DNA of 55,991 bases, from IMG/VR virus record IMGVR_UViG_3300037755_000409, positions 1 to 55,991 of that record; one strand, 5' to 3'. Of the stretch, positions 1 through 55,991 are shown piece by piece. A program made the translations under genes and the position numbers. How positions within the stretch are numbered: the stretch's first letter is position 1; each line of letters starts with the position of its first letter. The stretch is from a virus. Taxonomy: Duplodnaviria > Caudoviricetes. The notes below the pieces were generated by a model. That model had not been told where the DNA came from, made no database searches, and saw only the letters and a program-made list of their open reading frames with translations.

Positions 1-127
1 GTCGAGGACTGCAAGTCCTGACCGAGCACTGCAGACAGATCAAGCGCAGCCGCCTGCGCACGCTCGAATACAGGCCCAACAACATTTCCGAAAGTCAGAA
101 GATTGTTGGTGACTTTCTTGAGGATTT
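1..127. repeat. Terminal overlap copy 1 (identical to 55865-55991); circular contig
   Basis: 127-bp identity between the window ends, falling inside one continuous reading frame. Confidence 0.97.
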
Positions 128-455
128 CCTCGTCACCAGACGTCGTGGCCTCCTGGAGCGCGGAAGCCATCGCCTGCAGTTGCTTCGACGTAAAACCAGC
201 CGTACTGCCTGTCGTTCGCAACGTGGCCTCGACGGCCTTGACGGCCTGCTCTTGCACACCGAACGCGCGCACGGCGTCTTGCGCAAAGGACTTGAGCTGC
301 CCGACAGCAAACGCCGCGCCGATCGCGCCGCCGAGCGCCTTGGCCTTACTGGCAAGGTTGTCCATTGAGCGCCCGGCACGCTTCGTGTCCGAAGAAAACT
401 GGCCGGCATTCATGCCCAGGACGACACGAAGCGCGCCGATGATTGCACTAGCCAT
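1..455 (-). CDS. Tape measure protein, 5' part (continues across the origin into 55864-54427; ~630 aa total)
   Basis: ATG at 455 gives MASAIIGALRVVLGMNAGQF..., reading in frame into ...VLGQDLQSSTIQLGKALNDP; follows the tail chaperone. Confidence 0.9.
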   Translation of the reverse strand, partial: MASAIIGALRVVLGMNAGQFSSDTKRAGRSMDNLASKAKALGGAIGAAFAVGQLKSFAQDAVRAFGVQEQAVKAVEATLRTTGSTAGFTSKQLQAMASALQEATTSGDEEILKKVTNNLLTFGNVVGPVFERAQAAALDLSAVLGQDLQSS

Positions 456-461
456 CAGCGG

Positions 462-707
462 TTACCTTTTGCGTTTACCATGTGCTTTCAGATCACGGAG
501 GATTTCTGCGGCTTCGGTTTCGGTCATCTGATATTTGCGACCGTAAACCTTTTCGACTTTATTGGCTTCAAACACCCACCAGAATTCGTGGGGATGAAGT
601 CGCCAGAACTGCGAAGGCGTTAAGCCCGCGCCGCCTTTTTCGCGCGGCCGGCAGCAGAACTTGAACGCCTCTTCGACCCATCCGGCGCGGCCGCTTGCGA
701 GTTTCCC
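462..707 (-). CDS. Tail assembly chaperone C-terminal extension reached by -1 frameshift
   Basis: Slippery G GGA AAC at 707-701; the -1 frame is open as KLASGRAGWVEEAFKFCCRPREKGGAGLTPSQFWRLHPHEFWW... to TAA at 464-462. Confidence 0.75.
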   Translation of the reverse strand, partial: GKLASGRAGWVEEAFKFCCRPREKGGAGLTPSQFWRLHPHEFWWVFEANKVEKVYGRKYQMTETEAAEILRDLKAHGKRKR

Positions 708-1087
708 AAGTCGGTATCCTCTGATACAGCTTCATCTTCACTTCCGGACGCCAGAAGCTCTTGAACTTTGGCGCGCGCCGATGCCGGCAACATCATCTGC
801 ATGAGCATCATGACAGCCTGCATGACGGTGTCCTGAGCATCGCCGCCATTCAGCGCCTGCTCGTAAATGTCGTCATCAGAGACGCGAGCGCCGGCGTATC
901 GAAGCGCATCACCGTAGGCCATACTCAGGCGAACAAGTGGGGCGGTTCCTCGCTGTGAATAATCCTGAAGCTCGGCAAGAGTGATGTGCTGCTCGATCCG
1001 CGCCAGCACACCCATGACCCGATGCGCCTTGATGGTCCAGACGCGCCCGCCCCACTCGAGTTCGATATCGGTAAAAACACCTGCCAT
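620..1087 (-). CDS. Tail assembly chaperone (GTA gp10-like)
   Basis: Lies between major tail and tape measure genes; slippery site near its 3' end. Confidence 0.8.
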   Translation of the reverse strand: MAGVFTDIELEWGGRVWTIKAHRVMGVLARIEQHITLAELQDYSQRGTAPLVRLSMAYGDALRYAGARVSDDDIYEQALNGGDAQDTVMQAVMMLMQMMLPASARAKVQELLASGSEDEAVSEDTDLGNSQAAAPDGSKRRSSSAAGRAKKAARA

Positions 1088-1500
1088 TATGAACCTGCCG
1101 CGTACGTCACCACGCCATTGCTCTGAAATGTCGCCTCGAATGTGACTTCACCGTCGTGGCTACCGGTTTCAGAATAATCGGCAAGATAAAATGTGCCGGA
1201 AATCACGCCGCCATCGGGATATACGAAGGAAGCTGCCTGCATCCGGCGTCCCGTGGCGCTCGCGCCCGCAAACCAGTCGGCACGCAGTGAATCGTCAAGC
1301 AAGACGCCCGATACCGGGAAATTCACCATATTGGTCTGAGCCGCATCGAGAAGCTCGCGCCAGCCGCTCGAATCATCGTTCGTGGTGTCCACCGGATCAC
1401 CATTGAGCTCAACGCCTTTTTCCCGAACGCCAGCAACAAGCGGTGACGGGCTCGCGTCCCCCCAATAGAGCTTGAGGGTTCTACCTACTACAGCAACCAT
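1087..1500 (-). CDS. Major tail (tube) protein, TP901-1/GTA-like
   Basis: VAGVREK..NGDPVDTTNDDSSGWRELL and GSHDGEVTFEATFQSNG motifs. Confidence 0.9.
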   Translation of the reverse strand: MVAVVGRTLKLYWGDASPSPLVAGVREKGVELNGDPVDTTNDDSSGWRELLDAAQTNMVNFPVSGVLLDDSLRADWFAGASATGRRMQAASFVYPDGGVISGTFYLADYSETGSHDGEVTFEATFQSNGVVTYAAGS

Positions 1501-1512
1501 TTGATTTTACTC

Positions 1513-1908
1513 CTAGTTCTCGAACCAAATTCTGAAGTCTAGCTGAGTGCGAAAGAGGTATTCGTCAGCATTGCCCCCGCCCTCGCGTAAATCCCGCTCG
1601 GCATCGAGCAGGATGTATTGAAACGTCGTGCCGCCAACGGTGCCGAAGAATGCCGACAGGGACACAATCACTGCGCGCGCTGGATTTTTCGCCGATGCGT
1701 AGGTCGTGCCCCAGCATTCCAATTCCAGCCGCGCCTCGGCCAAACCGCTTTCACCGTCATCGGTGTAGATCGGCGCGCCGGAAATCCGATTGATGATGAT
1801 GTCGGGAAGCGCGCCGCCCTGCGGACGCGAGCCGCAGTAAACGCGCTGTGAGACAAGCGCCGTCACGCCGCTCGTCGCCAGCAGCCGCGTCCTGATCGCT
1901 TCTTCCAT
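1513..1908 (-). CDS. Tail completion/terminator protein (DUF3168-like)
   Basis: MEEAIRTRLLATSGVTALVSQRVY N-terminus; synteny. Confidence 0.85.
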   Translation of the reverse strand: MEEAIRTRLLATSGVTALVSQRVYCGSRPQGGALPDIIINRISGAPIYTDDGESGLAEARLELECWGTTYASAKNPARAVIVSLSAFFGTVGGTTFQYILLDAERDLREGGGNADEYLFRTQLDFRIWFEN

Positions 1909-1911
1909 AAA

Positions 1912-2379
1912 TTAACGTCCGGCCTTGGCTGCTATGCGCGCCGCTTTTCGCGCAAGCCGATCTGCGGCCTTTTTGATTTCCGTCCACAGATCTGTTCGAA
2001 TACCCGGCAGTAGTCCCGCGCGCGTTGCATCCCATGCCGGACGCATGAACGGCTGCTTCGGGACATCACCCACCGACTTTCCGCTCTTGCGCTGCCGACG
2101 TTCGCCCGTTCCAAATTCCATCCAGTGCGCTTGCGGGTGCGTACCGGGCCCGACATACACTTCGACGTCGTCCTTGTGTGGCTTGCGATGCTTCGATTTC
2201 TGCCGACGCGACAGCCTGGTCGAAACCGCGATGGAATTTTTCAAACTGCCGAAGCCGACGGGAACGCCATCACGTGCGGCCTGCGCAATCGGTTCAGCCC
2301 GCTTTTGGAGAATACGGCGCATGATATTTTTCGCCGTGGACTTGGGAAGCTCACGCAGCGCTTTTTGAACTTCCTTCAA
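1912..2379 (-). CDS. HK97 gp10-family tail component
   Basis: AHWMEFGT and QPFMRPAWD motifs; the frame is open a little further upstream (ERVKIEGLKE). Confidence 0.88.
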   Translation of the reverse strand: MKEVQKALRELPKSTAKNIMRRILQKRAEPIAQAARDGVPVGFGSLKNSIAVSTRLSRRQKSKHRKPHKDDVEVYVGPGTHPQAHWMEFGTGERRQRKSGKSVGDVPKQPFMRPAWDATRAGLLPGIRTDLWTEIKKAADRLARKAARIAAKAGR

Positions 2380-2390
2380 TCCCTCGATTT

Positions 2391-2690
2391 TTACACGCTC
2401 GGCCAGCCGGATTTCTTTCTGTCACGATCCTCTGGCGGTGGGCCGGGATCAGAGAGCGCGGGGACATCCGGCGGATCACCGAAAACGACATTTCGACCAT
2501 CAACCACCAGATCAATGGATACTCGCGCAACGTTATCGATATCGTGGATTATCGTTGCCGATGTCACGCACGGAAGCTTTTCGCCACGCTCATTATAGAT
2601 CGCGAACGCCCGGCACCTTACGCCGTCCCCGGCAGGCTGGGAAATGTACAGCCTCATGCGCTTCGCAGTATCTTTATCAATAGTTGTCAT
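2391..2690 (-). CDS. Hypothetical protein
   Basis: ATG overlaps the stop of the upstream gene; fills the operon. Confidence 0.6.
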   Translation of the reverse strand: MTTIDKDTAKRMRLYISQPAGDGVRCRAFAIYNERGEKLPCVTSATIIHDIDNVARVSIDLVVDGRNVVFGDPPDVPALSDPGPPPEDRDRKKSGWPSV

Positions 2691-3034
2691 GAGCTCACGG
2701 CCTGAACGTCCGGCTGAATCGCGGCGTCGACCTCAAGCCAGCGATTACGTTTTACCTCGCGCACGCCGGTGATGTTGTAGACGTCGCCGGCATAGAGCAC
2801 GCGATCACGCGGATTGAGCGTCGCCACGTCTGAGCTGTAGCGAATGCGAAACCGGATCGACAGTTTGCCGCCAACCTCTTGCGCGCGATAGCTTTCACCG
2901 GCGCTGGCATCCCGGCGATGCACCCAGACTTGCGCGAGCGTATTCCACGTCTCGACCTCGCCACCGAAATCATCGAACGTTACCGTGGCGCGCTGCAGCG
3001 TCGCACGACGGTTCATATCGCCGGAGCCGGTCAT
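2687..3034 (-). CDS. Head closure / head-tail adaptor (SPP1 gp16-like)
   Basis: GDMNRRATLQR, DDFGGEVETW, FRIRY, YNITGV motifs. Confidence 0.9.
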   Translation of the reverse strand: MTGSGDMNRRATLQRATVTFDDFGGEVETWNTLAQVWVHRRDASAGESYRAQEVGGKLSIRFRIRYSSDVATLNPRDRVLYAGDVYNITGVREVKRNRWLEVDAAIQPDVQAVSS

Positions 3035-3763
3035 TCAGGCAGCCCACGCCGCGAGTTCACGCCGATATTCATTGGCATACGGAGCATCTTCGTATCCCGG
3101 CATGCAGGGCGCGCCGTCCGTCCAATGCACAAGCGCTGGTTCGCCCTCGTCCTCATCGAGCTGCGTATGACCAACGAGAAAATTCCAACGGCGCGGCAGC
3201 GTGCCGATCTCGTCGTCCTCGAGCCAGCAGAAGCGATGCAGATCCCGACCCGGAAGCGTGTTGATCATGTCGACCGTGAGCCGCTTGTTCGCCGGATGAT
3301 CGCAGTCGAACAGCATGACGCTCGACCAGTTCTTACGCGCGTATCGCGTCTGTGCCTGGCCATCCATCTTCACACCTTCAGGCGGATCGAACCTGTGCTT
3401 GACGCACCAGACCGCTTTCGATTTATCGCCCTGGACATACTCGAAAAGCCGCATGACGTTCTCGCGCGCCATGATATCGCAATCGCCAAACAGTGCGAGC
3501 CCGCTACCGGCGAGGTGAGGCGTCAAAAAGCGCGTGATCGCGAATTCGGTGCTCATGGGCGCGCCAGAAATCGTGTCCCAAAGCTGTTCGCCGCGCCGCT
3601 GCGTTTCGCGCACATACAGGCCTGCATCGCGCATCCGCGACATGATAATGCCGTTGACCGGGATTGGCGCGGCAAGGCGCCGACGAATGCTGTTGCGGCA
3701 AACCACGTAGCACGGGATTTCCCGCGGATCATAACCGATCCAGATCGAAAGCTTTTTATTCAC
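3035..3763 (-). CDS. Glycosyltransferase, GT-A fold (GT8-like)
   Basis: IWIGYDPRE, STEFAITRF, ALFGDCD (DxD), RKNWSSVMLF, WNFLVG, HWTDG. Confidence 0.85.
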   Translation of the reverse strand: MNKKLSIWIGYDPREIPCYVVCRNSIRRRLAAPIPVNGIIMSRMRDAGLYVRETQRRGEQLWDTISGAPMSTEFAITRFLTPHLAGSGLALFGDCDIMARENVMRLFEYVQGDKSKAVWCVKHRFDPPEGVKMDGQAQTRYARKNWSSVMLFDCDHPANKRLTVDMINTLPGRDLHRFCWLEDDEIGTLPRRWNFLVGHTQLDEDEGEPALVHWTDGAPCMPGYEDAPYANEYRRELAAWAA

Positions 3764-3766
3764 GCA

Positions 3767-4456
3767 TCACCATCCAAGACAATAATCGCCACTCTTTTCC
3801 CAGAGCTGTTTCGCGCCCCATGACTTGAGCAATCTGCGTGCGGCAAACCGCTTGAAGCCGTAGCGCTCGGCATTGTCGGGTTTCTGCTCGATCACGATGA
3901 TCGGGTGGCACGCTCGAATCATCTGCTCGCCACCTCGCAACACCTCTACTTCCCAGCCTTCCACGTCGATTTTGATAAACCCGACTCGCGACTCGCCTTC
4001 CAAGCTGCCGCCACCCAGGCATTCCTGATCGAGAGTCGTCGCTTGGACCGATATATCGGGCTGCATCGGATAGCGCGCGATCGCGCAGTTGCCGGTGTTT
4101 TCTGATGCTCCAGTCATCCAGATCTCTCCGGCCCGATGGGAGACAGCGAGCCGCCGCAGCGTCACATTGGTGGAGCCATCCAGATTTCGCTGAAAACAAT
4201 CAGCGATATGCGGGACCGGCTCAAACGCGACGACGCGCTCAAAATTATCGGCCAGCACGCGCGACCATAGACCGACATGCGCACCAACATCGACGGCCAC
4301 GCCGCGCCGATCTTGCGGCATGACACGCAATGCCATTTGAATCTTTTTGAGCTGGTATGTTCCAGCGCCTGCATGACGCGGCGATCGCTCAAGGTAATCC
4401 GCGAAATGCGTATCGTCATCGGGCAACCAGATTCCGGCGACTTGCTTCATTGCCAA
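3767..4456 (-). CDS. FkbM-family methyltransferase
   Basis: VDVGAHVG, AFEP, FIKIDVEGWE motifs. Confidence 0.92.
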   Translation of the reverse strand: MAMKQVAGIWLPDDDTHFADYLERSPRHAGAGTYQLKKIQMALRVMPQDRRGVAVDVGAHVGLWSRVLADNFERVVAFEPVPHIADCFQRNLDGSTNVTLRRLAVSHRAGEIWMTGASENTGNCAIARYPMQPDISVQATTLDQECLGGGSLEGESRVGFIKIDVEGWEVEVLRGGEQMIRACHPIIVIEQKPDNAERYGFKRFAARRLLKSWGAKQLWEKSGDYCLGW

Positions 4457-5226
4457 TGTGCCTCGCCGCGCCCCGTCACCTGCTCCTTCGGCGTGCGGCC
4501 AAGCTCCTTGCGCGCGCCCTTGGCATGATCCAGGCGCTCGCCCAGCCGCGAATACGGAAAGACATGATGGTAGCTGCGCGCCTTGCCGGACAGGCTGTGA
4601 GGACGCCCAAACCAGCCATCGCCGACGCAGCGCATGACGAGCTGCTGGATGACGAAACTGTCATGCGTTTCCGAGAACCGAAATACACGATCGCCCTCAT
4701 AAGTCTTACGCAGCAGAGTCATGAAGTCCTTATGGCGAGCGCCGTCCGGGCGGAACATCATGAAGCCACACTCCGGATAAACGCGCTCCCTGTCGAGCCA
4801 GGCCATGTACTGCGAGCCCGAGAACAGGCTTTCGAGCCATTCAGGCGTCACGATCTGGTGCGCGAGCGTGTCCGCGTCCATCCAGATCAGCATATCGCAC
4901 CGTTCGCCGGCGGCATCCGTCAGCGCGGCGATCTTGTGCGCGAACTTCACGCAATCGCGACGATAGTCATATTCCCTGTTCTGACGATTTTTCCGGTAGT
5001 CGCGGCCATGCGCGTCCTTGTTTTCGACGTGCGACGCCTTCCATGCCGTAAACCACTGCGGCAACTGCCGAAGCTCGATATTGTCCGACTCCGGCCAATA
5101 TTCGAACCCCTCGACGTAATGAATGAGCCGAATCTCGCGCGACCAGAAGCGGCTAAAGGTTGTCGCCATCTGCTTGCCATAGCTTTCAAAGCCTTCGGCG
5201 TTGCACGTCGTCACAACCTTGATCAA
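4447..5226 (-). CDS. Putative nucleotide-diphospho-sugar transferase (GT-A fold)
   Basis: KFAHKI, LIWMDADT (DxD), ECGF, HDS, HAKG. Confidence 0.7.
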   Translation of the reverse strand: MIKVVTTCNAEGFESYGKQMATTFSRFWSREIRLIHYVEGFEYWPESDNIELRQLPQWFTAWKASHVENKDAHGRDYRKNRQNREYDYRRDCVKFAHKIAALTDAAGERCDMLIWMDADTLAHQIVTPEWLESLFSGSQYMAWLDRERVYPECGFMMFRPDGARHKDFMTLLRKTYEGDRVFRFSETHDSFVIQQLVMRCVGDGWFGRPHSLSGKARSYHHVFPYSRLGERLDHAKGARKELGRTPKEQVTGRGEAHWQ

Positions 5227-5960
5227 AGCATTACCTCCAACGTCATGAGATCGTGATCGCTGATGCCCGCCGCATCGATGGTGCGAGGATCGCGAACTTC
5301 GACGCCGCGATAGAAAAACCAGTCGAGCCGCCGACCGGCGAAGCGCCCCTTGTCGCGGTTAGCGTCGCGCCACTGGTAGCCATAAGATTCAGCGACTTCG
5401 AACAGCGGCTCATGCCCCTCTTTGTTGTTCATGTCGCCGCCAATAACTACACCGCGCGCACCAAGCTTCTTTAGCGCTTTGCATAGGCGTTCCATCTCGC
5501 CAGCGCGCTTGTCCGGCGTCGTGCGATTCTCAAGGTGCACAGTCGCGAACCAGATCCCGGCAACCCGGCAGATTAAAGCTTTCCGGCCGCCATCACGCGC
5601 CTGATCGCTGCCGATCCACTCGTGTCCTGGTGTCAGCTCAGCTGTATGCGATGTGAGAGGCAGACCGTCGCCGACAATCGCATTGCAATGCAATCCATGC
5701 CGATTGACCGCGCCGGCGAATTCTGCCTTGTCCTGATCGTTGCCGAGCCCATGTTCCTCGAACTCGATCGCCATGCGGTAGTCAGTTTCCAAAACATACG
5801 CAATGCTGCGAGGAACATGGACGTTGCCAGATCGGGCCATTCCAACATCGCATTCCTGAAGCAAGGCGATATCAACCTTGTGCTTCGACAACGTAAGCGC
5901 GATTTCACCAGAATTTCGACCGCGCTCGATATTCCAGGTCGCGACCTTAAGCATGAACAT
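5223..5960 (-). CDS. Endonuclease/exonuclease/phosphatase (EEP) family protein
   Basis: VATWNI, LQE, VHL, GDMN, LDW, SDH catalytic motifs. Confidence 0.9.
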   Translation of the reverse strand: MFMLKVATWNIERGRNSGEIALTLSKHKVDIALLQECDVGMARSGNVHVPRSIAYVLETDYRMAIEFEEHGLGNDQDKAEFAGAVNRHGLHCNAIVGDGLPLTSHTAELTPGHEWIGSDQARDGGRKALICRVAGIWFATVHLENRTTPDKRAGEMERLCKALKKLGARGVVIGGDMNNKEGHEPLFEVAESYGYQWRDANRDKGRFAGRRLDWFFYRGVEVRDPRTIDAAGISDHDLMTLEVML

Positions 5961-6669
5961 ACGGCTTCAGCCATTCCGGCCGCGGATCGGCGCGCATGAT
6001 CAGATCGATGATTTCGAGATCCTGCACATCGTCGACGTCGAGCCCGGTAATCTTGTTCTCGATGATCGGGTGAATGCGATGCCCCATGAAATATGAGCGC
6101 CCACCATCCCATCCGCTGTGCCGGAACACCTCAAGATTGAAAGGCTTGTAAACCTTGGGAAACTCCGTGCGCCGCGCCTTCGAACGTCCGGCCGGCCACG
6201 TCATCGGCAGTAGCGGCTCGAGCCATCCCATTTCGCCGATCGTCTGCAGGCGCGCATCCGCCTCGCTGACGATGCGAACGGAATCGACGTGCGGCCTGGC
6301 CGCAAGCACGCATATCGCCTCTTCAACGCTTTCGATGCTACGGAATGGCGACGTCGGCTTGATCCATACCCAGATATCCGGCATCTCGCCGTTGCTGGCG
6401 ACGTAATCGGCGATAATATCCTCTTCCATCGCCGTGTCGGAACTGGCGTGCTCGCCGCGCTGATGCCACCAGATCATCGGCTCATACTCGGCAGCAAGGT
6501 CGACATACGCCTTTGAGTCGGTCGAGACCACAATGCGATCGATGTCGAGCTTTTTCGCGAAGTTCACCGCATGACCGATCAATGGCACGCCACCGGCCGG
6601 GCTGATGTTCTTGTCCGGCAAGCCCTTCGATCCGGCCCGCGCCGGAATCATCGCGAAAATTTTAGACAT
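5947..6669 (-). CDS. Acylneuraminate cytidylyltransferase (CMP-nonulosonate synthetase, NeuA-like)
   Basis: IPARAGSKGLPDKNI, VSTDS, PTSPFR, LDVDD motifs. Confidence 0.9.
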   Translation of the reverse strand: MSKIFAMIPARAGSKGLPDKNISPAGGVPLIGHAVNFAKKLDIDRIVVSTDSKAYVDLAAEYEPMIWWHQRGEHASSDTAMEEDIIADYVASNGEMPDIWVWIKPTSPFRSIESVEEAICVLAARPHVDSVRIVSEADARLQTIGEMGWLEPLLPMTWPAGRSKARRTEFPKVYKPFNLEVFRHSGWDGGRSYFMGHRIHPIIENKITGLDVDDVQDLEIIDLIMRADPRPEWLKPYVHA

Positions 6670-7165
6670 CGAACAGAGTCTCCACGATCACGTCGGCATT
6701 GATTTTGCATATTTCAGACCGCCACCAATCTGGCGGCTCAACAGTCAAATGAACATTTCTACCGTCAGGAAGTCTTTTGTGACGTGACGGAGCAGTCGCG
6801 ATTACAAAGAATACAAACTTTTTTGCGAACCCGATGACGTCAACGAGAAACGCTCCAACGTCACTCTTCGGAATATGCTCGGCGACGTCGGTGCATATTA
6901 CGCCGTCGAATTTCGTTGTCGGTTTAGCGGAATAAGGAATGTACCCAGGATCATAACAGGTCGGAAGAATGCCGCCCCACTGCTCGTGCTGTCGACGCTG
7001 AGTGTATTGAAAGCCCTTCCCGCTCCCGTAGTCCAATAAAGTGGCAGATTCAGTTCTCTCGATCAGACCGCGAATGCAATCAACGCTTCCGCCTGTAAAC
7101 TTGCCCCGGAACCGCTTAGGGTTCCGGTGCATAATTCTGTACTGGGTTATAAGATCGCGATTCAC
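6662..7165 (-). CDS. Class I SAM-dependent methyltransferase
   Basis: LLDYGSGKG, YDP, FDGVICTDVAEHIP. Confidence 0.88.
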   Translation of the reverse strand: MNRDLITQYRIMHRNPKRFRGKFTGGSVDCIRGLIERTESATLLDYGSGKGFQYTQRRQHEQWGGILPTCYDPGYIPYSAKPTTKFDGVICTDVAEHIPKSDVGAFLVDVIGFAKKFVFFVIATAPSRHKRLPDGRNVHLTVEPPDWWRSEICKINADVIVETLFDV

Positions 7166-7543
7166 TCACGCCTCTTTGAACAAAATCGCTATTCTCGCCG
7201 TTCCGTCATTAGGATTGGCTTCGGCCGTAGGCTTCCAGAAACGCATTGGCGGCGGCATAATCGGCTTGGGATTGTAATTGATCGTAGAATTTGCGTTCAA
7301 AGCTTCGTCATTCGCCGGAACGAAAAACTGTCCAGAGATTTGCACCGGCTGGCTTTCACCGACCATATTTCCAACATCAAGCTTTACAAACACACCCGAC
7401 GGACTGAACGCGTGGAGCGATAGAGGAACACAGTCCTCCGCCTCGAAAATGTCGCCGACATCGAGGACCCCGCCTGTAACAACCAAATTCCATTCAATAA
7501 TAAAAAGCTTGTTCCCCAAATTTGTCTTCGTATAGGCCGTCAT
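7166..7543 (-). CDS. Hypothetical protein
   Basis: Tightly packed in the operon; no motif recognised. Confidence 0.7.
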   Translation of the reverse strand: MTAYTKTNLGNKLFIIEWNLVVTGGVLDVGDIFEAEDCVPLSLHAFSPSGVFVKLDVGNMVGESQPVQISGQFFVPANDEALNANSTINYNPKPIMPPPMRFWKPTAEANPNDGTARIAILFKEA

Positions 7544-8445
7544 TGCATCACACCTTCCTTTTTTGGTTTCAATGGCTCACCATTCTGCGGCATCGTCGCG
7601 CGCATTTCACTTTTCAAGAATTCCCATACCGCACCGTTGCGGATCTCTTCATCCGTCCACTGAGCATAAGCAAGATTGCAGAAAAATTGCCAACGCTCGC
7701 GATCGCCGGGAGTATGCGGCTGCAATGCCTGCTCAAGATATTTGCCGGCGAGCGGCCGGCCCGGATTGGGACCAAGACAGATAACTGGCACACCGGCGAT
7801 CAGCGCATTGATCGAGCAGTGCGACGTATAGGTGACCAGGCAGTGCGCACCATCGAGCGCATCCTCGATAGTATCCGGCCGCAACGACAGCCGCACGCCT
7901 TCGATCTCACGAAAATCCAGCGCCCTAGGCTTGGGACGAAACACGACTTCGCGCGTCGGCGCGATGCGCTTCAGCTTGCCAATAATGCTTTCGGCCATCT
8001 GGTCGGCAGAGCCGAGCCGCCAATAATCGTGCACCTTCTGCGAATTGTTGGCGTAAATGATATGGCCGCTCGATTTCTTGAACGGCTTGAGGCTGATGCC
8101 GAGCTTTTCCCAGCGATCCGACAAGCGATCGACGCGCATCAGATATGCGAGCGCCGTGCCGCCGTCGAGAAACACCTTGTTGTAGTCGCTGCGGTTGCGC
8201 GTCCGTATCGCGCCCTTATCAAAGACCAGCGTGCGCTTACCGACCGCACGATAGACGTCGATGATTTCGCGCGTTGGCCCGTTCACGCCCCAGAACAATG
8301 CGACGTCAGATTCTGGCTTCCCACTGAAGTCCGATGCAAATCCGATTTCGACCTTATCGCCGACGGCACTGATCCCCGAGACCATCAACGCACGGAATTC
8401 GTGCTCAAGATCCTTTTCCAGCGTGTGAAAGAATTTAAAGTGCAT
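7540..8445 (-). CDS. Capsule-synthesis (KpsS/KpsC-like) glycosyltransferase, paralog 4
   Basis: FDKG, RPKP, LVTYTS..INALIAGVP, LAYAQW..EEI..G..W. Confidence 0.65.
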   Translation of the reverse strand: MHFKFFHTLEKDLEHEFRALMVSGISAVGDKVEIGFASDFSGKPESDVALFWGVNGPTREIIDVYRAVGKRTLVFDKGAIRTRNRSDYNKVFLDGGTALAYLMRVDRLSDRWEKLGISLKPFKKSSGHIIYANNSQKVHDYWRLGSADQMAESIIGKLKRIAPTREVVFRPKPRALDFREIEGVRLSLRPDTIEDALDGAHCLVTYTSHCSINALIAGVPVICLGPNPGRPLAGKYLEQALQPHTPGDRERWQFFCNLAYAQWTDEEIRNGAVWEFLKSEMRATMPQNGEPLKPKKEGVMQ

Positions 8446-9277
8446 GCGCAGTTTCGATCATCACGTTGAGACTGTCCCACATTTCGCCGCGCTCGATCTC
8501 GGTTAGCGACCACTGACAATGTGCCAGATTGGCGAGCAGCTGATCGCGTTCTTCCGGCGACGCCAAATGAGGACGCGAAATACTGTCCAGCACATTCGAC
8601 GAAATCGGCGCGCCGATCGCATCACCCAGCACGATCGACGGCACACCGCACAGCATCGCCTCGAGGCAGGCTGCGCTGCCGTGCGTTACCAGCGCGTGCG
8701 CGTCCCTGAGGTCGTCCCGTATGCTGTGCCGCGCCCGGTTAACGAATTGCGAGCCATCGATTGCCACAGCCTGGCGCCAGGACGGTTTCGGACGGTAGAC
8801 AATTCTACGTTTTGTCAATTTCCGAAGCTGGCCGATAATGCGTTTCGCATAGGCGTTCGGCTCGTCGAGCCCGTAAAAGTCGTGATATTTCGCCGAACTT
8901 CCGGCGAAAACAATGTGGTTCCCCGTCTGACGCCATGATTTCGCGCGCCAGCCTTGCGAGATTGCGCGCTCAGCGTCGAAACACAGCCGCGGCAGGTACG
9001 CAGTCGGCTGATGTCCATTGACTGCCACGCGCCACCAATCTGGCCGCGTCACATGCCATCGCCGGTTATACCCCTTGTCGAAATACAAGAACGGCTGCCC
9101 TGCTTGCCGCATACGCTTGATCAGATCGGCGTTCTTGATACCGATGACACACAGGAAATCGTAACCGGACGCGATATCATCGACAATATCGACCTTGCCA
9201 AGACAGCCACGCCCGACAGCCGAGATCAGGCGCGCGTCACATGCCTTGCCGGATGGCCTGACAAACGCTAGACGCAA
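8435..9277 (-). CDS. Capsule-synthesis (KpsS/KpsC-like) glycosyltransferase, paralog 3
   Basis: FDKGY, RPKP, LVTHGSAACLEAMLCGVP, LAHCQWSLTEI..G..W; TTG start inferred. Confidence 0.65.
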   Translation of the reverse strand: MRLAFVRPSGKACDARLISAVGRGCLGKVDIVDDIASGYDFLCVIGIKNADLIKRMRQAGQPFLYFDKGYNRRWHVTRPDWWRVAVNGHQPTAYLPRLCFDAERAISQGWRAKSWRQTGNHIVFAGSSAKYHDFYGLDEPNAYAKRIIGQLRKLTKRRIVYRPKPSWRQAVAIDGSQFVNRARHSIRDDLRDAHALVTHGSAACLEAMLCGVPSIVLGDAIGAPISSNVLDSISRPHLASPEERDQLLANLAHCQWSLTEIERGEMWDSLNVMIETAHAL

Positions 9278-10089
9278 AGCAGTTGCCTCATATGATCCCA
9301 GGCTTCGCCGCTGCGCATTTCCGGTGGCGTCCATTGCGCATAGGCGATATCGGCAAGCAGTTGGTGCCGATCGACGTCATTGCAAAATGTCGGCGTCTCG
9401 ATCATCTCGCACGTCAGATCCTTCGCGGAAAGAAGCGAACCGACGCCCCTTTCGGCGTAAAAGGGAACACCGCTCACCATCGCATCAACCGCGGTATTGC
9501 TATGGCGTGTCACCAGAATCCGCGCGGTCGAAAGAACGTGCTCGATTGCAGGCAACGGCGCCTGTTTCTTTGCCGGCTTAGGCCGCTGCACGATCGGAAA
9601 TTTCAACCCCATTGCGGACAGGCGTTTGCGCATTGCCTGTTCCCATTCACCGATGTCGAACTTGTGCGTCTTGGCCGATTTTAGCGACATGCTGGCAATG
9701 ACGATATCGCGGCCGTTTAGCTGCGGCGGCTTCAACCTGATGCCGAGACGCTTGAACCGGTCATCCGGACAGGCGCGACGCATCGCTTTCGCCGTATCCC
9801 AATTATTTACAGCCAACCGGTAATGCCCATCAAGCGGCGACGTCGACGGCCGACGGTTCCAGTAACCCAAATCGAAATATACATACTGCCCGCCGGCCGC
9901 CTCATAAGCCTCGAAAACCAGCGAGTGCACCCAGCCATATGCGATTGCGATATCAGCACAGACGCCGCGAAACCGATTGTGCACCTCGACTTTGTTGATG
10001 CCGTGCTGCAGCAATCCCTGGCGCATCGCATCGGCAATGTAGCGCGACCGCCTGCCACTACCGGCACATGTGTAGAGCGCTATGCGCAT
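9268..10089 (-). CDS. Capsule-synthesis (KpsS/KpsC-like) glycosyltransferase, paralog 2
   Basis: FDLGYW, RPKP, LVTRHSNTAVDAMVSGVP, IAYAQWT..EM.SG.AW. Confidence 0.65.
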   Translation of the reverse strand: MRIALYTCAGSGRRSRYIADAMRQGLLQHGINKVEVHNRFRGVCADIAIAYGWVHSLVFEAYEAAGGQYVYFDLGYWNRRPSTSPLDGHYRLAVNNWDTAKAMRRACPDDRFKRLGIRLKPPQLNGRDIVIASMSLKSAKTHKFDIGEWEQAMRKRLSAMGLKFPIVQRPKPAKKQAPLPAIEHVLSTARILVTRHSNTAVDAMVSGVPFYAERGVGSLLSAKDLTCEMIETPTFCNDVDRHQLLADIAYAQWTPPEMRSGEAWDHMRQLLCV

Positions 10090-10880
10090 TGCTTCACAGT
10101 CGCCAATTCCAACAACCGCGCGAACGGCTCGCCCGTCTCGACTTCCTCAACGCTCCACTGCGCCCGCGAAACATTGTCGAGCATCGCCTCGCGGTCGCCC
10201 ATGCAGGCCGACAGATCAGCATCGTCAAGACGCTTGAAATCGCGGCAGGCGCCGAGCCGGCCGATCCACTTCGGAAATTCGTGAAAGACCGGCACGCCCT
10301 CGCAAAGCACCTTCAATGCCGCGCCGCTGCCCCAGGTCACGGCGCATTTCAAGCGATCGAGATCCCGCTCGATGGGCTTGACGTCATTCGTGCCTGGATG
10401 CTGGCGCACGCGGAATTTCCTCTTGCGCAACAGCCGCTCGATATCGACCTGCCAGCGCTTCGGCATGGCGACGCCTTCCGGACCGATCCCGCGTTGCGGC
10501 AGCACCAGAATTTCATCGCCGGACCTGCGCCACGGCTTCAAAGTGACGTCCAGCAGGTGCGAGCGGCTTTCCATCTTCGGCCAGACGCCAGCGCCGTTAT
10601 GATGCCAGAGCGACAGCGCGAAAGCCTTTTTCGTGCCGCGCATAGGCAGATAACCGTTCTCGGCGACGATCACCGTCCCGCCGCGGCGAATAAACATCTT
10701 CGCTTGTGCGTCGAAAACGCCGTAGCGGTTCCAGACGACAAGAATGTCGGACGGTTTCACTTTTGGCTCGCGCCCAGGCACGTCATCGATCGTGCATCCA
10801 AGCCGCTTGAAGCCGGCAAAGAACGCGTCACGTCGATAGTGCGGCATCGAACGGATCAGGCAATAAACGTGTCGCATCAA
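10080..10880 (-). CDS. Capsule-synthesis (KpsS/KpsC-like) glycosyltransferase, paralog 1
   Basis: AENGY, LPQ, RQHP, AVTWGSGAALKVLCEGVP, AQWSVEEVETG. Confidence 0.65.
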   Translation of the reverse strand: MMRHVYCLIRSMPHYRRDAFFAGFKRLGCTIDDVPGREPKVKPSDILVVWNRYGVFDAQAKMFIRRGGTVIVAENGYLPMRGTKKAFALSLWHHNGAGVWPKMESRSHLLDVTLKPWRRSGDEILVLPQRGIGPEGVAMPKRWQVDIERLLRKRKFRVRQHPGTNDVKPIERDLDRLKCAVTWGSGAALKVLCEGVPVFHEFPKWIGRLGACRDFKRLDDADLSACMGDREAMLDNVSRAQWSVEEVETGEPFARLLELATVKQCA

Positions 10881-11497
10881 TACCAGCGGTGCAGCCTGTA
10901 GGGACTGATCAGGACTTCACGCGTTTCGAAATGAGCGCCGCCGGCACCAAGATCCCCCGTTCCGCGCATCTCGAACGCATCGGCAATCGCAAAGAGCAGC
11001 GCATTCTCAATGTCTTCCGGCACTTCCGCGGCAAGCCATCCAGCCGTGAACGTGATCGTCACCGGTGCCGGCACGTCGCAGTCACCAGACGGCCAGCTTT
11101 CGCCGCGCAGTGGCATGAGCACACCGCCATTGTCGCCGGTCAGATCTTCCTGAAACCCTGCCGTCGTCGGCGATTCAGACGATGACGGTCCATAGATCGT
11201 CGTGAGCGCGCCATTCAGCGAATAGACGATGCTCTCGACGCTCTGCGTCTTGCCGCGCGGCAGTCGGATCCGCTCGCATGGAAAATCCTTCAGCACCCAT
11301 GTGTGCGACCGCGCGTAAATCGTGCGGCGCATTGCGCCTTCGGCCCAATGAATAGCCGCGAGAATATATTTTTCGATCAGCGCGTTGCTGTCGTCATCGA
11401 TAACGGCGAGGTGATCCTTCACGAGGCTCAAATCGAGCGGCAGCGGCGACACATCGAGCGCCGAAACACTAAGCGCTAGCGGCTGCAATTGCGTCAT
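10877..11497 (-). CDS. Head-tail connector (HK97 gp6-like)
   Basis: LSLVKDHL..DDD, VTITFTAGW, VPEDIENALL, LISPYR. Confidence 0.9.
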   Translation of the reverse strand: MTQLQPLALSVSALDVSPLPLDLSLVKDHLAVIDDDSNALIEKYILAAIHWAEGAMRRTIYARSHTWVLKDFPCERIRLPRGKTQSVESIVYSLNGALTTIYGPSSSESPTTAGFQEDLTGDNGGVLMPLRGESWPSGDCDVPAPVTITFTAGWLAAEVPEDIENALLFAIADAFEMRGTGDLGAGGAHFETREVLISPYRLHRWY

Positions 11498-12257
11498 TCA
11501 ATTCGACCTTGGGAAAACATGTCAAAGCGCTGTCCGGCGTAGCGTTCAAAATCCTGATGTCAGTCGGCAATCGCCGCGCAGCTCGCTCGAAATGCCTGGC
11601 GAAGCTCCGATAGTCGGCGGTGTTGCGAAGCCCTGCAGGGTGATTGCCGAAAAAATGCCGCTGCCTGCCTACCGACTGCATGTTGAAACCAACGAGAATG
11701 ATCGGATTGCCGCCTGCCAGGATCGCGATATTGAGCGCCTGGAAGCCGGAATTCGAACCGTAGTGAATGACGTCCGGATCCAGCGAAAAGCCGATTTCAT
11801 CGCAGCCGGCAACGAGATTGAGCCCGTAACGTTCGGCGGCAGTCGCCTTGTCGTTGTGCTTCTTCAATCCGTGCGACGACCATTTTTCGCCCGCGAAATT
11901 CGGACATCCGCCATGGTGGCGCCACCACATTTCATCGCAGGCGTAAAGCATATCGGCCCATGGCATGAGCCGGTATGCATCATTGACCGCGATCGTCGGC
12001 AGGCGGCTCGCCCGGCAGATCGCCGCCGCTTCCGGCGTCAGACCCGGTCCCGTCGCCGCCACTATCACCGGACAGCCCTTCCACTTCGGACTTATTTTCC
12101 GGAGGGGAACCGAGCTGCTTGTTTTCTGGCGCGACAGCTTTACGTCGTCCTGCAGGCCGGCCGCGGGCTTTGGGTGCCGCTGGCTCTTCAGCTTTCCTTT
12201 CTTTGACTTCAGTTCGGAGGACATGGCCAGCGCCGTCAAGCGCCGCGCACTGAGCAT
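11469..12257 (-). CDS. Maf/sialyltransferase-like glycosyltransferase (true start uncertain, ~12070-12257)
   Basis: VIVAATGPGL, IAVNDAY..PWAD.LYACD..WW, GSNSGFQALNIA, IILVGFNM, ILNATPDSALTCF. Confidence 0.65.
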   Translation of the reverse strand: MLSARRLTALAMSSELKSKKGKLKSQRHPKPAAGLQDDVKLSRQKTSSSVPLRKISPKWKGCPVIVAATGPGLTPEAAAICRASRLPTIAVNDAYRLMPWADMLYACDEMWWRHHGGCPNFAGEKWSSHGLKKHNDKATAAERYGLNLVAGCDEIGFSLDPDVIHYGSNSGFQALNIAILAGGNPIILVGFNMQSVGRQRHFFGNHPAGLRNTADYRSFARHFERAARRLPTDIRILNATPDSALTCFPKVELNDAIAAASA

Positions 12258-12351
12258 GCTTGCGACTGATCTTGTCGGGGATCGAATATTCGCCCGGCGA
12301 CATGCGACCGTTCGGACCGATCCATTTTTTTGTGAGTTTGAGTGTTAGCAT
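11980..12351 (-). CDS. Hypothetical virion-associated protein
   Basis: ATG right after the capsid hairpin; APENK/PPENK motifs and low-complexity C-terminus; overlaps the next gene. Confidence 0.55.
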   Translation of the reverse strand: MLTLKLTKKWIGPNGRMSPGEYSIPDKISRKHAQCAALDGAGHVLRTEVKERKAEEPAAPKARGRPAGRRKAVAPENKQLGSPPENKSEVEGLSGDSGGDGTGSDAGSGGDLPGEPPADDRGQ

Positions 12352-12358
12352 GATGAGT

Positions 12359-12384
12359 AAGGGGCGACTTGCGCCGCCCCTTTT
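12359..12384. terminator. Hairpin/terminator downstream of the capsid gene
   Basis: AAGGGGCG...CGCCCCTT stem followed by a T-run on the + strand. Confidence 0.55.
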
Positions 12385-12423
12385 CCCTCAACGTCATGGG
12401 TTGATATTAAGACCGATCAGGGA

Positions 12424-13731
12424 TTAATCGATCGTGCGCAAAAACTTGGCCGCATCGTTGTTGAGAACGGTGCCACCTTCACGCCGACGGACATAGAACC
12501 GGACGAAACCAGGATTGCTGAACGGATCCCGAAGGATACGCAAACCAACCCGGTTAACCAGCACATAAGCACGCGACCAGTCGCCGAAACCGATCGGGAA
12601 ATTGCCCGCACCGATATCCGGCATCTGTTCCCAGGTCTCGATCGGATAACCCAAAAGACGATCAGGCTGCCCCATCGAAAGGCCTGGCTGCCAATGATAA
12701 GCCCCGTCGCTGGTCTTGAGCTTGCGCACAGAGCCAGTCGTGGTGGAATTCATCGTCCAGACCGCGCGAGCCCGGTAAGGCGTACGAAGCTTGTAGACCA
12801 GATCGATGAGGCTATCCGCTCGCACCCCCGGCGAAGACGGCGAGGCGTCGACGTCAGTGTCGGAAACGACATACTCATAGGCATCGGCATCACGCAGCGG
12901 CGAACCGAAGTCTTCGCCAAGCGTCGGCGTCGTGGCAAGCATGCCTGTCGGCCGGTTGGTGCCGTTGCCATCGATGACGGCCTGGCCTTCCTGGTAGGCA
13001 AACTCATCCGCAATTTCGCTCGAAAGCCAGTCGTCGACGTTGAAAAACACGTCGTCGAGCGCCCATTCGGAGACCTGCGGATAGGCATAGAGCTCGCCAT
13101 GCGTTGGTGTGCGCTGACGAAGCGTCGGCGTCGCAGTTGCGGTGCGCGTTCCGCTCTCACCGATCCAGCCGGACGCCGCGCCACGCAACGACACCAGTTC
13201 CTTGTAATCGCTCGTCGACACATTGACGACTTTCACAAGGCGACGAACCGGCGAAAAGATCAGCTCGAGCTTCTCGATCATGCGCGAGATGTCTTCGGGA
13301 ACAGCAAATCCGCCACCGATATCGGAACCGATAGTGACGTCCTTGAATTCCTTCTTCGCCTTATGACCGATCTCCTGCATCTTGCCTTCAAGTGCAGCGG
13401 ACTGCCCCTTGGCCCGGATCCAGTCAGTGAAGACGCTCTTATATTCGTCCTGTACCTGCTCGTGAGCGGTTTTGCCGGGATTGGTGGCGCGCGCCTCAAG
13501 AATTTCCAGCCGCTCGCGCTGGAATTCCATTTCCTGCTCAAGCTTGGTTTTCAGCTCGCCCCACTTGTTCAGATCGGTGTTGATCTTGCCGAGCTTCTCT
13601 TCAAGCTGCGTGGCAAGGGCGTCCTTGCCTTCCTTCTGTGCCTGCAAGCGTTCATCATTCGTCTGCTGGTAAGCCTCGAAAGCCTCACCCTGATTCTGAA
13701 TCGCGCGCAGGATTTCAGCCATGCTTGACAT
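12424..13731 (-). CDS. Major capsid protein, HK97 family
   Basis: Coiled-coil N-terminal delta domain; GGFAVPE, GNGTNRPTG, LLGYP, FGDW, RDPF..PGFVRFYVRRREGG. Confidence 0.96.
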   Translation of the reverse strand: MSSMAEILRAIQNQGEAFEAYQQTNDERLQAQKEGKDALATQLEEKLGKINTDLNKWGELKTKLEQEMEFQRERLEILEARATNPGKTAHEQVQDEYKSVFTDWIRAKGQSAALEGKMQEIGHKAKKEFKDVTIGSDIGGGFAVPEDISRMIEKLELIFSPVRRLVKVVNVSTSDYKELVSLRGAASGWIGESGTRTATATPTLRQRTPTHGELYAYPQVSEWALDDVFFNVDDWLSSEIADEFAYQEGQAVIDGNGTNRPTGMLATTPTLGEDFGSPLRDADAYEYVVSDTDVDASPSSPGVRADSLIDLVYKLRTPYRARAVWTMNSTTTGSVRKLKTSDGAYHWQPGLSMGQPDRLLGYPIETWEQMPDIGAGNFPIGFGDWSRAYVLVNRVGLRILRDPFSNPGFVRFYVRRREGGTVLNNDAAKFLRTID

Positions 13732-13755
13732 AGCAATCTATCCTTATGCTGATGA

Positions 13756-14466
13756 TTAGATTTTTCGAAAGCATCCGGCAACAATTCGGCCTGCCAGCTC
13801 ACTGCTTTTGGCCAATGCAGATGCGATTTCATCCTCATCGACAGCGCCAGAATCCCTCTGGTGAGGATCGTCAAGCATCCCGCTTGAGCCCTCAGTGTCG
13901 AACACTCGCGACGTTATGGCCGTCGCCACCTTTCGGCTGCATCCAGCATCCCGCAGGAGCCGCTCGAATTCCCTGGCTTCCGGGACATACTCACCGAAAG
14001 CCGAAAGTCGTGTTTTCACGCTGCTGACATCCGCAAGCGGATTCATCGCCAGCGAAACGATCGAGACTTCCCAAAGCTCGATTTCCTTCAACAGGCGCGT
14101 TCCGTCATCGGCGAAATCGCGATCAAGCGTCCTGAAGCCAATCGACAAACCGCGCACAGCCTTCATGCCGAGAAGCGTGCGGATCTCATTGCCGAGCTGC
14201 GTGTCGGCGAGCACGCCCTTGACGTAAAGACCTTTTTCGTCCTCGCGCATTTCCGTCCATGCGCCAGCGACCTGGGACGGGTCATGCATCCAGAACATGG
14301 ACGGCATCGTGCCAGCCTTCTTGTGTGCGGCGAGCGTTCGCTTGAATGCGCCTCGCACCACCACATCGCCGCCGAGATCGACATTGCCAAAGACGCTGCC
14401 ATAACCTTCGAATTCGCGCTCCTTGAGCGCCTTGAGATCGAGGCTGAAATCAAGCTTCATCGTCAT
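13756..14466 (-). CDS. HK97-family prohead protease
   Basis: FEGYGSVFGNVD, FWMHD, GLSIGF, LWEVSIV..AMN; ATGA overlap with portal. Confidence 0.95.
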   Translation of the reverse strand: MTMKLDFSLDLKALKEREFEGYGSVFGNVDLGGDVVVRGAFKRTLAAHKKAGTMPSMFWMHDPSQVAGAWTEMREDEKGLYVKGVLADTQLGNEIRTLLGMKAVRGLSIGFRTLDRDFADDGTRLLKEIELWEVSIVSLAMNPLADVSSVKTRLSAFGEYVPEAREFERLLRDAGCSRKVATAITSRVFDTEGSSGMLDDPHQRDSGAVDEDEIASALAKSSELAGRIVAGCFRKI

Positions 14467-15854
14467 TGTGATTTCCTGTCTTCTGCGACGGCCCTCGCCA
14501 TCGTCGCCGTCCATCTGAGCGCGCTCAGCGCCTTGAACGTGGCGGCCTTTGCCGCTGCTTCAATCGCAGCTTCCGCATCCTCTTCCGTGCCATCCGCAGG
14601 CGCGCTATTTCCGTTCGCCGGCGGCTCAGCGCTCTGGCCGGACGGACCCTTGCGCCAGTACTCTTCCCCGCCATCCTCTTCGGAAATCGGATTCATATCC
14701 TCGTGTTCGCGCCAGTCATTGGCGTTGATGACGCCGGCCTGGCGCTGGATGTTGAGGCCTTCCTGGCGCGACTTGAAATCGCCGCGCAGCGCTGCGTCGA
14801 TGTTGAACCGGATGATGATGCCTGCGCGCCGGTCCGCCGGCGTCAGCAGCGAGCGCTCCATTGCCGCCTCGAGAATGCGCACATACGGCAAAACGACGTT
14901 GACGACGAAATCCAGCGATTGCTGCTCGACATTGTTGAAGGTGCCGCGGGACAGATCGCCGACCAGATGCGGCGGTACGCCAAACGCACCAGCGATCACC
15001 GTGCGTTGATATTGCCGCGTCTGCAGAAACTGCGCCTTTTCATGCTCAATCGAGATGGTATCGACGTCCATGCCGGACGGCACCACCATCGACTTGAACC
15101 GGCCCTTCTTCGAATAGGCGTTCTGAAAATCGTCGATAAACGCCTTTTCTTCCTCATTGGTCCTGAAGCCGCGCGAGGTTGCTGCGTGCTTGAAGATAAT
15201 CGATGGCATGGCCGAATTGCCAAAGACGGACGCACCCATGCGCTCGGCCGTGATCTCGAGCGCGATCGTCTCGCGAATGTCCATGATCGGACTATCACCC
15301 TTGACGCCGTCGCGCGCTGCGCCGCGCGCATGCAGCACCTGGTCCGGCCGAAACGTTCGATACGCGCCGTTTGCGAGCGTGGCGCGGTACGTCAAATCGA
15401 GGCTTTCCAGATCTTGGCTGATTTCGACACTGCCGGGATGCAACGGCACCAGCTCGCGAATAGGCCCCGTGACGCCGCGCGATTTGAAGTGGTACAAATT
15501 GCCGTAACGCATCAGCCAGCTCGTGGCGTCAAGCCAGAACGTGGTCCGATCCTGCCATCGGTTCGGCTCGGACAGCAGTCGCATTACCGGATGGTTCGGT
15601 TGGACTTCCTTGCGCACACGCGCTGGCTCACCATCCGTTACCACACGCTTCAGCACGCGAACCGGCAGACTGGCGATGCGCCGCGAGACGGCCGTGACGA
15701 CAGCGTTCACCGTTGTCGACTGCATGCAGTTTTCCGGCGTGACGGTAACGCCAGAGAAAGTGTCATTCGCCGAGATCAGCCGACGCAAGACGGAGTCGAT
15801 CGTCTCGCCTGTTGACTTCCGGGAAAGCGAAATGTCGAAGCCGAAAATCTTCAA
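14463..15854 (-). CDS. Portal protein, HK97 family
   Basis: PN.WQ, YGN.Y, GDSPI, QFLQTR, FGVPPHLVG, NVEQQ, LRGD. Confidence 0.96.
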   Translation of the reverse strand: MKIFGFDISLSRKSTGETIDSVLRRLISANDTFSGVTVTPENCMQSTTVNAVVTAVSRRIASLPVRVLKRVVTDGEPARVRKEVQPNHPVMRLLSEPNRWQDRTTFWLDATSWLMRYGNLYHFKSRGVTGPIRELVPLHPGSVEISQDLESLDLTYRATLANGAYRTFRPDQVLHARGAARDGVKGDSPIMDIRETIALEITAERMGASVFGNSAMPSIIFKHAATSRGFRTNEEEKAFIDDFQNAYSKKGRFKSMVVPSGMDVDTISIEHEKAQFLQTRQYQRTVIAGAFGVPPHLVGDLSRGTFNNVEQQSLDFVVNVVLPYVRILEAAMERSLLTPADRRAGIIIRFNIDAALRGDFKSRQEGLNIQRQAGVINANDWREHEDMNPISEEDGGEEYWRKGPSGQSAEPPANGNSAPADGTEEDAEAAIEAAAKAATFKALSALRWTATMARAVAEDRKSQ

Positions 15855-17395
15855 ACGAGAGTGACCCTGCCGCTAATAAACTGACGCGCATCGGCCTCTG
15901 CGGTAACGGCGACGCTTTTCGCCATTGCCAGGCTGACCAGCCCGTCAATCCGGCCGTTGCTCTTGTTCTTCGCCAGCTTGCGGTTGCCGGCCGGATCCGT
16001 TTGCACAACGGCGTTCGCCGCGCACATCGTCAAAATCGGATGACCGCCATGCGCGATTTTCTCATTAAGCAAATCGCTTTCAAGATCGCGCAACGCCGGC
16101 GACATGGATTGAAAGCCCTGCCCGAATTCGACAAAGCGTTCCAGATCATCCTCGGTGAAGCCCGCCTTCAGCAGCCACGGCTTGAGATGCCGGAAGTTCC
16201 AGCGGTCGAATGCGGTAGCCACGACGTCGAGCCTGTTGAAGATTTCCCAAAGCTGACAGGCAACCCATTCATATTCGATGGACTTGCCCGGCGTCACCTG
16301 CAGGTGGCCTTGATCATGCCATGTGTCGTAAGGCACACGATCCTTGCGCGCACGTTCCCGCAATCCGGTTTCCGGCAGCCAGAATGTCGGCTTGACGTGC
16401 CAGACGCCTTCGATGTCCGCGATCAGCGCCAACGCCGTCAGGTCGTTGCAGTCCGACAAATCGAGCCCGGCAAAAACCTGAAGCCCGGCGAAGCTGTCAA
16501 CCACCGGCGCGGCGCACCGCATCCAAACCGAACGCGAGACAAACGGCGCGTTCATCTCGACGCGCTGGTTGAGAATCAGATTGCGATATTCCGGCTCACG
16601 GCTCGGCATGCGCCGCGCATCTTCCGCCATTGCCATGACTTCATCGGCGTTCTGAAAATCACCATAGGCCGGATTGGCCTGCTTGATCGCCTCTTCGCCG
16701 AACGGATCCAGATTGATATCAGCGGTGTAGAGCGAAATCACAACGCGTGGATCATGGCCCGCAACCGCGTCATCGATCAGCACCGACAGTAAGTCGGATT
16801 CCGTCGGCGCCTGCGTCGAAATCACGATGGAAAGCGGCGATTCCTGCGCGGCCGTCGCCGTCTCGAGCGCTTCATAAAGCTCAGAACGAGGCCCTTTCAC
16901 CTGGCCAAGCTCGTCATGCACTATGAATACCGGCGACAGGCCATAAGCCGTCGACGCCTCAGCCGACAATGCACGGTAGAGCGTGCCAAGTTCTTCGCAG
17001 TACAGCTGCTTTGCCGTGTCGCGGATGCTGACGAAGGCAACCAGATCCGGCGACATGCGAACTGTCTTGGCGGCCAGGCCGAACAGAATACCCGCCTGAT
17101 CGCGTGACTGCGCCGCGCTGAACAGCTGCGAATTCGCGCGCGCTTCAGGCCCGCACAGATGCAGCAACAGCAGGAAAGCGGCGAGCGCGGTCTTGCCATT
17201 CTTGCGGCCAAAACTCAAAATGGCGCGCCTCGTACCGGCCGGATTATCATAGATTTTGCAGATCTCACGTCTTTGCCATTCCCGCATCTTGACCGGCCTG
17301 CCGACGAGGCGGCCTTCCGGAACGCGGCAATATTTCTCGATCCAGGCGACGTTGCGTTCACCGCGCGTCCGCTTGGCATTTACTCGCCTTCCCAA
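15851..17395 (-). CDS. terL: Terminase large subunit
   Basis: GRKNGKT Walker A, IVHDELG Walker B, ISTQ, GLDLS...DLTA, RIDGLV. Confidence 0.97.
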   Translation of the reverse strand: MGRRVNAKRTRGERNVAWIEKYCRVPEGRLVGRPVKMREWQRREICKIYDNPAGTRRAILSFGRKNGKTALAAFLLLLHLCGPEARANSQLFSAAQSRDQAGILFGLAAKTVRMSPDLVAFVSIRDTAKQLYCEELGTLYRALSAEASTAYGLSPVFIVHDELGQVKGPRSELYEALETATAAQESPLSIVISTQAPTESDLLSVLIDDAVAGHDPRVVISLYTADINLDPFGEEAIKQANPAYGDFQNADEVMAMAEDARRMPSREPEYRNLILNQRVEMNAPFVSRSVWMRCAAPVVDSFAGLQVFAGLDLSDCNDLTALALIADIEGVWHVKPTFWLPETGLRERARKDRVPYDTWHDQGHLQVTPGKSIEYEWVACQLWEIFNRLDVVATAFDRWNFRHLKPWLLKAGFTEDDLERFVEFGQGFQSMSPALRDLESDLLNEKIAHGGHPILTMCAANAVVQTDPAGNRKLAKNKSNGRIDGLVSLAMAKSVAVTAEADARQFISGRVTLV

Positions 17396-17814
17396 GGTTT
17401 CTTGGCCGCTCTCGGCGCTTTGTTGCCGCGATGATTGGTGAGCGACTGCGGCGCAATGCGCAGTTTCGTCGCCAGCATCGCGATCGCTGCGCTTGCACGA
17501 ACCGACATACGCAGCAGACGATCATAGTCCTCAATCGTCAGCGTCGCCTCTTTCGTGTCCGGATCGATATGGCTGGTTGCCTGCTCGATCATCTGGCCAA
17601 TACGCCGAGCATGAATCACCTGCCGACAATATTCGGCAAGGATCGGCGCACTCGCAGCGGTAAACCAGTCCGCGGCCTGGGTTTCAACGACAGCCTGCCA
17701 GATCTCGGTTTCCTCATCGTTCAGATCGTAAGGCGGCCGCTGCCGTTCGACGATCTCGACGGGCCGCGTGACGACCTCAAGAGACGCCGCTGATTTCCGT
17801 CCGCGTTTTACCAT
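17380..17814 (-). CDS. terS: Terminase small subunit
   Basis: KRGRKS N-terminus, PP.DL...E..IW, LATKLRIAPQS, KPWE end; directly upstream of terL. Confidence 0.88.
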   Translation of the reverse strand: MVKRGRKSAASLEVVTRPVEIVERQRPPYDLNDEETEIWQAVVETQAADWFTAASAPILAEYCRQVIHARRIGQMIEQATSHIDPDTKEATLTIEDYDRLLRMSVRASAAIAMLATKLRIAPQSLTNHRGNKAPRAAKKPWEGE

Positions 17815-17912
17815 TTCACATTATCAAATCTTGGGATTCTAACGGTTTAGAGTTTTTGCAGTAGCGCGCCGGTTTCCCGTTTAGGTTGTATTTGCTCAAG
17901 ACTCCCCCGGGG
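17815..17912. other. Probable cos packaging region
   Basis: Intergenic gap in an HNH-terS-terL arrangement typical of cos phages; exact site not resolvable. Confidence 0.35.
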
Positions 17913-18234
17913 TCTTGTTCCACGGGTGCAACGGATCTATCGGCCTGCCATTGCTATCAACGCCAACAACCTTGCCGCTCTTCTCTTGCGCCTGCTTCGT
18001 GCTGTCGTGATGGACCTTGCACAGTGATTGCCAGTTGCCCTCATCCCAGAACAGCGCCACGTCACCCTTATGTGGAATGATATGGTCGACGACGGTTGCT
18101 GCACCCAATCGGCCAGCCTTCGCGCACATGACGCAGTAGGGATTGCGCGCCAGATAATTCGCCCTGGCATAGCGCCATCGCCGGCCATAGAGCTGGCCTT
18201 TTGTCGGCAATCCCTGGACTGGACGCGCACACAA
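17896..18234 (-). CDS. Terminase-associated HNH endonuclease
   Basis: CVMC, ATVVDHIIPHKGD, NWQSLCKVHHDSTK. Confidence 0.93.
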   Translation of the reverse strand: MCARPVQGLPTKGQLYGRRWRYARANYLARNPYCVMCAKAGRLGAATVVDHIIPHKGDVALFWDEGNWQSLCKVHHDSTKQAQEKSGKVVGVDSNGRPIDPLHPWNKTPGES

Positions 18235-18282
18235 TATCTAGTGCCTGACCAGCTAACGGAAAGCGCTAGATGTTGAGAGAAG

Positions 18283-18531
18283 CTATGCCTTCGCTTCGTC
18301 GGCTGTAGCGGCAAGACTGGCCACCTTGCAACGGACCGCAGCGTCCTTGGCTTCCAGCAGCTTACGCAGAGCTACCGTTCTTTCCGGGTTGCGCTCCAAA
18401 TTCTGAATGAGCCATTGAGCCGTCGCGCAGAAAGGCCTGCTGACGTCCTTCAGTTCCGGCTTCAGATGTTCGAAGCTGAAGAATTGCTCAAGCCATTCGC
18501 GATCAGAACCGTTCGTGACGCTCATCGACAT
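18283..18531 (-). CDS. Small helical phage protein (possible Acb2/Tad1-like hairpin)
   Basis: FF.FEHL...L..VS.PF...ERTVALRKLLEAKDAAVR; GGGAG RBS upstream. Confidence 0.7.
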   Translation of the reverse strand: MSMSVTNGSDREWLEQFFSFEHLKPELKDVSRPFCATAQWLIQNLERNPERTVALRKLLEAKDAAVRCKVASLAATADEAKA

Positions 18532-18549
18532 GCTCCCTGAAATTTAAAT

Positions 18550-18622
18550 TGGTTGCCGCTGTTTCGCTCTGGATATGTCACCATGAGCAGGGCAAAGGTC
18601 GCAATGACCACTCCGCGCGGCG
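18550..18622 (-). pseudogene. Degenerate tRNA-Met-like relic
   Basis: 73 nt, C-GCCGC...GCGGC-A-ACCA acceptor, internal GCTCAT; anticodon stem and T arm do not fold. Confidence 0.3.
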
Positions 18623-18637
18623 CTCCCTTCTGGAATT

Positions 18638-18868
18638 TCATTCTGCAGGCGGCTGGATATCAAGCGCACCCTCGCTCAACCAGCGTTCGCAATAGCAGCC
18701 ATCTGCAGCCACATAGTGAATGAGATACAGGTTGTCGCCACCGTCAGCATACTCAGCGCGGCCATGTACGTGGCCTTTCTCGGCGCTCATCTTCATTCGA
18801 ACCAAATCGTTCAACGCGAATTTTGAAGATACCCATCTATTCGTCCTTGTCCGTCGAGCGCCACTCAC
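18638..18868 (-). CDS. Hypothetical phage protein
   Basis: GRAEY...YLIHYVAADG pattern seen in small phage proteins; start uncertain. Confidence 0.6.
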   Translation of the reverse strand: MSGARRTRTNRWVSSKFALNDLVRMKMSAEKGHVHGRAEYADGGDNLYLIHYVAADGCYCERWLSEGALDIQPPAE

Positions 18869-19037
18869 GCCAGAACGTCCATAGCCGCGTCACACCCAAC
18901 ACCATGCCTACCAACAGCGTACTGGTGGTGAGCAGCTGATTGAGACTATCGAGCCACGGCACCCATGCAGGCGACGCAGCCAAGCCGGTTGCGAGGGTGA
19001 TATCGCCGACATTCTGAAATGGCTGATGATGCGACAT
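18837..19037 (-). CDS. Small membrane protein, holin-like
   Basis: 66 aa from ATG 19037, hydrophobic segments and charged C-terminus. Confidence 0.5.
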   Translation of the reverse strand: MSHHQPFQNVGDITLATGLAASPAWVPWLDSLNQLLTTSTLLVGMVLGVTRLWTFWREWRSTDKDE

Positions 19038-19047
19038 GAATCCCCAT

Positions 19048-19082
19048 AAAAAAACCCGCTCGACACGGTTGTGCGGCGGGTT
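19048..19082 (-). terminator. Rho-independent terminator at the head of the late operon
   Basis: Minus strand AACCCGC...GCGGGTT followed by a T-run. Confidence 0.7.
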
Positions 19083-19109
19083 GGGTGTAATACTCTCCAG
19101 AGTAGGAAT

Positions 19110-19139
19110 ATCGTTATATTTTGGGTCGTTACATGTCAA
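19110..19139 (-). promoter_or_regulatory. Putative late promoter
   Basis: TTGACA at 19139-19134 with an AT-rich TATAACGAT -10 region. Confidence 0.45.
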
Positions 19140-19162
19140 GTGGGTTTTGACAATCTCAAATC

Positions 19163-19549
19163 TTAGAAAAACTCCAATGGCTCATCGGCAGCAGACGCTT
19201 CACGGCACCCATTAATAAACCGCCTCGCCACCTTACCATAGCTGCCAAGCCGACCGCCGCTATCGTCTAAATTATCGATGGCCGGCAAGAGCTGTTCCAT
19301 CTCATCAGCAAGCTTGCCGCAAAGCTCTGATGCGATTTCACCATCACAATCGGAATGCTTGAAAAATTCCCATAGACCGGGACGCGTTTCCGGCTGCACT
19401 TGGTCACCCGGATAATATTGATTGTCATCAAAAGTTCGATCTTCATGCGGCGGGAACGAACCACCGGAAGCCTTTGCGACGATTTGGCGAAATCGATTAA
19501 ATGCCGAATACGGACCGCTGAATGCGTCGTGCGAAATATCAAGTCCCAT
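19163..19549 (-). CDS. Hypothetical protein
   Basis: MGLDIS... ORF abutting the upstream gene; HSDCDG motif. Confidence 0.75.
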   Translation of the reverse strand: MGLDISHDAFSGPYSAFNRFRQIVAKASGGSFPPHEDRTFDDNQYYPGDQVQPETRPGLWEFFKHSDCDGEIASELCGKLADEMEQLLPAIDNLDDSGGRLGSYGKVARRFINGCREASAADEPLEFF

Positions 19550-19550
19550 T

Positions 19551-20141
19551 TCAATACCCTTCAGCCGTCAATCCGCACGCTGTTTCGGCAATCCCATCCA
19601 GAAACGCCATTCGCTTGTTCGTAGCACGCGGATAGAACCGCAACCCATATTGCGCCGGCGACAATGCACCTTCTACGCCATTTTGAATTGCAGTGAAAGC
19701 TGCCAGCACTCGAAACCGCATACCCTGGCAAGGCAACCGCTTGCGAAAACGCATGTGCTCATGGACAGCCTTAATCTGTTCGTCGTGTATCGGGCTGCGC
19801 ACCAACGAGCCGCCGCTTCCGCCATCGAAGGAAACGGCCTTTGCGCTGCCATGCAAAAGCTCTTCGCACAGAGCCCATCTTTCCAGCGCGTTAGCCTCAA
19901 CATCATCGAGCATCCTGTCGAGCGTCGTGAGCTGCGCCTTGCCGGCTTTCATCAGTGCCAGGCGTTGTGGCAAAGGCGTGAGCAGCATTGTCGGTCTGGC
20001 GATGGCTTTTTGGCGTTCCGCAAGGATGCGCAAGCAAGTGCGCCGCTCAAGGGTGTGATGGCGCTGCAGAAAGCACCGACGAGCTCGCACCAGCTCTTTG
20101 CGGGTCGATTCATGCAGTTCGCTGATTTCGTCGCTGCTCAT
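19551..20141 (-). CDS. Hypothetical protein (position suggests a late-gene regulator)
   Basis: ORF between the replication region and the late promoter. Confidence 0.55.
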   Translation of the reverse strand: MSSDEISELHESTRKELVRARRCFLQRHHTLERRTCLRILAERQKAIARPTMLLTPLPQRLALMKAGKAQLTTLDRMLDDVEANALERWALCEELLHGSAKAVSFDGGSGGSLVRSPIHDEQIKAVHEHMRFRKRLPCQGMRFRVLAAFTAIQNGVEGALSPAQYGLRFYPRATNKRMAFLDGIAETACGLTAEGY

Positions 20142-20179
20142 GCGGAAAGCTCCGATTTTTTGTTTCCATAATCATGGGT

Positions 20180-20345
20180 GTCGGTGAAGTCGGTGAAGTC
20201 GGTGATTTTCCTATCTTATTTGTCCTCGCGTATGCAGGCTTGTTGTTGGTGAAGTCGGTGAAAATAAAAATAAAGTCAGAGGAAGGCTCAAAACGACCCA
20301 GCAAAAAATAAGATACAAAATCACCGACTTCACCGACTTCACCGA
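20180..20345. repeat. Iteron-like GTCGGTGAA repeats forming a 29-bp inverted repeat; putative replication origin
   Basis: 20181-20209 is the exact reverse complement of 20317-20345; extra copies near 20248-20262; A/T-rich core. Confidence 0.75.
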
Positions 20346-22654
20346 TTCACTTCCTCGACATGCTGCGCTGCAGCTTCAATTCTATCGCGCAATGAAAGCT
20401 GTGATTGCACGTATACCGTGTGGCGCTTGTTTCCGATCTTCCATTGACCGTCGTGCTTGTCACCTGGATTACGGGTTGCGACATAGCCTGCTGATTCCAT
20501 CCGATGCGGAATCTTGCGCCGGTTTTTACGATCTCTGAGCCATTCGGCAAGATCCTTCGGCGCAAGTGAGGCAATTTGTTCAAGCCGTATGGCAGCCGGA
20601 CGCCCAAGTGAATCGAGCACGTCAGCGAGCTCACTATCTTCTGGCGCACGGTTGGCGTCGGCGATGTCTCGAAATGCTGGCGTCTGACGCGGCGGCGCTT
20701 TCGCATCGAAATTCGATAGGTCATAGGCAGCCAGATACGCTGCGACATTGCGCAGCCCGCCTCGCCCGTACCAGCTGTAAAGCCGTGACCAATAATCAGG
20801 TTCGAACGTGTCGCGCAGAATTTCGGCCCAGGCCACGAAATGGCGTCGATCATCGGGCGACAAATACAGGCCGTCTGATTTGTAATTTGTGGTGATGATG
20901 ACACCACAGACGTTCGGCACGCTATATTCGCGCATGTTCTTTTCATCGCAACGCAGTACGTCCGGCGGCGCTGCCATGAGCGTCTTGCAATGGTCGTAGA
21001 AGGTGTAGCGATCAACCTCGCCGAGATCGCGCGCCTCGCTGATCCTCAGAATGACGGAACGCAAATAGCCGTTGAAACGGCCAAGCATTTGCGCCGGCGA
21101 AATCTCAGTGCAGTTCCAATGGCCAACCGCATATTTGACAGGCTCTAAAATCGTATCCTTGCCCGTTCCCTGCGGTCCGCCGAGCACCAGCGCGTGATTA
21201 ATTTTCTCTTCCGGCCGCTGCACACGATGCGCGAACCACGCGACGAGCTCCTGCACCTCATCGGGATAGACACGCTCGATATGATCGAGCCACGGCTTGA
21301 CGTCGGCGGCATTGCCCGTTTTAACGATTGGCGGCCGGTAGAGATTGAGAATCCGACTGTCCGGTCGATCGATGAAACCGCCCTCGGAAATCACCTTGTC
21401 CTCGATGATTAGCGGCCGTCCCGGCGCCCATGTCATTTGCTGCACGGCCTGGTGCTTCGACAACCAGCGCGACGGCGGCACGTCGACCTTGCCGACCCTC
21501 TTCCACGGCAATTGCGAATTTACGCTCTCTGCCGGCCACAGGTCGCGCGTGTCGATGCAGATGAATTTGTTCATCGGCAAATAGGCGAGGAAATTATCGT
21601 AAGTCCAACCGACAGGCTGCTTTTCGGTCGCCCTGTAATCTTCAGCCTTTTTGCCTTTAGCCAGGTCATCATTGAAATCGTCACCGCAAAGCGGATATTG
21701 AATCCGGCACACAACGCCGGTGGCAATGACGCGTTCGTATAGAGCGTCGATTGATTTCTGAATTTCCTCACCCGGTTTGCCTGGCTTTTTCGAATCGGCA
21801 AAAATGATGATTTCCTTGAGCCCGTCCGGCCATTGCCATGACGCCAGATTGCCGGCAGATATCGCAGACCATACCGGCACCCAGAATATCTGAGCAGCTG
21901 CGAGCGCCGTCTCGATGCCTTCGGCGATGCCAAGCACGCCGCGGTCATCCAGCGGCAAAAGCCGGATTGAGCCGCCGCCGAACGGGTTGAGCGCTTTTTT
22001 TCCGACTGACGCCTTTCCAGATCCATCGTGCAAAAGGTATGTGCGATGGATGGCGTTCATGAATTCGCCGGCCTTGTCCCTCACCAGACCTATGAGCGCG
22101 GGGAAGTCCAGGCCACTGCCGCTGTCGCGAACTTTCCCGCAATACATCAAGTCGGCCGATGGCTTCACCGTGATCTTGCGAATTTTCAGATACGCCTCGG
22201 CAGGCGTACCGGCGAGCGGCTCGCAACGCCGAACGATGTTCAGAACTGACTGCGTGTAATCTTTCGGCTCATCAGCCGGCGCTTCTGCAGGCTGCGGCGC
22301 GGGCCGGCGCGGCTGCGCATCATGCAAGCCCAACGCATCGGCGGCCCATGCAGCGGCTTCGCTGGCCTTGCTGGCGTGTCCCATCTGCTGAATCAAATCT
22401 AGGATATCGCCGTGGCTGCATGTGCAGTGGTAACAGCCGTCGCTCGCATCCCATCTCCATGACGGGTTTTTGTCCTCGTGGTACGGCAACGGACATCGGA
22501 TTCTCTTTCCGGGCGCTGGTGGCGTGATGCGAAGCGCGCCGAGCAGCTCACGCTCACGGCCTTCGATAGCCTCCTTGATTTGCGAAAAGGTGAGCTTGCG
22601 CGGCTTGTCATCCTGTCGCAGTAGGTGCGGGTCGGCGTCCGTAAAATCTAGCAT
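20339..22654 (-). CDS. Primase-helicase (Zn finger + TOPRIM + SF3/D5-like ATPase)
   Basis: CPLPYHED..C.C, AEGIETA, IFAD, DFND, GGPQGTGKD; ATG at 22654. Confidence 0.9.
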   Translation of the reverse strand: MLDFTDADPHLLRQDDKPRKLTFSQIKEAIEGRERELLGALRITPPAPGKRIRCPLPYHEDKNPSWRWDASDGCYHCTCSHGDILDLIQQMGHASKASEAAAWAADALGLHDAQPRRPAPQPAEAPADEPKDYTQSVLNIVRRCEPLAGTPAEAYLKIRKITVKPSADLMYCGKVRDSGSGLDFPALIGLVRDKAGEFMNAIHRTYLLHDGSGKASVGKKALNPFGGGSIRLLPLDDRGVLGIAEGIETALAAAQIFWVPVWSAISAGNLASWQWPDGLKEIIIFADSKKPGKPGEEIQKSIDALYERVIATGVVCRIQYPLCGDDFNDDLAKGKKAEDYRATEKQPVGWTYDNFLAYLPMNKFICIDTRDLWPAESVNSQLPWKRVGKVDVPPSRWLSKHQAVQQMTWAPGRPLIIEDKVISEGGFIDRPDSRILNLYRPPIVKTGNAADVKPWLDHIERVYPDEVQELVAWFAHRVQRPEEKINHALVLGGPQGTGKDTILEPVKYAVGHWNCTEISPAQMLGRFNGYLRSVILRISEARDLGEVDRYTFYDHCKTLMAAPPDVLRCDEKNMREYSVPNVCGVIITTNYKSDGLYLSPDDRRHFVAWAEILRDTFEPDYWSRLYSWYGRGGLRNVAAYLAAYDLSNFDAKAPPRQTPAFRDIADANRAPEDSELADVLDSLGRPAAIRLEQIASLAPKDLAEWLRDRKNRRKIPHRMESAGYVATRNPGDKHDGQWKIGNKRHTVYVQSQLSLRDRIEAAAQHVEEVNR

Positions 22655-23286
22655 TGGCGCCGCCACTGAACAGTGTTTCCGGCTTCGGCCCAGCTTTTTT
22701 CCCAATACTGCGAATCCCCTGGGGGGCACCATTCACCATCAAGGGTTTCGTGGTGAACATCTTCATAGCCGAATTCTAGAACTGGCGTGCTGGCGGATGG
22801 ACGTTCCCAGAGCGTAGCGGCTATCCAATGCTTTTCATTTTCTACATCCGTTCGGCCATGCGCTAAAATCCAACCAGCCTTCAGCCACGGATAAGTATAG
22901 TCATATTCAAGAAAATAATCGCAGCTGATCCCAATGGGCTCATCTTCGTAAAACTGCTCGGTATCGAAACCAAACCAACGCCCTTTATGCACTGGTCTGT
23001 ACACATTATCGGTGAGTACAATTAATCGCCAATCTTGAGCAGCGCAAAACTCGGCGGCGCGCCGCATTTTTTCACCTCCAAGGTCAAGCGCATATTCCGG
23101 CTTGATTTCAACGAGTGCGTTTCTTCGCTGTCCGTAGAGAATGAAGTCGGGAATATAGCCCTCAAGTTCAAACGGCTCATACGCCCATCGCCGCTTGCCT
23201 AAATCGAAAAATGCAGCCCAGCGCGCCTCGAGGCGTGAACGGAACTGCACATGCTTGTATTTTGTCGGAATTGCAGCGATGGCCAT
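22648..23286 (-). CDS. PD-(D/E)XK-like nuclease
   Basis: FRSRLEARWAAFFD, W.YEP, YIPDF, VEIKP. Confidence 0.75.
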   Translation of the reverse strand: MAIAAIPTKYKHVQFRSRLEARWAAFFDLGKRRWAYEPFELEGYIPDFILYGQRRNALVEIKPEYALDLGGEKMRRAAEFCAAQDWRLIVLTDNVYRPVHKGRWFGFDTEQFYEDEPIGISCDYFLEYDYTYPWLKAGWILAHGRTDVENEKHWIAATLWERPSASTPVLEFGYEDVHHETLDGEWCPPGDSQYWEKSWAEAGNTVQWRRQC

Positions 23287-23298
23287 GCACCGTTCCTT

Positions 23299-24675
23299 CT
23301 ACGCTAAGAGAACCAAACCTTTTTCCGCCCTCGTAATTGCCGTATACAACCACCGCCGCCGATCCAGATCCGTCCGGCCAAGCCCATCATCCCAGACAAT
23401 GACGTTTTCCCATTGCGACCCTTGCGCCTTGTGGCAGGTGATTGCCCAGCCATAGGTGGCCTCGACGAGACCTTTCTTGACGCGCCAATCCCGATCGGGC
23501 CGATCCTTGTCGAACTGCACGTGGTCGAAAAAATGCCCGGTATAAATGCGCTGCCGTTGCTTGCCGCCCGTCGACGAAACCGCATTGCCGTCCTCATCGA
23601 GCACAAGAGCAGAGAAGTAATGCTCTTTGTCACCGGGCTCGATGTCCGTCAGGGTGATGAACATGCCGTTGATGAGGCCGCGGTCGTTCATGTTCTTCAG
23701 GCAGATTATTTTCTCGCCGTTCCCTGTCGGCATGGCGTTGCCGTTGTAGCCGGCGGCGAGCCGCATCTCGTTGTTGAGCTGCAGGCGAGTAGCGTTCATG
23801 CCGCAGATCACCTGCCCGCCACGCAGCATCTGAGCCGCCGTCAGCGAGCCCTTGGGAAGCTTTGCCACATGCGGATCATAGGTGCCGTACTCGATGGGCT
23901 CGCCGTTCCGTGCGGCCGTCGCAAGCCGAATGATTGCGCTCTCTTCGGCCTGGCGATGGATTTCCGTGAGCATGACGTCCGGCTCGGCATTTGTGAATGC
24001 ACCCTCGCCGCGGATAGGCGGCAGCTGGCCGGGATCGCCGAGCACCAGGATCGGCCTGCCGAAGCTCATGAGATCCTTGGCCATCTCGTCGCCAACCATT
24101 GAAACCTCGTCGAGCACGATCAGATCGGCGAACGCGGCATCGCTCTGCGGGTTGAGCGCGAACCGCGGCTGCTTCAGCTTTTTGAGCGCCTGTTCCATCC
24201 CGATGATTTCCGACTGCTTCGCAACGCTGTCGAAGTGATCCGTGATGGCGAGTGCGGCTTCCTTCGCCTTGTCGATCTCTTCCTGGCGCTTTTTGATTTC
24301 CTCTTCCGTGGCCTCGATGACGCTATAGATCAGGCTGTGAATGGTGCGCGCCGGCGTGCCTTTCTGGCGCAACACGAGCGCGGCCTTGCCGGTGAATGTC
24401 GCGGTGACGACGCCGCCATGCATTGGCTCGTCATCGTCATCGTTCTGCCGGTCCTCGATGCCGAGCTCTTTAAGCGCATATTTCAACACCGTAGTTTTTC
24501 CGGTGCCGGCATAGCCGAACAGCCGAAAAATCTGCTGACTGTCGGTGCGCATCTTGAACCAGTCCTTTATCGAGGCAATGGCGCGCTGCTGTTTTTCCGA
24601 TAGCTGAATGTCACTCATTGCAGGCGCTTTCGCTCGATACTGAAATTTTGAACCGTGATTGAAATCGATGAGCAT
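23299..24675 (-). CDS. SF1B (RecD/Dda-like) DNA helicase
   Basis: GYAGTGKTT, TIHS, DEVSM, LGDPGQLPP, HRQA, TCHKAQGSQW, YTAITRA. Confidence 0.93.
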   Translation of the reverse strand: MLIDFNHGSKFQYRAKAPAMSDIQLSEKQQRAIASIKDWFKMRTDSQQIFRLFGYAGTGKTTVLKYALKELGIEDRQNDDDDEPMHGGVVTATFTGKAALVLRQKGTPARTIHSLIYSVIEATEEEIKKRQEEIDKAKEAALAITDHFDSVAKQSEIIGMEQALKKLKQPRFALNPQSDAAFADLIVLDEVSMVGDEMAKDLMSFGRPILVLGDPGQLPPIRGEGAFTNAEPDVMLTEIHRQAEESAIIRLATAARNGEPIEYGTYDPHVAKLPKGSLTAAQMLRGGQVICGMNATRLQLNNEMRLAAGYNGNAMPTGNGEKIICLKNMNDRGLINGMFITLTDIEPGDKEHYFSALVLDEDGNAVSSTGGKQRQRIYTGHFFDHVQFDKDRPDRDWRVKKGLVEATYGWAITCHKAQGSQWENVIVWDDGLGRTDLDRRRWLYTAITRAEKGLVLLA

Positions 24676-24685
24676 GGCGCGCTCG

Positions 24686-25309
24686 TCATATTAACGCGGC
24701 TTGATTGTATGCATTCCAGTCGCGAACCAGAATGTGCGTCAGTTCCCGGATATCGTCTTGGCGTTCGCCTTCATTCCGAGCATAGGCAACGCGCACCGCC
24801 TGCCGAAATAATGGGTGATCTTCAATCGCCGCTTCGATTGTGGATTCACGCTCTTCCTGCAGCTGCTCTTCTGTGAATACGTGCAGATCAGCACTTTCCG
24901 CGAGATCCGTAATATCGTGCTGCGTCAACGCCTCACCATCCATGTGGGAAAACAGCTTTTGCGTCATGTAAGTTGTGTCCGCGTCGCCGCTTTCACATTC
25001 GCGGTAGAGCGCGTCTATCAGGTCGTCAGCTTCCGGCACGAGACCCGCGACAGTTTCGGCGCGCAATTTCGCGGCGTTATCGAGGATGCGTTGCGCAAAG
25101 CCCATGAGAGATAGCGCGCCGTCAATCCATGCGCGCAGTTGCGTTGCGGAAGCGCCATTGACGCCATGTGAATGGTGCCTGCCTCCATCGAACGCGATGC
25201 GCCATTTCTTCTTCTCAACGGCAATGATTTCTGCTGTCTCGAAGCCTAGCGTTTTGGCGATTGCGTTGGCGTTCGCGCGGTCGTGGTACATGAACGGATT
25301 CACTGGCAT
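24686..25309 (-). CDS. Hypothetical protein
   Basis: 207-aa ORF in the replication operon. Confidence 0.7.
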   Translation of the reverse strand: MPVNPFMYHDRANANAIAKTLGFETAEIIAVEKKKWRIAFDGGRHHSHGVNGASATQLRAWIDGALSLMGFAQRILDNAAKLRAETVAGLVPEADDLIDALYRECESGDADTTYMTQKLFSHMDGEALTQHDITDLAESADLHVFTEEQLQEERESTIEAAIEDHPLFRQAVRVAYARNEGERQDDIRELTHILVRDWNAYNQAALI

Positions 25310-25319
25310 TTCTCACAAC

Positions 25320-25682
25320 TCAAAATGGAATTTCGTCGTTTAGATCGCGCTTAAGCTGCTCAGTCTGTTCCGTCAGCGACTTGTGAAACCCGTCCACGCA
25401 CGCCTCAATCAGCCGGTCGATATCGTCAGCCGTCCGATGAAAGAACGCATCCATCAATCCGAGCTCGGTGAGCGCTTCCGCGAAGGGCTTGCGCGCGTCC
25501 TTGATTGCCTGCTTTTCACGCACCGTTTTGTCGATCATCCCGAAATTCTCCTTGGCGAGTGCAACGCCGATGTCCTGGCAACGGACCGAGCAGAAGCGGT
25601 AAAATGGAAAGCTGCCCCAGGCGAGTTGATGGCAATATCCGAAGCCGCGCGCTTCACGTCCGCAAATGGCGCAGAGCGTTAC
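25320..25682 (-). CDS. DUF6511-like protein
   Basis: CAICGREARGFG..FCS..C, MIDKT.RE, IDRLIEACVDGF, DEIPF end; start uncertain. Confidence 0.65.
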   Translation of the reverse strand, partial: VTLCAICGREARGFGYCHQLAWGSFPFYRFCSVRCQDIGVALAKENFGMIDKTVREKQAIKDARKPFAEALTELGLMDAFFHRTADDIDRLIEACVDGFHKSLTEQTEQLKRDLNDEIPF

Positions 25683-25939
25683 CCGCCCAAGAGCCACTCG
25701 TAATTTGCTGCTTTCGGCCTCGCGTGCGCGAGCCGCAGCGAGTTCAGCACTACCCAGCGCGCGGTTGCCGCCTCGGCGATTGCCTCGAGCTCCTTTAGGG
25801 TGAGCACTCTGATAGGCTGTTCCAGCCTTCCGCGGCCTTCGAACCATTTGCCGATTTCCTTCGCCGTCTCACGCCGCAGGAAGACAAGCCATTCATCGTC
25901 GGACAGGTCGCGGGCGGCGGTTTCGTCTGCCTCGCGCAT
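25679..25939 (-). CDS. Hypothetical protein
   Basis: Operon packing. Confidence 0.65.
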   Translation of the reverse strand: MREADETAARDLSDDEWLVFLRRETAKEIGKWFEGRGRLEQPIRVLTLKELEAIAEAATARWVVLNSLRLAHARPKAANYEWLLGG

Positions 25940-26203
25940 TCAATCGCTCAAGAACTCAAGCACTGCCTTGTTCGACTTCAAGCCGAGAAACTTCTTCACC
26001 GCCTCATAAGCCGGACCGCGCGGTGCAACCTTGTCTTGCACAAGGTCGCCCATAACGGTGTCCAGTATCGCCGGCAGACGCTCTATCGGCCATCGGCACA
26101 CGCCGGTTGCGTGCAGCTTCCCCAATTCCAGCGCGTACATATTTCTGAACGCTGAGCGGCGTTTTTCAACGTCCAGAATCATCATGTCGTCAGCTTTCGT
26201 CAT
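25940..26203 (-). CDS. Hypothetical protein
   Basis: Operon packing. Confidence 0.6.
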   Translation of the reverse strand: MTKADDMMILDVEKRRSAFRNMYALELGKLHATGVCRWPIERLPAILDTVMGDLVQDKVAPRGPAYEAVKKFLGLKSNKAVLEFLSD

Positions 26204-26209
26204 GGCGGG

Positions 26210-26914
26210 CTATCCATTCACCCATGACGGCGCTGTTGCAGCGGCTTGCTGCTGTGCTGCAGGCTGCATCGGCTGTTGTGCTGGCGCTGCCGCCGCGGCC
26301 CCGTTCTGCCAGCCGAGCGCTTGCTGTGCCGGCGCGGCCGTGCTGCCTGCCTGCTTCTTTGGCTTCGCGCCGATCGGATCCGGCGTGACGTGCTGGCCGT
26401 TCATCACGGCCTCGTACTGCGGATCCGTTACGAACACGCAGTTCGCGATTTCATTTTTATCGCTGTACTGCTCATTGTCGGACGGCCGCACCATGACGCG
26501 CGCAATAAACGTGATGCCGTCGAGTTGGCGGAATGCCTGAATGCGGCGCTGCTGGTTGGCCTGATCGCTCTTGTCGTCCGGATTGAGCCTGGCCGCGCTA
26601 TCGATCATGGCGCGGATCAGATTTTTCGACATGTTCCAGCCGATCGACACGTTGTTCTTGTCGCGCTTGCCACCATCGACGATGAGATTCTGCCAGAGCT
26701 TGCGGCCGTTGAATTCGCCGCCTTCGACTGTGAATTCCCCGTCGAGAAAAACCGCATCGGACGTCTGCGATTTCTTCAGCATGTTGGCGTCCATCGGGTC
26801 GGCGCCGTTATGGCCGCCTGGCCGGATTTTCATCTTGAGCTTGACGAAAGCGCCATCGGTAATGAGTTCGCCAATCGGTGCAAGGTGCGGATTGGCGTCG
26901 GTGAAATCGAGCAT
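26210..26914 (-). CDS. Putative ssDNA-binding protein (DUF669-like)
   Basis: Follows the AAA ATPase; LDGEFTV.GG...RKLW, KNEI, Q/A/P-rich tail ending PSW. Confidence 0.65.
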   Translation of the reverse strand: MLDFTDANPHLAPIGELITDGAFVKLKMKIRPGGHNGADPMDANMLKKSQTSDAVFLDGEFTVEGGEFNGRKLWQNLIVDGGKRDKNNVSIGWNMSKNLIRAMIDSAARLNPDDKSDQANQQRRIQAFRQLDGITFIARVMVRPSDNEQYSDKNEIANCVFVTDPQYEAVMNGQHVTPDPIGAKPKKQAGSTAAPAQQALGWQNGAAAAAPAQQPMQPAAQQQAAATAPSWVNG

Positions 26915-26927
26915 GGCAGTCTCCTTT

Positions 26928-27749
26928 TTAGCAGGCGTTGATTTTGTTCAAGAGGGCGGTGAGGTCTGGTGGTTCGGTCTCGCCGAGGCGGCCGGAACGG
27001 TCCTTTGCCGGCAGCCCCCAGCGATTGCCTTCCTTGCAGACGAGCAGGCGTTCGGTTGCACCCGCGCGGCCGAGCTGCAGATCGCCTTCCGGCGTGCGGT
27101 CGAAGAACTGCATTGTCATCACCTGGTCGACGATGCCGGGCAGTTCCTTGCCGGATTTCGCGCCTTCCATCTGCGGCGTCCACAGCCGTGTTTCCGTGTC
27201 GAAATCGAGCAGGCCGACGAATATGACGGTCTTGCCGTTGGCCCGCTGCAGATGTCTCAAAGCGCGGATGACTTCGCGCGCAAGCAGTCCGTAAGCGCCG
27301 CGCGTGTCCGGCTTGCCGGAACGCTCTGAAAACGCATCAGGCTGTTGCTGCGCATAGGTCATCGCCATGCGCGTCAGGTCGGTGATGGAATCGACGAAGA
27401 TGACAGGCCGCGTTCTGACGAATTGTTCGACCTGGCTGTCGGCATAGGTCTGCACGACATGCGCGTGATGCGATTGGCTGTACCAGGCGTTTTGCGCAAC
27501 GGCCGGATCTAGCCCGCCGATGAGCGCGGTGAGATCCTGGAAATCCCTGAAGTCGCGGATTTCGATGCTAGCGCCCGGCCAGCTATGCACCGACTTCATC
27601 CCCGCCTCGAGATCGATGCACAGCGTATAGTCTGCCGGCAGCGTCTTGAGCAGCGATGTCTTGCCGACGCCATACGGCCCGAAAATTGCTATCGATGTCT
27701 TGTTCTTTGCCGCTCTGCGTTCGTCAGCGGTCGTGATCTGCAGCGCCAT
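26928..27749 (-). CDS. AAA_24 / Sak4-like ATPase
   Basis: GPYGVGKTS, DLEAG, IFVDSIT, ELPGIVD, AKDRSG. Confidence 0.88.
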   Translation of the reverse strand: MALQITTADERRAAKNKTSIAIFGPYGVGKTSLLKTLPADYTLCIDLEAGMKSVHSWPGASIEIRDFRDFQDLTALIGGLDPAVAQNAWYSQSHHAHVVQTYADSQVEQFVRTRPVIFVDSITDLTRMAMTYAQQQPDAFSERSGKPDTRGAYGLLAREVIRALRHLQRANGKTVIFVGLLDFDTETRLWTPQMEGAKSGKELPGIVDQVMTMQFFDRTPEGDLQLGRAGATERLLVCKEGNRWGLPAKDRSGRLGETEPPDLTALLNKINAC

Positions 27750-27933
27750 CTTCAGCCCTTGAATAATTTGTCAGCCTGCGCCCCGTCGACGCAAACAACC
27801 CGTATCGCGACATTGCGCTTTTCACGGCATCGCGCGTTTCGCCGATCTGTTCGGCAATCTGCGCGGCGCTCATGCCGCGCGCGGACATATCAGCCAGTCG
27901 CTCTTGCAAGTTCGGATCCTGCCAGCGCTTCAT
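27724..27933 (-). CDS. Small HTH protein resembling the GcrA N-terminal domain
   Basis: W.......L......GMSAAQIAEQIG.TRDAV.....RYGL. Confidence 0.65.
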   Translation of the reverse strand: MKRWQDPNLQERLADMSARGMSAAQIAEQIGETRDAVKSAMSRYGLFASTGRRLTNYSRAEDGAADHDR

Positions 27934-27936
27934 TGC

Positions 27937-28155
27937 TCAACAGGCCGATAAGTCTGCGATACCCCCCCCCAGCAGCGAATCCTGCGAAGGGGTGAGGCAG
28001 CCATGTTCAATCAGTCGGTGAAATCGCCACGGGCTAATCTGCTGATTGGATTCGAGATACGGACGGCCGCGATCGACGCCGACGAACCCGCACGCCTTGA
28101 TGAGCCTCAGGGCAGCTGCGTCGGCTTCGGTGAATTTTCCGACTTTCCTACGCAT
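27937..28155 (-). CDS. Hypothetical protein
   Basis: Operon packing. Confidence 0.55.
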   Translation of the reverse strand: MRRKVGKFTEADAAALRLIKACGFVGVDRGRPYLESNQQISPWRFHRLIEHGCLTPSQDSLLGGGIADLSAC

Positions 28156-28699
28156 CGCACTTACCGCCTTTCACTCTCACCAATCTGCGGCGGTATTCAT
28201 CAGGCGGCAAAATGAAGTGACGCCCGCGCTTGCCAAAAGGCGGCGTGTTGAATGCGTCTTCTTCGGTCCATCGAAGGCGGTAAACTCGCGAGAGCAACAT
28301 GCCGATGTCTATTTGGATGATGTTTTGAAGCCGGTATAGCGACATGCGCCCGTAAGGCGTGTCCCATATGCGCCTGCGCTTCTCTAGCGCCGGCGTCAAC
28401 GCACGCCTTACCGGCTTGCCTTCCCATAATCGGCGCGTGAGTGTGCGTCTGTTCACGCCGTAAAAACTAGCTGCTTCCGCGCGAGTCATCGGACCGTCAG
28501 GTGTGTCCACCAAAAGTCTGCGATGCGGATCTGGCTTCTTTGCAGCGCTGACGCACGCCTCAACGGACCAGCCTCTTTTGATGCGGTAGTCAAGCGCGCG
28601 TCTGGATATGCCGTAACGCTGCGCTGCCTCGCTTAAGGTCATTGCGCCTTCTGGTGTGCGCACGATGCGGTAATTACGCGGGCCGCGCGTCGCTTGCAT
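28148..28699 (-). CDS. Protein with three tandem HTH-like repeats
   Basis: TPEGAMTLSEAA..YGI / TPDGPMTRAEAA..YGV / TPYGRMSL repeats. Confidence 0.7.
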   Translation of the reverse strand: MQATRGPRNYRIVRTPEGAMTLSEAAQRYGISRRALDYRIKRGWSVEACVSAAKKPDPHRRLLVDTPDGPMTRAEAASFYGVNRRTLTRRLWEGKPVRRALTPALEKRRRIWDTPYGRMSLYRLQNIIQIDIGMLLSRVYRLRWTEEDAFNTPPFGKRGRHFILPPDEYRRRLVRVKGGKCDA

Positions 28700-28701
28700 A
28701 A

Positions 28702-29064
28702 TTAACCTCTTGCGTCTTTTTCAATTTCGTTTTCCGGGGATTTGCCGCAATCAGGGGCGTTGTCGCTTTCGCGTTTGCGCTTGCGGGTTTCGGCTGCGCG
28801 TCGTCCTCGCGCACTCAGTTTTTCGCCATGAAAGCATGACGCCTCGACCAGCTGCTCTTGCGTGATGACCAGGCCGAATTTCTCGGCAAGTACGCTCGCA
28901 AAGCGCGGCCAGTAGCACGGCGGCAGATAATTGCGATTGAGCCACTGCCGGGCACGGCTCGACGGCACGCCCATGTCTGCGGCGAGCTCATTGTAGGGTT
29001 TGTTTTTTTCGTTTGAAGGCCAAAGGCGCAATAAACGCGGGAAATCAATCGGTTGCACACTCAT
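28702..29064 (-). CDS. Cro-like regulator
   Basis: ELAADMGV..SRARQW..RN.LP..YW; divergent from the CI-like gene. Confidence 0.75.
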   Translation of the reverse strand: MSVQPIDFPRLLRLWPSNEKNKPYNELAADMGVPSSRARQWLNRNYLPPCYWPRFASVLAEKFGLVITQEQLVEASCFHGEKLSARGRRAAETRKRKRESDNAPDCGKSPENEIEKDARG

Positions 29065-29126
29065 GCACAATACTGTGCAATTTTTACTCAAAAACAGTCA
29101 ATTGATATTTTGCACGGTATTGTGTA
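29064..29126. promoter_or_regulatory. Immunity-region operators (TGCAC-N6-GTGCA)
   Basis: TGCACAATACTGTGCA at 29064-29079 and TGCACGGTATTGTGTA at 29111-29126 between the divergent regulators. Confidence 0.75.
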
Positions 29127-29154
29127 CGTTACGTACAAAACAAGGAAATGATTA

Positions 29155-29949
29155 ATGGACGAAGGACAAGCCAAGGGCTGGCGGCAGGAACAGGCCAGAG
29201 AATTCGGCCGCCGTCTGCAATGGGCCAGAAAGCGCGCCGGATACAGCACACGCCGCGCAGTCATCGATGCCATGCCGGACAAATGGGGCATTGCCCCGCG
29301 CACTTATTATTCGCATGAGCGCGGCGAGCGCACGCCTGAGCGTGACGACACGCTGCAGCATTATTGCGAGCTGTTCAATGTGTCCCGCGAATTCCTGCTA
29401 TTCGGGACGGGAACAGAGCTCGCAGAGTTCAGCAAGACCGAAAGCCATGAAATTGCTGAACAAATTAACCACACTGCTAATCAGGTTTATGAAAAATCTT
29501 CCAAATTTGAAGCAGTCCGATATATTCCCATAATACGAGCGAGCAATATTGAAAAAATAATCTCGGGCAAGGGAACCTTAGCGAACATGACTAAGGAATT
29601 TCTACCGGTGTCCAGCAGCTTGCTCGCCGGACCTCGCAGTTTTGGCTATGAAATCGCGTCTGAAGACGACTCCATGATCGGTGATGGCGGCAAGACATTT
29701 TCGCCTGGATCCCATGTCGTGGCGGATCCCGATCGGGAAATCATGCCTGGCAAATTCCTGCTGGTGCAATTCCCCGGCATGGATCCGACAGTGCGGCAAT
29801 TGCAGGCCGGTTTTTCGTACAAACCGGACGCGCCACGATTTCCTTTCACGCTCAAAGCCTTGAACCCGCGCTTTGATCCCGTCACGATCGGGAATGCGGA
29901 TGAGTGCGTCATCCTCGGACGCGTGGTGTTTACCATAGAAGAACTTTGA
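29155..29949 (+). CDS. CI-like repressor (HTH + S24-like domain)
   Basis: RLQWARKRAG..YYSHERGER, FLLFGTG; DDSM..FSPG..V.ADPD; ILGRVV. Confidence 0.9.
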   Translation: MDEGQAKGWRQEQAREFGRRLQWARKRAGYSTRRAVIDAMPDKWGIAPRTYYSHERGERTPERDDTLQHYCELFNVSREFLLFGTGTELAEFSKTESHEIAEQINHTANQVYEKSSKFEAVRYIPIIRASNIEKIISGKGTLANMTKEFLPVSSSLLAGPRSFGYEIASEDDSMIGDGGKTFSPGSHVVADPDREIMPGKFLLVQFPGMDPTVRQLQAGFSYKPDAPRFPFTLKALNPRFDPVTIGNADECVILGRVVFTIEEL

Positions 29950-29992
29950 TTGCACAATACTGTGCAATTTTATTTGACGTCCCTGTGCAATT
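29949..29992 (+). promoter_or_regulatory. Operator and -35 element of the rightward early promoter
   Basis: ATTGCACAATACTGTGCAAT at 29949-29968, TTGACG at 29974-29979, half-site CTGTGCAATT. Confidence 0.7.
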
Positions 29993-30029
29993 CCTGCTTC
30001 ACTGCCTCTTGCGGGAAGGCTGCAGACGC

Positions 30030-30111
30030 AGCTTACCGTAGCCCTCCTTGGGCGTTTCCTCCCATCAACTGGCCGGTCAGTTTCGTAACGCTTTTCTGAC
30101 CGGCCCTTTTT
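30030..30111 (+). ncRNA. MmgR/suhB-like small RNA
   Basis: CCCTCCTTGGGCGTTTCCTCCC core (30042-30063), then GGCCGGTCAG/CTGACCGGCC stem and T5; family match from memory, 5' end approximate. Confidence 0.65.
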
Positions 30112-30122
30112 GAGGGCGCAAG

Positions 30123-30416
30123 ATGGCACTCGTTACAGCTACCCACGACACAATCGATTTCAGCCGATACGCGCCGGACCGCGCCGCCCGTGCAATTGCA
30201 CCGCAGGGTGAACTCGCCGCGCTCTGGACCATCTTCACCGGCGGCTGGGTGCTTATCGGCCAGAGCGCATACCACGCCGGCCGCATCATCCTGCAACGCA
30301 GCTGGCACTGGACTGCCACGAACGTCGTGCAGTCGCTCAAATCGGCCTGGCTGATCGGCTCGGCCGGATGGATCACCAGCGCGACGCTATTCGCACTTCA
30401 TGTGATGGCGGGTTGA
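30123..30416 (+). CDS. Hypothetical membrane protein
   Basis: GAGGG RBS; hydrophobic C-terminus. Confidence 0.6.
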   Translation: MALVTATHDTIDFSRYAPDRAARAIAPQGELAALWTIFTGGWVLIGQSAYHAGRIILQRSWHWTATNVVQSLKSAWLIGSAGWITSATLFALHVMAG

Positions 30417-30418
30417 TC

Positions 30419-30646
30419 ATGAGATTCATCGCAGAATTTCTCATCGGCCAATGGATCAGCTTCGCACTGAACATCCTTGCCCGCACAGCTATCGGCGCGG
30501 GCGCGGCCTGGCTTATCGCATTGGCGACTGGCGACGCCGTTTACCAGACGCTCACCGCCTTCAGCCTGCTTCAGCATCCCGTCGAGGCCTGGCAGCTTGG
30601 TGCGACGCTCGGCTTTCTCAGCAGCTTTCTGCGAGGCGCGCGATGA
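30419..30646 (+). CDS. Hypothetical membrane protein
   Basis: Hydrophobic 75-aa ORF coupled to its neighbours. Confidence 0.6.
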   Translation: MRFIAEFLIGQWISFALNILARTAIGAGAAWLIALATGDAVYQTLTAFSLLQHPVEAWQLGATLGFLSSFLRGAR

Positions 30647-31002
30647 CCCATCTCGCTTACGGCAATATGCGAATTGGAACGGTTGCACCCAAGCCGGGCC
30701 AGGTTGCCGCCGATCGCATCGCCGGGCGCGTCTTCGATCGCATCGAGCATGACCGCACGCTGATCAAACAGAATGTCGCCGAAGAAATCCGCCAGGGCCT
30801 GCTCTTGCGTGATGCTGAAAGGGCGGACAGCGGCGAGGCTACCGAGCAGCTTATGGCACTGATTGCCGCCAGTGAGGTTGCCATCAAGGCTATCGAGCAC
30901 GGCATCCTGCAGCACTTCAAGCCGTCGATGGACACTTTGGTGCCGCTCGGCGAGCTGCACAGGCTGACCTATCGGCTGAAACATGCGAGGCGCGATGTCT
31001 AG
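30643..31002 (+). CDS. Hypothetical protein
   Basis: ATGA overlap with the upstream gene. Confidence 0.65.
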   Translation: MTHLAYGNMRIGTVAPKPGQVAADRIAGRVFDRIEHDRTLIKQNVAEEIRQGLLLRDAERADSGEATEQLMALIAASEVAIKAIEHGILQHFKPSMDTLVPLGELHRLTYRLKHARRDV

Positions 31003-31426
31003 CAAGTCCTTCCGCGTGTTCGTCCCCGGCCATCCTGCACCGCAAGGCTCAAAGCGCCATGTCGGCAAGGGCATCATGGTGGAGTCTTCGAAGCATGTCG
31101 CGCCTTGGCGTTCGGACGTGCGCTCTGCCTGCCTCGACACCGCAGGAAAGCCGCTCGCGTTCTTCGACGGCCCCGTCGATGTCGAGCTGCTCTTTGTGCT
31201 GCGACGGCCTGTGGCGACGCCCAAGACGCGCACACCGCCCGCAATCAAGAAACCCGACATCGACAAGCTGGCGCGCGCCATTCTCGACGCCATCGGCTCG
31301 GCAGGCATGTGGCGCGATGATAGCCAAGCTGTGGTGCTGTACGCCTTCAAGCGCATTGCCTTGCCTGATGAGACGCCTGGCTGCTGGATCAAGGTTAAAG
31401 ATCATGGGGGCTGGGTCGCGCCATGA
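30995..31426 (+). CDS. rusA: RusA-family Holliday junction resolvase
   Basis: PGHPAPQGSKR, KPDIDKLARAILDAI, WRDDSQ. Confidence 0.92.
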   Translation: MSSKSFRVFVPGHPAPQGSKRHVGKGIMVESSKHVAPWRSDVRSACLDTAGKPLAFFDGPVDVELLFVLRRPVATPKTRTPPAIKKPDIDKLARAILDAIGSAGMWRDDSQAVVLYAFKRIALPDETPGCWIKVKDHGGWVAP

Positions 31427-31884
31427 CCGGCTGGACCGACGAGTGGATAAAGATCCTCACCCATATGTGGGCCGACGCCTCGAATTCCGCCTCTCAAATT
31501 GGCGCGGAAATCGGCGTTACCAAAAACGCAGTCATAGGCATGCGCAAGCGCCTCGGACTGCCGGAAAGGCGCAGTGGCCGCCCGGTACAAAAGACTGAAG
31601 CGCAGGAAGCCAAGCCGCAGAAGCCAAAGCCGTCATCCAGTAAGCGCTTTTTCATACCGCCGTCGCGTAGAAGCTTGCCGAAGTTCAGAGCGCACCCGCA
31701 GCCGCACAAGGATGCGCCAGCACCGCGGATGCTCGATCTTGTCGACCTCACCGAGCGGACATGCAAATGGCCTGTCACGAATGAAACGCCGATTAAATTC
31801 TGCGGCCATGAGAAGGCATGCGGCGTTCCGTATTGCGAGTTTCATCAGCGTCGCGCGTCAGCAAAAGCAATGTCGTCAAACTAG
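31423..31884 (+). CDS. gcrA: GcrA-family cell-cycle regulator
   Basis: WTDE....L..MW....SASQIG..IGVTKNAVIG...RLGL; L.DLTERTCKWP..FCG..PYC.FH. Confidence 0.88.
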   Translation: MTGWTDEWIKILTHMWADASNSASQIGAEIGVTKNAVIGMRKRLGLPERRSGRPVQKTEAQEAKPQKPKPSSSKRFFIPPSRRSLPKFRAHPQPHKDAPAPRMLDLVDLTERTCKWPVTNETPIKFCGHEKACGVPYCEFHQRRASAKAMSSN

Positions 31885-31896
31885 AGGAAAACACGC

Positions 31897-32295
31897 ATGA
31901 AAAAATTCATCGCATTGGCATTGCTTGCGCCGCTGCTCGCCGGATGCAACGACGCCGACATTGCATCTCGCAATTTATCGAAGGCCGCCGACATGTTCGA
32001 AATCGAGCGGCGCGTCGTGTTCTATAACGGCATCACTGACACATACATGCTGACCATCGAGGGGCGCTGCTCACTCGGAAATCACGATAAAGCGAGACAG
32101 CTCAGCGTCACATGCAAGACGGGCGAGGGTTCCTACAAAAAGCATTTTCTCGGCCTGTCGGACAACGTGACGTTTTTCGTCGAGCAGCTCGAGCCGAAGG
32201 ACGTCAGCGTCTACCACTACCGGGTTGTGTTCAAGCCGCAGACAATCATTCCGGACATAGATTTCAGGGGTGATCTGGATGAGCTGGTGCAATGA
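31897..32295 (+). CDS. Phage lipoprotein
   Basis: LAGC lipobox; ASRNLSKAAD.FEI.RR.VFYNGIT. Confidence 0.85.
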   Translation: MKKFIALALLAPLLAGCNDADIASRNLSKAADMFEIERRVVFYNGITDTYMLTIEGRCSLGNHDKARQLSVTCKTGEGSYKKHFLGLSDNVTFFVEQLEPKDVSVYHYRVVFKPQTIIPDIDFRGDLDELVQ

Positions 32296-32516
32296 CCCTA
32301 GAGACCATCCGCAAAAACCAGCCAGACAAATCCGACTTCCTCATCACCTGCGACCACCAGGGCTGCAAGGCCGCGCTCGACGCCATGGACCGGACATTCT
32401 TCCAGGCAACCCAGTTCATCCGGGCGAAGGGCTGGCAGGCGCGGAAAGAGCGCGGCACGTGGTTTCACTACTGCCCAGAGCACCGCATCATGAACGGACA
32501 AAAGTTATCAAAATGA
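32292..32516 (+). CDS. Hypothetical Cys/His protein
   Basis: CD..GC...GW....HYCP.H; overlapping start and stop codons. Confidence 0.65.
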   Translation: MTLETIRKNQPDKSDFLITCDHQGCKAALDAMDRTFFQATQFIRAKGWQARKERGTWFHYCPEHRIMNGQKLSK

Positions 32517-32962
32517 GCGAAAGAAAATGGCCCGGCCAGCGCGCCGGATGGTGCATTCATTACCGCGCTTCACCGGCTTTTCACATGAAAGACAAACCGT
32601 GGATTTGTGGCGCGGGCGTGGATATCGATGAAGCTTGGGCTGGCGTCAGCCACAGCAAGCAGCCCTGCTTTCTGGATGATAGAGGAAACTCAAAACCCGA
32701 TGCGGTGCCATGCGCGCAGTTACGCCGTCCAACGCCGGAAGAGATTGCCGAATACGAAGCATGGCGCACCGGACGAATGGAAAAGCTCACCACCGTCTTG
32801 CGTGGCATCGCCGATTGGCGCGCGACGCACAAGGGAAATTCTCATTACGAAATCGTCGAATGTCCGGCATGCAAGGGACGCTTGCACCTGTCGATAACCG
32901 CATGCAATGGCCACGTCCACGGCCAATGCGAAACGCCCGACTGCGTTGCATGGATGGAATAA
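32513..32962 (+). CDS. Hypothetical Zn-binding protein
   Basis: CPAC.G.L..NGHVHG.C....C..WME. Confidence 0.7.
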   Translation: MSERKWPGQRAGWCIHYRASPAFHMKDKPWICGAGVDIDEAWAGVSHSKQPCFLDDRGNSKPDAVPCAQLRRPTPEEIAEYEAWRTGRMEKLTTVLRGIADWRATHKGNSHYEIVECPACKGRLHLSITACNGHVHGQCETPDCVAWME

Positions 32963-32963
32963 A

Positions 32964-33254
32964 ATGAAAAACTCTGAATTCCTCGCACAAGTCGTCATGG
33001 CGGTGACGGAATCGCGCCGCATCCGGCCCGGCAGCAATGGCAATTACAGGGATCTGCACAACGCCTTCATGGGCATGGCGCAGGCGATGGCATGGCAGCC
33101 GCCCGAGAAGGTGCGCCGCCACGCCGTGCGGATTGCCGTCGCCGCCATGCGGATCGCAATGGATGGCTGCGACAGCATTGAGGCGCATCGCAAGAAGCAT
33201 GGGCTGGATCCGCTCGCGCCGGATGCAATCAGGTTTACCGAGGACGCGCAATGA
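32964..33254 (+). CDS. Hypothetical protein (MazG-like helical C-terminus)
   Basis: VRRHAVRIAVAAMRIAMDG. Confidence 0.55.
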   Translation: MKNSEFLAQVVMAVTESRRIRPGSNGNYRDLHNAFMGMAQAMAWQPPEKVRRHAVRIAVAAMRIAMDGCDSIEAHRKKHGLDPLAPDAIRFTEDAQ

Positions 33255-33430
33255 AGCAGTCCCGCGCACAGATCTGGAACGAAGCCATCAGAGCGGCGGC
33301 CAAGGTCACCGAAACGCCGGACCGTGGCGGCCGTGAATGGGTACCCGGCAGTCTGTGGGAAGCCATCAGGATCGATACGGCCCGCGATATTCTCAAGCTT
33401 CTGATCGACGAGGAAAGCGAGACGCAATGA
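33251..33430 (+). CDS. Hypothetical protein (59 aa)
   Basis: ATGA overlaps at both ends; MKQSRAQIWNEAIRAAAKV... Confidence 0.55.
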   Translation: MKQSRAQIWNEAIRAAAKVTETPDRGGREWVPGSLWEAIRIDTARDILKLLIDEESETQ

Positions 33431-33762
33431 CCGTCTATGTCGACGACATGTATCTCACCGAGATGGGCCATTATGGCCGCATGCGCATGTCGCACATGAT
33501 CGCCGACACAGACGACGAGCTGCACGCGATGGCCGACCGTATCGGCGTCGCCCGCCGCTGGTTTCAGGACAAGAGCAGCGGCCCGCATTACGACATTGCG
33601 ATGAGCAAGCGAGCGCTCGCCATAAAGTATGGCGCCGTCAAAATTACCTTGAAGCAATGCGGCTATATGAACGCCATTCGGCGAAAGACCGGCAAGCTCG
33701 GTGAGCCGGAAACCTGCAAAGAAGTTTGGTTCAGGCTTTGGAAAAATGAGCAGTCTGCATAA
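33427..33762 (+). CDS. DUF4031-like protein
   Basis: MTVYVDD, SHMIADT.DELHAMA..IG..RRWFQ, HYDI...KR..A...GA. Confidence 0.8.
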   Translation: MTVYVDDMYLTEMGHYGRMRMSHMIADTDDELHAMADRIGVARRWFQDKSSGPHYDIAMSKRALAIKYGAVKITLKQCGYMNAIRRKTGKLGEPETCKEVWFRLWKNEQSA

Positions 33763-34006
33763 GGCCACCGGCAACGCCTTGCCGAACTCGCTACCGCCGC
33801 GCGGGCTCGCCCGTGAAACCGCGGCGGCTTACATTGGCGTTGGCGTCAGGCTCTTTGATGTTATGGTGGCCGATGGCCGTATGCCCAAACCGAAAATCAT
33901 CAACAGAAGACGGGTTTGGGACCGGGTCAAACTGGACATGGCTTTTGCAGCGTTGCCGGGCGATGACCAGGAAGAAACGACAAACATATGGGACGAACTG
34001 AACTGA
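33746..34006 (+). CDS. Excisionase / AlpA-like HTH protein
   Basis: PRGLARETAAAYIGVG...FD.MVADGRMPKP...RRVWDR; immediately upstream of the integrase. Confidence 0.8.
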   Translation: MSSLHKATGNALPNSLPPRGLARETAAAYIGVGVRLFDVMVADGRMPKPKIINRRRVWDRVKLDMAFAALPGDDQEETTNIWDELN

Positions 34007-34015
34007 GGGAACAAG

Positions 34016-35194
34016 ATGGCACGCGTCAAGCTCAAATACGTGACCAGCGACCGCGACCGGCACGGAAACGTGCGCTTCTACTTTCGCCGGCGCGGCATGG
34101 CTCGCAAATTCCGCCTGCCCGGCCTACCGGGATCTGAAGACTTCATGGCGGCCTATCGCGCCGCGCTCGCCGGCTCGCCTGCCCCTGCCACCGAAGACAC
34201 GCCGGCGCGACCGCCTGTCATCAAAGGCACGGACTCATTCGAATGGCTCTGCGATCGCTACCGGCGCAGCCCGGAATTCACGAACAATCTGACCGAGGTA
34301 ACCCAGACACGCCGCGCGCAGATGCTGACTTCGATCTGCGCCGAGCCGCTAAGCGACGCCAGGCCGGTGCCGATCGGTCGCCTGCCCTACGATCAGATCA
34401 CTGCGAAAGCCATCCGACGCCTGCGCGACCGCCGCGCGGATCGCCCGAACGGCGCGAACAACATGATGAAGGCGCTCAAGGTGCTGATGAAATGGGCCGT
34501 CGAAGCTGATTATCTCGACCACAACCCGGCCAAGGATGTGCCGCTCATCGAGGTGCACAGCGAGGGCTATCACACCTGGACGGTGGATGAGGTCCGTCAG
34601 TTCGAGGCCCGGCACCCAGTCGGGAGCAAGGCGCGGCTGGCGCTTGCGCTAATGCTCTACACCGGCCAGCGCCGCTCGGATATCATCCGGTTCGGACGTC
34701 AGCATGTTCGCGGCGATATCCTGACCTTCACGCAGGCCAAGAACAAGGCGCGCAAGCCGGTCACCCTGACGCTTAATATACTGCCGCCGCTGGCCAGGAT
34801 CATCGAGGCGACGCCGAGCAGCAATCTTACATTTCTGGAGACCGCGCACGGCCGCCCATTCACTGGCAACGGCATTGGAAACAAGTTCCGCGAATGGTGC
34901 GATCAGGCGGGTTTACCGCACTGCACGGCTCACGGATTACGTAAAGCTGGCGCAACGATCGCCGCCGAACGCGGTGCGACGGAAAAGCAACTCATGGCGA
35001 TTTTCGGCTGGTCGACACTTGCGCAGGTTCAGAATTATACGCGGCGCGCAAGCCAGGCGAAACTGGCCGCGGGCGCGATGCATTATCTCGACTTCGACGA
35101 GAACGAAACAGAGACAAATGTGTCCCACCGGAAAAGGCAGGTTGAGAGTGGTGGGACAATTAGCGCGAAAACCGCTTTAAAATCAGGTTCTTAA
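34016..35194 (+). CDS. int: Tyrosine integrase
   Basis: YTGQRRSD (R), QAKN (K), HGLRK (HxxR), FGW, NYT (Y). Confidence 0.96.
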   Translation: MARVKLKYVTSDRDRHGNVRFYFRRRGMARKFRLPGLPGSEDFMAAYRAALAGSPAPATEDTPARPPVIKGTDSFEWLCDRYRRSPEFTNNLTEVTQTRRAQMLTSICAEPLSDARPVPIGRLPYDQITAKAIRRLRDRRADRPNGANNMMKALKVLMKWAVEADYLDHNPAKDVPLIEVHSEGYHTWTVDEVRQFEARHPVGSKARLALALMLYTGQRRSDIIRFGRQHVRGDILTFTQAKNKARKPVTLTLNILPPLARIIEATPSSNLTFLETAHGRPFTGNGIGNKFREWCDQAGLPHCTAHGLRKAGATIAAERGATEKQLMAIFGWSTLAQVQNYTRRASQAKLAAGAMHYLDFDENETETNVSHRKRQVESGGTISAKTALKSGS

Positions 35195-35314
35195 TTTTGC
35201 GGTTCGAGCCCTGCCGCGATCGCCATTCGCCAATAAAATCAATAACTTAGCAACAAGTGGGACACAAAAACCGTGCATTGATTTCACGGGTTTTTTCCGG
35301 TTTGTGTCCCACTT
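35119..35314. other. attP: tRNA 3'-end core, arm-type repeats and IHF site
   Basis: Core GGTTCGAGCCCTGCCGCGATCGCCA 35201-35225; GTGGGACA boxes at 35119-28, 35151-58, 35255-68 and 35301-14; AATCAATAACTTA at 35237-35249. Confidence 0.85.
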
Positions 35315-35510
35315 TTTCAGCGTCAGATTTTTCCTGATTTTCTGCAATCTCAAGTAGAAATCGGAAAACCGGCCGATCTGACGCATTCGTTGCGCCGGCC
35401 ATGCGCTACCGGAACGCCGCGCGAACACGCCAGCCGCAACAGATCTCACAAAAAAATATCCACAAGCCCGTCGATGATGATTCCAAAGCGAAAAAGCACG
35501 ATCCGTGCGA

Positions 35511-35556
35511 TGCACAATTGCGTGTACGCAAAAAAACTAGTTGCACAATACGTACA
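35511..35556. promoter_or_regulatory. Operator-like sites upstream of the GT2 gene
   Basis: TGCACAATTGCGTGTA 35511-35526 and TGCACAATACGTACA 35542-35556. Confidence 0.5.
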
Positions 35557-35623
35557 ATTAATTTTACTAAAAATGCACATTTCACGGGATATCATCATGC
35601 TTCAAAATCATTCCGCATACACG

Positions 35624-36571
35624 ATGACGCGCATTTGCCTTGGGGTTTGCACACGTCAGCGTCCCATCCTGCTTTCGCAATGCCTGGACTCGATTCAGGA
35701 TCTCGACATTCCCGACCAATCCGGTCTGATGATCGTCATCGTCGACAATGACGACACGGCCAGCGCCCGCGGGCTCGTCGAAGGCTTTCAGCGAGAAAAT
35801 CCAAATCTTGCCGTTTTCTATCTTCACGAGCCGCGCCGGGGCATCGCACTTGCACGCAACGCCATCCTGCGATTTGCACAGCAGCACCTCAGCGACTGGA
35901 TCGTGATGCTCGACGACGATCAGCGCGTGCCCTCGTCCTGGCTACTCGATCTGTTCGCGGCGCAATTCAAGACCGGCGCGGAAGTCGTCAAGTCATCCGT
36001 GACCTATCACTATCCTGATCCGCTGCCGCGCTGGGCGTTCCCGAAAGGCAGGCCGCACAAATGGCAGCTCAATGCCGAGATGGCGGCAACCAATGGTGTG
36101 CTGTTTTCCGGCGCACTGATCGACCCGCACGATTTCGGTCTGCGGTTCCGTGAAGCCTACAATCTGAGCTGCGGCGAGGATCGCGATTTTTTCAAGAGTG
36201 CGAGCATGGCCGGCGCGCTGATCGTCCACACGCCTGATGCCGTCGCCTATGAGATGATGCCGCCCTCCAAGCTGACATTCACGACGCAGGTGCGCCGGCA
36301 GTTTCACGAAGAATGGGTGAACACGCAGCAGGACATGCGTTTTCATGGCGCGTCCAGAACGATCCTGCGCAAGAGCTGCAAGGCAGCGCAAATGATCCTG
36401 CATGGCGCTATCCTGACGCTGCTCTCGCCGCTCAGCGCACTGTTCAGCCCAAGGCGCGGCCGCAAGCAGCTGTTGAAGGGCGCAAAGCGGTTTGCCAAGG
36501 CGTTCGGACTGATTACCGGCCTCGTTTCCAGCGCAAGACCTGCGCCTTATCAGAACGTACACGGATATTAA
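35624..36571 (+). CDS. GT2-family glycosyltransferase (ExoM-like)
   Basis: CTRQRP..L..CL, IVIVDND, GIALARN, MLDDD, CGED. Confidence 0.9.
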   Translation: MTRICLGVCTRQRPILLSQCLDSIQDLDIPDQSGLMIVIVDNDDTASARGLVEGFQRENPNLAVFYLHEPRRGIALARNAILRFAQQHLSDWIVMLDDDQRVPSSWLLDLFAAQFKTGAEVVKSSVTYHYPDPLPRWAFPKGRPHKWQLNAEMAATNGVLFSGALIDPHDFGLRFREAYNLSCGEDRDFFKSASMAGALIVHTPDAVAYEMMPPSKLTFTTQVRRQFHEEWVNTQQDMRFHGASRTILRKSCKAAQMILHGAILTLLSPLSALFSPRRGRKQLLKGAKRFAKAFGLITGLVSSARPAPYQNVHGY

Positions 36572-36574
36572 GAG

Positions 36575-36825
36575 GTTGCGCTCGTCATCTCGCGCCCACC
36601 CAGCGCGTCGCCCGGCGAGTGCATGCGCCCCGCAGCGTTGTTTCCTTCCGCTGCGGGGCTGAAATCCTGACGTTGAGATCAGCGTTGGGTGAAGGCCGCA
36701 AGAGGTGCTCGCTCGTATCTCTTGCGGCCTGAAAGTAGCGATGAAGCACAAGAACAAGACAAGCGGGGTGTTCTTCATCGTGTAGCCGGGCCGGGCCATG
36801 TGATTCCCCCGGTCCGGCTACATTA
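36575..36825. ncRNA. Candidate structured RNA of unknown class
   Basis: Four helices of 9-15 bp in a ~280-nt intergenic gap. Confidence 0.4.
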
Positions 36826-36853
36826 AGCAGAAAAACATTACGAAAATGCGACC

Positions 36854-37204
36854 ATGTTGACAAAACCAGAATCCGAACCGCTCGCCATCAAAACCGGCAA
36901 CCGGCTGCGCGAGATCCGCATCGCCAAGTGCATCACCATGAAGCCGCTGGCCGAGCAGCTGGGCACATCCGTGCAGACCGTCAGCCGTCTGGAAAAAGGC
37001 GGAATGACGCTGAGCGTGGAATGGATCGAGAAGTTCTGCGCAGCGCTAGACATCCATCCCGGCGTGCTGTTCGTCGATGACGCTTTCAGGCAGCAAGTTG
37101 AGCACGACAGAATCTGCAGCGAGGTTCTGACGCTGCAATTTCAGATGCAGCGCGCCACCGGGCGCATGGCCGAGTTTCTCAAAACGAACGGATGGCCAAG
37201 TTGA
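36854..37204 (+). CDS. XRE-family HTH regulator
   Basis: RLREIR....ITM..LAEQLGTSVQTVSRLEKG. Confidence 0.88.
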   Translation: MLTKPESEPLAIKTGNRLREIRIAKCITMKPLAEQLGTSVQTVSRLEKGGMTLSVEWIEKFCAALDIHPGVLFVDDAFRQQVEHDRICSEVLTLQFQMQRATGRMAEFLKTNGWPS

Positions 37205-37434
37205 GACACGGCGGCTCGCTTTGCTTCTGGGTGATCTTCGCGACGCCGCGGGACTTCCCCGATCACATCGTCATGCGCCGGCAGTATGCGGACTTTCCCA
37301 GCGGCGTGACACATGCCCCGATCGCCTGCCTGTACGAAAACATCGACCAGGCCCGGCGCGATGTGCCTTGCGGCCTGCATTGCCTGCCGCGCAGTCCTGC
37401 CGATGATCCGGTGATTATCGAGAGTTGGCTATAA
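37192..37434 (+). CDS. Hypothetical protein
   Basis: P.DFPD..V.RR, R.P.DDPVIIESW. Confidence 0.65.
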   Translation: MAKLRHGGSLCFWVIFATPRDFPDHIVMRRQYADFPSGVTHAPIACLYENIDQARRDVPCGLHCLPRSPADDPVIIESWL

Positions 37435-37459
37435 ATTGGTTCATTGAAAAGGAAAAAGC

Positions 37460-37780
37460 ATGAAAACGATGCAAGACGTATTAAGCGACATGATCGCACG
37501 CGAACTGCTCAATAGCGGCAAGCTTGTGAATGGAGGGTGGGAAATTTTTGACCGTTTCATTCTGGATCCCACCGCACCGGCAATCCAGCGCGATGAGATG
37601 CGCAAGGCGTTTTTCGCCGGAGCGCAACACGTTTTCATGTGTCTCCACGCCGGTCTTGATCCGGATGAAGAGCCAACCGAAAACGACATGAAGCGTATGG
37701 ATCTGCTCGAGACCGAGCTGACCCAATTCGGGGAAAGCTTCGCTGCAGAAATTGCGGCGAAAGAATCCAAGAGTCACTGA
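37460..37780 (+). CDS. Hypothetical protein
   Basis: AAGGA RBS; EMRKAFFAGA. Confidence 0.75.
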   Translation: MKTMQDVLSDMIARELLNSGKLVNGGWEIFDRFILDPTAPAIQRDEMRKAFFAGAQHVFMCLHAGLDPDEEPTENDMKRMDLLETELTQFGESFAAEIAAKESKSH

Positions 37781-38304
37781 TGCGAAACTGCGGCGACTGC
37801 CAACTCTGCTGCCGCCTGTTGCCGGTCAAGTCGATCGGCAAGAAAGCGGGTACGCGCTGCATCCATCAGAAGCACGGCAAGGGATGCAAGATCTATGAGC
37901 GCCGGCCGAGCTGCTGCCGTCTGTGGTCGTGCGCCTGGCTGACAGGGAACGACACGACTGATCTGCGCCGTCCGGACCGCGCGCATTACGTCATCGACTG
38001 CATGCCGGAATTCATCAAGCTCAGCGACGACGCGACCGGCGAAATTCACAAAGTTCCCGTCGTGCAGATCTGGATCGATCCGCGCTATCCGAATGCGCAT
38101 GAGGATCCGGCATTGCGCCGTTTTCTGTTGCGGCGCGGTGCCGAAGGCGTTCTCGGCGTCATACGCTCAAGCGACGAAGACGGCTTTGTGATCTGCCCGC
38201 CGAATATGTCCGATGACGGACAATGGCATATCAAGGCGGGGCAATCCGAGGAAGCTCATTCGGTCGAGGAAATATTCGACGTACTGGAAAGGGGACACGT
38301 ATGA
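37780..38304 (+). CDS. YkgJ-like cysteine-cluster protein
   Basis: CGDCQLCC, C.H, C.IYERRP..C..W.C.W. Confidence 0.75.
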   Translation: MRNCGDCQLCCRLLPVKSIGKKAGTRCIHQKHGKGCKIYERRPSCCRLWSCAWLTGNDTTDLRRPDRAHYVIDCMPEFIKLSDDATGEIHKVPVVQIWIDPRYPNAHEDPALRRFLLRRGAEGVLGVIRSSDEDGFVICPPNMSDDGQWHIKAGQSEEAHSVEEIFDVLERGHV

Positions 38305-38588
38305 CACTGATCAAGGATCTCGGCGACGTCATCGCCAAAGAGACGAACACCAATCTTTGCGCGCACCATCGGATCACGGTCGCCCAGGCTATCGTGAAAT
38401 GGCTGACCGATTCCTTGTTTGCCGAGCATCGGGATCAGATCCTTATCGACATCGATATCATCTTGCTACGGATCGAAGGCAGCCGATCGAATGGAAGCGA
38501 CGCCGTGCTGGTTGAGCATGACAGCATGCTGCGAATGATTTCGTGCGTCCATGAGCTCATAGCGGCGAACCACAATGACGCGCACTGA
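38301..38588 (+). CDS. Hypothetical protein
   Basis: ATGA overlap with the upstream gene. Confidence 0.55.
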   Translation: MTLIKDLGDVIAKETNTNLCAHHRITVAQAIVKWLTDSLFAEHRDQILIDIDIILLRIEGSRSNGSDAVLVEHDSMLRMISCVHELIAANHNDAH

Positions 38589-38904
38589 TCCAGCCGGATT
38601 GCCTCACAGGCCGATCCTGAAACTGAAGCCCTCGCCGAGCTCGGAAAAAGAAAGTCGCCCTGCCTCGCCGGCGCTGCCGCTGACGAAACGTCAATGCGCG
38701 ATCATGAAGCTGGCAGCTGACGGCGTTCCGCAACGGATAATTGCCCAGCGGCTCGGCATATCGCACCGAACTGTCGAGATGCATGCGCGCCGCCTGCGCA
38801 AGCGGCTCGGCGCGACGACGATGGCGCAGGCCATCCTTATCGCCATCAGGCTCAAGCAAATCACCATCGAGGGATGCAATGCTCAAGGAAGTAAAATCGA
38901 TTGA
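38575..38904 (+). CDS. Stand-alone LuxR-type HTH regulator
   Basis: LTKRQ..IMKL.ADG.....IAQRLGISHRTVEMH......RLGA. Confidence 0.85.
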   Translation: MTRTDPAGLPHRPILKLKPSPSSEKESRPASPALPLTKRQCAIMKLAADGVPQRIIAQRLGISHRTVEMHARRLRKRLGATTMAQAILIAIRLKQITIEGCNAQGSKID

Positions 38905-39856
38905 GAAATCTGCCAAACTTGATCGCGCCGCCTGGCACAAGCCCCTGATCTCGATCGTCATCACGCATTTCAATTATGCGGACCATATCGAGGATGCGAT
39001 TCTGTCGCTACTCGATCAGACGTATCAAAATTGGGAATGCGTCATTGTCGACGATGCGTCGAGCTATGAGCAGCATGCGCGGCTCGTCGCGATCCTCGAC
39101 AGCATCAACAGCGCAAAAATCCGACTTGTCGAGCATGCAGAGAACCGTGGACAGATCCCGGCATTCTTCACCGGCCTCGACGCCACCAGCGGCGAATTCG
39201 TCAGCATGCTCGATCCCGACGATCGCTATGCGAAGACTTTTCTTAATGAAGCGCTTGGCGCACATCTGAACAACACGGTGATGTGTCCGATCGTGTCGAC
39301 GGATCAGTACCTCGTAAAAAACGACAGCGTGATAGCAATGGTGAACTCGCACCATTTGTTGGAACAATCCCGATGGATAGGCGGGCGCGCCGTCATCGAT
39401 GGCGAAACAGCCAGCTCGCTTTTTTACACCCCATCTGATCGGCCAGGCTGGCATTGGACAAGCACATCATCGCTGATGATGAGACGTTCAGCCCTGCAGT
39501 ATCTGAAACCAAACAAAGAGCTGATCACAAAGAACTCGGTTGATGCCTATGTCGCTCAGGGATTGCATCGACTTGGCGGCACGATCTTTCTGGCCAGGCC
39601 ACTTGTTTACCGCACCCTCCACGACTGCAATGAGTATATTTCCGACACGCTCTTTTCCTCATTGCAGCATCAGGCGAGACCCACCGCCGTCAGCGCAGAG
39701 CGTGAGCTCCTGCTCGATGCCATCGATGCCATGAAGCATAACGGCGCGCCCATCCCCTCATGCGCGCTGAAGCCTAAGAAGCCCGGCCTGCTGGCGAAGT
39801 GGCGGCGCTCATTCAGCAAGCGTTGGCAAAAGCTCTTCGGGAAAAGCGCGCGATGA
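38879..39856 (+). CDS. GT2-family glycosyltransferase
   Basis: ISIVITHFNY, SLLDQTY.NWECVIVDDAS, NRGQ, LDPDD. Confidence 0.9.
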   Translation: MLKEVKSIEKSAKLDRAAWHKPLISIVITHFNYADHIEDAILSLLDQTYQNWECVIVDDASSYEQHARLVAILDSINSAKIRLVEHAENRGQIPAFFTGLDATSGEFVSMLDPDDRYAKTFLNEALGAHLNNTVMCPIVSTDQYLVKNDSVIAMVNSHHLLEQSRWIGGRAVIDGETASSLFYTPSDRPGWHWTSTSSLMMRRSALQYLKPNKELITKNSVDAYVAQGLHRLGGTIFLARPLVYRTLHDCNEYISDTLFSSLQHQARPTAVSAERELLLDAIDAMKHNGAPIPSCALKPKKPGLLAKWRRSFSKRWQKLFGKSAR

Positions 39857-41520
39857 CCGAGAAAATGCTGCGCGGCTCCAAGATCCGCATTTTCCCGACA
39901 AAGCGCCAGACACGACTTCTGGACCTATGGCGCAAGCGAACGATATCGCTCTGGAACCTGTTGCTCTCGCTCGAACAGGCGGCATATGGCGGCGAGAACA
40001 CGCGCTCGAAACTCGGCTGGCGTTCGATATGGGCGCGCGTGCTGGAAGAAAACCACGCCAAGACCTATGCCGCATGGGAAAACGGCAAGACCATCCGCGT
40101 CGGGAAAAACAAGGGCAAGGTCATCCCGCCATGCGACGGGCCAGCGCCAGAACCGGTCAATCCGGAAGTCCTAGCGAAAATCAATCGCTCGAGCAGTGAG
40201 ATGAACCCGGAAACCGGCGAACGCCTGCCGGCGAAGCTTTTCATGTGGGATACCGAGCTGCTTGCCATCATGGCGCGGCTGAAACAGGTGCCGCGCACTG
40301 AGTGGATTGCCGACCTGCCGTCCCATGCCGCACAGCGCGTCGTGAAAGATCTGATATCTGCCCTGCAGGCCATGCTCCGTGAGCGGCGTAAGCGCGCCAG
40401 CGGTGCAGGCGGGCGCGATACAGGCTTTCCGAAATTCAAGAAGAACCGCTACGGCGCAGGCAGCGTCTACTTCGCCAACACGCAGCTCGAATTCGATTTC
40501 GAAAATCAGCGCGTGCGATTTCCAAATGGCTGCGGCTGGATGCGATGCGAGTTGCCACGGCACTTGCGCAGTCAGGCGCTCGAAGACCGGTCGAAGATCA
40601 AGCTGATGGGCGGCCGCGTCTGGCGTCAAGGCGAGCGCACATATCTGTCCTGCCAGTGGGAAGTGGAAAGACCTGCGGCACTGAAGCCGACAGGACGCAC
40701 GGCCGGCGTCAAGATCGGCGCGAAGGTGTTGCTCACCACCTATGACGATCGCGGGCAGACACGCGAATATACGATGCCCGAGCCCGACAAGAAGCTGGAA
40801 ACACTACACCGCGTTGCGGCGAAGAGGCTGTCGCGCTCGATAGAGGCGCAGAAGAAGCGGGAGAAGAGGATCAAAGCAAACGGCTACAGCCAGCGTCGCG
40901 AAAAGCGCCTCGTCGCAACAGGCAAGAAGGACAGGCCGTTAAGGCTTCGTCGCACGCCAGGGTTCTACGCATCTGCCGCGCGGCTTGCTGGCTATGAGGC
41001 CATCGAGCGCGATCGGCGCGATGGGTTTCTGCACGAACTCACGACAAGCCTTGTCCGCCGGTTCGATGCCATCGCCGTCCAGCGCTTCGAAGTTGCGCGG
41101 TTGATGGAAAAGGAATCGACAAAGAAGAAACGCCGCCTGGCGCGAATCGACAATGCGGTTGAGCGCAATGCGACTGCGGAAGATATAAAGAAGCAACGGC
41201 CGATGAAGCCGGTCCGCAAGCTGATGCGCCGCGTCGCCATGGCTCGCTGTGGCCAGCTGCTGGAATACAAGTTCAAGGATCTGCGCGGGCCGGACGCCTT
41301 TCAGAAAATCGATCCGCATGATGTGAATGCCACGGCGTGCTCTGGCTGCGGAAGCATTCACCCCAAGTGGAAAGAAGCAAGCGGCATCATGCGCTGTCAT
41401 GAAGTGCTCGCCAGTGGCGAGATTTGCGGAACGGCATTGCCGCGCAACCGCAATGCCGCGCGATTGACGAAGCGGGAACTGGACGTCAGGCGCAAGGCCA
41501 AAATCAAGGAGGCAGTCTGA
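39853..41520 (+). CDS. TnpB/Cas12f-like type V effector with inactivated RuvC (555 aa)
   Basis: KIRIFPT..Q N-terminus, GFPKFKK, RuvC-I GVKIG, RuvC-II IAVQRF, Zn finger CSGC...C...C, RuvC-III RNRNAA; adjacent to cas1, cas2 and the array. Confidence 0.88.
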   Translation: MTEKMLRGSKIRIFPTKRQTRLLDLWRKRTISLWNLLLSLEQAAYGGENTRSKLGWRSIWARVLEENHAKTYAAWENGKTIRVGKNKGKVIPPCDGPAPEPVNPEVLAKINRSSSEMNPETGERLPAKLFMWDTELLAIMARLKQVPRTEWIADLPSHAAQRVVKDLISALQAMLRERRKRASGAGGRDTGFPKFKKNRYGAGSVYFANTQLEFDFENQRVRFPNGCGWMRCELPRHLRSQALEDRSKIKLMGGRVWRQGERTYLSCQWEVERPAALKPTGRTAGVKIGAKVLLTTYDDRGQTREYTMPEPDKKLETLHRVAAKRLSRSIEAQKKREKRIKANGYSQRREKRLVATGKKDRPLRLRRTPGFYASAARLAGYEAIERDRRDGFLHELTTSLVRRFDAIAVQRFEVARLMEKESTKKKRRLARIDNAVERNATAEDIKKQRPMKPVRKLMRRVAMARCGQLLEYKFKDLRGPDAFQKIDPHDVNATACSGCGSIHPKWKEASGIMRCHEVLASGEICGTALPRNRNAARLTKRELDVRRKAKIKEAV

Positions 41521-42377
41521 TGTTTCGCGGCCGCCTTGGTCTGGAGAAGATTCGCATCCCTTATAATTCGCGGCACGCGCTTGTGTGGCTGGATCGCGGA
41601 CGCCTGGATGTCGCCGATGGCTGCCTGCGCTTTGTCACGGCTGGTGGCACGCTGGAGGCTGGTGAGTACGAAATTCCGCACGAGGCAATCAGCATGGTGC
41701 TGCTCGGGCCGGGATCGAGCGTCACCCATGACGCGTTGCGGATATTGGCCAGCCACGGGACAGCGCTGGCTGCGATCGGCGAAGGCGGTGTCCGGCTCTA
41801 TACGGCGCCACCGATGATGACGGCGAGCTCAGCGCTCGCGCGACGCCAGGCATCGGCCTGGGCGTCACCCAAAGAACGAATCGCAGTTGCCCGGAAGATG
41901 TATGCGCTACGCCTTGGCGAGATCCTGCCGCACCGGGATATAGAAGTCCTGCGCGGCATCGAGGGCGCGCGCGTCAAGAAGGCGTATTGGGAAAAAGCTG
42001 AGGAATTCGGAATTGACTGGCGCGGCCGTCGATACGATCGTGCCGATCCACAATCGGCCGACGCTCCAAACCAGGCGATTAATCATGCCTCAAGCGCCGT
42101 GCGGTCCGCCGCGGCAATTGCCGTGATGGCGACCGCGACAATCCCGCAGCTGGGCTTTGTCCATGAAGATAGTTCCCAAGCATGGATACTCGATGTTGCC
42201 GATCTTTATCGGGATGAGGTCACGCTGAACATCGCGTTCGGCGCGGTGAAGGATGCCGACAAAAATCTCGTTACGCTCGAACGCGCTGTTCGACTTCGCG
42301 CTGCGACTGTCTTCGATGAGGAAAATGTGATTCCATCCATGATTGAACGAATCCGCACACTATTGAGCGAGCCATGA
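41520..42377 (+). CDS. cas1: Cas1, type I-E-like
   Basis: LLGPGSSVTHDA, GEGGVRLY, LRGIEGARV (E), NQAIN, LGFVH (H), LDVADLY (D); catalytic set intact. Confidence 0.96.
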   Translation: MFRGRLGLEKIRIPYNSRHALVWLDRGRLDVADGCLRFVTAGGTLEAGEYEIPHEAISMVLLGPGSSVTHDALRILASHGTALAAIGEGGVRLYTAPPMMTASSALARRQASAWASPKERIAVARKMYALRLGEILPHRDIEVLRGIEGARVKKAYWEKAEEFGIDWRGRRYDRADPQSADAPNQAINHASSAVRSAAAIAVMATATIPQLGFVHEDSSQAWILDVADLYRDEVTLNIAFGAVKDADKNLVTLERAVRLRAATVFDEENVIPSMIERIRTLLSEP

Positions 42378-42676
42378 GCCATGCCCTGACCGTGATTATC
42401 ACCCGCGATGTGGAGCCACGCTATCGAGGGTTGCTCAGATCAGCAATGCTTGAGGTCGCGGCAGGCGTCTACATCAGCGCAAGCTTTAATCGCGAAGCAC
42501 GTGATAGGCTTTGGGAAATAGTATCGCGCTGGCATAAAGCATTGAATCGCGGATCTGTGATTATGATCTGGCGTGATCGCAGTTCTGTTGCCGACATAGG
42601 GTTAAAAACACTTGGAAAAACAACAAGAGAATATGCAGAAACCGACGGATTACTATTGACGCGTCTGCGCACATAG
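42374..42676 (+). CDS. cas2: Cas2, type I-E-like
   Basis: TRDVEPRYRGLL...MLEVAAGVY, RDRLW, DGLLL. Confidence 0.93.
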   Translation: MSHALTVIITRDVEPRYRGLLRSAMLEVAAGVYISASFNREARDRLWEIVSRWHKALNRGSVIMIWRDRSSVADIGLKTLGKTTREYAETDGLLLTRLRT

Positions 42677-42684
42677 AATAATCA

Positions 42685-42900
42685 TTCGCTTACCGCTTCG
42701 GCGGTCTAGGGCCGTAGTCCGGCACCGAAGTTAAGCCCGCTGTAAGATCTTCTGGATCGTATGGCTGCCCTTGTAAGACCTGCCACACTTCCAGGCAGGC
42801 AGGGGCATCGGAGCCCCCTCTGTCGGCGGAACCTCATTCGTGAGGGTCTACGAGACACGGGGCGTTGAAGGGGGAATCCTTGCGTGTTCTGAACGACCGA
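42685..42900 (+). ncRNA. Putative tracrRNA (omegaRNA-like scaffold)
   Basis: Anti-repeat 42877-42898 pairs 20/22 with repeat nt 1-22; GTCCG 42717-21 pairs with repeat CGGAC; two UUCG-capped hairpins and nested stems; ends approximate. Confidence 0.8.
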
Positions 42901-42942
42901 TCTTTGAAAATCTGGAGATGCGACAGCGACTTAGCTGCTAGA
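42899..42942 (+). promoter_or_regulatory. Short CRISPR leader
   Basis: Lies between the anti-repeat and repeat 1; TCTTTGAAAATC motif and TAGA junction recall I-E leaders. Confidence 0.55.
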
Positions 42943-43702
42943 GGTCGCTCTGAGTGCGCGGGGACGGACGGTCAGACCGGCCCCGCTCCCACCACAGCTC
43001 ATTGGTCGCTCTGAGTGCGCGGGGACGGACGTCTTCCGTGGTGGGATCGATTGCTCGGAACCTAGGTCGCTCTGAGTGCGCGGGGACGGACGTCAAAAGT
43101 TCCATCACATCAATGATCTGTCCGGGGTCGCTCTGAGTGCGCGGGGACGGACGGTATTAGAGGCAATTATAGATGAATCAGGAAATGGTCGCTCTGAGTG
43201 CGCGGGGACGGACGCTGTCACAACTGCTGACTCCTCCCCGCATACCCGGTCGCTCTGAGTGCGCGGGGACGGACGCTGCTCATTCAGAACCTCCTCCCAT
43301 GTCGGGTAGGTCGCTCTGAGTGCGCGGGGACGGACGTTCCGGGAGGGTCCTTGGCAAATCTCCAACTGGGGTCGCTCTGAGTGCGCGGGGACGGACGGCT
43401 GTAGCGTAATCGTAGTGCTAGGCATCACTCGGTCGCTCTGAGTGCGCGGGGACGGACGATGAACTGCCGAAAGAGCTTGAGATTGCGCGGCGGTCGCTCT
43501 GAGTGCGCGGGGACGGACGTAGGCCACGTCTCCCTCTACGCGGCTCATCCGAGGTCGCTCTGAGTGCGCGGGGACGGACGTTTAACGGACATTATTTGCA
43601 CATAGGTTTCAGTGGTCGCTCTGAGTGCGCGGGGACGGACGTTACGGCAACATCAATCGGCCCGCTCACACTTTGGTCGCTCTGAGTGCGCGGGGACGGA
43701 CG
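42943..43702 (+). CRISPR. CRISPR array: 13 identical 28-bp repeats GGTCGCTCTGAGTGCGCGGGGACGGACG and 12 spacers of 33 bp
   Basis: Exact 61-bp period from 42943 to 43675; unique spacers. Confidence 0.99.
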
Positions 43703-43715
43703 GCAGGGGAAAGAA

Positions 43716-43737
43716 CACGACGCCGAAGGCGCTCGTG
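43716..43737. terminator. Hairpin between the array and the convergent lysis genes
   Basis: CACGACGCC-GAA-GGCGCTCGTG; no clear U-tract. Confidence 0.35.
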
Positions 43738-43781
43738 CAGTCTTGATGCGCAGGGTGGACGAATAACGGGCAATGCGCAGG

Positions 43782-44129
43782 CTATTGCAGCTTGCACAGC
43801 GCATCCCAGGCAGCGTTGTGCTCGCGGATCTTTTTCACCAGTTCCGGCCGATCCAGTTTCTGAGAATACAGGATAGGCTCGAAAGCTTCGCAGGCCGTGT
43901 CGACAACAGATTGTTGTGTTGGTTGCTCACAGAGAATCCCCTTGCTGACGCCGAACACCTGCAGATCAAATATACAAACCCGCGACTCAGCCGCATCAGT
44001 CGATGTTGTATGGATCATCAGGATCAGGCTCGCTATCAGCAGCACGCTTGCGCGCCGCGCGCGCTTCCTGAATGCGATCATTTGAAATCTGTAACCCTTC
44101 AAGGATTGCCTTCGCCTCGCCAGCCGCAA
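43782..44129 (-). CDS. Putative o-spanin-like protein (start uncertain)
   Basis: Overlaps the Rz-like gene; hydrophobic segment, Cys residues, DTAC...HNAAW..LC. Confidence 0.55.
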   Translation of the reverse strand: MRLARRRQSLKGYRFQMIAFRKRARRASVLLIASLILMIHTTSTDAAESRVCIFDLQVFGVSKGILCEQPTQQSVVDTACEAFEPILYSQKLDRPELVKKIREHNAAWDALCKLQ

Positions 44130-44208
44130 TCAGCTCACGCTCGCGTAGAAACGTCACGACGATCGTGACGGCCTGCAGCGTGAGCGCGATCAGCTTTAGC
44201 CAGGTCAT
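43996..44208 (-). CDS. Putative i-spanin (Rz-like)
   Basis: N-terminal TM, helical body, DPDDPY end. Confidence 0.65.
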   Translation of the reverse strand: MTWLKLIALTLQAVTIVVTFLRERELIAAGEAKAILEGLQISNDRIQEARAARKRAADSEPDPDDPYNID

Positions 44209-44378
44209 GCAGAGCGATCACGGTTCCAGACCCACCACCAAACAAACGCGCCAATCCCGAGCACGCCACTGATTACGCCCTGATAGAGCTCACCATCCGC
44301 AACGCTTTCGCCGAACAGATAACCGCCGATGGCATAAAGGACGATCCGGACCAACTGCTGTATGCTGTCCCAAGTCAT
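44205..44378 (-). CDS. Putative holin (57 aa)
   Basis: MTWDSIQQLVRIVLYAIGGYL...VISGVLGIGAFVWWWVW; two TM segments; AAGGAG RBS. Confidence 0.75.
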   Translation of the reverse strand: MTWDSIQQLVRIVLYAIGGYLFGESVADGELYQGVISGVLGIGAFVWWWVWNRDRSA

Positions 44379-44393
44379 GATGACTCCTTTGGT

Positions 44394-45101
44394 TTAAAGC
44401 TGCGCACACTGAACGTGCATCCAGTCGTAATTTGCGACTCGCCCCAAGCTTACCCAGCCCTCAGCTTCCCAGATTTCCCAGAACGGCACGGCGTCAGGCT
44501 GACCAAGCCGCGCCTGGTCGCGCCCCCACTTGAGCTGATTGCGCTGATCGTCAAAGTCGATTGCAATGCCCCAGGAATGCGTCGACCAGGTCGAGCCGCC
44601 GCGCTTCTTGCGAGGCGCGCTAAGGCATCCGCTGAAAATATCGAGGCCGAGATCCGCGCGCTGCTTTTCGTCGAACGTTTCTGCGATGCGTTTGAAGCAG
44701 CGCGCCGCGCTGGCGTGACACTTTTTATGAATTGAAAAGCGCGTGATCTGCTCATCGAGATCCCAGGCCAGTCGCATCGGATAGGGAAGGTCGAGCGACT
44801 TCAGGTGCTTGCCCATTGCGCCGTAGAATGCAGGCACTGCGGATTCGTGCGGCCATGGGCCATCTTTTGGATAAAGCGGCTGAACCGGCTCGGCCTGCCG
44901 ATCCTCGATGACGCCATCCGGCCACAAGATGTCGTCGACATCATTCGAGCCCGCTGTGAGCTTGTGCCAGTCCTGCGCTTCGTGAATCGCGGCCCGCGTG
45001 CGGTTGCCGAGGATGCCGTCAGCCGGGCCCGGATCGAAACCGAGCTCGGCGAGGCGCAATTGAACTTTGTGAGTCCAGGTCGTCACATTTGCTATCCCCA
45101 A
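44394..45101 (-). CDS. Endolysin: PG-binding domain + M15 peptidase
   Basis: VQ.RL..LGFDPGPADG..G.RT..AI; STHSWGIAIDFD; DWMHVQ. Confidence 0.92.
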   Translation of the reverse strand: MGIANVTTWTHKVQLRLAELGFDPGPADGILGNRTRAAIHEAQDWHKLTAGSNDVDDILWPDGVIEDRQAEPVQPLYPKDGPWPHESAVPAFYGAMGKHLKSLDLPYPMRLAWDLDEQITRFSIHKKCHASAARCFKRIAETFDEKQRADLGLDIFSGCLSAPRKKRGGSTWSTHSWGIAIDFDDQRNQLKWGRDQARLGQPDAVPFWEIWEAEGWVSLGRVANYDWMHVQCAQL

Positions 45102-45137
45102 CGTAAGAAGGATATTCGCTTACGCATTGGATAGCAG

Positions 45138-45157
45138 ATTGCACACTATCGTGCAAT
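45138..45157. promoter_or_regulatory. Operator-like palindrome upstream of the endolysin
   Basis: ATTGCACACTATCGTGCAAT, same TGCAC-N6-GTGCA form as the immunity operators. Confidence 0.55.
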
Positions 45158-45176
45158 GTCGTGCGAGGCGCGCGAG

Positions 45177-45374
45177 CTAGCGTGCAATTTTCTCCCGGCC
45201 CTTCCGCGTGCTCGGCGGCCGATCGCTCTCATCGATAAACTTGTCCACCGCCGAAATGATCAGCTGCGTCAATGACGGCTTGATCGGCTGCTGACCGATC
45301 CATTCATCAACCCGATCGCGCCATTCCCTGTCGACGCGCAGATTGATCGCCACTTTTTTCTCATCTTGTTTCAT
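45177..45374 (-). CDS. Ribbon-helix-helix regulator
   Basis: AINLRVD.EWRDRVDEW...Q...PS....I..AV. Confidence 0.7.
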   Translation of the reverse strand: MKQDEKKVAINLRVDREWRDRVDEWIGQQPIKPSLTQLIISAVDKFIDESDRPPSTRKGREKIAR

Positions 45375-45498
45375 GCCCGAACGATGAAAGAAAACTAAAT
45401 AAAAGTAAAGATGAGCGTCGTTCACGAAAACGTGAACGGAAATCCCTTTCTTTTTGCTCTTTCTTTGCTTTATTTGTAAAGATTTATCTTTAAAGTGC

Positions 45499-45527
45499 TT
45501 TACATATTCGTCAGTACACGCTATATT
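45499..45527 (+). promoter_or_regulatory. Sigma70-type promoter of the small-gene/ribozyme operon
   Basis: TTTACA-17 nt-TATATT with an AT-rich upstream region. Confidence 0.7.
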
Positions 45528-45661
45528 CTAATCATAGACAGGGCGACGGGATAGCCCAGACCTACCAAGCCATAGACCCAAGCGGAGGCGGTAGACAGAC
45601 CCGAAAGACCGAGGGGACAGGAAGGAACCTGAAGCTCGGGAGGACAACAAAGGAGAAGACG

Positions 45662-45853
45662 ATGACTAAGGAAGACATGCTTTTGAAGACGCTGACCCGC
45701 ATCGAGAAGAAATTCGGTGACCTACACGACACCAGCCTGGCCCGAATGTACGAGGAGGGGCTCGACGCCCTGAGAACGAACGACGATCACAGGAAATGGA
45801 TGGCGGCCGAAGGGCTGATCGAATGGGAAAAGCATCACCTCTACGGAGCATAG
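45662..45853 (+). CDS. Small hypothetical protein (63 aa)
   Basis: AAGGAG RBS. Confidence 0.75.
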   Translation: MTKEDMLLKTLTRIEKKFGDLHDTSLARMYEEGLDALRTNDDHRKWMAAEGLIEWEKHHLYGA

Positions 45854-45925
45854 CGAAACCTAGCCTGGGAGCAATCCCCGGCGACGGTCGACCAAGCGTG
45901 GCGGCTTGGTCCTGATGAGCAGCCA
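45853..45925 (+). ncRNA. Type II hammerhead ribozyme 1
   Basis: GC-GAAAC...GGTC^(45889)-GACCAAGC/GCTTGGTC stem I-CTGATGA-GC. Confidence 0.9.
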
Positions 45926-45937
45926 AGGGAGACGACA

Positions 45938-46102
45938 ATGGAACTCACACCTCGCCAGCAGGAAATCAGCAACCGCATCGCAGACGCAAAGCAGCACTGT
46001 GACGACGGCCTGATTACCGAAATCGAGATGAAGATGAAAATTGCAGAGATCAAGCGGCAAGCGTTTCACAGCTTCGCGGCTGATCTACCCAACATGAAAT
46101 GA
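45938..46102 (+). CDS. Small hypothetical protein (54 aa)
   Basis: GGGAG RBS; MELTPRQQEISNRIAD...; lies between ribozymes 1 and 2. Confidence 0.7.
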   Translation: MELTPRQQEISNRIADAKQHCDDGLITEIEMKMKIAEIKRQAFHSFAADLPNMK

Positions 46103-46180
46103 GCGAAACCTAGCCGGAGCGTTACAGCGCTCCGGCGATGGTCGCCAACCGGTCGCGCGGTTGGCCTGATGAGCAAGCGA
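46103..46180 (+). ncRNA. Type II hammerhead ribozyme 2
   Basis: GC-GAAAC...GGTC^(46143)-GCCAACCG/CGGTTGGC stem I-CTGATGA-GC. Confidence 0.9.
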
Positions 46181-46193
46181 TGGAGAATAAACC

Positions 46194-46412
46194 ATGAAGA
46201 AATTTGAAGTCGGCAATACCTATTCAACGCGTTCAGCATGCGATCACGAATGCATCTTCAGCTATACGGTGAAAAAGCGCACGGCGAAATTTCTCTGGCT
46301 GGAAAACAAGCGCGGCGAACAAAAGCGGCGCGGTATCTATGCGCATAGCGGCATCGAATACTGCAAGCCCGAAGGCACTTATTCGATGTGCCCGGTGATC
46401 TCAGCCGACTGA
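46194..46412 (+). CDS. Small hypothetical protein (72 aa)
   Basis: GGAG RBS; KFEVG.TY.TRS.CDH.CIF. Confidence 0.8.
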   Translation: MKKFEVGNTYSTRSACDHECIFSYTVKKRTAKFLWLENKRGEQKRRGIYAHSGIEYCKPEGTYSMCPVISAD

Positions 46413-46414
46413 AA

Positions 46415-46491
46415 GCGAAACCGGCACCAGAGCGTTACAGCGCCTGGTGCCGGTCGTTTCGGCGTAGTGGCCGAAGCCTGATGAGCAGCCA
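46415..46491 (+). ncRNA. Type II hammerhead ribozyme 3
   Basis: GC-GAA-ACCGGCACCAG/CTGGTGCCGGT-C^(46455)-GTTTCGGC/GCCGAAGC-CTGATGA-GC. Confidence 0.9.
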
Positions 46492-46523
46492 GACAGTCTC
46501 ACAAACTCGATGAGCAATCAAGC

Positions 46524-46718
46524 ATGACAACCCACACGATTACCGTGACCAGCGGCGAGCTCGGCGAAATTATTCACGCACTTTACTACCAAGCCGGCGA
46601 GCGGCGCAATTTGGCGAATACTTGCGGTGATATTGCACTTCTCGCCAAACAGAAGAATGACTTTCAAGCGGAAGCCGAGCGGCTTGAGGGTTTGGCTTCG
46701 AAATTAGCTCGACTGTGA
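46524..46718 (+). CDS. Small hypothetical protein (64 aa)
   Basis: ORF following ribozyme 3. Confidence 0.6.
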   Translation: MTTHTITVTSGELGEIIHALYYQAGERRNLANTCGDIALLAKQKNDFQAEAERLEGLASKLARL

Positions 46719-46800
46719 AGAAAAGCAGAGCAGCCGCGCCCGGCGACGGAAACCACCAGGCGCGGCCTAGATGCAATCCTTGAAAAGGAAGGACTACACC

Positions 46801-47865
46801 ATGACTGAAAGATCTAAACCAACGCCGGGGCGCGGGCAATATTTGCTAGCCATCGTTCTCGGCACACTCGCCATCGGTGCCGGCGGCATCTCGCTTTCCA
46901 TGAACGCGGCGTTCGGCATGAAGACCGGCATCGTGATGGCTGCAATCTTCATCCTGTCGGATGGCGCGAAAATCATCCTGCCCATGGCCGATGCCGCTCT
47001 CGGCGGATCCTCAACAAAGCGCCGCCTGGCATACTGGACGGCCGTGCTGATCTCTGTTCTGGCCGCAACGTCCTATCTGCTGGAAACGCAGGCAACTCGC
47101 CTCATCCAGTCGGAAAAGGCGTCTGAGACCGCCACGAGCGCACGCACGGACGCGGAACGCATTCGCGGTGAACTGGCCGCGATCAGCGAGAAGCGCAGCC
47201 CGGACGCCATCAAGGCAGAGATCGAGGGCCACAAGCAGCACAAGCGGTGGACCTCGACAATCGAATGCACGGACGCGACTCTGCCGGAAAGCCGTGACTA
47301 CTGCCAGGCATACAATCAGCTCCGCGCTGATCTGGCCACGGCGGAACGGCGCGAACGTCTGGACGTCCAGCTTGCTGGCATCGTCGAGACGGTGCGGGCC
47401 ACGCCTGCGGAAGCGCTCGGCAGTGCCGACACGATCGCGGCATTGACCGGCGGCGACAAGGCCGAGATTGCGCAGCATGAGGCCATCGTCAAAGCGATCC
47501 TGATGCTGATGATCTTGGAAATCATCGCCATGTTCTCAGGCGATGCCGGAAACCTGTTCGTTCGCACATGGCGTGGACGCCGAAAGCTGGCGAAACCAAT
47601 CCAGAAGGAACCGAAATCTTCCGATACCGGACGGAAGGCAAACGAAATTTCGTCCGAAATTCCGGCGAAATCCTACTGGATGAAGCGCCTGGCAAAAGAG
47701 CAGCCTGAGCTTGCTCGCCGCGTCATCAGCGGCGAAATTTCGTGCTACAAAGCATGCATCGAGGCTGGTATCCGGAAGGCTCCCGAAATCGGCAAAGCCA
47801 AAACGAAATCGGATTGGACCAAGCCGGAAGCCTATGTGCAGACGAAGGAAGCCGTTGAGGCTTGA
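46801..47865 (+). CDS. Membrane protein with coiled-coil region
   Basis: Three N-terminal TM segments, coiled coil, fourth TM; AAGGA RBS. Confidence 0.75.
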   Translation: MTERSKPTPGRGQYLLAIVLGTLAIGAGGISLSMNAAFGMKTGIVMAAIFILSDGAKIILPMADAALGGSSTKRRLAYWTAVLISVLAATSYLLETQATRLIQSEKASETATSARTDAERIRGELAAISEKRSPDAIKAEIEGHKQHKRWTSTIECTDATLPESRDYCQAYNQLRADLATAERRERLDVQLAGIVETVRATPAEALGSADTIAALTGGDKAEIAQHEAIVKAILMLMILEIIAMFSGDAGNLFVRTWRGRRKLAKPIQKEPKSSDTGRKANEISSEIPAKSYWMKRLAKEQPELARRVISGEISCYKACIEAGIRKAPEIGKAKTKSDWTKPEAYVQTKEAVEA

Positions 47866-47891
47866 GGCCGACAATGACGACGACAGAATAG

Positions 47892-47924
47892 AGCCCCGCC
47901 AGAGCGATCTGAGCGGGGCTTTTT
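47892..47924 (+). terminator. Rho-independent terminator
   Basis: AGCCCCGC...GCGGGGCT followed by TTTT. Confidence 0.8.
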
Positions 47925-47936
47925 GTTGCCTGCAAA

Positions 47937-48470
47937 TTACGAAGCAGATCCCACCTTCTGCATCAGCAGCGAATGGGCTTCGTTGAAGCCAGTCAAATCC
48001 ACGCTTATATCGCGAGACCCTTCGGCGAATCTCGTATATCTGACCGCGGCGGTTGAACCCGTCTTGAGGGATTTGACAAGCTTGCCTGCATCAGCGCGAT
48101 GCTCTGCCGATGTCTTCGCGATAATAAACTCATTGATATTGGTCAAAAAAACAGGCGCCTTGTCGTCAACACGCACGACTGCCTCAGCGGACGGATCATC
48201 GTGATGGCCAGCCATAATGTACGGGCCATTTTTATTGATGTAGTAGACCTGAAAAGGTGCTTCCTGTCCGTATGACGTTTTGCCAAAGATTGCAGCATAG
48301 CAGCGTCGCGTTGCCAGGACATCATCTTCGGTGCAGTCAACGCGCCAGCCAGATGAAAGTGTCGTCGCTTCGGCGCGCGCTATAAACTCGTTGGTCGATG
48401 CCGTCGGTGCGCAGCCGGTTAACAGCCCAAAAGCTACAAGCGTCAAAACCTGTTTCATTCGCCTCCCCAC
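47937..48470 (-). CDS. Lipoprotein (moron; possible exclusion factor)
   Basis: MKQVLTLVAFGLLTGC lipobox. Confidence 0.7.
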   Translation of the reverse strand: MGRRMKQVLTLVAFGLLTGCAPTASTNEFIARAEATTLSSGWRVDCTEDDVLATRRCYAAIFGKTSYGQEAPFQVYYINKNGPYIMAGHHDDPSAEAVVRVDDKAPVFLTNINEFIIAKTSAEHRADAGKLVKSLKTGSTAAVRYTRFAEGSRDISVDLTGFNEAHSLLMQKVGSAS

Positions 48471-48482
48471 TGGCGTCGCCTT

Positions 48483-48647
48483 TTATTTTTCTACGCGTTC
48501 ATCACTCGCTCTCGCGTCCACATACTCACGCAGTATGCGGACAATCATATTTGCCATAGGCCGATCTTCCTCGCTGGCGATCTTCCGGAGGCTCTCTTTC
48601 AATTCGTGATCGACACGAATGTTAATTGGATAAAGCTTCTTCTGCAT
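48483..48647 (-). CDS. Arc/CopG-like ribbon-helix-helix protein (54 aa)
   Basis: MQKKLYPINIRVDHELKESLRKIASEEDRPMANMIVRILREY (translated by hand). Confidence 0.75.
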   Translation of the reverse strand: MQKKLYPINIRVDHELKESLRKIASEEDRPMANMIVRILREYVDARASDERVEK

Positions 48648-48739
48648 ACACGCACTTTAATAATACCGGATTGACAGCCGCAAGCGCCTTTGTGTAGCGT
48701 GATGAGTGTTAAATTAGTGGTGTTGTAGTGTTAATATAG

Positions 48740-49057
48740 TTGTGGGAGTTCATTAAAATGGAAGAGCGCAAAAGCCTCTCCGAAGTGCTGTTGATTGCCA
48801 AAGACGAAAAAGGCGAGGCACGCGTCATCAACCTATCAGGCCTGACGATTGAGCTCGTAATCCCGGCACCCAAAGCCGACGGCGGGACCGCCGACCTCAA
48901 GCGCCGCCTGGCCGAAGCCGTCGAGGGGCTGGAATTCTACGCAGATCCCAAGAGCCACGCACAGCGTGGACGCAATCGTTCGAAGGTGCATGCGGACAAG
49001 GGGGATCTGGCGCGGGATACGTTGGCGGCGATTAGGGAAGCAGGCGCTAGCGGTTAG
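48740..49057 (+). CDS. Hypothetical protein
   Basis: EGLEFYAD...GDLARDTL; divergent from the RHH gene. Confidence 0.55.
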   Translation: MWEFIKMEERKSLSEVLLIAKDEKGEARVINLSGLTIELVIPAPKADGGTADLKRRLAEAVEGLEFYADPKSHAQRGRNRSKVHADKGDLARDTLAAIREAGASG

Positions 49058-49217
49058 ATCGCCTCATGCCCGAGGATGGCCCCCGCGCCGGACCGGGAGA
49101 TGCGCCGTGTCATCACGATTTTCCCCAACCGTTAAAATTTTCACGAAATAAGATTGATCCAGCGCGCGCGAGTCGCTTAGTCTGACATCACCATTTCTGC
49201 CCAGAAATAGGTAACGC

Positions 49218-49257
49218 AAGGCCCGTTCCTCTATACCCAACCAGAGGAGCGGGCTTT
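49218..49257. terminator. Hairpin terminator after the tail operon
   Basis: GCCCGTTCCTCT...AGAGGAGCGGGC flanked by T-runs. Confidence 0.6.
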
Positions 49258-49269
49258 CAACATGGAAGG

Positions 49270-49944
49270 TTACGCATTCCCCACTTCCATATAAAACGAA
49301 ACCAGCGTGTTTTCGCCGCCCTCGTCCACCATATCAACTGCCGTATCTGCGGGCGATGAATTGTAAATCTTGTAAGCCAAGTACGCTAAACCAGAAATAC
49401 CGTTTATTTCACCGTCTTTTGCGGGATTGAACGTTCTAGGACTGATGCCACCGCCTGAGCCATATGCCCCTATCACCAAAAGAGGGACCGCTCCCCCTGA
49501 TGCCGCAACATTCTGTGAAGTTGGATCACCGCCCGTCAGTTGCTGATTAAGTCCTGCCACATTGACCGATGTCGCCGGAGCATTGCCGCGAAACACATAA
49601 AGCATCTTCGCGACGTATTCATCATCAGGCATCCCCGACAACGATGCAGAAGCTTCTGAACCGTCAGCAATCTTGTAACTGACTACTGATCTCGCAATAC
49701 TTCCGCCAAGATTTACGATAGTTGTAAAACCGGAAGGTATCGCAGCGGCAGGCGGCCCCCCACTGCTGACATATGCGAAATCATGCAGGATCAAAATATC
49801 ACCTGCCTGTATACTTGCCGGCCCGGTGATGGTTTGACTAAAATTGGAAACTTGGGATGCCTGGAGAGACAGCGTCGTCAACGGCACGAACGAAACTCGC
49901 CTCGCCCCAAACCCCACAAGCTGATTCACCTTAAACATGATCAA
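49270..49944 (-). CDS. Tail fibre-associated protein
   Basis: Last gene of the tail operon; beta-rich, lower GC. Confidence 0.65.
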   Translation of the reverse strand: MIMFKVNQLVGFGARRVSFVPLTTLSLQASQVSNFSQTITGPASIQAGDILILHDFAYVSSGGPPAAAIPSGFTTIVNLGGSIARSVVSYKIADGSEASASLSGMPDDEYVAKMLYVFRGNAPATSVNVAGLNQQLTGGDPTSQNVAASGGAVPLLVIGAYGSGGGISPRTFNPAKDGEINGISGLAYLAYKIYNSSPADTAVDMVDEGGENTLVSFYMEVGNA

Positions 49945-51224
49945 TCATCCGTGTTGGCATCGGTGGTGTAGAAAAGCTTTACGCCATGAAGATAAGCATC
50001 AACAGCAAGAGTATCGCTTCCATCGGAAGGCAGGCGGAATCCCCTGAATACGACAAGATCACCTTCCGCTGGTGTGCCTATTATCGTTCCCGCACCGCTT
50101 TCTGGGGAAATATAAAGATTGTCCTCAGTTCCACCTGTATCTGAGACGCCATTACCGCCACCATTGCTACCTGTTAAATCTTCGTCATTACTGACTGCCT
50201 TCGCCTGTATATTCCAACGCACTCCGAAATTCGTTGTCGTTGCCGGATGGCTCCAATAAACTTGAAAAGTGAACGTTCCGTTGTTCCATCCCTTTGGCAT
50301 GGCAATAATAAAGCTGAACATCTGAATGGTTGATGGATCGAATGCACCGACATTTTGCGCAATCTCATTGCCATAACCGAAACTGACTTCATCGGCATTC
50401 GGTGTAACCATCGCCCCCCAAGGAATCCATATCGTCTGCTTGCCCGCACCGATAGACGAGGCCGCGACGCGCTTGGGGTTATTGGCGTCTGATGCATCTT
50501 GAATAGGGATCAGGTCACCCGGTGCTGCCGCAACTTGCGCCTCATCTCCTGCAAACAAGCCATCCGCGCCGGAACGCGCAAATACGAACCCGAAAACCGC
50601 GCCGGCAACGAACGTCTCTGCCGCGCTCGCGCTCAGCACCGTCACCGGAATTGCGTAATACCCTGGCGGCGAGCCGTCCGGCGTCAAACTACCCGTGACG
50701 CGAGCGACAAGCACGGCCGCGTTGTCGGTCGAGCGCAGCGTGAGGATGCCCCGTTCCGAAGTATCGCCGCCATCATCGAGCGTCTCCAGCCATCCCGCCT
50801 GCGCAACACCGTCCTTGTCCTGCTCGTCGATGTAGATCGCCGTGGCGCTAGCCGGATCGGCGTTGTTAAACCGGAACAAACCCGCGCCGGGATCGGCGTC
50901 CGCCGTCTCGCTGGCAAACAGCCAGGACGCACCCACCGGCGGCGAGTCCTGTTCCTGCGCCAAGCCAATCCCGACATACCGCCAGACACGCTCAAAGCCG
51001 CCCTTGGTCGCCGTAATGCGATAAGCCCCGCCAGCAGCATGGAAGGCCGCAAAGCCCTCGCTGTCGGCTGTGATGGGATTGCCTGTCGGCACAAGGCCGT
51101 CACGGTCGGAAAAGAGCGATGCAAGCGGAGATCCCGCCACCTCACGCCGCACTGTGACGCTCGCGCCGTCCTGAATATTCCCGGCCTCATCCACTATTGT
51201 TGCCTGCCAACGAGCCAAAGTCAT
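49941..51224 (-). CDS. Tail fibre / receptor-binding protein
   Basis: N-terminal LFSDRDG...GNP...D..G.A.F anchor; lower-GC C-terminal domain. Confidence 0.75.
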   Translation of the reverse strand: MTLARWQATIVDEAGNIQDGASVTVRREVAGSPLASLFSDRDGLVPTGNPITADSEGFAAFHAAGGAYRITATKGGFERVWRYVGIGLAQEQDSPPVGASWLFASETADADPGAGLFRFNNADPASATAIYIDEQDKDGVAQAGWLETLDDGGDTSERGILTLRSTDNAAVLVARVTGSLTPDGSPPGYYAIPVTVLSASAAETFVAGAVFGFVFARSGADGLFAGDEAQVAAAPGDLIPIQDASDANNPKRVAASSIGAGKQTIWIPWGAMVTPNADEVSFGYGNEIAQNVGAFDPSTIQMFSFIIAMPKGWNNGTFTFQVYWSHPATTTNFGVRWNIQAKAVSNDEDLTGSNGGGNGVSDTGGTEDNLYISPESGAGTIIGTPAEGDLVVFRGFRLPSDGSDTLAVDAYLHGVKLFYTTDANTDD

Positions 51225-51240
51225 CGTTCAAAATCTCCAA

Positions 51241-53592
51241 TCATGCCGGCGATCCTTCCGCTTCGCGCCAGATGATCACGATGATGCCGTTAGCACCGTC
51301 GCCACCGGACGCATCGTTGCCACCGCCGCCACCGCCGCCGTAATCGCCGCCATTAGCGCCGTCGCTGTCATCGCCACCGCCGCCACCGCCGCCGCCGGGA
51401 CCGGCTGAGACAATCGGCGAAACTGTCTGCGTCCATAGCTGTTCGCCATTGCCGCCCGGTGAGCCGTTCTGCCCCACGTTGCCACCGCGGCCGCCGCCAC
51501 CTTCCTGCCCCGATGGCGTTGTCTCGTTCCCGCCGCCAAAGTCAAACCGGTTATTGCCGCCGTCCTGCTGATTATTTCCGACACTGTCGCCACCATCAGC
51601 ACCGCCGCCGCCCATGCCGTTATCAGTGCTGACGCTGGCTCCATGACCGCCATTGCCGCCGTCGCCATTCGGGCCGCCCGCGCCTCCGCCACCCCCGCCG
51701 CCCGCGCGTGTCTCACCTCGCGGCGCGCCATTGCCGCCATTGCCGCCGGAATTGCGGAGATCACCGATGCCGCTTGATGCCTGCCCACCAGTGCCGCCGC
51801 CTGTCCTGCCTACGCCGCCCAGGCCGCCGCGCGCGCCGACAAGAGCGCTGCCGAACGACGCCGCGCCAAACCATGTGTCCTCGCCATTGCCAGCGCCAAA
51901 AAAGCTGCCACCATTGCCGCGCAAACCGACGCGATAGGAAATCGACGGCATAGGAGATGCCGCGAGCGCAAGGTTCGTTGATCGCGAGAACGCCCCGCCG
52001 CCGCCGCCCTTGCCGCCATCGCCGCTGCCGCGATCGCCGCCACCTCCAGCGCCAAGGCAACTGACTGAGTTGTCAGCATCGTTCCACGTGTCCGGCACCT
52101 GCCACGAAAGCACGCTGCCGGTCTGCGTCAGGAACACCACATTGACCAGCGACACGACGCCCGAGGCGAGCATTTCCTCGGCCTCGACATAGACCCGATC
52201 CGGCTCAAGCCGAACATGCGTGATCTGGATCGACACCGGCACCTCGACGCCGGTTTCATCCTGGCTGCCCCACCATTGCAATTGATAGCCGCCCGCCGGC
52301 GTGATCGCCACGTCGCGGAACACTTCGAAAGCAAACGAGCGCGGCGGATCGCGGAAGCGGCTGAGCTGGATCGAATTGAGCCGCGTTGCCGCCGTCTCGG
52401 TCTCGATCCATCGGGATTCGATCTTGCGGATTTCCGCAGAGCCGTATTCGGTCTCGCGCTCAAGATCGACATCCGCGAGCACCGCGCGAAAATTGTCCTC
52501 ATTGGCCGCGCTGTCGGTCGGATCGCGCTGGCCGTAATAGCTCCAGATCTGGCTGATGCGTTTGGCCGGCTGTTCCTTGACCTTCAGCGAGTCCTCAAGA
52601 ATCCGGTCATGGCCGAACGTCTGCGTGTCCGTCGAGATCTCGCGCAGTACATTGAGCCGCAAGCGTTGCGCCCGGTCGTCCCACCAGACCGCAAGCGCCG
52701 CCTCCTCGATCAGACCGGAAACCAGCTTGTGCACGCTGGTCGGCTCGGTGATCGTGCGCGCGTAAATCACGCCGAGAAAATCCTCGGTCTCCTGCTGCCA
52801 GTCCGCAAGATTGATGTACTCGGCAGGGACGCCGGCGTAATTGGTCAGCAGATCGTGAATGATGTCCGCCGCGTCATCGCCCGTATAGCGCAGGACGAGC
52901 TGCACGCGGTCGCCGGCGTCATGGCCTTGCGCCACCGTGCCGAATTGCGCCCGGGTGATCGTCAGAACGTCCGCCGAGCGCGCGAAGGCAACCACCTCCT
53001 TACCACCGAGACAGACCCACCCGGACGCCGGATATTCTTCGTCGCCGATACCGGCCGGGCTGAGCGTCAGAGATCCGGCCGCATTGTCGATCGAGCCGGC
53101 CAGCGAGCCGTTCGACAACGCCGGAGCCTGCGCGCGGTCCTCATCGGCCAGCTTCAGAATGTCCTTGGCCTCGATCGTATAGACGCCTTTGAAGTCCGGC
53201 CCGTCTGTATTCTCGATCACATAATAACGCGTATCCATCTGCTCGATGGTCTGCCCGACCTGGCCACGGATCAGGCGCAGCTCGCGCCCGCGCAGCTTCG
53301 TCCCGTAGCGGCCGCGCCACTTGCCGAAAAACGTCCCCTGGTCGAATGGCTCACCGTTAAAGATGTGCCGGTGATCACGCAGCGAGATCCGGAGCGATGC
53401 ACGCTCGCCGAGATCCTTGCCAAGCGAGATCCGCGCCGGCGTGAAGCTGACAGAGTCGATCGACGGGATGGCGTCGATATCCGCGGGCAGGTAATCGGTC
53501 GGCATGGCAAAGCGCCAAGTCTCGATCGCTTCCGGCGACTCCGTCACGAAGGACGGAATGTCGATCTCGATGTAAGTGAGCGCCTTGGTCAT
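51241..53592 (-). CDS. Tail hub/tip protein with glycine-rich C-terminus
   Basis: TRAQFGT..Q.H.AGD.VQ; GGGGG/GGNG repeats. Confidence 0.8.
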   Translation of the reverse strand: MTKALTYIEIDIPSFVTESPEAIETWRFAMPTDYLPADIDAIPSIDSVSFTPARISLGKDLGERASLRISLRDHRHIFNGEPFDQGTFFGKWRGRYGTKLRGRELRLIRGQVGQTIEQMDTRYYVIENTDGPDFKGVYTIEAKDILKLADEDRAQAPALSNGSLAGSIDNAAGSLTLSPAGIGDEEYPASGWVCLGGKEVVAFARSADVLTITRAQFGTVAQGHDAGDRVQLVLRYTGDDAADIIHDLLTNYAGVPAEYINLADWQQETEDFLGVIYARTITEPTSVHKLVSGLIEEAALAVWWDDRAQRLRLNVLREISTDTQTFGHDRILEDSLKVKEQPAKRISQIWSYYGQRDPTDSAANEDNFRAVLADVDLERETEYGSAEIRKIESRWIETETAATRLNSIQLSRFRDPPRSFAFEVFRDVAITPAGGYQLQWWGSQDETGVEVPVSIQITHVRLEPDRVYVEAEEMLASGVVSLVNVVFLTQTGSVLSWQVPDTWNDADNSVSCLGAGGGGDRGSGDGGKGGGGGAFSRSTNLALAASPMPSISYRVGLRGNGGSFFGAGNGEDTWFGAASFGSALVGARGGLGGVGRTGGGTGGQASSGIGDLRNSGGNGGNGAPRGETRAGGGGGGGAGGPNGDGGNGGHGASVSTDNGMGGGGADGGDSVGNNQQDGGNNRFDFGGGNETTPSGQEGGGGRGGNVGQNGSPGGNGEQLWTQTVSPIVSAGPGGGGGGGGDDSDGANGGDYGGGGGGGNDASGGDGANGIIVIIWREAEGSPA

Positions 53593-54425
53593 GTGACGCC
53601 TTCAACATCCATCGAGAAACTCATCATGCCGTTGGGCAATTGATTTTCCGGACGCGGATCGTTCGTCGTCCAGACGAACCCCACCTCGTATGGATAGGCA
53701 GACGGCCGCCATGCAAAGAAGAAGGGGATTTCCTGCGCCGCCACCCGGAACGGTTCCAGATAGGTGCGATACCAAGCCGGAGTGAGATTTTGCAGAGCGA
53801 CTTTCGTCATGGTCTTGCGGCTAAGCACTATGCGCCCAAGAAAATCACCGGCGATGCTGCGATGGTTGGCCACGCTAAGCTGTTCGCCGTAATTGACGGG
53901 CGTGTGGCCGACATAGATGCGCCGCTGCAGGACGAGCAGCGTCCCGCAATAGATAACGGCCGCGCGCGGTGCCGCCGTTCCCGGCTGCATCCTGATACGA
54001 ATTGATGTGATGGCTTGCGGCGTGAAGCGGAACAGCAGCGGCCCGTCATTGGGGGGGATGACCGGCGCGACGATCTCGGTCCAGCTTTCCGGGCTGCCTT
54101 CGTCGAGCGTCTCGATTGAAACGGCGATCTGCGCCGAATAGAAATTGTGGCGCGCCACCGCGAGGTAATCGACAAGCTCCGCAGTATCGAGCGCAAAGGT
54201 CAGATAGTCGTCCACCGCCGGCGATGCGTCCGCGCCCTGCCAGCGTAGCGCCGTCGACGGGTTGGCGACATTCGAAGCCGGATTGTCATCTGTCTCGCTC
54301 GTGGCCGTGACATTCGAGCTGGTGACGAGATTATTGTAACCGATGAGGGGATTGTCGGCATTTATGATCCCGCCGCCGGAAACGCTGTCTGAAAGGACAA
54401 GGCTGCCAGATATAACGATGCTCAT
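53589..54425 (-). CDS. Distal tail protein
   Basis: Immediately downstream of tape measure; VDYLAVARHN, PFFFAWRP. Confidence 0.75.
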   Translation of the reverse strand: MSIVISGSLVLSDSVSGGGIINADNPLIGYNNLVTSSNVTATSETDDNPASNVANPSTALRWQGADASPAVDDYLTFALDTAELVDYLAVARHNFYSAQIAVSIETLDEGSPESWTEIVAPVIPPNDGPLLFRFTPQAITSIRIRMQPGTAAPRAAVIYCGTLLVLQRRIYVGHTPVNYGEQLSVANHRSIAGDFLGRIVLSRKTMTKVALQNLTPAWYRTYLEPFRVAAQEIPFFFAWRPSAYPYEVGFVWTTNDPRPENQLPNGMMSFSMDVEGVT

Positions 54426-54426
54426 G

Positions 54427-55991
54427 CTAGGCGGCTCTTACAATGAGCTGCGCGCCGTCTGCCGTCGCATCGTTGATCCGATCGATCAGGCCGCGCACCT
54501 GGTCGCGGCTGTAGGTTTGACCGTGCAGATTGATAGTCGTCATCTGTTGCGGCGCGGCTGGCTGGCTGGCCGCTGGAGCTGCACCGGCAGGGGCGCCGCC
54601 TCCACCGCCGCCCTTGTTCGTGCTTCTGATCGCGGCAACCTGCGCAAGCCCTGCAGCGCCCACAGCTGCGGCGGCAGCGAAGTTGAACGGCGGCGGATAA
54701 GCAGCCAACGCTTTGGTGACGCCTTCGGCTGTGTTGATGATGGCCTGTGCGATAGCAAATGCCTTGCTTTCGCCAAACACTTGCGAGAGCGAGCCGGCAA
54801 TATCGGACGCCATGCCAAGGTACGCGCCCGCGGAAACGAGAGTCGCTCTTTGCATTGCCGAGCCGAACTGCTCCGCGGAAATCTTGCTTTGGTCAAGCGC
54901 TGCCTGCAGCGCCTCTTGCTGCGATAACATTATCTCGTGCGGCGAACGGAGCGCCTCCGCCAAATGCAAGCCCGTATTTCCGAGTTGCTCGTACTCCTGC
55001 ATGAGTGCACGGAGGGCCGCCTTAGCTTCAGCAGCCTGACGCTTGGACTCCGTACCCAAATCGATGACAGGCTTGATCATGCCGGTCTCGATAGTCGTCT
55101 CCCACCCCTTCAGAAGTAGCGCACCCTCAAGCTCCGTCTTGCGCGCTTTTAACTCGGTCATCCGTCCCAACAGGCCGTCCATCTCTTTATTCACACGCTG
55201 AAGACGAAGCGACTTGAACATACCATCGCCCGCGGCGATTTCCTGCTGTGTCTGAATGACTTCGTTTAAGCTTCTATTTACTTCATCCAGCTCCTTATTA
55301 ACGCTATTGAATTCATGCGTCAGACTTGCTTGGGACCGATCCTCCAACGCAGACATTGCATCCGTGAGCGCTATAACCCCGGCCGTCAGACTGGCAACCG
55401 CCAAGACCGCCAGCGATAGCGGCCCGGCCATCGTTCCGATCACGGCAACAAACACGCCAACGCCGGCCGCCACTGCCGCGAGCGCAACCGTCACGCCACC
55501 GAAAACGACAATGCTGGTTCGCATCTCCGGAGAAAGTGCGCTGAACTCTTCGGACAGAGACTTTATTGCCTTCGCGGCAGGTACGATGACCGGCGTGATT
55601 GCTTCGCCGATCGCCTCCATCGTATCGCCCCAGGCGTTGTTCATTTGATCAAGCGCGCCCTGCGTCGTGTCCGCCATAGCCTCAGCGGCCTCGCCGTAGA
55701 AATGCTCGATCTCCTGCAGGATGACGCCCTGCGCTTCCATCACCTTGCCGGACTCAACCAGCGTTCTGATTTGCTGCTTTTGCTGTTCAGTGAACGCGAT
55801 GCCGACTCGTGACAGCGCCGTGATCCCCTTGATCGGATCGTTGAGCGCCTTGCCGAGCTGGATCGTCGAGGACTGCAAGTCCTGACCGAGCACTGCAGAC
55901 AGATCAAGCGCAGCCGCCTGCGCACGCTCGAATACAGGCCCAACAACATTTCCGAAAGTCAGAAGATTGTTGGTGACTTTCTTGAGGATTT
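54427..55991 (-). CDS. Tape measure protein, 3' part
   Basis: Ala/Gly-rich helical ORF open to the window end, joining 1-455 through the overlap. Confidence 0.9.
   Translation of the reverse strand, partial: ILKKVTNNLLTFGNVVGPVFERAQAAALDLSAVLGQDLQSSTIQLGKALNDPIKGITALSRVGIAFTEQQKQQIRTLVESGKVMEAQGVILQEIEHFYGEAAEAMADTTQGALDQMNNAWGDTMEAIGEAITPVIVPAAKAIKSLSEEFSALSPEMRTSIVVFGGVTVALAAVAAGVGVFVAVIGTMAGPLSLAVLAVASLTAGVIALTDAMSALEDRSQASLTHEFNSVNKELDEVNRSLNEVIQTQQEIAAGDGMFKSLRLQRVNKEMDGLLGRMTELKARKTELEGALLLKGWETTIETGMIKPVIDLGTESKRQAAEAKAALRALMQEYEQLGNTGLHLAEALRSPHEIMLSQQEALQAALDQSKISAEQFGSAMQRATLVSAGAYLGMASDIAGSLSQVFGESKAFAIAQAIINTAEGVTKALAAYPPPFNFAAAAAVGAAGLAQVAAIRSTNKGGGGGGAPAGAAPAASQPAAPQQMTTINLHGQTYSRDQVRGLIDRINDATADGAQLIVRAA
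55865..55991. repeat. Terminal overlap copy 2
   Basis: Identical to 1-127. Confidence 0.97.

Follow-up and report, generated by a model that had tools for sequence, protein, structure and literature searches.

A 55,991-bp contig of a temperate siphophage carries a whole CRISPR locus, in which a TnpB-derived, Cas12-like effector is encoded together with type I-E cas1 and cas2, a scaffold RNA and a repeat array. Its genes, RNA and array recur as a conserved set in a family confined to phages, and the canonical RuvC triad has been lost across the whole of this family. On balance, and with modest confidence, we favor the reading that the locus is a phage-borne, adaptive, binding-only type V system directed against competing elements during lysogeny.

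The locus and its carrier phage

The locus occupies positions 39853-43702 of the stretch of DNA that was analyzed, i.e., the window, which comprises positions 1 to 55,991 of IMG/VR record IMGVR_UViG_3300037755_000409; all features located below are on the + strand. A preliminary description had called the window a complete circle. Its first and last 127 bases are indeed identical, as terminal repeats, and its IMG/VR record class is that of direct terminal repeats, but CheckV estimates its completeness at 74%. The window encodes a terminase, portal, major head, tape measure and tail fibre proteins, a primase, a Dda-like helicase and an integrase, as well as an S24 repressor-like protein and an endolysin, and its TerL shares 64.7% identity with the TerL of Pseudomonas phage PAJU2. 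The CRISPR locus sits in an integrase/glycosyltransferase (lysogenic-conversion) region, surrounded by two glycosyltransferases and the integrase, with the structural and lysis genes on the opposite strand.

Upstream of the effector are a LuxR/GerE-type HTH gene (38575..38904; Pfam GerE, 53.3 bits), which is a possible accessory or regulator, and a family-2 glycosyltransferase gene (38918..39856; Pfam Glycos_transf_2, 76.4 bits). A GerE-type or homologous HTH ORF also immediately precedes the effector in the related loci L001/L002, L003 and L050, whereas the upstream ORFs of seven other loci matched no Pfam family, save for one weak glycosyltransferase match; the association of the HTH gene with the effector is therefore partial. 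The stop codon of the glycosyltransferase gene overlaps the effector start in an ATGA read directly at 39853-56. Homologs of this gene were found in only two related loci (L003 and L063), in neither of which they adjoin the effector, and it is probably a lysogenic-conversion gene that forms one transcription unit with the effector and lies outside the CRISPR system.

The effector gene (39853..41520), identified from its ORF, profile matches, alignment and AF2 fold, encodes 555 aa, or 573 aa if translation begins at an alternative GTG at 39799. It is joined to cas1 (41520..42377) by a TGATG at 41518-22 with AAGGAGG just before it, and cas1 overlaps cas2 (42374..42676) in an ATGA at 42374-77; both junctions, which the preliminary description had pointed out, were read directly. 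The assignment of the pair to type I-E was also upheld, in that both genes exceeded the respective cut-offs, i.e., 296.9 bits for cas1 with TIGR03638 cas1_ECOLI (cut-off 215.6) and 81.1 bits for cas2 with TIGR01873 Cas2e (cut-off 33.15). Cas1 further matched PADLOC Cas1e (460 bits) and E. coli Cas1 structures (145 bits), and Cas2 matched Pfam Cas_Cas2CT1978 (79.4 bits) and PADLOC Cas2e (119.6 bits). In Cas1, the positions corresponding to the E. coli motifs GIEG, GFVH and D..AD are conserved, and we presume its catalytic residues to lie among them. With the array and the RNA described below, the originally described locus (effector, cas1, cas2, structured RNA and 13 repeats, with a presumed leader) was thus verified as real.

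Six-frame searches of the whole window for the cas3 core, Cas7e (two models), Cas6e, Cas4 and TniQ found none, in agreement with the earlier observation that Cascade, cas3, cas6, cas4 and Tn7 genes are missing. The same models matched control genomes, although those for Cas7e and Cas6e did so in only one of 14 (Thermus thermophilus), so that their sensitivity may be limited. Cascade, Cas3, Cas4 and TniQ were likewise not found in three relatives on phage records that are 99-100% complete.

An effector family without the canonical RuvC triad

The effector scored 83.9 bits against the guided_TnpB profile, under the cut-off of 100, and ISDra2 TnpB is its best solved relative by sequence, which bears out its description as TnpB/Cas12-like. 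An AF2 model (pLDDT 91.5) had its best fold matches in the ISDra2 and ISFba1 TnpBs, and the zinc finger (CxxC...C...C) is intact. In a quick tree of 37 rows, from which five of the original 42 had been dropped, 23 K-type rows were separated from the rest by a branch of length 1.17 (SH-aLRT, 100). The family is a separate clade rooted among ordinary TnpBs, outside Cas12m, Cas12k and Cas12f. A search of 185,579 species-representative genomes returned no member (best match, 33% identity over a fragment), nor did searches of GenBank phages and plasmids, where all matches were below 27% identity.

Alignment of the effector to ISDra2 TnpB and to outgroup TnpBs with a D/E/D triad showed that its own triad is replaced. 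Counted over 60 aligned family members, the RuvC-I column holds K in 59 and R in one, the RuvC-II column holds Q in 43, E in seven, D in five, H in four and P in one, and the canonical RuvC-III Asp column holds N in 28, R in 12, T in eight, Q in eight and H in four, with an acidic residue in 0/60. About a dozen of the 20 aligned outgroup TnpBs show GxD, xxE and DRDxNAA, the others carrying substitutions; one of the 20, P0111, is K-type and was counted with the family. The nearest outgroup TnpBs retain D/E/D. The remnant motif of the family, xRxxNAA, aligns with DRDxNAA. Since it is without the residues that cut DNA, the effector probably binds matching DNA and silences its targets instead of cutting them, blocking transcription or replication.

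The preliminary description had called the effector nuclease-dead. Replacement of the canonical triad holds family-wide, but the loss of all nuclease activity is no more than probable, given that an acidic residue is present at RuvC-II+3 in 54/60 members and that published work cautions that a rearranged RuvC site may keep its activity. A rearranged pocket might still cut target DNA, perhaps as a nick, or the effector's own pre-crRNA by means of non-canonical residues. The RuvC-II+3 acid would fit such a pocket, as would an E or D at RuvC-II itself in 12/60 members, a D or E at the first position of the DRD motif in 13/60, and the Lys/Arg at RuvC-I, whose conservation in 60/60 suggests a function. 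A PNAS 2023 survey also considers many TnpB groups with replaced catalytic residues to be probably still active, and terms the RuvC-I site of V-U24 "noncanonical" and not "inactive". Set against this are the positively charged Lys in place of the first metal-binding Asp, the complete loss of acidic residues at the RuvC-III Asp position, a RuvC-II column that varies freely (Q/E/D/H/P), as expected absent catalytic constraint, and the lack of any invariant alternative acidic column. We therefore regard continued cutting as unlikely, while giving it some weight.

Scaffold RNA, array and spacers

A promoter-like site (42656..42685; TTGACG, 18 nt, AATCAT) lies inside the 3' end of cas2, in a position suited to driving a non-coding RNA. 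The consensus scan alone is not significant, since two sites were observed against 2.2 expected; the TTGAC box is conserved in at least 90% of the aligned loci that reach it. Downstream, conservation and covariation support a tracrRNA- or omega-RNA-like scaffold of about 220 nt with putative ends (42690..42910), comprising a hairpin (42692-42705), two stems (42739-42765 and 42766-42807), a pairing of CCC (42736-38) with GGG (42872-74) and an anti-repeat (42877-42898). Rfam contained no match to this RNA. An alignment of 12 loci nevertheless shows many invariant columns, and RNAalifold predicted from it 52 pairs, of which 29 show compensatory changes. For 32 scaffold pairs, 91.8% were paired, vs. 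37-52% when the partners were slid, and 0/500 shuffles equaled the observed value. For the 20 pairs of the anti-repeat helix, the corresponding figures were 89.5% and 28-55%, again with 0/500 shuffles, and both sides had changed in 12 pairs. The energy of the anti-repeat:repeat duplex (-28.2 kcal/mol) falls near the 5th percentile of the background in the window and is unremarkable by itself, so that support for this pairing comes from covariation; the G:U pairs make it specific to the + strand. The scaffold is thus under structural selection, as expected of the structured, tracr-like RNA first proposed, and the covariation of its anti-repeat with the repeat links the array to the effector of the same locus.

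Between scaffold and array is a leader-proximal segment (42899..42942), identified by conserved motifs and presumed to act as the integration leader. Within it, TCTTTG (42902-42907) is invariant in 12/12 loci, and the ..TAG....TAGA junction beside repeat 1 is largely conserved in the same set. The array itself (42943..43702) has the 13 repeats originally reported, all of them exact copies of the 28-mer GGTCGCTCTGAGTGCGCGGGGACGGACG, and 12 unique spacers, all of 33 nt, at a constant period of 61 nt. Related loci share this 28/33 architecture and all arrays hold the 61-nt unit. Repeats of the window clade fold weakly (-7.5 kcal/mol), and those of a deep-branching relative, L059, have a C-rich/G-rich palindromic core, which we take to be typical of I-E repeats.

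A search for the same gene order showed that it recurs. In 17/17 distinct loci of the family whose downstream sequence extends for about 400 nt or more, the scaffold motif and a 61-nt-period array were present, which contradicts the possibility, raised at the outset, that homologs are never array-linked. The cas1-cas2 pair, intact in the window, is intact in six of these 17 loci, decayed in six and absent from five, and the term "adaptive" may consequently fail for much of the family. In L008 and L047, which are without cas1/2, the scaffold RNA directly follows the effector gene.

Family arrays hold 4-26 spacers each, and 147 unique spacers were collected. Spacers were common only to close relatives, with turnover between the near-identical arrays of L042/L044/L045 and of L007/L038. 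Comparison of all 147 with the window and with the fetched loci, including the sequence near the ends of the latter, revealed no protospacer, and 0/12 window spacers matched their own phage genome. Searches of GenBank phages with the window, L044 and L004 arrays gave matches only over repeats (E >=0.01), a plasmid search with the window array yielded no protospacer and only repeat-overlapping matches (E >=0.01), and the window array produced repeat matches only in five related phage records. An exact scan of IMG/VR with two spacers returned nothing but one self match.

The lack of spacer matches in GenBank phages and in plasmids would fit a TldR-like, RNA-guided regulator whose guides repress host or phage genes, reshaping the lysogen instead of excluding invaders. 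The setting of the locus among lysogenic-conversion-type genes (two glycosyltransferases and the integrase) and the GerE HTH gene upstream point the same way. In published accounts, TldRs are nuclease-dead TnpB derivatives, with one clade on temperate phages, that repress by DNA binding, and the prophage-borne, fliC-associated TldR is just such a regulator. Each TldR, however, works with one fixed guide, without a CRISPR array or cas1/cas2, and TldRs are linked to particular partner genes (fliC, oppF, csrA). The present family, in contrast, always bears arrays, whose size, restricted sharing and turnover, together with the Cas1-Cas2 integrase pair and the lack of spacers against the phage's own genome, make a regulatory role decidedly unlikely.

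Little probability attaches to the suggestion that the dead effector is a targeting module for a nuclease acting in trans, such as the Cas3 of the host or some other enzyme from host or phage. The I-E type of the adaptation module and of the repeats makes hosts with I-E systems, and hence Cas3, plausible, and Cas12m, another Cas12 that does not cut, has been suggested to pair with Cas3. Yet cas3 was found neither in the window nor in the three complete relatives, and the neighbors (HTH, glycosyltransferase and lysis genes) include no conserved nuclease.

Equally improbable is that the array or RNA engages a host I-E system, either because host Cas6e and Cascade load the phage array, much like the mini-arrays carried by viruses, or because the RNA and the dead effector sponge crRNAs as an anti-CRISPR. 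Both the palindromic L059 repeats and the 61-nt unit kept in all arrays would be compatible with this, and it has been suggested that a phage Cas9 variant whose RuvC domain is dead, and which comes with a matching tracrRNA, derails host CRISPR, and that the phage arrays of Cas12r use host I-E adaptation. In the window clade, however, the weakly folding repeat covaries with its own anti-repeat instead, effector, scaffold and array are co-inherited in 17/17 loci, and the window and six relatives have intact cas1-cas2 of their own.

It is very improbable that the RNA-guided binder directs the phage's tyrosine integrase, or some other step of recombination, to selected sites. An integrase homolog does occur in the window, L001/2, L046, L039/40, L005/43, L045 and L054, some 1-6 kb upstream of the effector, and the PNAS 2023 survey reports at least three independent links of fully inactivated TnpBs with phage-type tyrosine recombinases, but the distance and the genes in between are variable, the integrases share only 27-90% identity and belong to the ordinary lysogeny module, no spacer matches near the ends of the fetched loci, and a homing device needs neither large, fast-changing arrays nor an adaptation module.

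Relation to known systems and proposed function

The closest relatives by sequence and fold are ISDra2-type TnpBs with their omega RNA, which share the aligned xRxxNAA/DRDxNAA motif, the zinc finger and a scaffold encoded downstream of the gene. The family effector differs from them in being about 150-190 residues longer and without the canonical triad, and the family has no transposon context, a guide split into scaffold and CRISPR array, and an adaptation module. Cas12m, of similar size (about 550-610 aa), belongs to another family: the family profile gave solved Cas12m 15 bits (E 0.06), vs. 113 bits for ISDra2 TnpB, and Cas12m2 folds had TM-scores of 0.38-0.48 (Cas12m 8pm4, 0.41), vs. 0.74-0.77 for TnpB. 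Cas12m retains RuvC residues for pre-crRNA processing and is not known to use a tracrRNA. Published descriptions of type V-M do portray a comparable system, i.e., a small Cas12 on mobile elements (plasmids and some prophages) whose binding blocks transcription without cutting, but V-M loci are reported there to lack adaptation genes, whereas the window has I-E cas1-cas2, a tracr-like RNA and no triad. By description only, the window also resembles Cas12r of the Thermus "Lalka" phages (bioRxiv 10.64898/2026.04.20.719267). That preprint describes a phage-encoded TnpB-like effector of about 560 aa with I-E-like 29-bp repeats and 32-33-bp spacers, proposes a role in mobile-element conflicts and suggests I-E-type adaptation. 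Cas12r differs, according to the same text, in needing an active RuvC (D238A abolishes interference) and in having no tracrRNA and no cas1/cas2 of its own.

Novelty had been overstated in the preliminary description. The PADLOC-DB v2.0.0 (2023) profile PDLC01226 "Cas12_x2", labeled CAS-V-F, gave 701 bits on the effector over profile positions 10-545/549 and matched 60/60 family members, so that the family has already been catalogued as Cas12; a literature search found no text describing the Cas12_x2 family. We rejected the V-F label, as other PADLOC Cas12f profiles gave 25-49 bits and solved Cas12f about 31 bits in the zinc-finger region only. Cas12f enzymes are active nucleases. Comparable events are also on record, since published work counts about 50 independent TnpB-to-Cas12 events and at least 12 captures of adaptation modules, and lists V-C, V-K and V-M as inactivated type V subtypes, with V-O and V-P predicted; Makarova 2025 predicts that the latter two block transcription. 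Compared by their available descriptions only, the catalogued, inactivated and as yet uncharacterized type V variants V-U24, V-U43, V-U44, V-O and V-P have features compatible with the family, and those descriptions mention neither phage residence nor an I-E adaptation module. Possibly, the family corresponds to one of the V-U variants already catalogued, e.g., V-U24, to which the PNAS 2023 survey ascribes a RuvC-I site that is noncanonical and an associated HTH protein, the GerE HTH gene upstream being the point of likeness.

In the binding-only system that we favor, the TnpB-derived effector would be guided by crRNAs paired to the tracrRNA-like scaffold, and transcription from the promoter-like site inside cas2 would yield scaffold and pre-crRNA. 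With a dead RuvC, maturation of the crRNAs would fall to an RNase of the host, probably RNase III, which would act on the anti-repeat:repeat duplex of about 22 bp; the guide would then lie on the 3' side of the repeat, where TnpB and Cas12 have it too. Spacers would be added by Cas1-Cas2, while in lineages without cas1-cas2 a host I-E module may add them in trans. The targets would be rival phages or other mobile elements that the lysogen encounters. Section 9 of Makarova 2025 describes type V interference of this binding-only kind for V-C and V-M, and predicts it for V-O and V-P. With a family-specific PADLOC-DB profile and published inactivated type V subtypes, novelty is lower than first claimed: the locus is real and represents a phage-borne family, and the general kind of system is already known.

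Architecture of the locus and of its phage

The CRISPR locus lies on the plus strand and opens with the effector ORF (39853-41520), which encodes a protein of 555 aa if translation starts at its ATG (39853), or of 573 aa with a GTG start at 39799. The effector ATG overlaps the stop codon of the upstream glycosyltransferase gene, and the ORF is followed on the same strand by cas1 (41520-42377) and cas2 (42374-42676). The overlapping codons reported in the preliminary description, TGATG at 41518-22 and ATGA at 42374-77, were both seen on direct reading of the sequence. Its assignment of Cas1 and Cas2 to type I-E was likewise upheld, with the TIGR/NCBIfam I-E model for Cas1 and the I-E model for Cas2 scoring 296.9 and 81.1 bits, respectively, each over the curated cut-off. 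Cas1 aligned end to end with E. coli Cas1 structures and retains the GIEG, GFVH and D..AD residues, which we take to be the catalytic positions. A 266-nt non-coding stretch on the plus strand, holding a tracrRNA-like scaffold and a presumed leader segment, separates cas2 from the array (42943-43702, +), in which 13 exact 28-nt repeats with a 61-nt period enclose 12 unique 33-nt spacers.

A complete type I-E system was considered and rejected: Cas1e and Cas2e are present, and neither a cas3 core nor Cas7e (two models), Cas6e, Cas4 or TniQ was detected when the whole window was searched in six frames. Control genomes gave matches in this search, with only one of them matched by each of the Cas7e and Cas6e models, so that the reach of these models may be limited. 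Three related phage records of 99-100% completeness likewise lack Cas7e and cas3, and Cse1, Cse2 and Cas5e had no match among the window ORFs annotated by PHROG, Pfam and PADLOC profiles. Further upstream lies a Cys-rich ORF of 174 aa (37780-38304, +) with no Pfam or PADLOC match, a homologue of which is found upstream of the locus in the related contigs L001/L002 (83% identity) and L006 (52% identity).

The 55,991-bp window carries 127 identical bases at both ends, as expected if assembly had closed a genome that is circular or circularly permuted, and is classed by IMG/VR as having direct terminal repeats, despite which its CheckV completeness is 74%. The tape-measure gene (54427-55989, -) exits the right contig end and an open frame resumes at the left (3-455, -), which also fits a circular assembly closed via the 127-bp terminal repeat. 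PHROG profiles identified a large terminase, portal, major head protein, tape measure, tail fibre, primase, Dda-like helicase and tyrosine integrase, and Pfam an S24 (LexA/CI-like) peptidase protein, an endolysin and two family-2 glycosyltransferases. A search of the window for tRNA genes was negative. The terminase is 64.7% identical to its counterpart in Pseudomonas phage PAJU2, with the next-best matches in phages of Klebsiella, Rhizobium/Sinorhizobium, Ralstonia and Burkholderia, and this is the sole hint as to the host. On the basis of this gene content and terminase kinship, the window is a temperate, siphovirus-like phage, probably of a proteobacterial host. The genes flanking the CRISPR locus comprise the integrase (34016-35194) and the two glycosyltransferases (35390-36571 and 38918-39856, both +), the latter being probably lysogenic-conversion (surface-modification) genes. 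The presence of conversion-type genes beside the integrase and the CRISPR locus suggests that the whole plus-strand block is expressed in the lysogen.

A word-indexed search of 5.8 billion proteins returned 89 family proteins beyond the window's own, all of them metagenomic, several on contigs of ~52-57 kb, and annotated at source, where at all, as 'transposase'. An exhaustive search gave 37 clusters at E <=1e-30. Close relatives were absent from GenBank phages and plasmids, where every match was below 27% identity, and from 185,579 prokaryotic species (one genome each), where the best match was a fragment at 33% identity. Related loci were drawn from IMG/VR and JGI metagenome scans, counting duplicates once and keeping those that extend ~400 nt or more past the effector or cas2, which left 17. 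A search of these for the same gene order bore out the link between effector and array, a 61-nt-period array being present, along with the conserved non-coding stretch, in 17/17 loci. Full-length cas1 and cas2 were present together in six of the 17 (L003, L004, L005, L007, L037, L038); cas1 was truncated in one (L039), a 20-aa cas1 remnant accompanied a partial cas2 in another (L006), cas2 stood alone in four (L042, L044, L045, L054) and five had neither gene (L008, L047, L049, L059, L066). These states indicate that the adaptation module is a real but unstable component of the system. The neighbourhood is conserved as well, with an integrase and a glycosyltransferase upstream, and small holin-like ORFs and an endolysin downstream on the opposite strand.

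Ancestry, fold and RuvC site of the effector

The generic NCBIfam TnpB model was the top NCBIfam match to the effector, at 83.9 bits and thus under its cut-off of 100, and NCBIfam held no family-specific model. The closest solved relatives were ISDra2-type TnpBs, whether the search used the single sequence or the family profile (113 bits); over solved TnpB-type chains, profile scores ranged from 113 to 147 bits. The other solved chains scored lower, i.e., Cas12n (9j09) 76 bits, TranC 68-69, Cas12p 39, Cas12f ~31 and Cas12m 15 (E 0.06). An AlphaFold2 model of the effector built from 60 family sequences reached a pLDDT of 91.5, and its best Foldseek matches were the ISDra2 and ISFba1 TnpBs (TM-score 0.73-0.77 of target), with 0.38-0.48 for Cas12m2. 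As both the profile scores and the Foldseek matches favour TnpB, the effector is a TnpB core with about 150-190 additional residues. In the ESM Atlas, the nearest cluster was 75% viral and labelled 'mobile element protein'.

Several family members carry further sequence. Pfam PF10905 (DUF2695) was found in 11/90 listed family proteins (P0016, P0033, P0037, P0044, P0050, P0054, P0055, P0058, P0060, P0065 and P0073), which are 60-190 aa longer. The effector gene of L005 contains ~500 extra nt (about 6306-6823), inserted between the positions of query effector residues 101 and 128 and thus affecting the N-terminal (recognition) part. The PADLOC profile PDLC01039, 'Csx1 (found elsewhere)', matched 29/60 members of the family alignment (best E 1.3e-22), and may itself contain a TnpB-like segment.

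Alignment of the effector to ISDra2 TnpB, whose catalytic residues we take to be D191/E278/D361, placed a Lys at the RuvC-I Asp site and a Gln at the RuvC-II Glu site. The loss of the canonical triad described previously extends across the family. Among the 60 aligned members, the RuvC-I column contained K in 59 and R in one, and the RuvC-II column Q in 43, E in seven, D in five, H in four and P in one. The position of the second Asp of the outgroup motif DRDxNAA was N in 28 members, R in 12, T in eight, Q in eight and H in four, and was acidic in 0/60. Each of the four zinc-finger cysteines is retained in 59/60. For comparison, 20 outgroup proteins were taken from a search of 1.84 billion representatives, with P0111, a homologue that also has Lys at the RuvC-I position, being counted with the family; about a dozen of the 20 carry the canonical GxD, xxE and DRDxNAA motifs, and the remainder are substituted. 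A quick maximum-likelihood tree built from 37 of 42 rows, with five that were fragmentary or odd left out, placed all 23 proteins with the RuvC-I Lys beyond one branch of 1.17 changes per site (SH-aLRT 100), which fits a single loss of the triad.

The strongest alternative to a nuclease-dead effector is that its RuvC site has been rearranged yet is active. According to a PNAS 2023 survey, rearranged RuvC sites may remain active, and an acidic residue stands at RuvC-II+3 in 54/60 family members. Against this are the uniformly basic residues of the RuvC-I column and the complete lack of acidic residues at the second-Asp position.

Scaffold RNA, repeats and spacers

Across 12 aligned loci, dozens of columns are invariant in the strongly conserved stretch that separates the array from cas2, or from the effector in loci that lack cas1 and cas2. 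RNAalifold predicted 52 pairs, 29 of them with compensatory changes. In the helices of the scaffold (42690-42910), the 32 pairs were 91.8% paired, as compared with 37-52% when the partner was slid by 1-3 columns, and 18 were altered on both sides; 0/500 shuffles attained the observed values. A 22-nt anti-repeat (42877-42898) pairs with repeat positions 1-22. Across its 20 pairs, 89.5% were paired versus 28-55% when slid, and 12 had changed on both sides, again with 0/500 shuffles reaching these values. The duplex energy of -28.2 kcal/mol (about the 5th percentile) is not unusual for a GC-rich genome, so that support for the pairing comes from covariation rather than from energy. Many of the pairs are G:U, such that pairing works in plus-strand RNA only. 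Such a scaffold is to be expected if the omega RNA of a TnpB came apart into a tracrRNA and a repeat. Rfam gave no match at E up to 1 within 39000-44500.

A promoter-like sequence (TTGACG, 18 nt, AATCAT) lies in the 3' end of cas2, and its TTGAC box is conserved across the aligned loci; in the scan as a whole, such sequences were not enriched. Between scaffold and array (42899-42942), TCTTTG is invariant in 12 loci ~40 nt upstream of repeat 1, and a conserved TAG....TAGA marks the leader-repeat junction here and at the equivalent positions in 11 other loci. These two elements could belong to a leader used for integration, perhaps with an IHF-type site, or else form the 3' terminus of the scaffold RNA.

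The window repeat alone folds weakly. The deep-branching locus L059 (33% identity; about 2050-2375) has repeats with a strong C-rich/G-rich palindromic core. Such a core is typical of type I-E repeats. Its presence in L059 and its loss in the window clade suggest that I-E systems were the source of the arrays, which later co-evolved with the anti-repeat.

Wherever the repeat could be delimited, arrays had 28-nt repeats and nearly all spacers were 33 nt. From 15 arrays, 147 unique spacers were gathered, with matches in the window and all fetched loci confined to their own or duplicate arrays. The 12 window spacers gave only chance 12-17-nt and repeat matches against the masked window and all loci, by which a self-targeting array is ruled out. 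The window array had no match in GenBank phages and plasmids, and only repeat-to-repeat matches in five related phage records; the L044 and L004 arrays gave only repeat-overlapping matches to GenBank phages (E >=0.01), judged to be spurious. Exact 24-nt scans of IMG/VR returned nothing for one window spacer and only its own contig for one L004 spacer. Spacers are partly shared and partly different between close relatives (L042/L044/L045; L007/L038; L044 with L005), indicating that the arrays turn over. Spacer GC (56.7%) is similar to the phage value.

Base composition is skewed at the first two positions of the spacers. Among the 147 unique spacers, position 1 was T in 59, G in 43, C in 27 and A in 18, and position 2 was C in 58, T in 55, G in 18 and A in 16, with the last three positions even. 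The skew may stem from spacer selection linked to a PAM, or may reflect a repeat boundary set 1-2 bases early, the offset having been wrong in L008. In addition, among contigs of four DNA runs compared with the window, short ones from runs X1 and X3 bridge two window repeats across another ~30-nt spacer (43094-43247, 43459-43673 and 42974-43688). These may be variants of the array or relatives with the same repeat, from the same or other samples. As the flanks match over only ~30 nt on each side, they give a weak hint of array diversity. Among the 11 runs listed as containing the locus, none was of RNA.

Proposed mode of action and place among known systems

With a TnpB/RuvC-fold effector beside an array in 17/17 loci, the family falls within type V in the broad, Cas12 sense. 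It fits none of the named subtypes compared. Subtype V-F was rejected since solved Cas12f aligned only to the C-terminal zinc-finger region (~31 bits) and the canonical triad is replaced, and the PADLOC Cas12f models scored 25-49 bits on the effector versus 701 for the family's own model. Subtype V-M was rejected at 15 bits (E 0.06) and TM-scores of 0.38-0.48 to solved Cas12m, and subtype V-K, the Cas12k CASTs, because TniQ is absent from the six-frame search of the window and the context is that of a tailed phage. With Cas12m and Cas12c the effector, which is a member of neither group, would share binding-only interference, as judged here from the lost triad. With TldR it shares the character of a putatively dead TnpB on a phage, and the 13 repeats, the arrays in all 17 loci and the presence of cas1-cas2 set it apart. 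The nearest analogue in life style is Cas12r of Thermus phages, a TnpB-like phage effector beside I-E-like repeats; Cas12r differs in requiring an active RuvC and in being without tracrRNA and cas1/cas2.

The anatomy and the TnpB ancestry put forward in the preliminary description thus stand, and its claim of novelty was overstated, as the family already has a profile in PADLOC-DB and fits a recognized trend. The profile, PDLC01226 'Cas12_x2' in PADLOC-DB v2.0.0 (2023), where it is described as a V-F effector, matched the effector end to end at 701 bits as well as 60/60 members; a literature search under the name 'Cas12_x2' returned nothing relevant. As to the trend, the surveys (PNAS 2023; Makarova 2025) count about 50 independent TnpB-to-Cas12 events and at least 12 captures of adaptation genes, and list variants with altered catalytic sites, i.e., V-U24 (with an HTH partner), V-U43 and V-U44. 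Makarova 2025 also predicts that the inactivated subtypes V-O and V-P block transcription. The family may match one of these published but uncharacterized V-U, V-O or V-P groups, the comparison being by description only. None of the literature covered describes a TnpB-like effector that is RuvC-dead, borne by a phage and accompanied by I-E cas1-cas2 of its own.

A gene for a GerE/LuxR HTH protein precedes the effector in the window (38575-38904), separated from it by the glycosyltransferase gene. In L001/L002, L003 and L050 such a gene immediately precedes the effector; none was recognized in seven further upstream ORFs scanned. Compared with the HTH partner reported for V-U24, this association is partial (four distinct loci including the window), and is a hint drawn from descriptions only.

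We lean slightly towards the view that the locus encodes a phage-borne, adaptive type V system that acts by binding only and that the prophage directs at phages or plasmids competing with it. The scaffold and pre-crRNA would be transcribed from the plus strand. With the RuvC site dead, guides would be matured by a host RNase, most simply by RNase III acting on the anti-repeat:repeat duplex, and the resulting RNP would bind matching DNA beside a PAM, thereby blocking transcription or replication. Cas1-Cas2 would insert new 33-nt spacers. A role in the prophage is proposed because the locus adjoins the integrase and conversion-type glycosyltransferases and is opposed to the late genes. According to Makarova 2025, such a binding-only block is demonstrated for Cas12c and Cas12m and predicted for further inactivated type V subtypes.

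Besides an active RuvC site, four other explanations were weighed. The effector may regulate host genes, a role for which the neighbouring HTH gene could be a pointer; against this stand arrays whose spacers turn over. A nuclease could also be recruited in trans by the effector, which would place cutting outside the substituted triad; the genes conserved around the locus are those for the integrase, glycosyltransferase, holin-like proteins and endolysin. Interplay with a host I-E system would fit the I-E Cas1-Cas2 and the I-E-like repeats of L059. The anti-repeat in the effector-linked scaffold covaries with the repeat, an indirect hint that the effector may use the crRNA of the array, and this argues that the array serves the TnpB-like effector and not only a host Cascade. 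Guided integration is the least likely candidate.

Beyond the binding-only system, we tentatively consider a wider scenario, rated a little below even, in which temperate phages of proteobacteria carry an autonomous, adaptive, non-cutting CRISPR that is as yet uncharacterized and arose by a virus-specific domestication of TnpB, with an I-E array and integrase captured. Under this scenario, the nuclease would have been lost once, at the base of the clade, the omega RNA split into tracrRNA and crRNA, and a type I-E array and, later, I-E integrase genes acquired from hosts. The prophage would then repress rival phages or plasmids, or else host genes, while avoiding DNA breaks; in an SOS-inducible lysogen, such breaks would put it at risk of being induced itself. 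If this is true, living lineages would preserve a class 2 effector that gained, and then lost, class 1 adaptation machinery.

Two points limit the significance of the family: the spacer searches above gave no target, and PADLOC-DB already holds its profile, with a match to a published but uncharacterized group being possible as well. As a putative compact (about 450-570 aa), natural, nuclease-free and tracrRNA-guided DNA binder, the effector could serve as a programmable repressor scaffold. The deep branches of the family combine short effectors with repeats that have an I-E-like palindromic core, and lack cas1-cas2. In derived branches the effectors are longer, the repeats have diverged and covary with the anti-repeat, and the locus carries I-E cas1-cas2 of its own, a module that is decaying in several lineages. 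The family thus offers a natural series for the origin of type V from TnpB, and is a clean, conserved and phage-specific hybrid that records the gain and loss of class 1 adaptation machinery by a class 2 effector. If our reading is true, a complete adaptive system of integrase, leader, array, tracrRNA and effector, acting by binding alone, would be within the means of small (~56 kb) temperate phages as well as of huge phages and plasmids.

Follow-up and report, generated by a model that had tools for sequence, protein, structure and literature searches.

The locus and its relatives

The window, by which we mean the whole 55,991-nt stretch of DNA that was analyzed, corresponds to a complete virus record in IMG/VR whose two ends are direct repeats of 127 bp. 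Its ORFs matched PHROGs families for terminase, portal, head, tail, primase, a CI-like repressor, integrase, a GtrB-like glycosyltransferase, and endolysin. Given this gene content in a complete record with terminal repeats, the window is the genome of a temperate tailed phage. A CRISPR locus, flanked by the integrase region on one side and the lysis genes on the other, is composed of the following features:

39799–41520, + strand: 573-aa ORF of a TnpB-derived Cas12-like effector (Pfam OrfB_IS605, weak match; PADLOC; Foldseek; alignments A1 and A3)
41424–42377, + strand: cas1 of the type I-E kind (NCBIfam cas1_ECOLI; PADLOC Cas1e)
42374–42676, + strand: cas2 of the type I-E kind (Pfam Cas_Cas2CT1978; NCBIfam Cas2e)
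42687–42898, + strand: putative tracrRNA element at its full covariance-model extent of ~212 nt (cmsearch with model R1; covariation)
42899–42942, + strand: leader of 44 nt, a candidate promoter or integration signal, with conserved motifs TCTTTGAAAA and CTTAGC..CTAGA (alignment of 13 loci; identical in the relative L163)
42943–43702, + strand: CRISPR array, 13 identical repeats of 28 nt, period 61 nt (repeat GGTCGCTCTGAGTGCGCGGGGACGGACG)
43735–43762, + strand: degenerate terminal repeat that closes spacer 13 (read from the sequence)

The true start of the effector is probably M38 at 39910, and that of cas1 probably lies near 41520. The RNA element sits in a 266-nt gap (42677–42942) with cas2 upstream and the CRISPR array downstream. 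All of the sequences and coordinates in the original prediction, which placed a tracrRNA-like RNA in this gap, were present in the window as claimed. An E-value scan of 38000–45000 with Rfam found no family for the element and returned two chance matches elsewhere.

Searching for relatives of the effector with a word-indexed protein search gave 94 proteins at E ≤ 0.001, nearly all of them metagenomic. An exhaustive search of 1.84 billion representatives gave 37 at E ≤ 1e-30, beyond which lay ordinary TnpBs of ~400 aa. Alignment-based scans yielded 32 metagenome and 7 viral loci, and a close relative (L163) was added through a motif scan of viral contigs. A loose DNA pattern was matched by at least 116 stretches of viral contigs; among the 80 that were checked (L042–L121), only L076 contained the element. 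Prokaryote genomes contributed a single weak locus, and no close homolog of either the effector or the RNA was found among GenBank phages. The effector was followed by a CRISPR array on its 3' side in 16/41 loci, counting duplicate copies, and every array found beside an effector relative had a 61-nt period.

Both adaptation genes scored above curated cut-offs. Cas1 reached 296 bits against the NCBIfam model cas1_ECOLI (cut-off 215.6) and matched PADLOC Cas1e with an E-value of 9e-139, while Cas2 reached 81 bits against the NCBIfam model Cas2e (cut-off 33) and also matched Pfam Cas_Cas2CT1978. The likeness to type I-E systems comprises Cas1e, Cas2e, and the 61-nt period, and ends at Cascade and Cas3, for which no genes were found in the phage when 55 window ORFs were compared with PHROGs and 13 with Pfam. 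Beyond the window, cas1-cas2 were present in L003, L005, L007, L019, L036, L041, and L163. A fused remnant of cas1 and cas2 persists in L038 and a 26-aa remnant of cas1 in L008, which implies that the loss of cas1-cas2 was secondary in these two loci. No trace of cas1-cas2 was found in the distant loci L015–L018 and L014.

Several comparisons bear on the activity of the adaptation module. The leader of L163 is identical to that of the window, and its 18 spacers share none with the window's 13. Similarly, a contig from another study (X3) is unchanged across 42806–42970 and then continues into a different spacer. Together, these differences downstream of a shared leader point to active spacer uptake. 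Arrays hold between 6 and 23 repeats, and their spacers vary between loci. We also considered contig joins in sequencing run X1 as a spacer polymorphism of the window phage. This explanation was rejected because one of the inserted spacers belongs to L163, so the joins show related arrays only. A look for RNA runs covering 41500–43800 returned none, and the four runs compared consisted of DNA contigs.

Neither the 114 unique spacers of 13 arrays (at ≥ 27/33) nor the 18 spacers of L163 (at ≥ 26/33) had protospacers in the window or in any of the fetched loci. Comparing spacers with GenBank phages gave only chance-level matches (E = 3), and two exact 23-nt spacer pieces had no match in IMG/VR. 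Hence, no PAM and no targets were deduced. In L017 and L018, the repeats have retained a hairpin that we take to resemble that of I-E repeats. This hairpin has decayed in the window, where the repeat pairs with the tracrRNA element instead.

A conserved RNA upstream of the array

When the 300 nt preceding the first repeat were aligned for 13 loci, a conserved block of ~210–230 nt became apparent. The element was sought first with a profile HMM and then with a covariance model, R1, having 216 positions and 46 pairs. R1 matched once per locus in 14 distinct loci plus L163. In 15/15 of these loci, the match was placed between the effector gene or cas2 and the array, and on the strand of the array. 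Scores were 198 bits for the window, where it was the sole match, 168 bits for L163, and 28–42 bits for the distant loci L015–L018.

Covariation across homologous loci, the absence of which was named in advance as refuting the RNA, was present in both of the alignments that we used. A plain MAFFT alignment of 11 sequences gave 45 pairs with RNAalifold, and compensatory changes occurred in 28 of them. When 14 sequences were aligned by fitting them to the model, 87.5% of cells were paired as compared with 67.2% in shuffles, and double changes were seen in 35/46 intramolecular pairs. None of 500 shuffles reached the alignment's value by either measure. As a control, sliding the 3' partners by 1–3 columns left only 38–49% of cells paired. 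The 14-locus alignment was fitted to the structure and thus favors it, for which reason the MAFFT alignment served as an unfitted control. G-U cells (57) were also more numerous than A-C cells (16), an excess that favors an RNA from the plus strand. We conclude that the element is an RNA, ~212 nt long and built of five helices, that is conserved across loci and organized as follows:

42692–42705, + strand: stem 1, ACCGC-TTCG-GCGGT (double changes in 5/5 pairs; 96–98% of cells paired)
42709–42726, + strand: hairpin 2, whose loop (42714–42720) carries GUCC (helix 3; double changes in 5/5 pairs)
42736–42738 with 42872–42874, + strand: candidate pseudoknot of CCC with GGG (weak; invariant in 12/14 loci)
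42739–42765, + strand: stem 3 (helix 4; double changes in 8/9 pairs; 90.5% of cells paired)
42766–42807, + strand: stem 4, with TGCCC/GGGCA closing an internal loop (invariant GTAAG) and inner CCTGCC/GGCAGG (helices 5–6 co-vary)
42813–42863, + strand: stem 5, with GCCCC/GGGGC, TGTC/GACA, and inner hairpin CCTCA-TTCG-TGAGG (helices 7–9 co-vary)
42867–42876, + strand: single-stranded motif GAAGGGGGAA, directly 5' of the long anti-repeat (near-invariant in 14 loci)
42877–42898, + strand: long anti-repeat TCCTTGCGTGTTCTGAACGACC, which pairs with repeat nt 1–22 (15 Watson-Crick pairs, 5 G-U pairs, 2 mismatches)

Three of these stems had been proposed from the sequence of the window. The stem at 42692–42705 and the stem at 42813–42863 with its inner hairpin were both confirmed by covariation, and in the close relative L163 the inner hairpin of stem 5 is replaced with compensation. 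The stem at 42766–42807 was confirmed in its outer 5 bp and in CCTGCC/GGCAGG, which co-vary; its TTG/CAG extension is partly conserved, with pairs forming in only 8, 8, and 12 of the 14 loci. The stem of hairpin 2, stem 3, and the candidate pseudoknot are additions to the structure first proposed. For the pseudoknot, a U-A double change was observed in L016, and L041 has a G-C double change only when a gap-free alignment of its GGCGG is chosen.

Conservation extended to positions outside of helices, with the unpaired motifs GTAAG, GGCAYYGGAG, and GAAGGGGGAA being nearly invariant across the 14 loci. Folding energy was ordinary when the element was folded alone: the plus strand had a z-score of −1.15, with 25/200 shuffles folding equally well, and the minus strand was likewise not distinctive (z = −1.53).

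Pairing with the repeats and identity of the RNA

A recount of the long anti-repeat against repeat nt 1–22 gave the same numbers of Watson-Crick pairs, G-U pairs, and mismatches as originally reported. The accompanying argument that both RNAs derive from the plus strand also holds, because the best minus-strand match in the gap reached merely 15/22. We used shuffled sequences to quantify how often 20/22 would be reached. This occurred in 4/5000 shuffles of the 266-nt gap, considering either strand, and somewhere in 7/30 shuffles of the whole 56-kb window. Therefore, the long match alone is unremarkable genome-wide, and it is significant because it lies 44 nt ahead of the first repeat and because it is conserved. 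Co-folding with the repeat had been suggested as a check; in RNAcofold, the minimum-energy structure of the element together with repeat 1 and spacer 1 contains the long duplex.

The long duplex is maintained where repeats differ. Across 9 loci with differing repeats, the anti-repeat formed 17–21 of 22 pairs with its own repeat, and the mismatch at repeat nt 6 was conserved in 8/9 loci. Cognate combinations averaged 19.3 pairs versus 16.9 for non-cognate combinations, with the cognate duplex best or tied for best in only 7/9 rows. L163 provides the sharpest test, with a repeat that departs from that of the window at nt 7, 10, 13, and 15 and an anti-repeat that has changed at four positions. 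By hand count, the L163 duplex again has 15 Watson-Crick pairs, 5 G-U pairs, and 2 mismatches, including an exchange of G-C to A-U.

A second pairing, between GTCCG at 42717–42721 and repeat nt 23–27, had also been claimed. Its 4-bp core was upheld, with GUCC (42717–42720) in the loop of hairpin 2 complementing repeat nt 24–27. Its fifth pair was not, given that G42721 competes with the hairpin stem. Complementarity of a 5-mer carries no weight by itself. Across loci, the loop of hairpin 2 made at least 4 contiguous pairs with the 3' end of its own repeat in 13/14 cases, comprising 8 sequence versions. Loop and repeat were seen as GUCC/GGAC, GUCU/GGAC, GCUU/AGGC, CUGCC/GGCAG, and CUCG/CGAG, and further as GCCA/UGGC, CGUGC/GCACG, CGCAU/AUGCG, and GGUCC/GGACC. 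L008 had 3 pairs. By comparison, 21% of non-cognate combinations with different repeat tails reached 4 pairs. The paired repeat positions, which were indexed by hand, are nt 24–27 both for the near clade, whose repeats have 28 nt, and for L015, whose repeat has 29 nt. Unconstrained duplex prediction between the repeat 3' end and the 5' region of the RNA picked a different site in each locus. Both anti-repeats co-vary with each locus's own repeat.

Covariation inside the RNA, covariation with the repeats, and position together make it very likely that 42687–42898 on the plus strand is the gene for a tracrRNA, with a layout of one long and one short duplex, that belongs to a type V CRISPR system carried by the phage. 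As expected of a type V tracrRNA, it adjoins the cas genes and the array, its long anti-repeat co-varies, and its short anti-repeat pairs beside the guide. The central claim of the original prediction, a plus-strand tracrRNA-like RNA with two anti-repeats, is thereby strengthened by covariation both within the RNA and with the repeats.

We also considered whether the element is itself a TnpB omegaRNA of the IS200/IS605 kind, as in ISDra2. There are shared properties: the effector's fold is nearest to ISDra2 TnpB, the guide is 3' of the scaffold, and the RNA of relatives that have no cas1-cas2 begins right at the end of the effector gene or shortly past it. We rejected this candidate because the guide comes from a CRISPR array, so that scaffold and guide are separate RNAs, because cas1-cas2 lie in between, and because Pfam, PHROGs, and reading of the sequence identified neither a TnpA transposase nor transposon element ends at the locus or in the window.

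A related idea, that an omegaRNA was split into tracrRNA and crRNA and separated from its gene by cas1-cas2, fared better in its gene order than in its sequence motifs. The element is indeed parted from the effector gene by cas1-cas2 in the window. It lies directly 3' of the effector gene in relatives without cas1-cas2, and the two overlap in L015, at the end of the effector ORF. In contrast, the asserted resemblance of GTAAGACC and GTTGAAG..GGAATCC to right-end RNAs of IS605 TnpBs found no backing from matches to Rfam or R1. In the nearest TnpB loci with an intact triad (L164, L165, L166, and L169), the best R1 match was 5 bits (E = 0.7). Fast divergence could mask omegaRNA homology in the R1 and Rfam comparisons. 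Since neither gave a match, we infer descent of the tracrRNA from an omegaRNA by gene order and the TnpB-like effector, as opposed to demonstrated homology.

The effector, its proposed mechanism, and known systems

The effector matched the PADLOC profile PDLC01226 ('Cas12_x2'), which is labelled as a CAS-V-F effector, across its full length with an E-value of 2e-211. The effector family is therefore already covered by Cas profile collections. No NCBIfam model exceeded its cut-off for this protein, with the TnpB family scoring 84 bits relative to the required 100. An AlphaFold model (pLDDT 87, pTM 0.77) was nearest in Foldseek to ISDra2 TnpB (E = 1e-16, TM-score by target of 0.64–0.77), followed by ISFba1 TnpB, AsCas12f (E = 5e-14), Cas12p, and Cas12m.

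The positions of the RuvC triad are occupied by K305, Q428, and N550. In alignment A3, D, E, and D are found at the three RuvC columns in 7/9 TnpB comparators. The RuvC-I position is K in 9/9 family rows of A3, and K305 is invariant in 43/43 rows of A1. At RuvC-II, the near clade has Q and four distant members have D or E (A3), and at RuvC-III the 9 family rows of A3 show N, R, Q, or L. A HMMER alignment to ISDra2 TnpB agrees on the first two RuvC motifs. Zinc-finger cysteines C514, C517, C533, and C543 are conserved. The protein thus resembles Cas12f (V-F) in its small TnpB-like RuvC domain with a zinc finger and in its match to a V-F profile, but it does not have the intact Asp-Glu-Asp triad. 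Judging from these alignments, the effector seems to have lost nuclease activity. The replacement of the triad had not been remarked upon in the original prediction.

We propose a mechanism that builds on the two duplexes shown by the comparison of loci. The last 22 nt of the tracrRNA pair with nt 1–22 of each repeat to form the long duplex, and the loop of hairpin 2 pairs with repeat nt 24–27, directly 5' of the spacer, to form the short duplex and create a pseudoknot. Host RNase III may then cut the duplex of pre-crRNA and tracrRNA, a step that has been proposed for other type V systems with a tracrRNA. Presumably, the 573-aa TnpB-like effector encoded upstream of cas1-cas2 would be loaded with this dual RNA. 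The resulting complex may bind target DNA and block it without cutting, a choice of binding over cutting that we make because Lys-Gln-Asn replaces Asp-Glu-Asp at the RuvC positions. We regard this binding-only mechanism as reasonably probable. Such interference would shield the lysogen or the phage against competing elements, and Cas1e-Cas2e would go on adding 33-nt spacers.

Extending this proposal, temperate phages might carry a hybrid adaptive system in which adaptation and array derive from type I-E, a tracrRNA that evolved to pair with the I-E-type repeats has replaced processing by Cas6e, and a nuclease-less TnpB-derived effector silences competing phages or plasmids without cutting. We put this forward tentatively, as a possibility. 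If true, the hybrid system would be a natural and self-updating form of CRISPR interference that serves superinfection exclusion, and relatives without cas1-cas2 but with I-E-like hairpin repeats would borrow a host I-E integrase.

Other explanations must be weighed against a separate tracrRNA with a binding-only effector. The element could be the 5' part of a long transcript running from the cas operon or cas2 into the array, in which case the anti-repeat would fold back on the first repeat across the leader and act as an omegaRNA-like single guide for spacer 1, with later spacers perhaps still served in trans. The anti-repeat and first repeat are on one strand and only 44 nt apart, and the leader is conserved. 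Furthermore, scanning the sequence around the locus found no terminator-like site 3' of the long anti-repeat and no convincing promoter for the element. The best promoter candidate was a sigma-70-like site at 42656–42685 that overlaps the end of cas2 and has 9/12 matches, with 0.7 sites of this quality expected by chance. However, where an array has 6–23 repeats and its spacers change, all repeats except the first must be paired in trans, and a conserved TTGAMA-like motif in the leader is a candidate for the array's own promoter. We consider the absence of any separate RNA unlikely, and a long transcript is in any event compatible with the tracrRNA reading. Conservation might instead operate at the level of DNA, with the element being an extended CRISPR leader that contains sites for the integrase or host factors and no RNA gene. 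Type I-E integrases use leader sequences, and the element is directly upstream of the array. Yet its helices are maintained by double changes, G-U cells outnumber A-C cells by 57 to 16, and the covariation of both its loop and its 3' end with the repeat follows RNA pairing, G-U pairs included. The element is also kept in loci without cas1-cas2, all of which makes a purely DNA-level role highly improbable.

Finally, the system might cut DNA after all, either through a rearranged active site or through a recruited host or phage nuclease, with the tracrRNA serving ordinary interference. TnpBs with rearranged RuvC sites are reported to exist (PMC10691335), distant members of the effector family keep D or E at RuvC-II, and the PADLOC profile places the family in V-F, whose studied members cut. 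Weighing against cleavage, the RuvC-I aspartate is a lysine in 43/43 relatives, the RuvC-III aspartate has given way to N, R, Q, or L in all 9 A3 family rows, and no conserved nuclease gene adjoins the effector in the related loci scanned. Cleavage therefore strikes us as quite unlikely, and a tracrRNA-guided effector that binds without cutting remains our preferred reading.

The original prediction likened the pairing layout to that of both Cas12f and Cas12k. The first comparison is apt: Cas12f1 (V-F1), as well as Cas12b, Cas12g, and Cas12l, are described as having a long bulged repeat:anti-repeat stem and a short pseudoknot stem by the guide (PMC11246509). The second is not, as the same source describes a long duplex plus a triple helix for Cas12k. 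The locus also resembles Cas12f1 in its long scaffold, which is reported to be ~200 nt in Cas12f1 (PMC12255294), in its RNA gene located between the cas genes and the array on one strand, and in its small TnpB-like effector. It differs from Cas12f1 in having a short stem of 4–5 bp within a hairpin loop, 28-nt repeats of the I-E kind, and a replaced triad. Cas12k (V-K) offers a different likeness, as a type V effector reported to be naturally RuvC-inactive and to use a tracrRNA (10.1101/2021.07.07.451486). Unlike the window locus, which has an active-looking adaptation module and no transposition genes, Cas12k is described in Tn7-like transposons without cas1-cas2 (PMC10691335).

Interference without cleavage has precedents. 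Blocking of transcription is reported as shown for V-C and V-M and as predicted for V-O and V-P (PMC12669027). The interference without target cleavage proposed here would be akin to that of Cas12c, Cas12m, V-O, and V-P. Cas12m differs in that it is placed among the subtypes with arrays and no other cas genes (PMC10691335) and does not appear in the list of tracrRNA-dependent subtypes given in PMC11246509, which reports three short duplexes for Cas12c. TldRs and dCas12f-sigmaE are similar in being nuclease-dead relatives of TnpB and Cas12f that are described as binding DNA under RNA guidance (PMC13472631), and TldRs are likewise described as phage-encoded. They are reported to use fixed single guides without a tracrRNA or adaptation genes (PMC13472631), whereas the window locus has cas1-cas2 and arrays with spacer turnover. 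CasMu-V, Cas12+IscB, and dCas12f-sigmaE are described as inactivated Cas12 systems of other layout (PMC10910872, PMC13472631).

The locus is thus of a kind already known in part: a type V tracrRNA with a Cas12f-like layout and an effector family that falls under a V-F-labelled profile. What is unusual is the combination with an apparently dead nuclease, an adaptation module and repeats of the I-E type, and a temperate phage as the carrier. In the literature, we found no description of a RuvC-inactive TnpB-like effector together with Cas1e-Cas2e and a tracrRNA in temperate phages, which is not proof of its absence there. If binding-only interference is true, phage-encoded, adaptive, cleavage-free immunity would join the few known cases (V-C, V-M).

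The tracrRNA, for which no description was found, now has a comparatively well-supported secondary-structure model with both of its guide-pairing sites mapped. This model could be a basis for designing single guide RNAs for a compact (~540–570 aa) and apparently nuclease-free DNA binder. Type V systems are reported to have originated from TnpB on ~50 independent occasions and to have captured adaptation modules on at least 12 (PMC10691335). The same source describes 40 new V-U groups, some of which have altered catalytic sites (V-U24, V-U43, and V-U44), and links V-U24 to an HTH protein. A tracrRNA that co-evolves with repeats of I-E origin is relevant to the way in which arrays and adaptation modules come to be captured by TnpB-like proteins.

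Effector catalytic residues and gene starts

The RuvC catalytic positions of the 573-aa TnpB-like, Cas12-like effector (window 39799-41520) are occupied by K305, Q428 and N550 instead. Because these residues are replaced and the lysine K305 is unchanged in 43/43 relatives (the rows of the effector-family alignment), the effector family as a whole looks nuclease-dead from its sequences. The longest effector open reading frame, which begins at window 39799, runs into the upstream gene, and comparison with relatives suggests a later true start, at ~39910. The longest cas1 frame likewise runs into the gene upstream of it (window 41424-41520), and both the Cas1e profile and relatives suggest that its true start is later, at ~41520. 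Some family effectors, of 685-711 aa, carry an inserted DUF2695 (PF10905) domain (related loci L038, 5950-8007, and L041, 5998-8133).

Adaptation genes, leader and repeats

Remnants of the adaptation genes were found in two related loci:

L038 7911-8281, cas1 remnant (aa 1-52) fused to a cas2 remnant (aa 26-99), between effector and tracrRNA
L008 1956-2033, cas1 remnant of 26 aa

In both loci the loss of the adaptation genes is secondary, and the tracrRNA and array are still present. The leader (window 42899-42942) and homologous leaders share two conserved motifs, TCTTTGAMAW and CTTAGCNNCTAGA, immediately 5' of the first repeat, and the leader of the close relative L163 is identical to that of the window. 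The leader could act as a promoter or as an integration signal. The repeats of two distant relatives, L017 (2035-2342) and L018 (about 2150-2240), contain a hairpin of I-E repeat style. These loci are without cas1-cas2 of their own and might depend on a host I-E integrase.

Phage genome and neighboring genes

The window (1-55991) spans the entire genome of a temperate phage. It has a 127 bp direct terminal repeat and a GC content of 0.578, and its genes include:

15851-17395, terminase
29155-29949, CI-like repressor
34016-35194, integrase
44394-45101, endolysin

Its CRISPR locus is surrounded by lysogeny and 'moron' genes. Across several related phages, genes for family-2 glycosyltransferases are found repeatedly in the neighborhood of the effector; they are probably lysogenic-conversion genes rather than components of the CRISPR system:

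window 35390-36571, family-2 glycosyltransferase
window 38741-39856, family-2 glycosyltransferase, GtrB-like (O-antigen conversion)
L036 3579-4604, family-2 glycosyltransferase
L038 75-1085, family-2 glycosyltransferase
L041 11709-12767, family-2 glycosyltransferase

Within the head/tail gene block of the window lie a sialyltransferase-like gene (phrog_4603; 11469-12257, minus strand) and a methyltransferase gene (6662-7165, minus strand).

Follow-up and report, generated by a model that had tools for sequence, protein, structure and literature searches.

Clustered hammerhead ribozymes that flank single genes have been described in prophages, where the identities of the flanked genes are not constant (PMC3088659). 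According to the available text of that study, in vitro transcription of three tandem arrangements yielded the cleavage products that were expected, and a triple array of A. tumefaciens, in which ardA is located, was also cleaved when expressed in E. coli. It has been suggested that such ribozymes process polycistronic transcripts into RNAs differing in stability or translation, and a 2019 review, in the part available, regarded the biological purpose of hammerheads in bacteria and phages as undefined (PMC6765202). Hammerhead arrays are common in IMG/VR, with 11 ribozymes on one contig. The arrangement analyzed here is thus of a type already known since 2011, and the locus does not introduce a new kind of element. 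As a case it is compact and well behaved, with one putative promoter, three ribozymes, and four small cistrons.

The window, i.e., the whole stretch of DNA that we analyzed, has 55,991 bases and corresponds to a whole temperate-phage record, with integrase, terminase, portal, head, tail, and lysis genes. The three ribozymes span 644 nt among ORF1, ORF2, ORF3, and ORF4 (Table 1). Clustered prophage hammerheads are defined as at least two ribozymes close together, on the gene strand and flanking single genes or short blocks, and this is the layout of the three-ribozyme array. It forms a plus-strand island, with minus-strand tail genes on one side and a minus-strand endolysin on the other, and its immediate neighbors are the endolysin, a small orphan ORF, and ORF5. 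The original prediction had described the small genes as early. This was not borne out, as the array sits between the tail genes and the endolysin and timing cannot be read from the sequence. Judged by its position, the array looks more like a self-promoted accessory ("moron"-like) island than like an early operon.

Table 1. Positions of the ribozymes, ORFs, and other features of the array and its surroundings in the window
Feature	Position	Strand	Remarks
Integrase	34016..35191		sole integrase of the window
Transposase-like gene	39799..41517		
Promoter-like site TTTACA-17-TATATT	45499..45527	+	putative; 10/12 matches; in AT-rich gap between divergent genes
ORF1, 63 aa	45662..45853	+	GGAG ribosome-binding site; no known family
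Hammerhead type II copy 1	45851..45928	+	Rfam RF02276, 58.6 bits; predicted cut after 45889
ORF2, 54 aa	45938..46102	+	cargo of unit 2 (45890-46143, 254 nt)
Hammerhead type II copy 2	46101..46182	+	RF02276, 29.2 bits, E 0.0059; predicted cut after 46143
ORF3, 72 aa, Cys/His-rich	46194..46412	+	cargo of unit 3 (46144-46455, 312 nt)
Hammerhead type II copy 3	46413..46494	+	RF02276, 59.4 bits; predicted cut after 46455
ORF4, 64 aa	46524..46718	+	weak ribosome-binding site; no known family
GC-rich 16-bp hairpin	46732..46767		between ORF4 and ORF5; terminator-like when read on the minus strand
ORF5, 354 aa	46801..47865	+	likely start (ORF caller starts at 46771); conserved last gene of the operon

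The promoter-like site ahead of ORF1, where a strong promoter had been claimed, is the only one in positions 45000-48600 (3.6 kb). As shuffled sequences contain 1.7 such sites on average, the scan by itself lacks significance. L026 and L029, two relatives, carry TTGACA-17-TATACT at the equivalent relative position. Transcription probably starts near 45534. At the other end of the array, the hairpin is found at the same place ahead of the ORF5 homologue in the relatives L025, L026, and L029, and the homology of the window to L025 begins at 46730.

Copies 1 and 3 were identified by running cmscan on the whole window, and both exceed the Rfam gathering score of Hammerhead_II (RF02276), 37 bits, which is a threshold for annotation and not a structural criterion. 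Copy 2 was added by a permissive scan of positions 44000-49000 and falls below this threshold. Its low score is mainly due to its pseudoknot, which covaries away from the consensus; the identical counterpart in L026 scores 29.0 bits. The stem III of copy 2 was also compared with the ilvH motif (RF02993), and this candidate was rejected (25.8 bits for a cut-off of 55.1). The core pattern (GAAAC, gap, GTC, gap, CTGATGAG) occurs three times in the window, always in the array, for an expectation of 0.02 computed from 100 shuffles, none of which reached three. The core GAAA(C)...G-U-C...CUGAUGA(G) is present in the three copies of the window and in 5/5 copies of L026 and L029. It comprises the elements by which the catalytic core is defined: CUGAUGA, GAAA, and U-H at the cleavage site with an A15.1-U16.1 pair. 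The Rfam matches, together with the parse of core and stems, show that the mRNA strand carries three type II hammerheads of complete structure, in agreement with the original prediction. An independent structure parse placed the predicted cuts after the same nucleotides, and the lengths derived for the two ribozyme-flanked units are arithmetically correct.

In the parse of the three copies, the helices follow the order II-III-I-II. Loops cap stems I and III, and the open stem II reads GC/GC in all eight copies of the window, L026, and L029. Minimum free energy (MFE) folds gave stems III and I in 3/3 copies. Stem III of copies 1 and 2 is made of 3 bp, a 2x3 internal loop, and a helix, with a GCAA tip in the former and a UUACAG tip in the latter, where the stem is long (33 nt). 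In copy 3, it has 11 bp plus a UUACAG tip. The stem I sequences differ, as had been noted, yet form eight pairs in each of the three copies. The pseudoknots between loop I and the 3' tail are also as claimed in copies 1 (UGGC/GCCA) and 2 (UCGC/GCGA), the latter having a fuller form, (G)UCGC/GCGA(U), and one extra A in the tail. These pairs were read by script for each copy; MAFFT puts the extra tail nucleotide of copy 2 at the end, so that no single structure line suits every row of the alignment. The description of three full cores holds for the cores, which are complete in all copies, but the in-register pseudoknot of copy 3 is broken: its loop UAGU faces the tail GCCA with one A x C mismatch, and only three of five pairs form, not contiguously. 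A shifted UGGC/GCCA pairing, which borrows two nucleotides of stem I, has four contiguous pairs. In type II hammerheads this pseudoknot, of at least four pairs, is reported for the majority and is not obligatory, and its weakening was found to lower the rate from ~20- to >100-fold at 0.5 mM Mg (PMC3088659, available text). Given this published loss of rate and the mismatch in its pseudoknot, copy 3 may cut slowly.

The ribozymes are tightly fitted between the genes. They had been described as starting 0-2 nt after a stop codon; the upstream stop codon ends 1 nt inside stem II at copy 1, and 0 nt and 2 nt before it at copies 2 and 3. In all five junctions that we read (three in the window, two in L026), the stop codon lies between 1 nt inside and 3 nt before stem II. 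The start codon of the next ORF is 12, 13, and 32 nt past the pseudoknot tail of copies 1, 2, and 3, respectively, and ribosome-binding sites lie directly 3' of the tails of copies 1 and 2. When folded, the 254-nt and 312-nt units retain their terminal hairpins, stem I flush at the 5' end and stem III at the 3' end.

The comparison with relatives revealed covariation. Across the eight hammerheads of the window, L026, and L029, stem I has a standard pair in 64/64 cells, with two-sided changes in seven of its eight pairs, a value reached by none of 500 shuffles. The pseudoknot appears in three compensating forms (UGGC/GCCA, UCGC/GCGA, and UAGC/GCUA). The counterparts of copy 3 have UAGC/GCUA in L026 and in the X2 contig, and UAGU/GCUA in L029. 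Paired changes are found in stem III between the second hammerheads (H2) of L029 and of the window, and a C-G to U-A change in stem I between the first hammerheads (H1) of L029 and L026. Copy 2 is identical to L026 (positions 3185-3262) over 78/78 nt, in a region where the nearby DNA of ORF5 is only 77-81% identical between the two, and differs from its counterpart in X2 by one G-U-compatible change. The H2 of L029 is chimeric, its stem III and its stem I being of different types, and scores 45.5 bits; the same chimeric ribozyme was seen as a loose end in X1. The pattern of a UUACAG-tipped stem III was found in IMG/VR only in the L026 contig. A further UUACAG stem III, in an Actinomycetota MAG (L028), was discarded as a chance match, having neither CUGAUGAG after it nor an Rfam match.

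The genes of the operon are mostly orphans. Searches of ORF1-ORF5 against Pfam and PHROGs gave no match at E up to 0.001, only weak sub-threshold ones. ORF1, ORF2, ORF4, and ORF5 had no match among GenBank phages; in IMG/VR, ORF1 had none and ORF2 only two partial ones of 19 residues. The GC content of ORF1 by codon position is 0.56/0.33/0.75. ORF3 belongs to a family of small phage proteins that is widespread and has no assigned function, with relatives in eight GenBank phage records, all "hypothetical", and at 19 IMG/VR loci, none of which has a hammerhead. When five ORF3-bearing contigs were scanned as whole records, no hammerhead was found at the cut-off (best scores of 14.5 and 14.8 bits). 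The Atlas clusters matching ORF3 and ORF5 are viral "hypothetical" only. The small ORFs possibly encode anti-defense or host-takeover proteins, by analogy with ardA in the A. tumefaciens array, the sole support for such a function.

ORF5, whose hydrophobic N-terminal region looks membrane-spanning from its sequence, is 76% identical to its relative in L025, 60% in L026, and 48% in L029. L025 lacks any hammerhead. A genome search with the ORF5 alignment retrieved a single genome relative, L175, a locus of a Rhodomicrobiaceae MAG (43% identity), also without hammerheads. The genome search with the single ORF5 protein found no relative, the metagenome search with ORF5 no further one, and the viral search with the ORF5 alignment only L025, L026, and L029 again. 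The endolysin has relatives at 26 loci, and the core pattern search found hammerheads at one of them (L029). Judging from the ORF3-relative loci, L025, and L175, neither the cargo nor ORF5 needs the ribozymes.

What changes around the conserved ribozymes is the cargo. In L026, L029, and one soil contig, the ribozymes are kept with compensatory changes and the ORFs between them are unrelated, with breakpoints of the swaps coinciding with the ribozyme edges. The 30.5-kb X2 contig aligns with the window at the promoter region, at copy 1 (3' half only), at copy 2, and from copy 3 to ORF5; there, 212, 258, and 323 other letters replace ORF1, ORF2, and ORF3, respectively. The replacement of ORF2 by 258 other letters is seen in both the X1 and X2 contigs. 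The joints of X1 were placed at 80% likeness, some with sides of 25-42 letters, and may stem from other organisms or from repeats. ORF4 is kept in X2, inside a piece that is 91.6% identical. In L026, the same copies 2 and 3 flank ORFs that are unrelated to those of the window. L026 and L029 have no ORF1, and their leader leads directly into the first ribozyme; their cargo is unrelated to ORF2, and ORF4 is replaced there by an unrelated ORF4'.

Cargo swaps are not restricted to these relatives. When L069, L094, and L107 are compared with L117, an identity of 80-93% in the flanks extends as far as the ribozyme edges, and unrelated cargo lies in between. These pairs represent one lineage, counted once, and hence give a second phage lineage with a swap at the ribozyme edges at the nucleotide level. 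BLAST coordinates suggest such swaps in two more lineages. One of the seven pairs classed as swapped, L147 and L163, has only the ribozymes in common and was left out of the support.

The likely role of the ribozymes is twofold: to divide the transcript into monocistronic mRNAs capped by hairpins, and to act as constant sockets for exchangeable genes. The promoter-like site would drive a single plus-strand transcript over ORF1-ORF5, on which the three hammerheads would fold co-transcriptionally, each cutting after its GUC. The products would be four RNAs: the leader with ORF1, ORF2 (254 nt), ORF3 (312 nt), and ORF4 with ORF5. As each cut would lie ~40 nt past a stop codon, none of the products would lack one. 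An internal product would begin with a 5'-OH and, flush with this end, the stem I hairpin. Next would come the pseudoknot tail and the ribosome-binding site, and the 3' end would be formed by the long stem III hairpin carrying a 2',3'-cyclic phosphate. Such hairpin ends may protect the mRNAs from 5'-end-dependent RNases and from 3' exonucleases, and cleavage may uncouple the fate of each cistron from that of its neighbors. These ideas of stabilization and insulation derive from bacterial mRNA decay and from synthetic ribozyme insulators. The ribozyme plus the ribosome-binding site would thereby make a constant expression socket. Being conserved sequence, the sockets would be places where related phages recombine, and the ORFs between them would be exchanged as cargo. 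The self-processing into 5'-OH units that had been predicted follows from established hammerhead chemistry and from the published cleavage of arrays (PMC3088659, available text), and from these we infer that the array is also cleaved in vivo. What the sequences themselves show is the motifs with their structure and covariation, where they lie, how conserved they are, and that cargo has been replaced.

The exchange of cargo may go further. One may suppose that hammerhead arrays are a ribozyme-delimited gene-cassette system, in which the sockets insulate any ORF and supply the homology for exchange, and in whose boldest form RNA circles serve as stable messages or transfer intermediates. Since the halves of each ribozyme interact only via the universal 2-bp stem II, any recombinant arising inside a ribozyme would stay active. 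We hold this extension to be possible at best, and rather doubtful. Cargo replacement with conserved edges could also result from ordinary phage mosaicism and selection for intact ribozymes, with no special role of the latter in recombination.

A role at the level of DNA would shift the emphasis from cleavage to exchange: the ~80-bp elements would be portable homology (linkers) or sites of dedicated recombination that move cassettes, and RNA cleavage would be secondary. In several comparisons the breakpoints coincide with a ribozyme edge or with the GUC site, the halves of the ribozymes reassort, as in L029 and the loose end of X1, and the perfect identity of copy 2 between phages that are ~20% diverged nearby is what concerted evolution by exchange would give. 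However, the core is perfect in 8/8 copies and the changes in stems and pseudoknot are compensatory at the RNA level, which argues for selection on the RNA fold, not on the DNA sequence. Moreover, no dedicated recombinase lies beside the array, the integrase and the transposase-like gene being 4-11 kb away, and ordinary homologous recombination is sufficient to produce the pattern. Hence, a primary role in DNA is unlikely.

The same modularity of the halves bears on the fate of the RNA, since the two units flanked by ribozymes might be joined into stable circles, translatable or regulatory, either through reversal of the hammerhead reaction or through an RtcB-type ligase of the host. By established hammerhead chemistry, 5'-OH and 2',3'-cyclic phosphate ends fit ligation. 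Stem I, stem III, and the pseudoknot are self-contained, and the halves touch only through the invariant stem II, so that any 5' half can pair with any 3' half and a unit's own ends could rebuild the core. The chimeric ribozyme of L029, which still scores 45.5 bits, is consistent with this, and eukaryotic hammerhead retrozymes do form circles (PMC4918200, PMC7229834). Against circles, neither folded unit joins its ends beyond the two terminal hairpins, and Perreault et al. looked for circular or spliced RNAs made by arrays of this type and detected none (data not shown; PMC3088659, available text). In our literature search, bacterial or phage hammerhead arrays were nowhere reported to yield circles. 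We thus regard circularization as quite improbable.

Compared with constitutive cleavage into monocistronic mRNAs, it is very unlikely that the ribozymes are conditional switches, with cleavage gated by the ribosome that ends the upstream ORF, by Mg, or by another factor, and tuning downstream expression. A ribosome terminating at the stop codons that abut the ribozymes in 5/5 junctions would cover the 5' strand of the ribozyme, and the first ribozyme of L026 and L029 is traversed by a reading frame whose start codon has a strong ribosome-binding site. The weakened pseudoknot of copy 3 could also confer Mg sensitivity. Yet, all three copies have the active secondary structure as their MFE fold, no ligand-binding or alternative-pairing element was found, and the tight spacing may simply reflect the compaction of phage genomes. 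Finally, it is hardly credible that the ribozymes are inactive relics or selfish repeats that do nothing for the phage: they are dispensable for the ORF3 relatives and, in L025 and L175, for ORF5, but their cores are perfect, their changes compensatory, copy 2 is fully conserved, the arrangement recurs across many phages, and similar arrays are active in print (PMC3088659, available text).

If the ribozymes are indeed sockets between which genes are exchanged, this would account for their presence at gene boundaries in accessory phage regions, for a conservation of stems far beyond catalytic need, and for the shuffling of orphan small genes, possibly of counter-defense, among phages. It would also provide a natural counterpart of the ribozyme insulators of synthetic biology. 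The relatives with the same ribozymes and other cargo, the relative with a chimeric ribozyme, and the array-free L025 are in this respect natural "experiments".

Several known systems resemble the array to different degrees. In synthetic ribozyme insulators such as RiboJ, a self-cleaving ribozyme placed before the ribosome-binding site removes the variable upstream RNA and leaves a uniform 5' end. RiboJ is an engineered part, whereas a natural insulating role of the phage ribozymes is one that we infer. Integron arrays have one promoter and a row of small promoterless ORFs, split by structured conserved elements, with variable cargo. Here, the likeness is one of layout only, since the elements of the window are RNA enzymes: an integron has IntI and attI beside the array and attC bounds, and in the window no integrase adjoins the array and the bounding elements are hammerheads. 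Retrozymes and viroid-like circles share with the window units the two-hammerhead bounds and, as predicted for the latter, 5'-OH and 2',3'-cyclic phosphate ends suited to ligation. They differ in being non-coding repeats with type I or III ribozymes, for which circles and a cycle of reverse transcription are proven (PMC4918200, PMC7229834, PMC7761336, available text); the window units are protein-coding cistrons of a DNA phage, known here from DNA alone.

The closest match is at the level of the ribozymes themselves and of the arrays of Perreault et al. The window copies share with RF02276 the core, the topology with a 2-bp open stem II, and the pseudoknot tail, and copy 2 departs from it by its UCGC/GCGA pseudoknot, the extra A in the tail, and its 33-nt stem III. 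The 2x3 internal loop of copies 1 and 2 and the UUACAG tip of copies 2 and 3 are further differences. In the arrays published in 2011, as in the window, hammerheads lie on the mRNA strand between short phage or prophage genes, near tail genes, and are of type II, the 3' tail and loop I forming a pseudoknot, imperfect in register in copy 3 of the window (PMC3088659). The likely host group is also the same, alphaproteobacterial, as suggested by an mmgR-like alphaproteobacterial sRNA that the Rfam scan found in the window and by the ORF5 relative in the Rhodomicrobiaceae MAG. The role proposed then, as here, is the conversion of long phage transcripts into single-gene mRNAs (PMC3088659). The cargo is different: ardA and one unknown gene in A. 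tumefaciens, four orphan small ORFs in the window. To this picture, the lineage of the window adds cargo replacement that is precise to the ribozyme edges and the reassortment of ribozyme halves, seen in three related contigs and in read-level variants, neither of which figures in the available text of the 2011 study (PMC3088659).

The array is real and was well described in the original prediction: the three type II hammerhead ribozymes proposed there are borne out by Rfam matches, by the count of core patterns, by a structural parse, and by MFE folds, in which every copy forms stems III and I. In the Rfam scan that had been proposed as a check, copies 1 and 3 matched Hammerhead_II with 58.6 and 59.4 bits, both exceeding the gathering score (37), while copy 2 fell below it (29.2 bits, E 0.0059, in a permissive scan of 44000-49000). 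The low score of copy 2 is explained by its non-consensus pseudoknot (loop/tail UCGC/GCGA, the consensus being UGG./.CCA), one additional A in the tail, and a stem III of 33 nt. A separate scan returned the identical set of three hammerheads, and all three occurrences of the bare core pattern in the window fall at the array, against 0.02 expected from shuffles. According to the parse, all copies have the same layout: stem II 5' GC, GAAA, the stem III hairpin, GUC, the stem I hairpin (8 bp with a 6-nt loop in every copy), CUGAUGA, stem II 3' GC, and the tail. It agrees with the predicted cuts after 45889, 46143, and 46455, giving inner units of 254 and 312 nt, and recovers both covarying pseudoknot forms that had been claimed (UGGC/GCCA and that of copy 2). 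The pseudoknot of copy 3 is flawed, the loop UAGU facing the tail GCCA with an A x C mismatch, and four contiguous pairs are found only in a register that takes two stem I nucleotides.

The stem III tip GCG-UUACAG-CGC is common to copies 2 and 3 (46112-46139 and 46430-46443 in the window, and also copies 2 and 3 of the related IMG/VR contig L026), and copies 1 and 2 agree in the base of stem III, including its 2x3 internal loop (UA vs GAY). Hence, the copies are mosaics of one another. An ilvH motif was rejected for the tip, as its match was sub-threshold (25.8 bits, cut-off 55.1).

Copies 1-3 share their strand with the five ORFs of a small-gene operon (see the table). Relative to stem II, the preceding stop codon ends 1 nt within it for copy 1, abuts it (0 nt) for copy 2, and ends 2 nt ahead of it for copy 3. 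For ORF2 and ORF3, the ribosome-binding site is contiguous with the preceding pseudoknot tail. A strong upstream promoter had also been claimed. There is indeed a promoter-like site, TTTACA-17-TATATT, within an AT-rich divergent gap, but this single site returned by the scan is no more than shuffles yield. At the equivalent position, the relatives L026 and L029 read TTGACA-17-TATACT. The orientation of the array opposes the minus-strand tail and lysis genes flanking both sides, and the array looks like a self-promoted accessory island.

Positions of the features of the window and of related loci (gene identities of the phage are PHROG matches)
Feature	Locus	Position	Strand	Detail
ORF1	window	45662-45853	plus	63 aa
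Copy 1	window	45851-45928	plus	
ORF2	window	45938-46102	plus	54 aa
Copy 2	window	46101-46182	plus	
ORF3	window	46194-46412	plus	72 aa
Copy 3	window	46413-46494	plus	
ORF4	window	46524-46718	plus	64 aa
ORF5	window	46801-47865 (likely start)	plus	354 aa
Promoter-like site	window	45499-45527		
GC-rich hairpin	window	46732-46767		
GC-rich hairpin	L025	~3945-3990		
GC-rich hairpin	L026	~3965-4000		
GC-rich hairpin	L029	~2860-2820	minus	
Small ORF beside promoter	window	45177-45425	minus	
Small ORF beside promoter	L026	2414-2626	plus	
Small ORF beside promoter	L029	4134-4346	minus	
Type II hammerheads	L179 (phage Salutena)	1212-1269; 1501-1552; 2951-3006		unannotated in record
Major head protein	window	12424-13728	minus	
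Portal	window	14463-15851	minus	
Terminase large subunit	window	15851-17392	minus	
Primase	window	20339-22729	minus	
Helicase	window	23299-24672	minus	
CI-like repressor	window	29155-29946	plus	
suhB/mmgR-type sRNA	window	30034-30120	plus	RF00519
Integrase	window	34016-35191	plus	
Transposase-like gene	window	39799-41517	plus	
Endolysin	window	44394-45098	minus	
Tail fibre	window	51241-53589	minus	
Tape measure	window	54427-55890	minus	

Several other elements surround the array. In the window and in L025, L026, and L029, with or without a ribozyme array ahead of it, a GC-rich hairpin lies ~35 nt 5' of the start of ORF5; its minus-strand reading resembles a terminator, with a short T-run after the hairpin. 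In L026 (2924 onward) and L029 (3836 downward, minus), the leader carries a strong ribosome-binding site, and the reading frame of its ATG traverses the first ribozyme. Both lack an ORF1-like gene, and this frame could encode a leader peptide through which translation is coupled to folding of the ribozyme; alternatively, it may be a remnant. A candidate operator in their promoter spacer is the palindrome GTCTAGAC, accompanied by a partial repeat. The small ORFs beside the promoter, whose orientation in the window is opposite to that in L026 and L029, have no Pfam match and no known family; by eye, our impression is that they look like small DNA-binding repressors.

The relatives indicate what is conserved. 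L026 has three hammerheads (62.2, 29.0, and 58.0 bits) upstream of an ORF5 homologue 60% identical to that of the window (protein alignment A1), and L029 has two (58.9 and 45.5 bits) and an endolysin 85% identical. Across the eight hammerheads of the window (3), L026 (3), and L029 (2), stem I is paired in all 64 cells, with both-sided changes in seven of the eight pairs; this was reached in none of 500 shuffles. Pairing despite differing stem I sequences had been claimed for the three copies of the window. The pseudoknot occurs as UGGC/GCCA, UCGC/GCGA, and UAGC/GCUA, hence its second pair is variously G-C, C-G, and A-U. Copy 2 of the window is identical to an L026 copy (78/78 nt), the ORF5 DNA being 77-81% identical, and this block (46103-46180) is bounded by the first G of stem II and the last pseudoknot nucleotide. 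The stem III differences between this copy and the second copy of L029 are paired changes. A contig of the soil sequencing run X2 differs within copy 2 at one position, 46148, where G replaces A and an A-U pair becomes G-U; in copy 3, its loop and tail changes restore UAGC/GCUA. Judged by these comparisons, the ribozymes of the window and its relatives are under selection.

No such conservation holds for the genes between the ribozymes. The X2 contig (30,494 nt) is collinear with the window at 45430-45545, 45885-45926, 46102-46180, and 46433-47900 (124 differences and 4 gaps in the last piece, ~91.6% identity), and has 212, 258, and 323 other letters where the window has ORF1, ORF2, and ORF3. 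Copies 2 and 3 of L026 surround ORFs of 51 and 101 aa with no similarity to the window ORFs (blastp, E up to 10). The second ribozyme of L029 is a chimera, combining the stem III type of copies 1 and 2 with the stem I type of copy 3. The same chimera occurs at a loose end in the run X1, the probable source sample of the window, with the joint near 46451, adjoining the cleavage site. X1 also has 258 other letters between copies 1 and 2 (two contigs), and further contigs join other ribozyme edges; since these contigs were matched at 80% likeness and some joints have short sides, we take them as relatives and not as proven variants of the window phage. In L025 (ORF5 76% identical), there is no ribozyme, and the promoter region and the conserved hairpin lie directly before ORF5. 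None of 19 IMG/VR loci encoding ORF3 relatives has hammerheads. Near its contig end, L025 has a tRNA-like match (5736-5798, minus, 33.1 bits), a possible remnant of an attachment site.

In a comparison of 34 arrays, both flanking ribozymes were shared, at an identity of at least 88%, in 12 pairs, and the segment between them is not alignable in seven of these pairs and kept in five. After a flank check, the informative swaps are the window vs L026; L069, L094, and L107 vs L117 (counted as one lineage); and L147 vs L169. The pair L075 vs L163 is a less clean case. When L069 is compared with L117, homologous sequence continues past the first ribozyme and the ribosome-binding site up to and including the start codon, is lost there, and is regained where the next ribozyme begins, at its first nucleotide; the encoded cargo proteins, of 223 and 138 aa, are unrelated. 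Constant ribozymes with exchangeable cargo are seen at the nucleotide level in the window relatives and in this further lineage, and BLAST coordinates suggest the same pattern in two others.

Such arrays are not rare. A strict search pattern written for ribozymes of this type has at least 120 matching stretches in IMG/VR; among the matches listed, 11 of 80 have at least two exact matches, and a structural regex applied to 120 of the stretches gives at least two copies in 31. The 57-kb phage contig L092 has 11 type II hammerheads above the Rfam cut-off in 3.9 kb (2817-6749, minus), mostly spaced by 250-400 nt, an array far larger than that of the window. Copy 1 also has matches in Streptomyces phage records; the one in phage Salutena falls in an unannotated gap directly 5' of a ribosome-binding site, with two further copies nearby. 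More generally, type II hammerheads of cultured actinophages occur in ~90-nt gaps between small genes, immediately 5' of annotated ribosome-binding sites.

With its 55,991 bases, the window takes in a whole IMG/VR virus record, which has direct terminal repeats and for which CheckV puts completeness at 74%. The genes identified by PHROG matches mark it as a temperate tailed phage. An alphaproteobacterial host is suggested by two findings, namely an sRNA match of the alphaproteobacterial suhB/mmgR family (45.1 bits, cut-off 41, Rfam), and the sole ORF5 relative in the genome collection searched, from a Rhodomicrobiaceae MAG. The sRNA, immediately 3' of the CI-like repressor gene, would be a phage-borne version of a host-type regulatory sRNA.

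We infer that the nascent transcript would be cut by all three ribozymes. The predicted cuts lie ~40 nt 3' of each stop codon, and every product therefore retains one. When folded, the 254- and 312-nt products begin at the very base of the stem I hairpin and finish one nucleotide beyond the stem III hairpin. Hairpin termini of this kind, with 5'-OH and cyclic-phosphate ends, should slow 5'-end-dependent and 3'-exonucleolytic decay of these mRNAs, and each cistron would receive one constant 5' end, insulated from the upstream sequence. In the parse of these copies, the ribozyme halves are in contact only through the universal 2-bp stem II, so that a recombinant of two ribozymes is again a ribozyme. 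The ribozymes would be tolerant crossover points, and recombination within them fits the L029 chimera.

A limited literature search found no report of circles from phage hammerhead arrays or of cargo exchange precise to the ribozyme edge. In passages of a 2019 review (PMC6765202), the purpose of bacterial and phage hammerheads is still called undefined, and differing stabilities or translation efficiencies of cleavage products are mentioned. Passages of Perreault et al. (PMC3088659) state that the type II pseudoknot is required for fast cleavage, that circular or spliced products were sought and none detected, and that cleavage takes place, both in vitro and in E. coli, in a triple array of A. 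tumefaciens (tail, ardA, an unknown gene, marR, integrase). The array of the window is an ordinary member of the kind published in 2011, and it is the combination of constant ribozymes with exchangeable cargo that deserves renewed attention.
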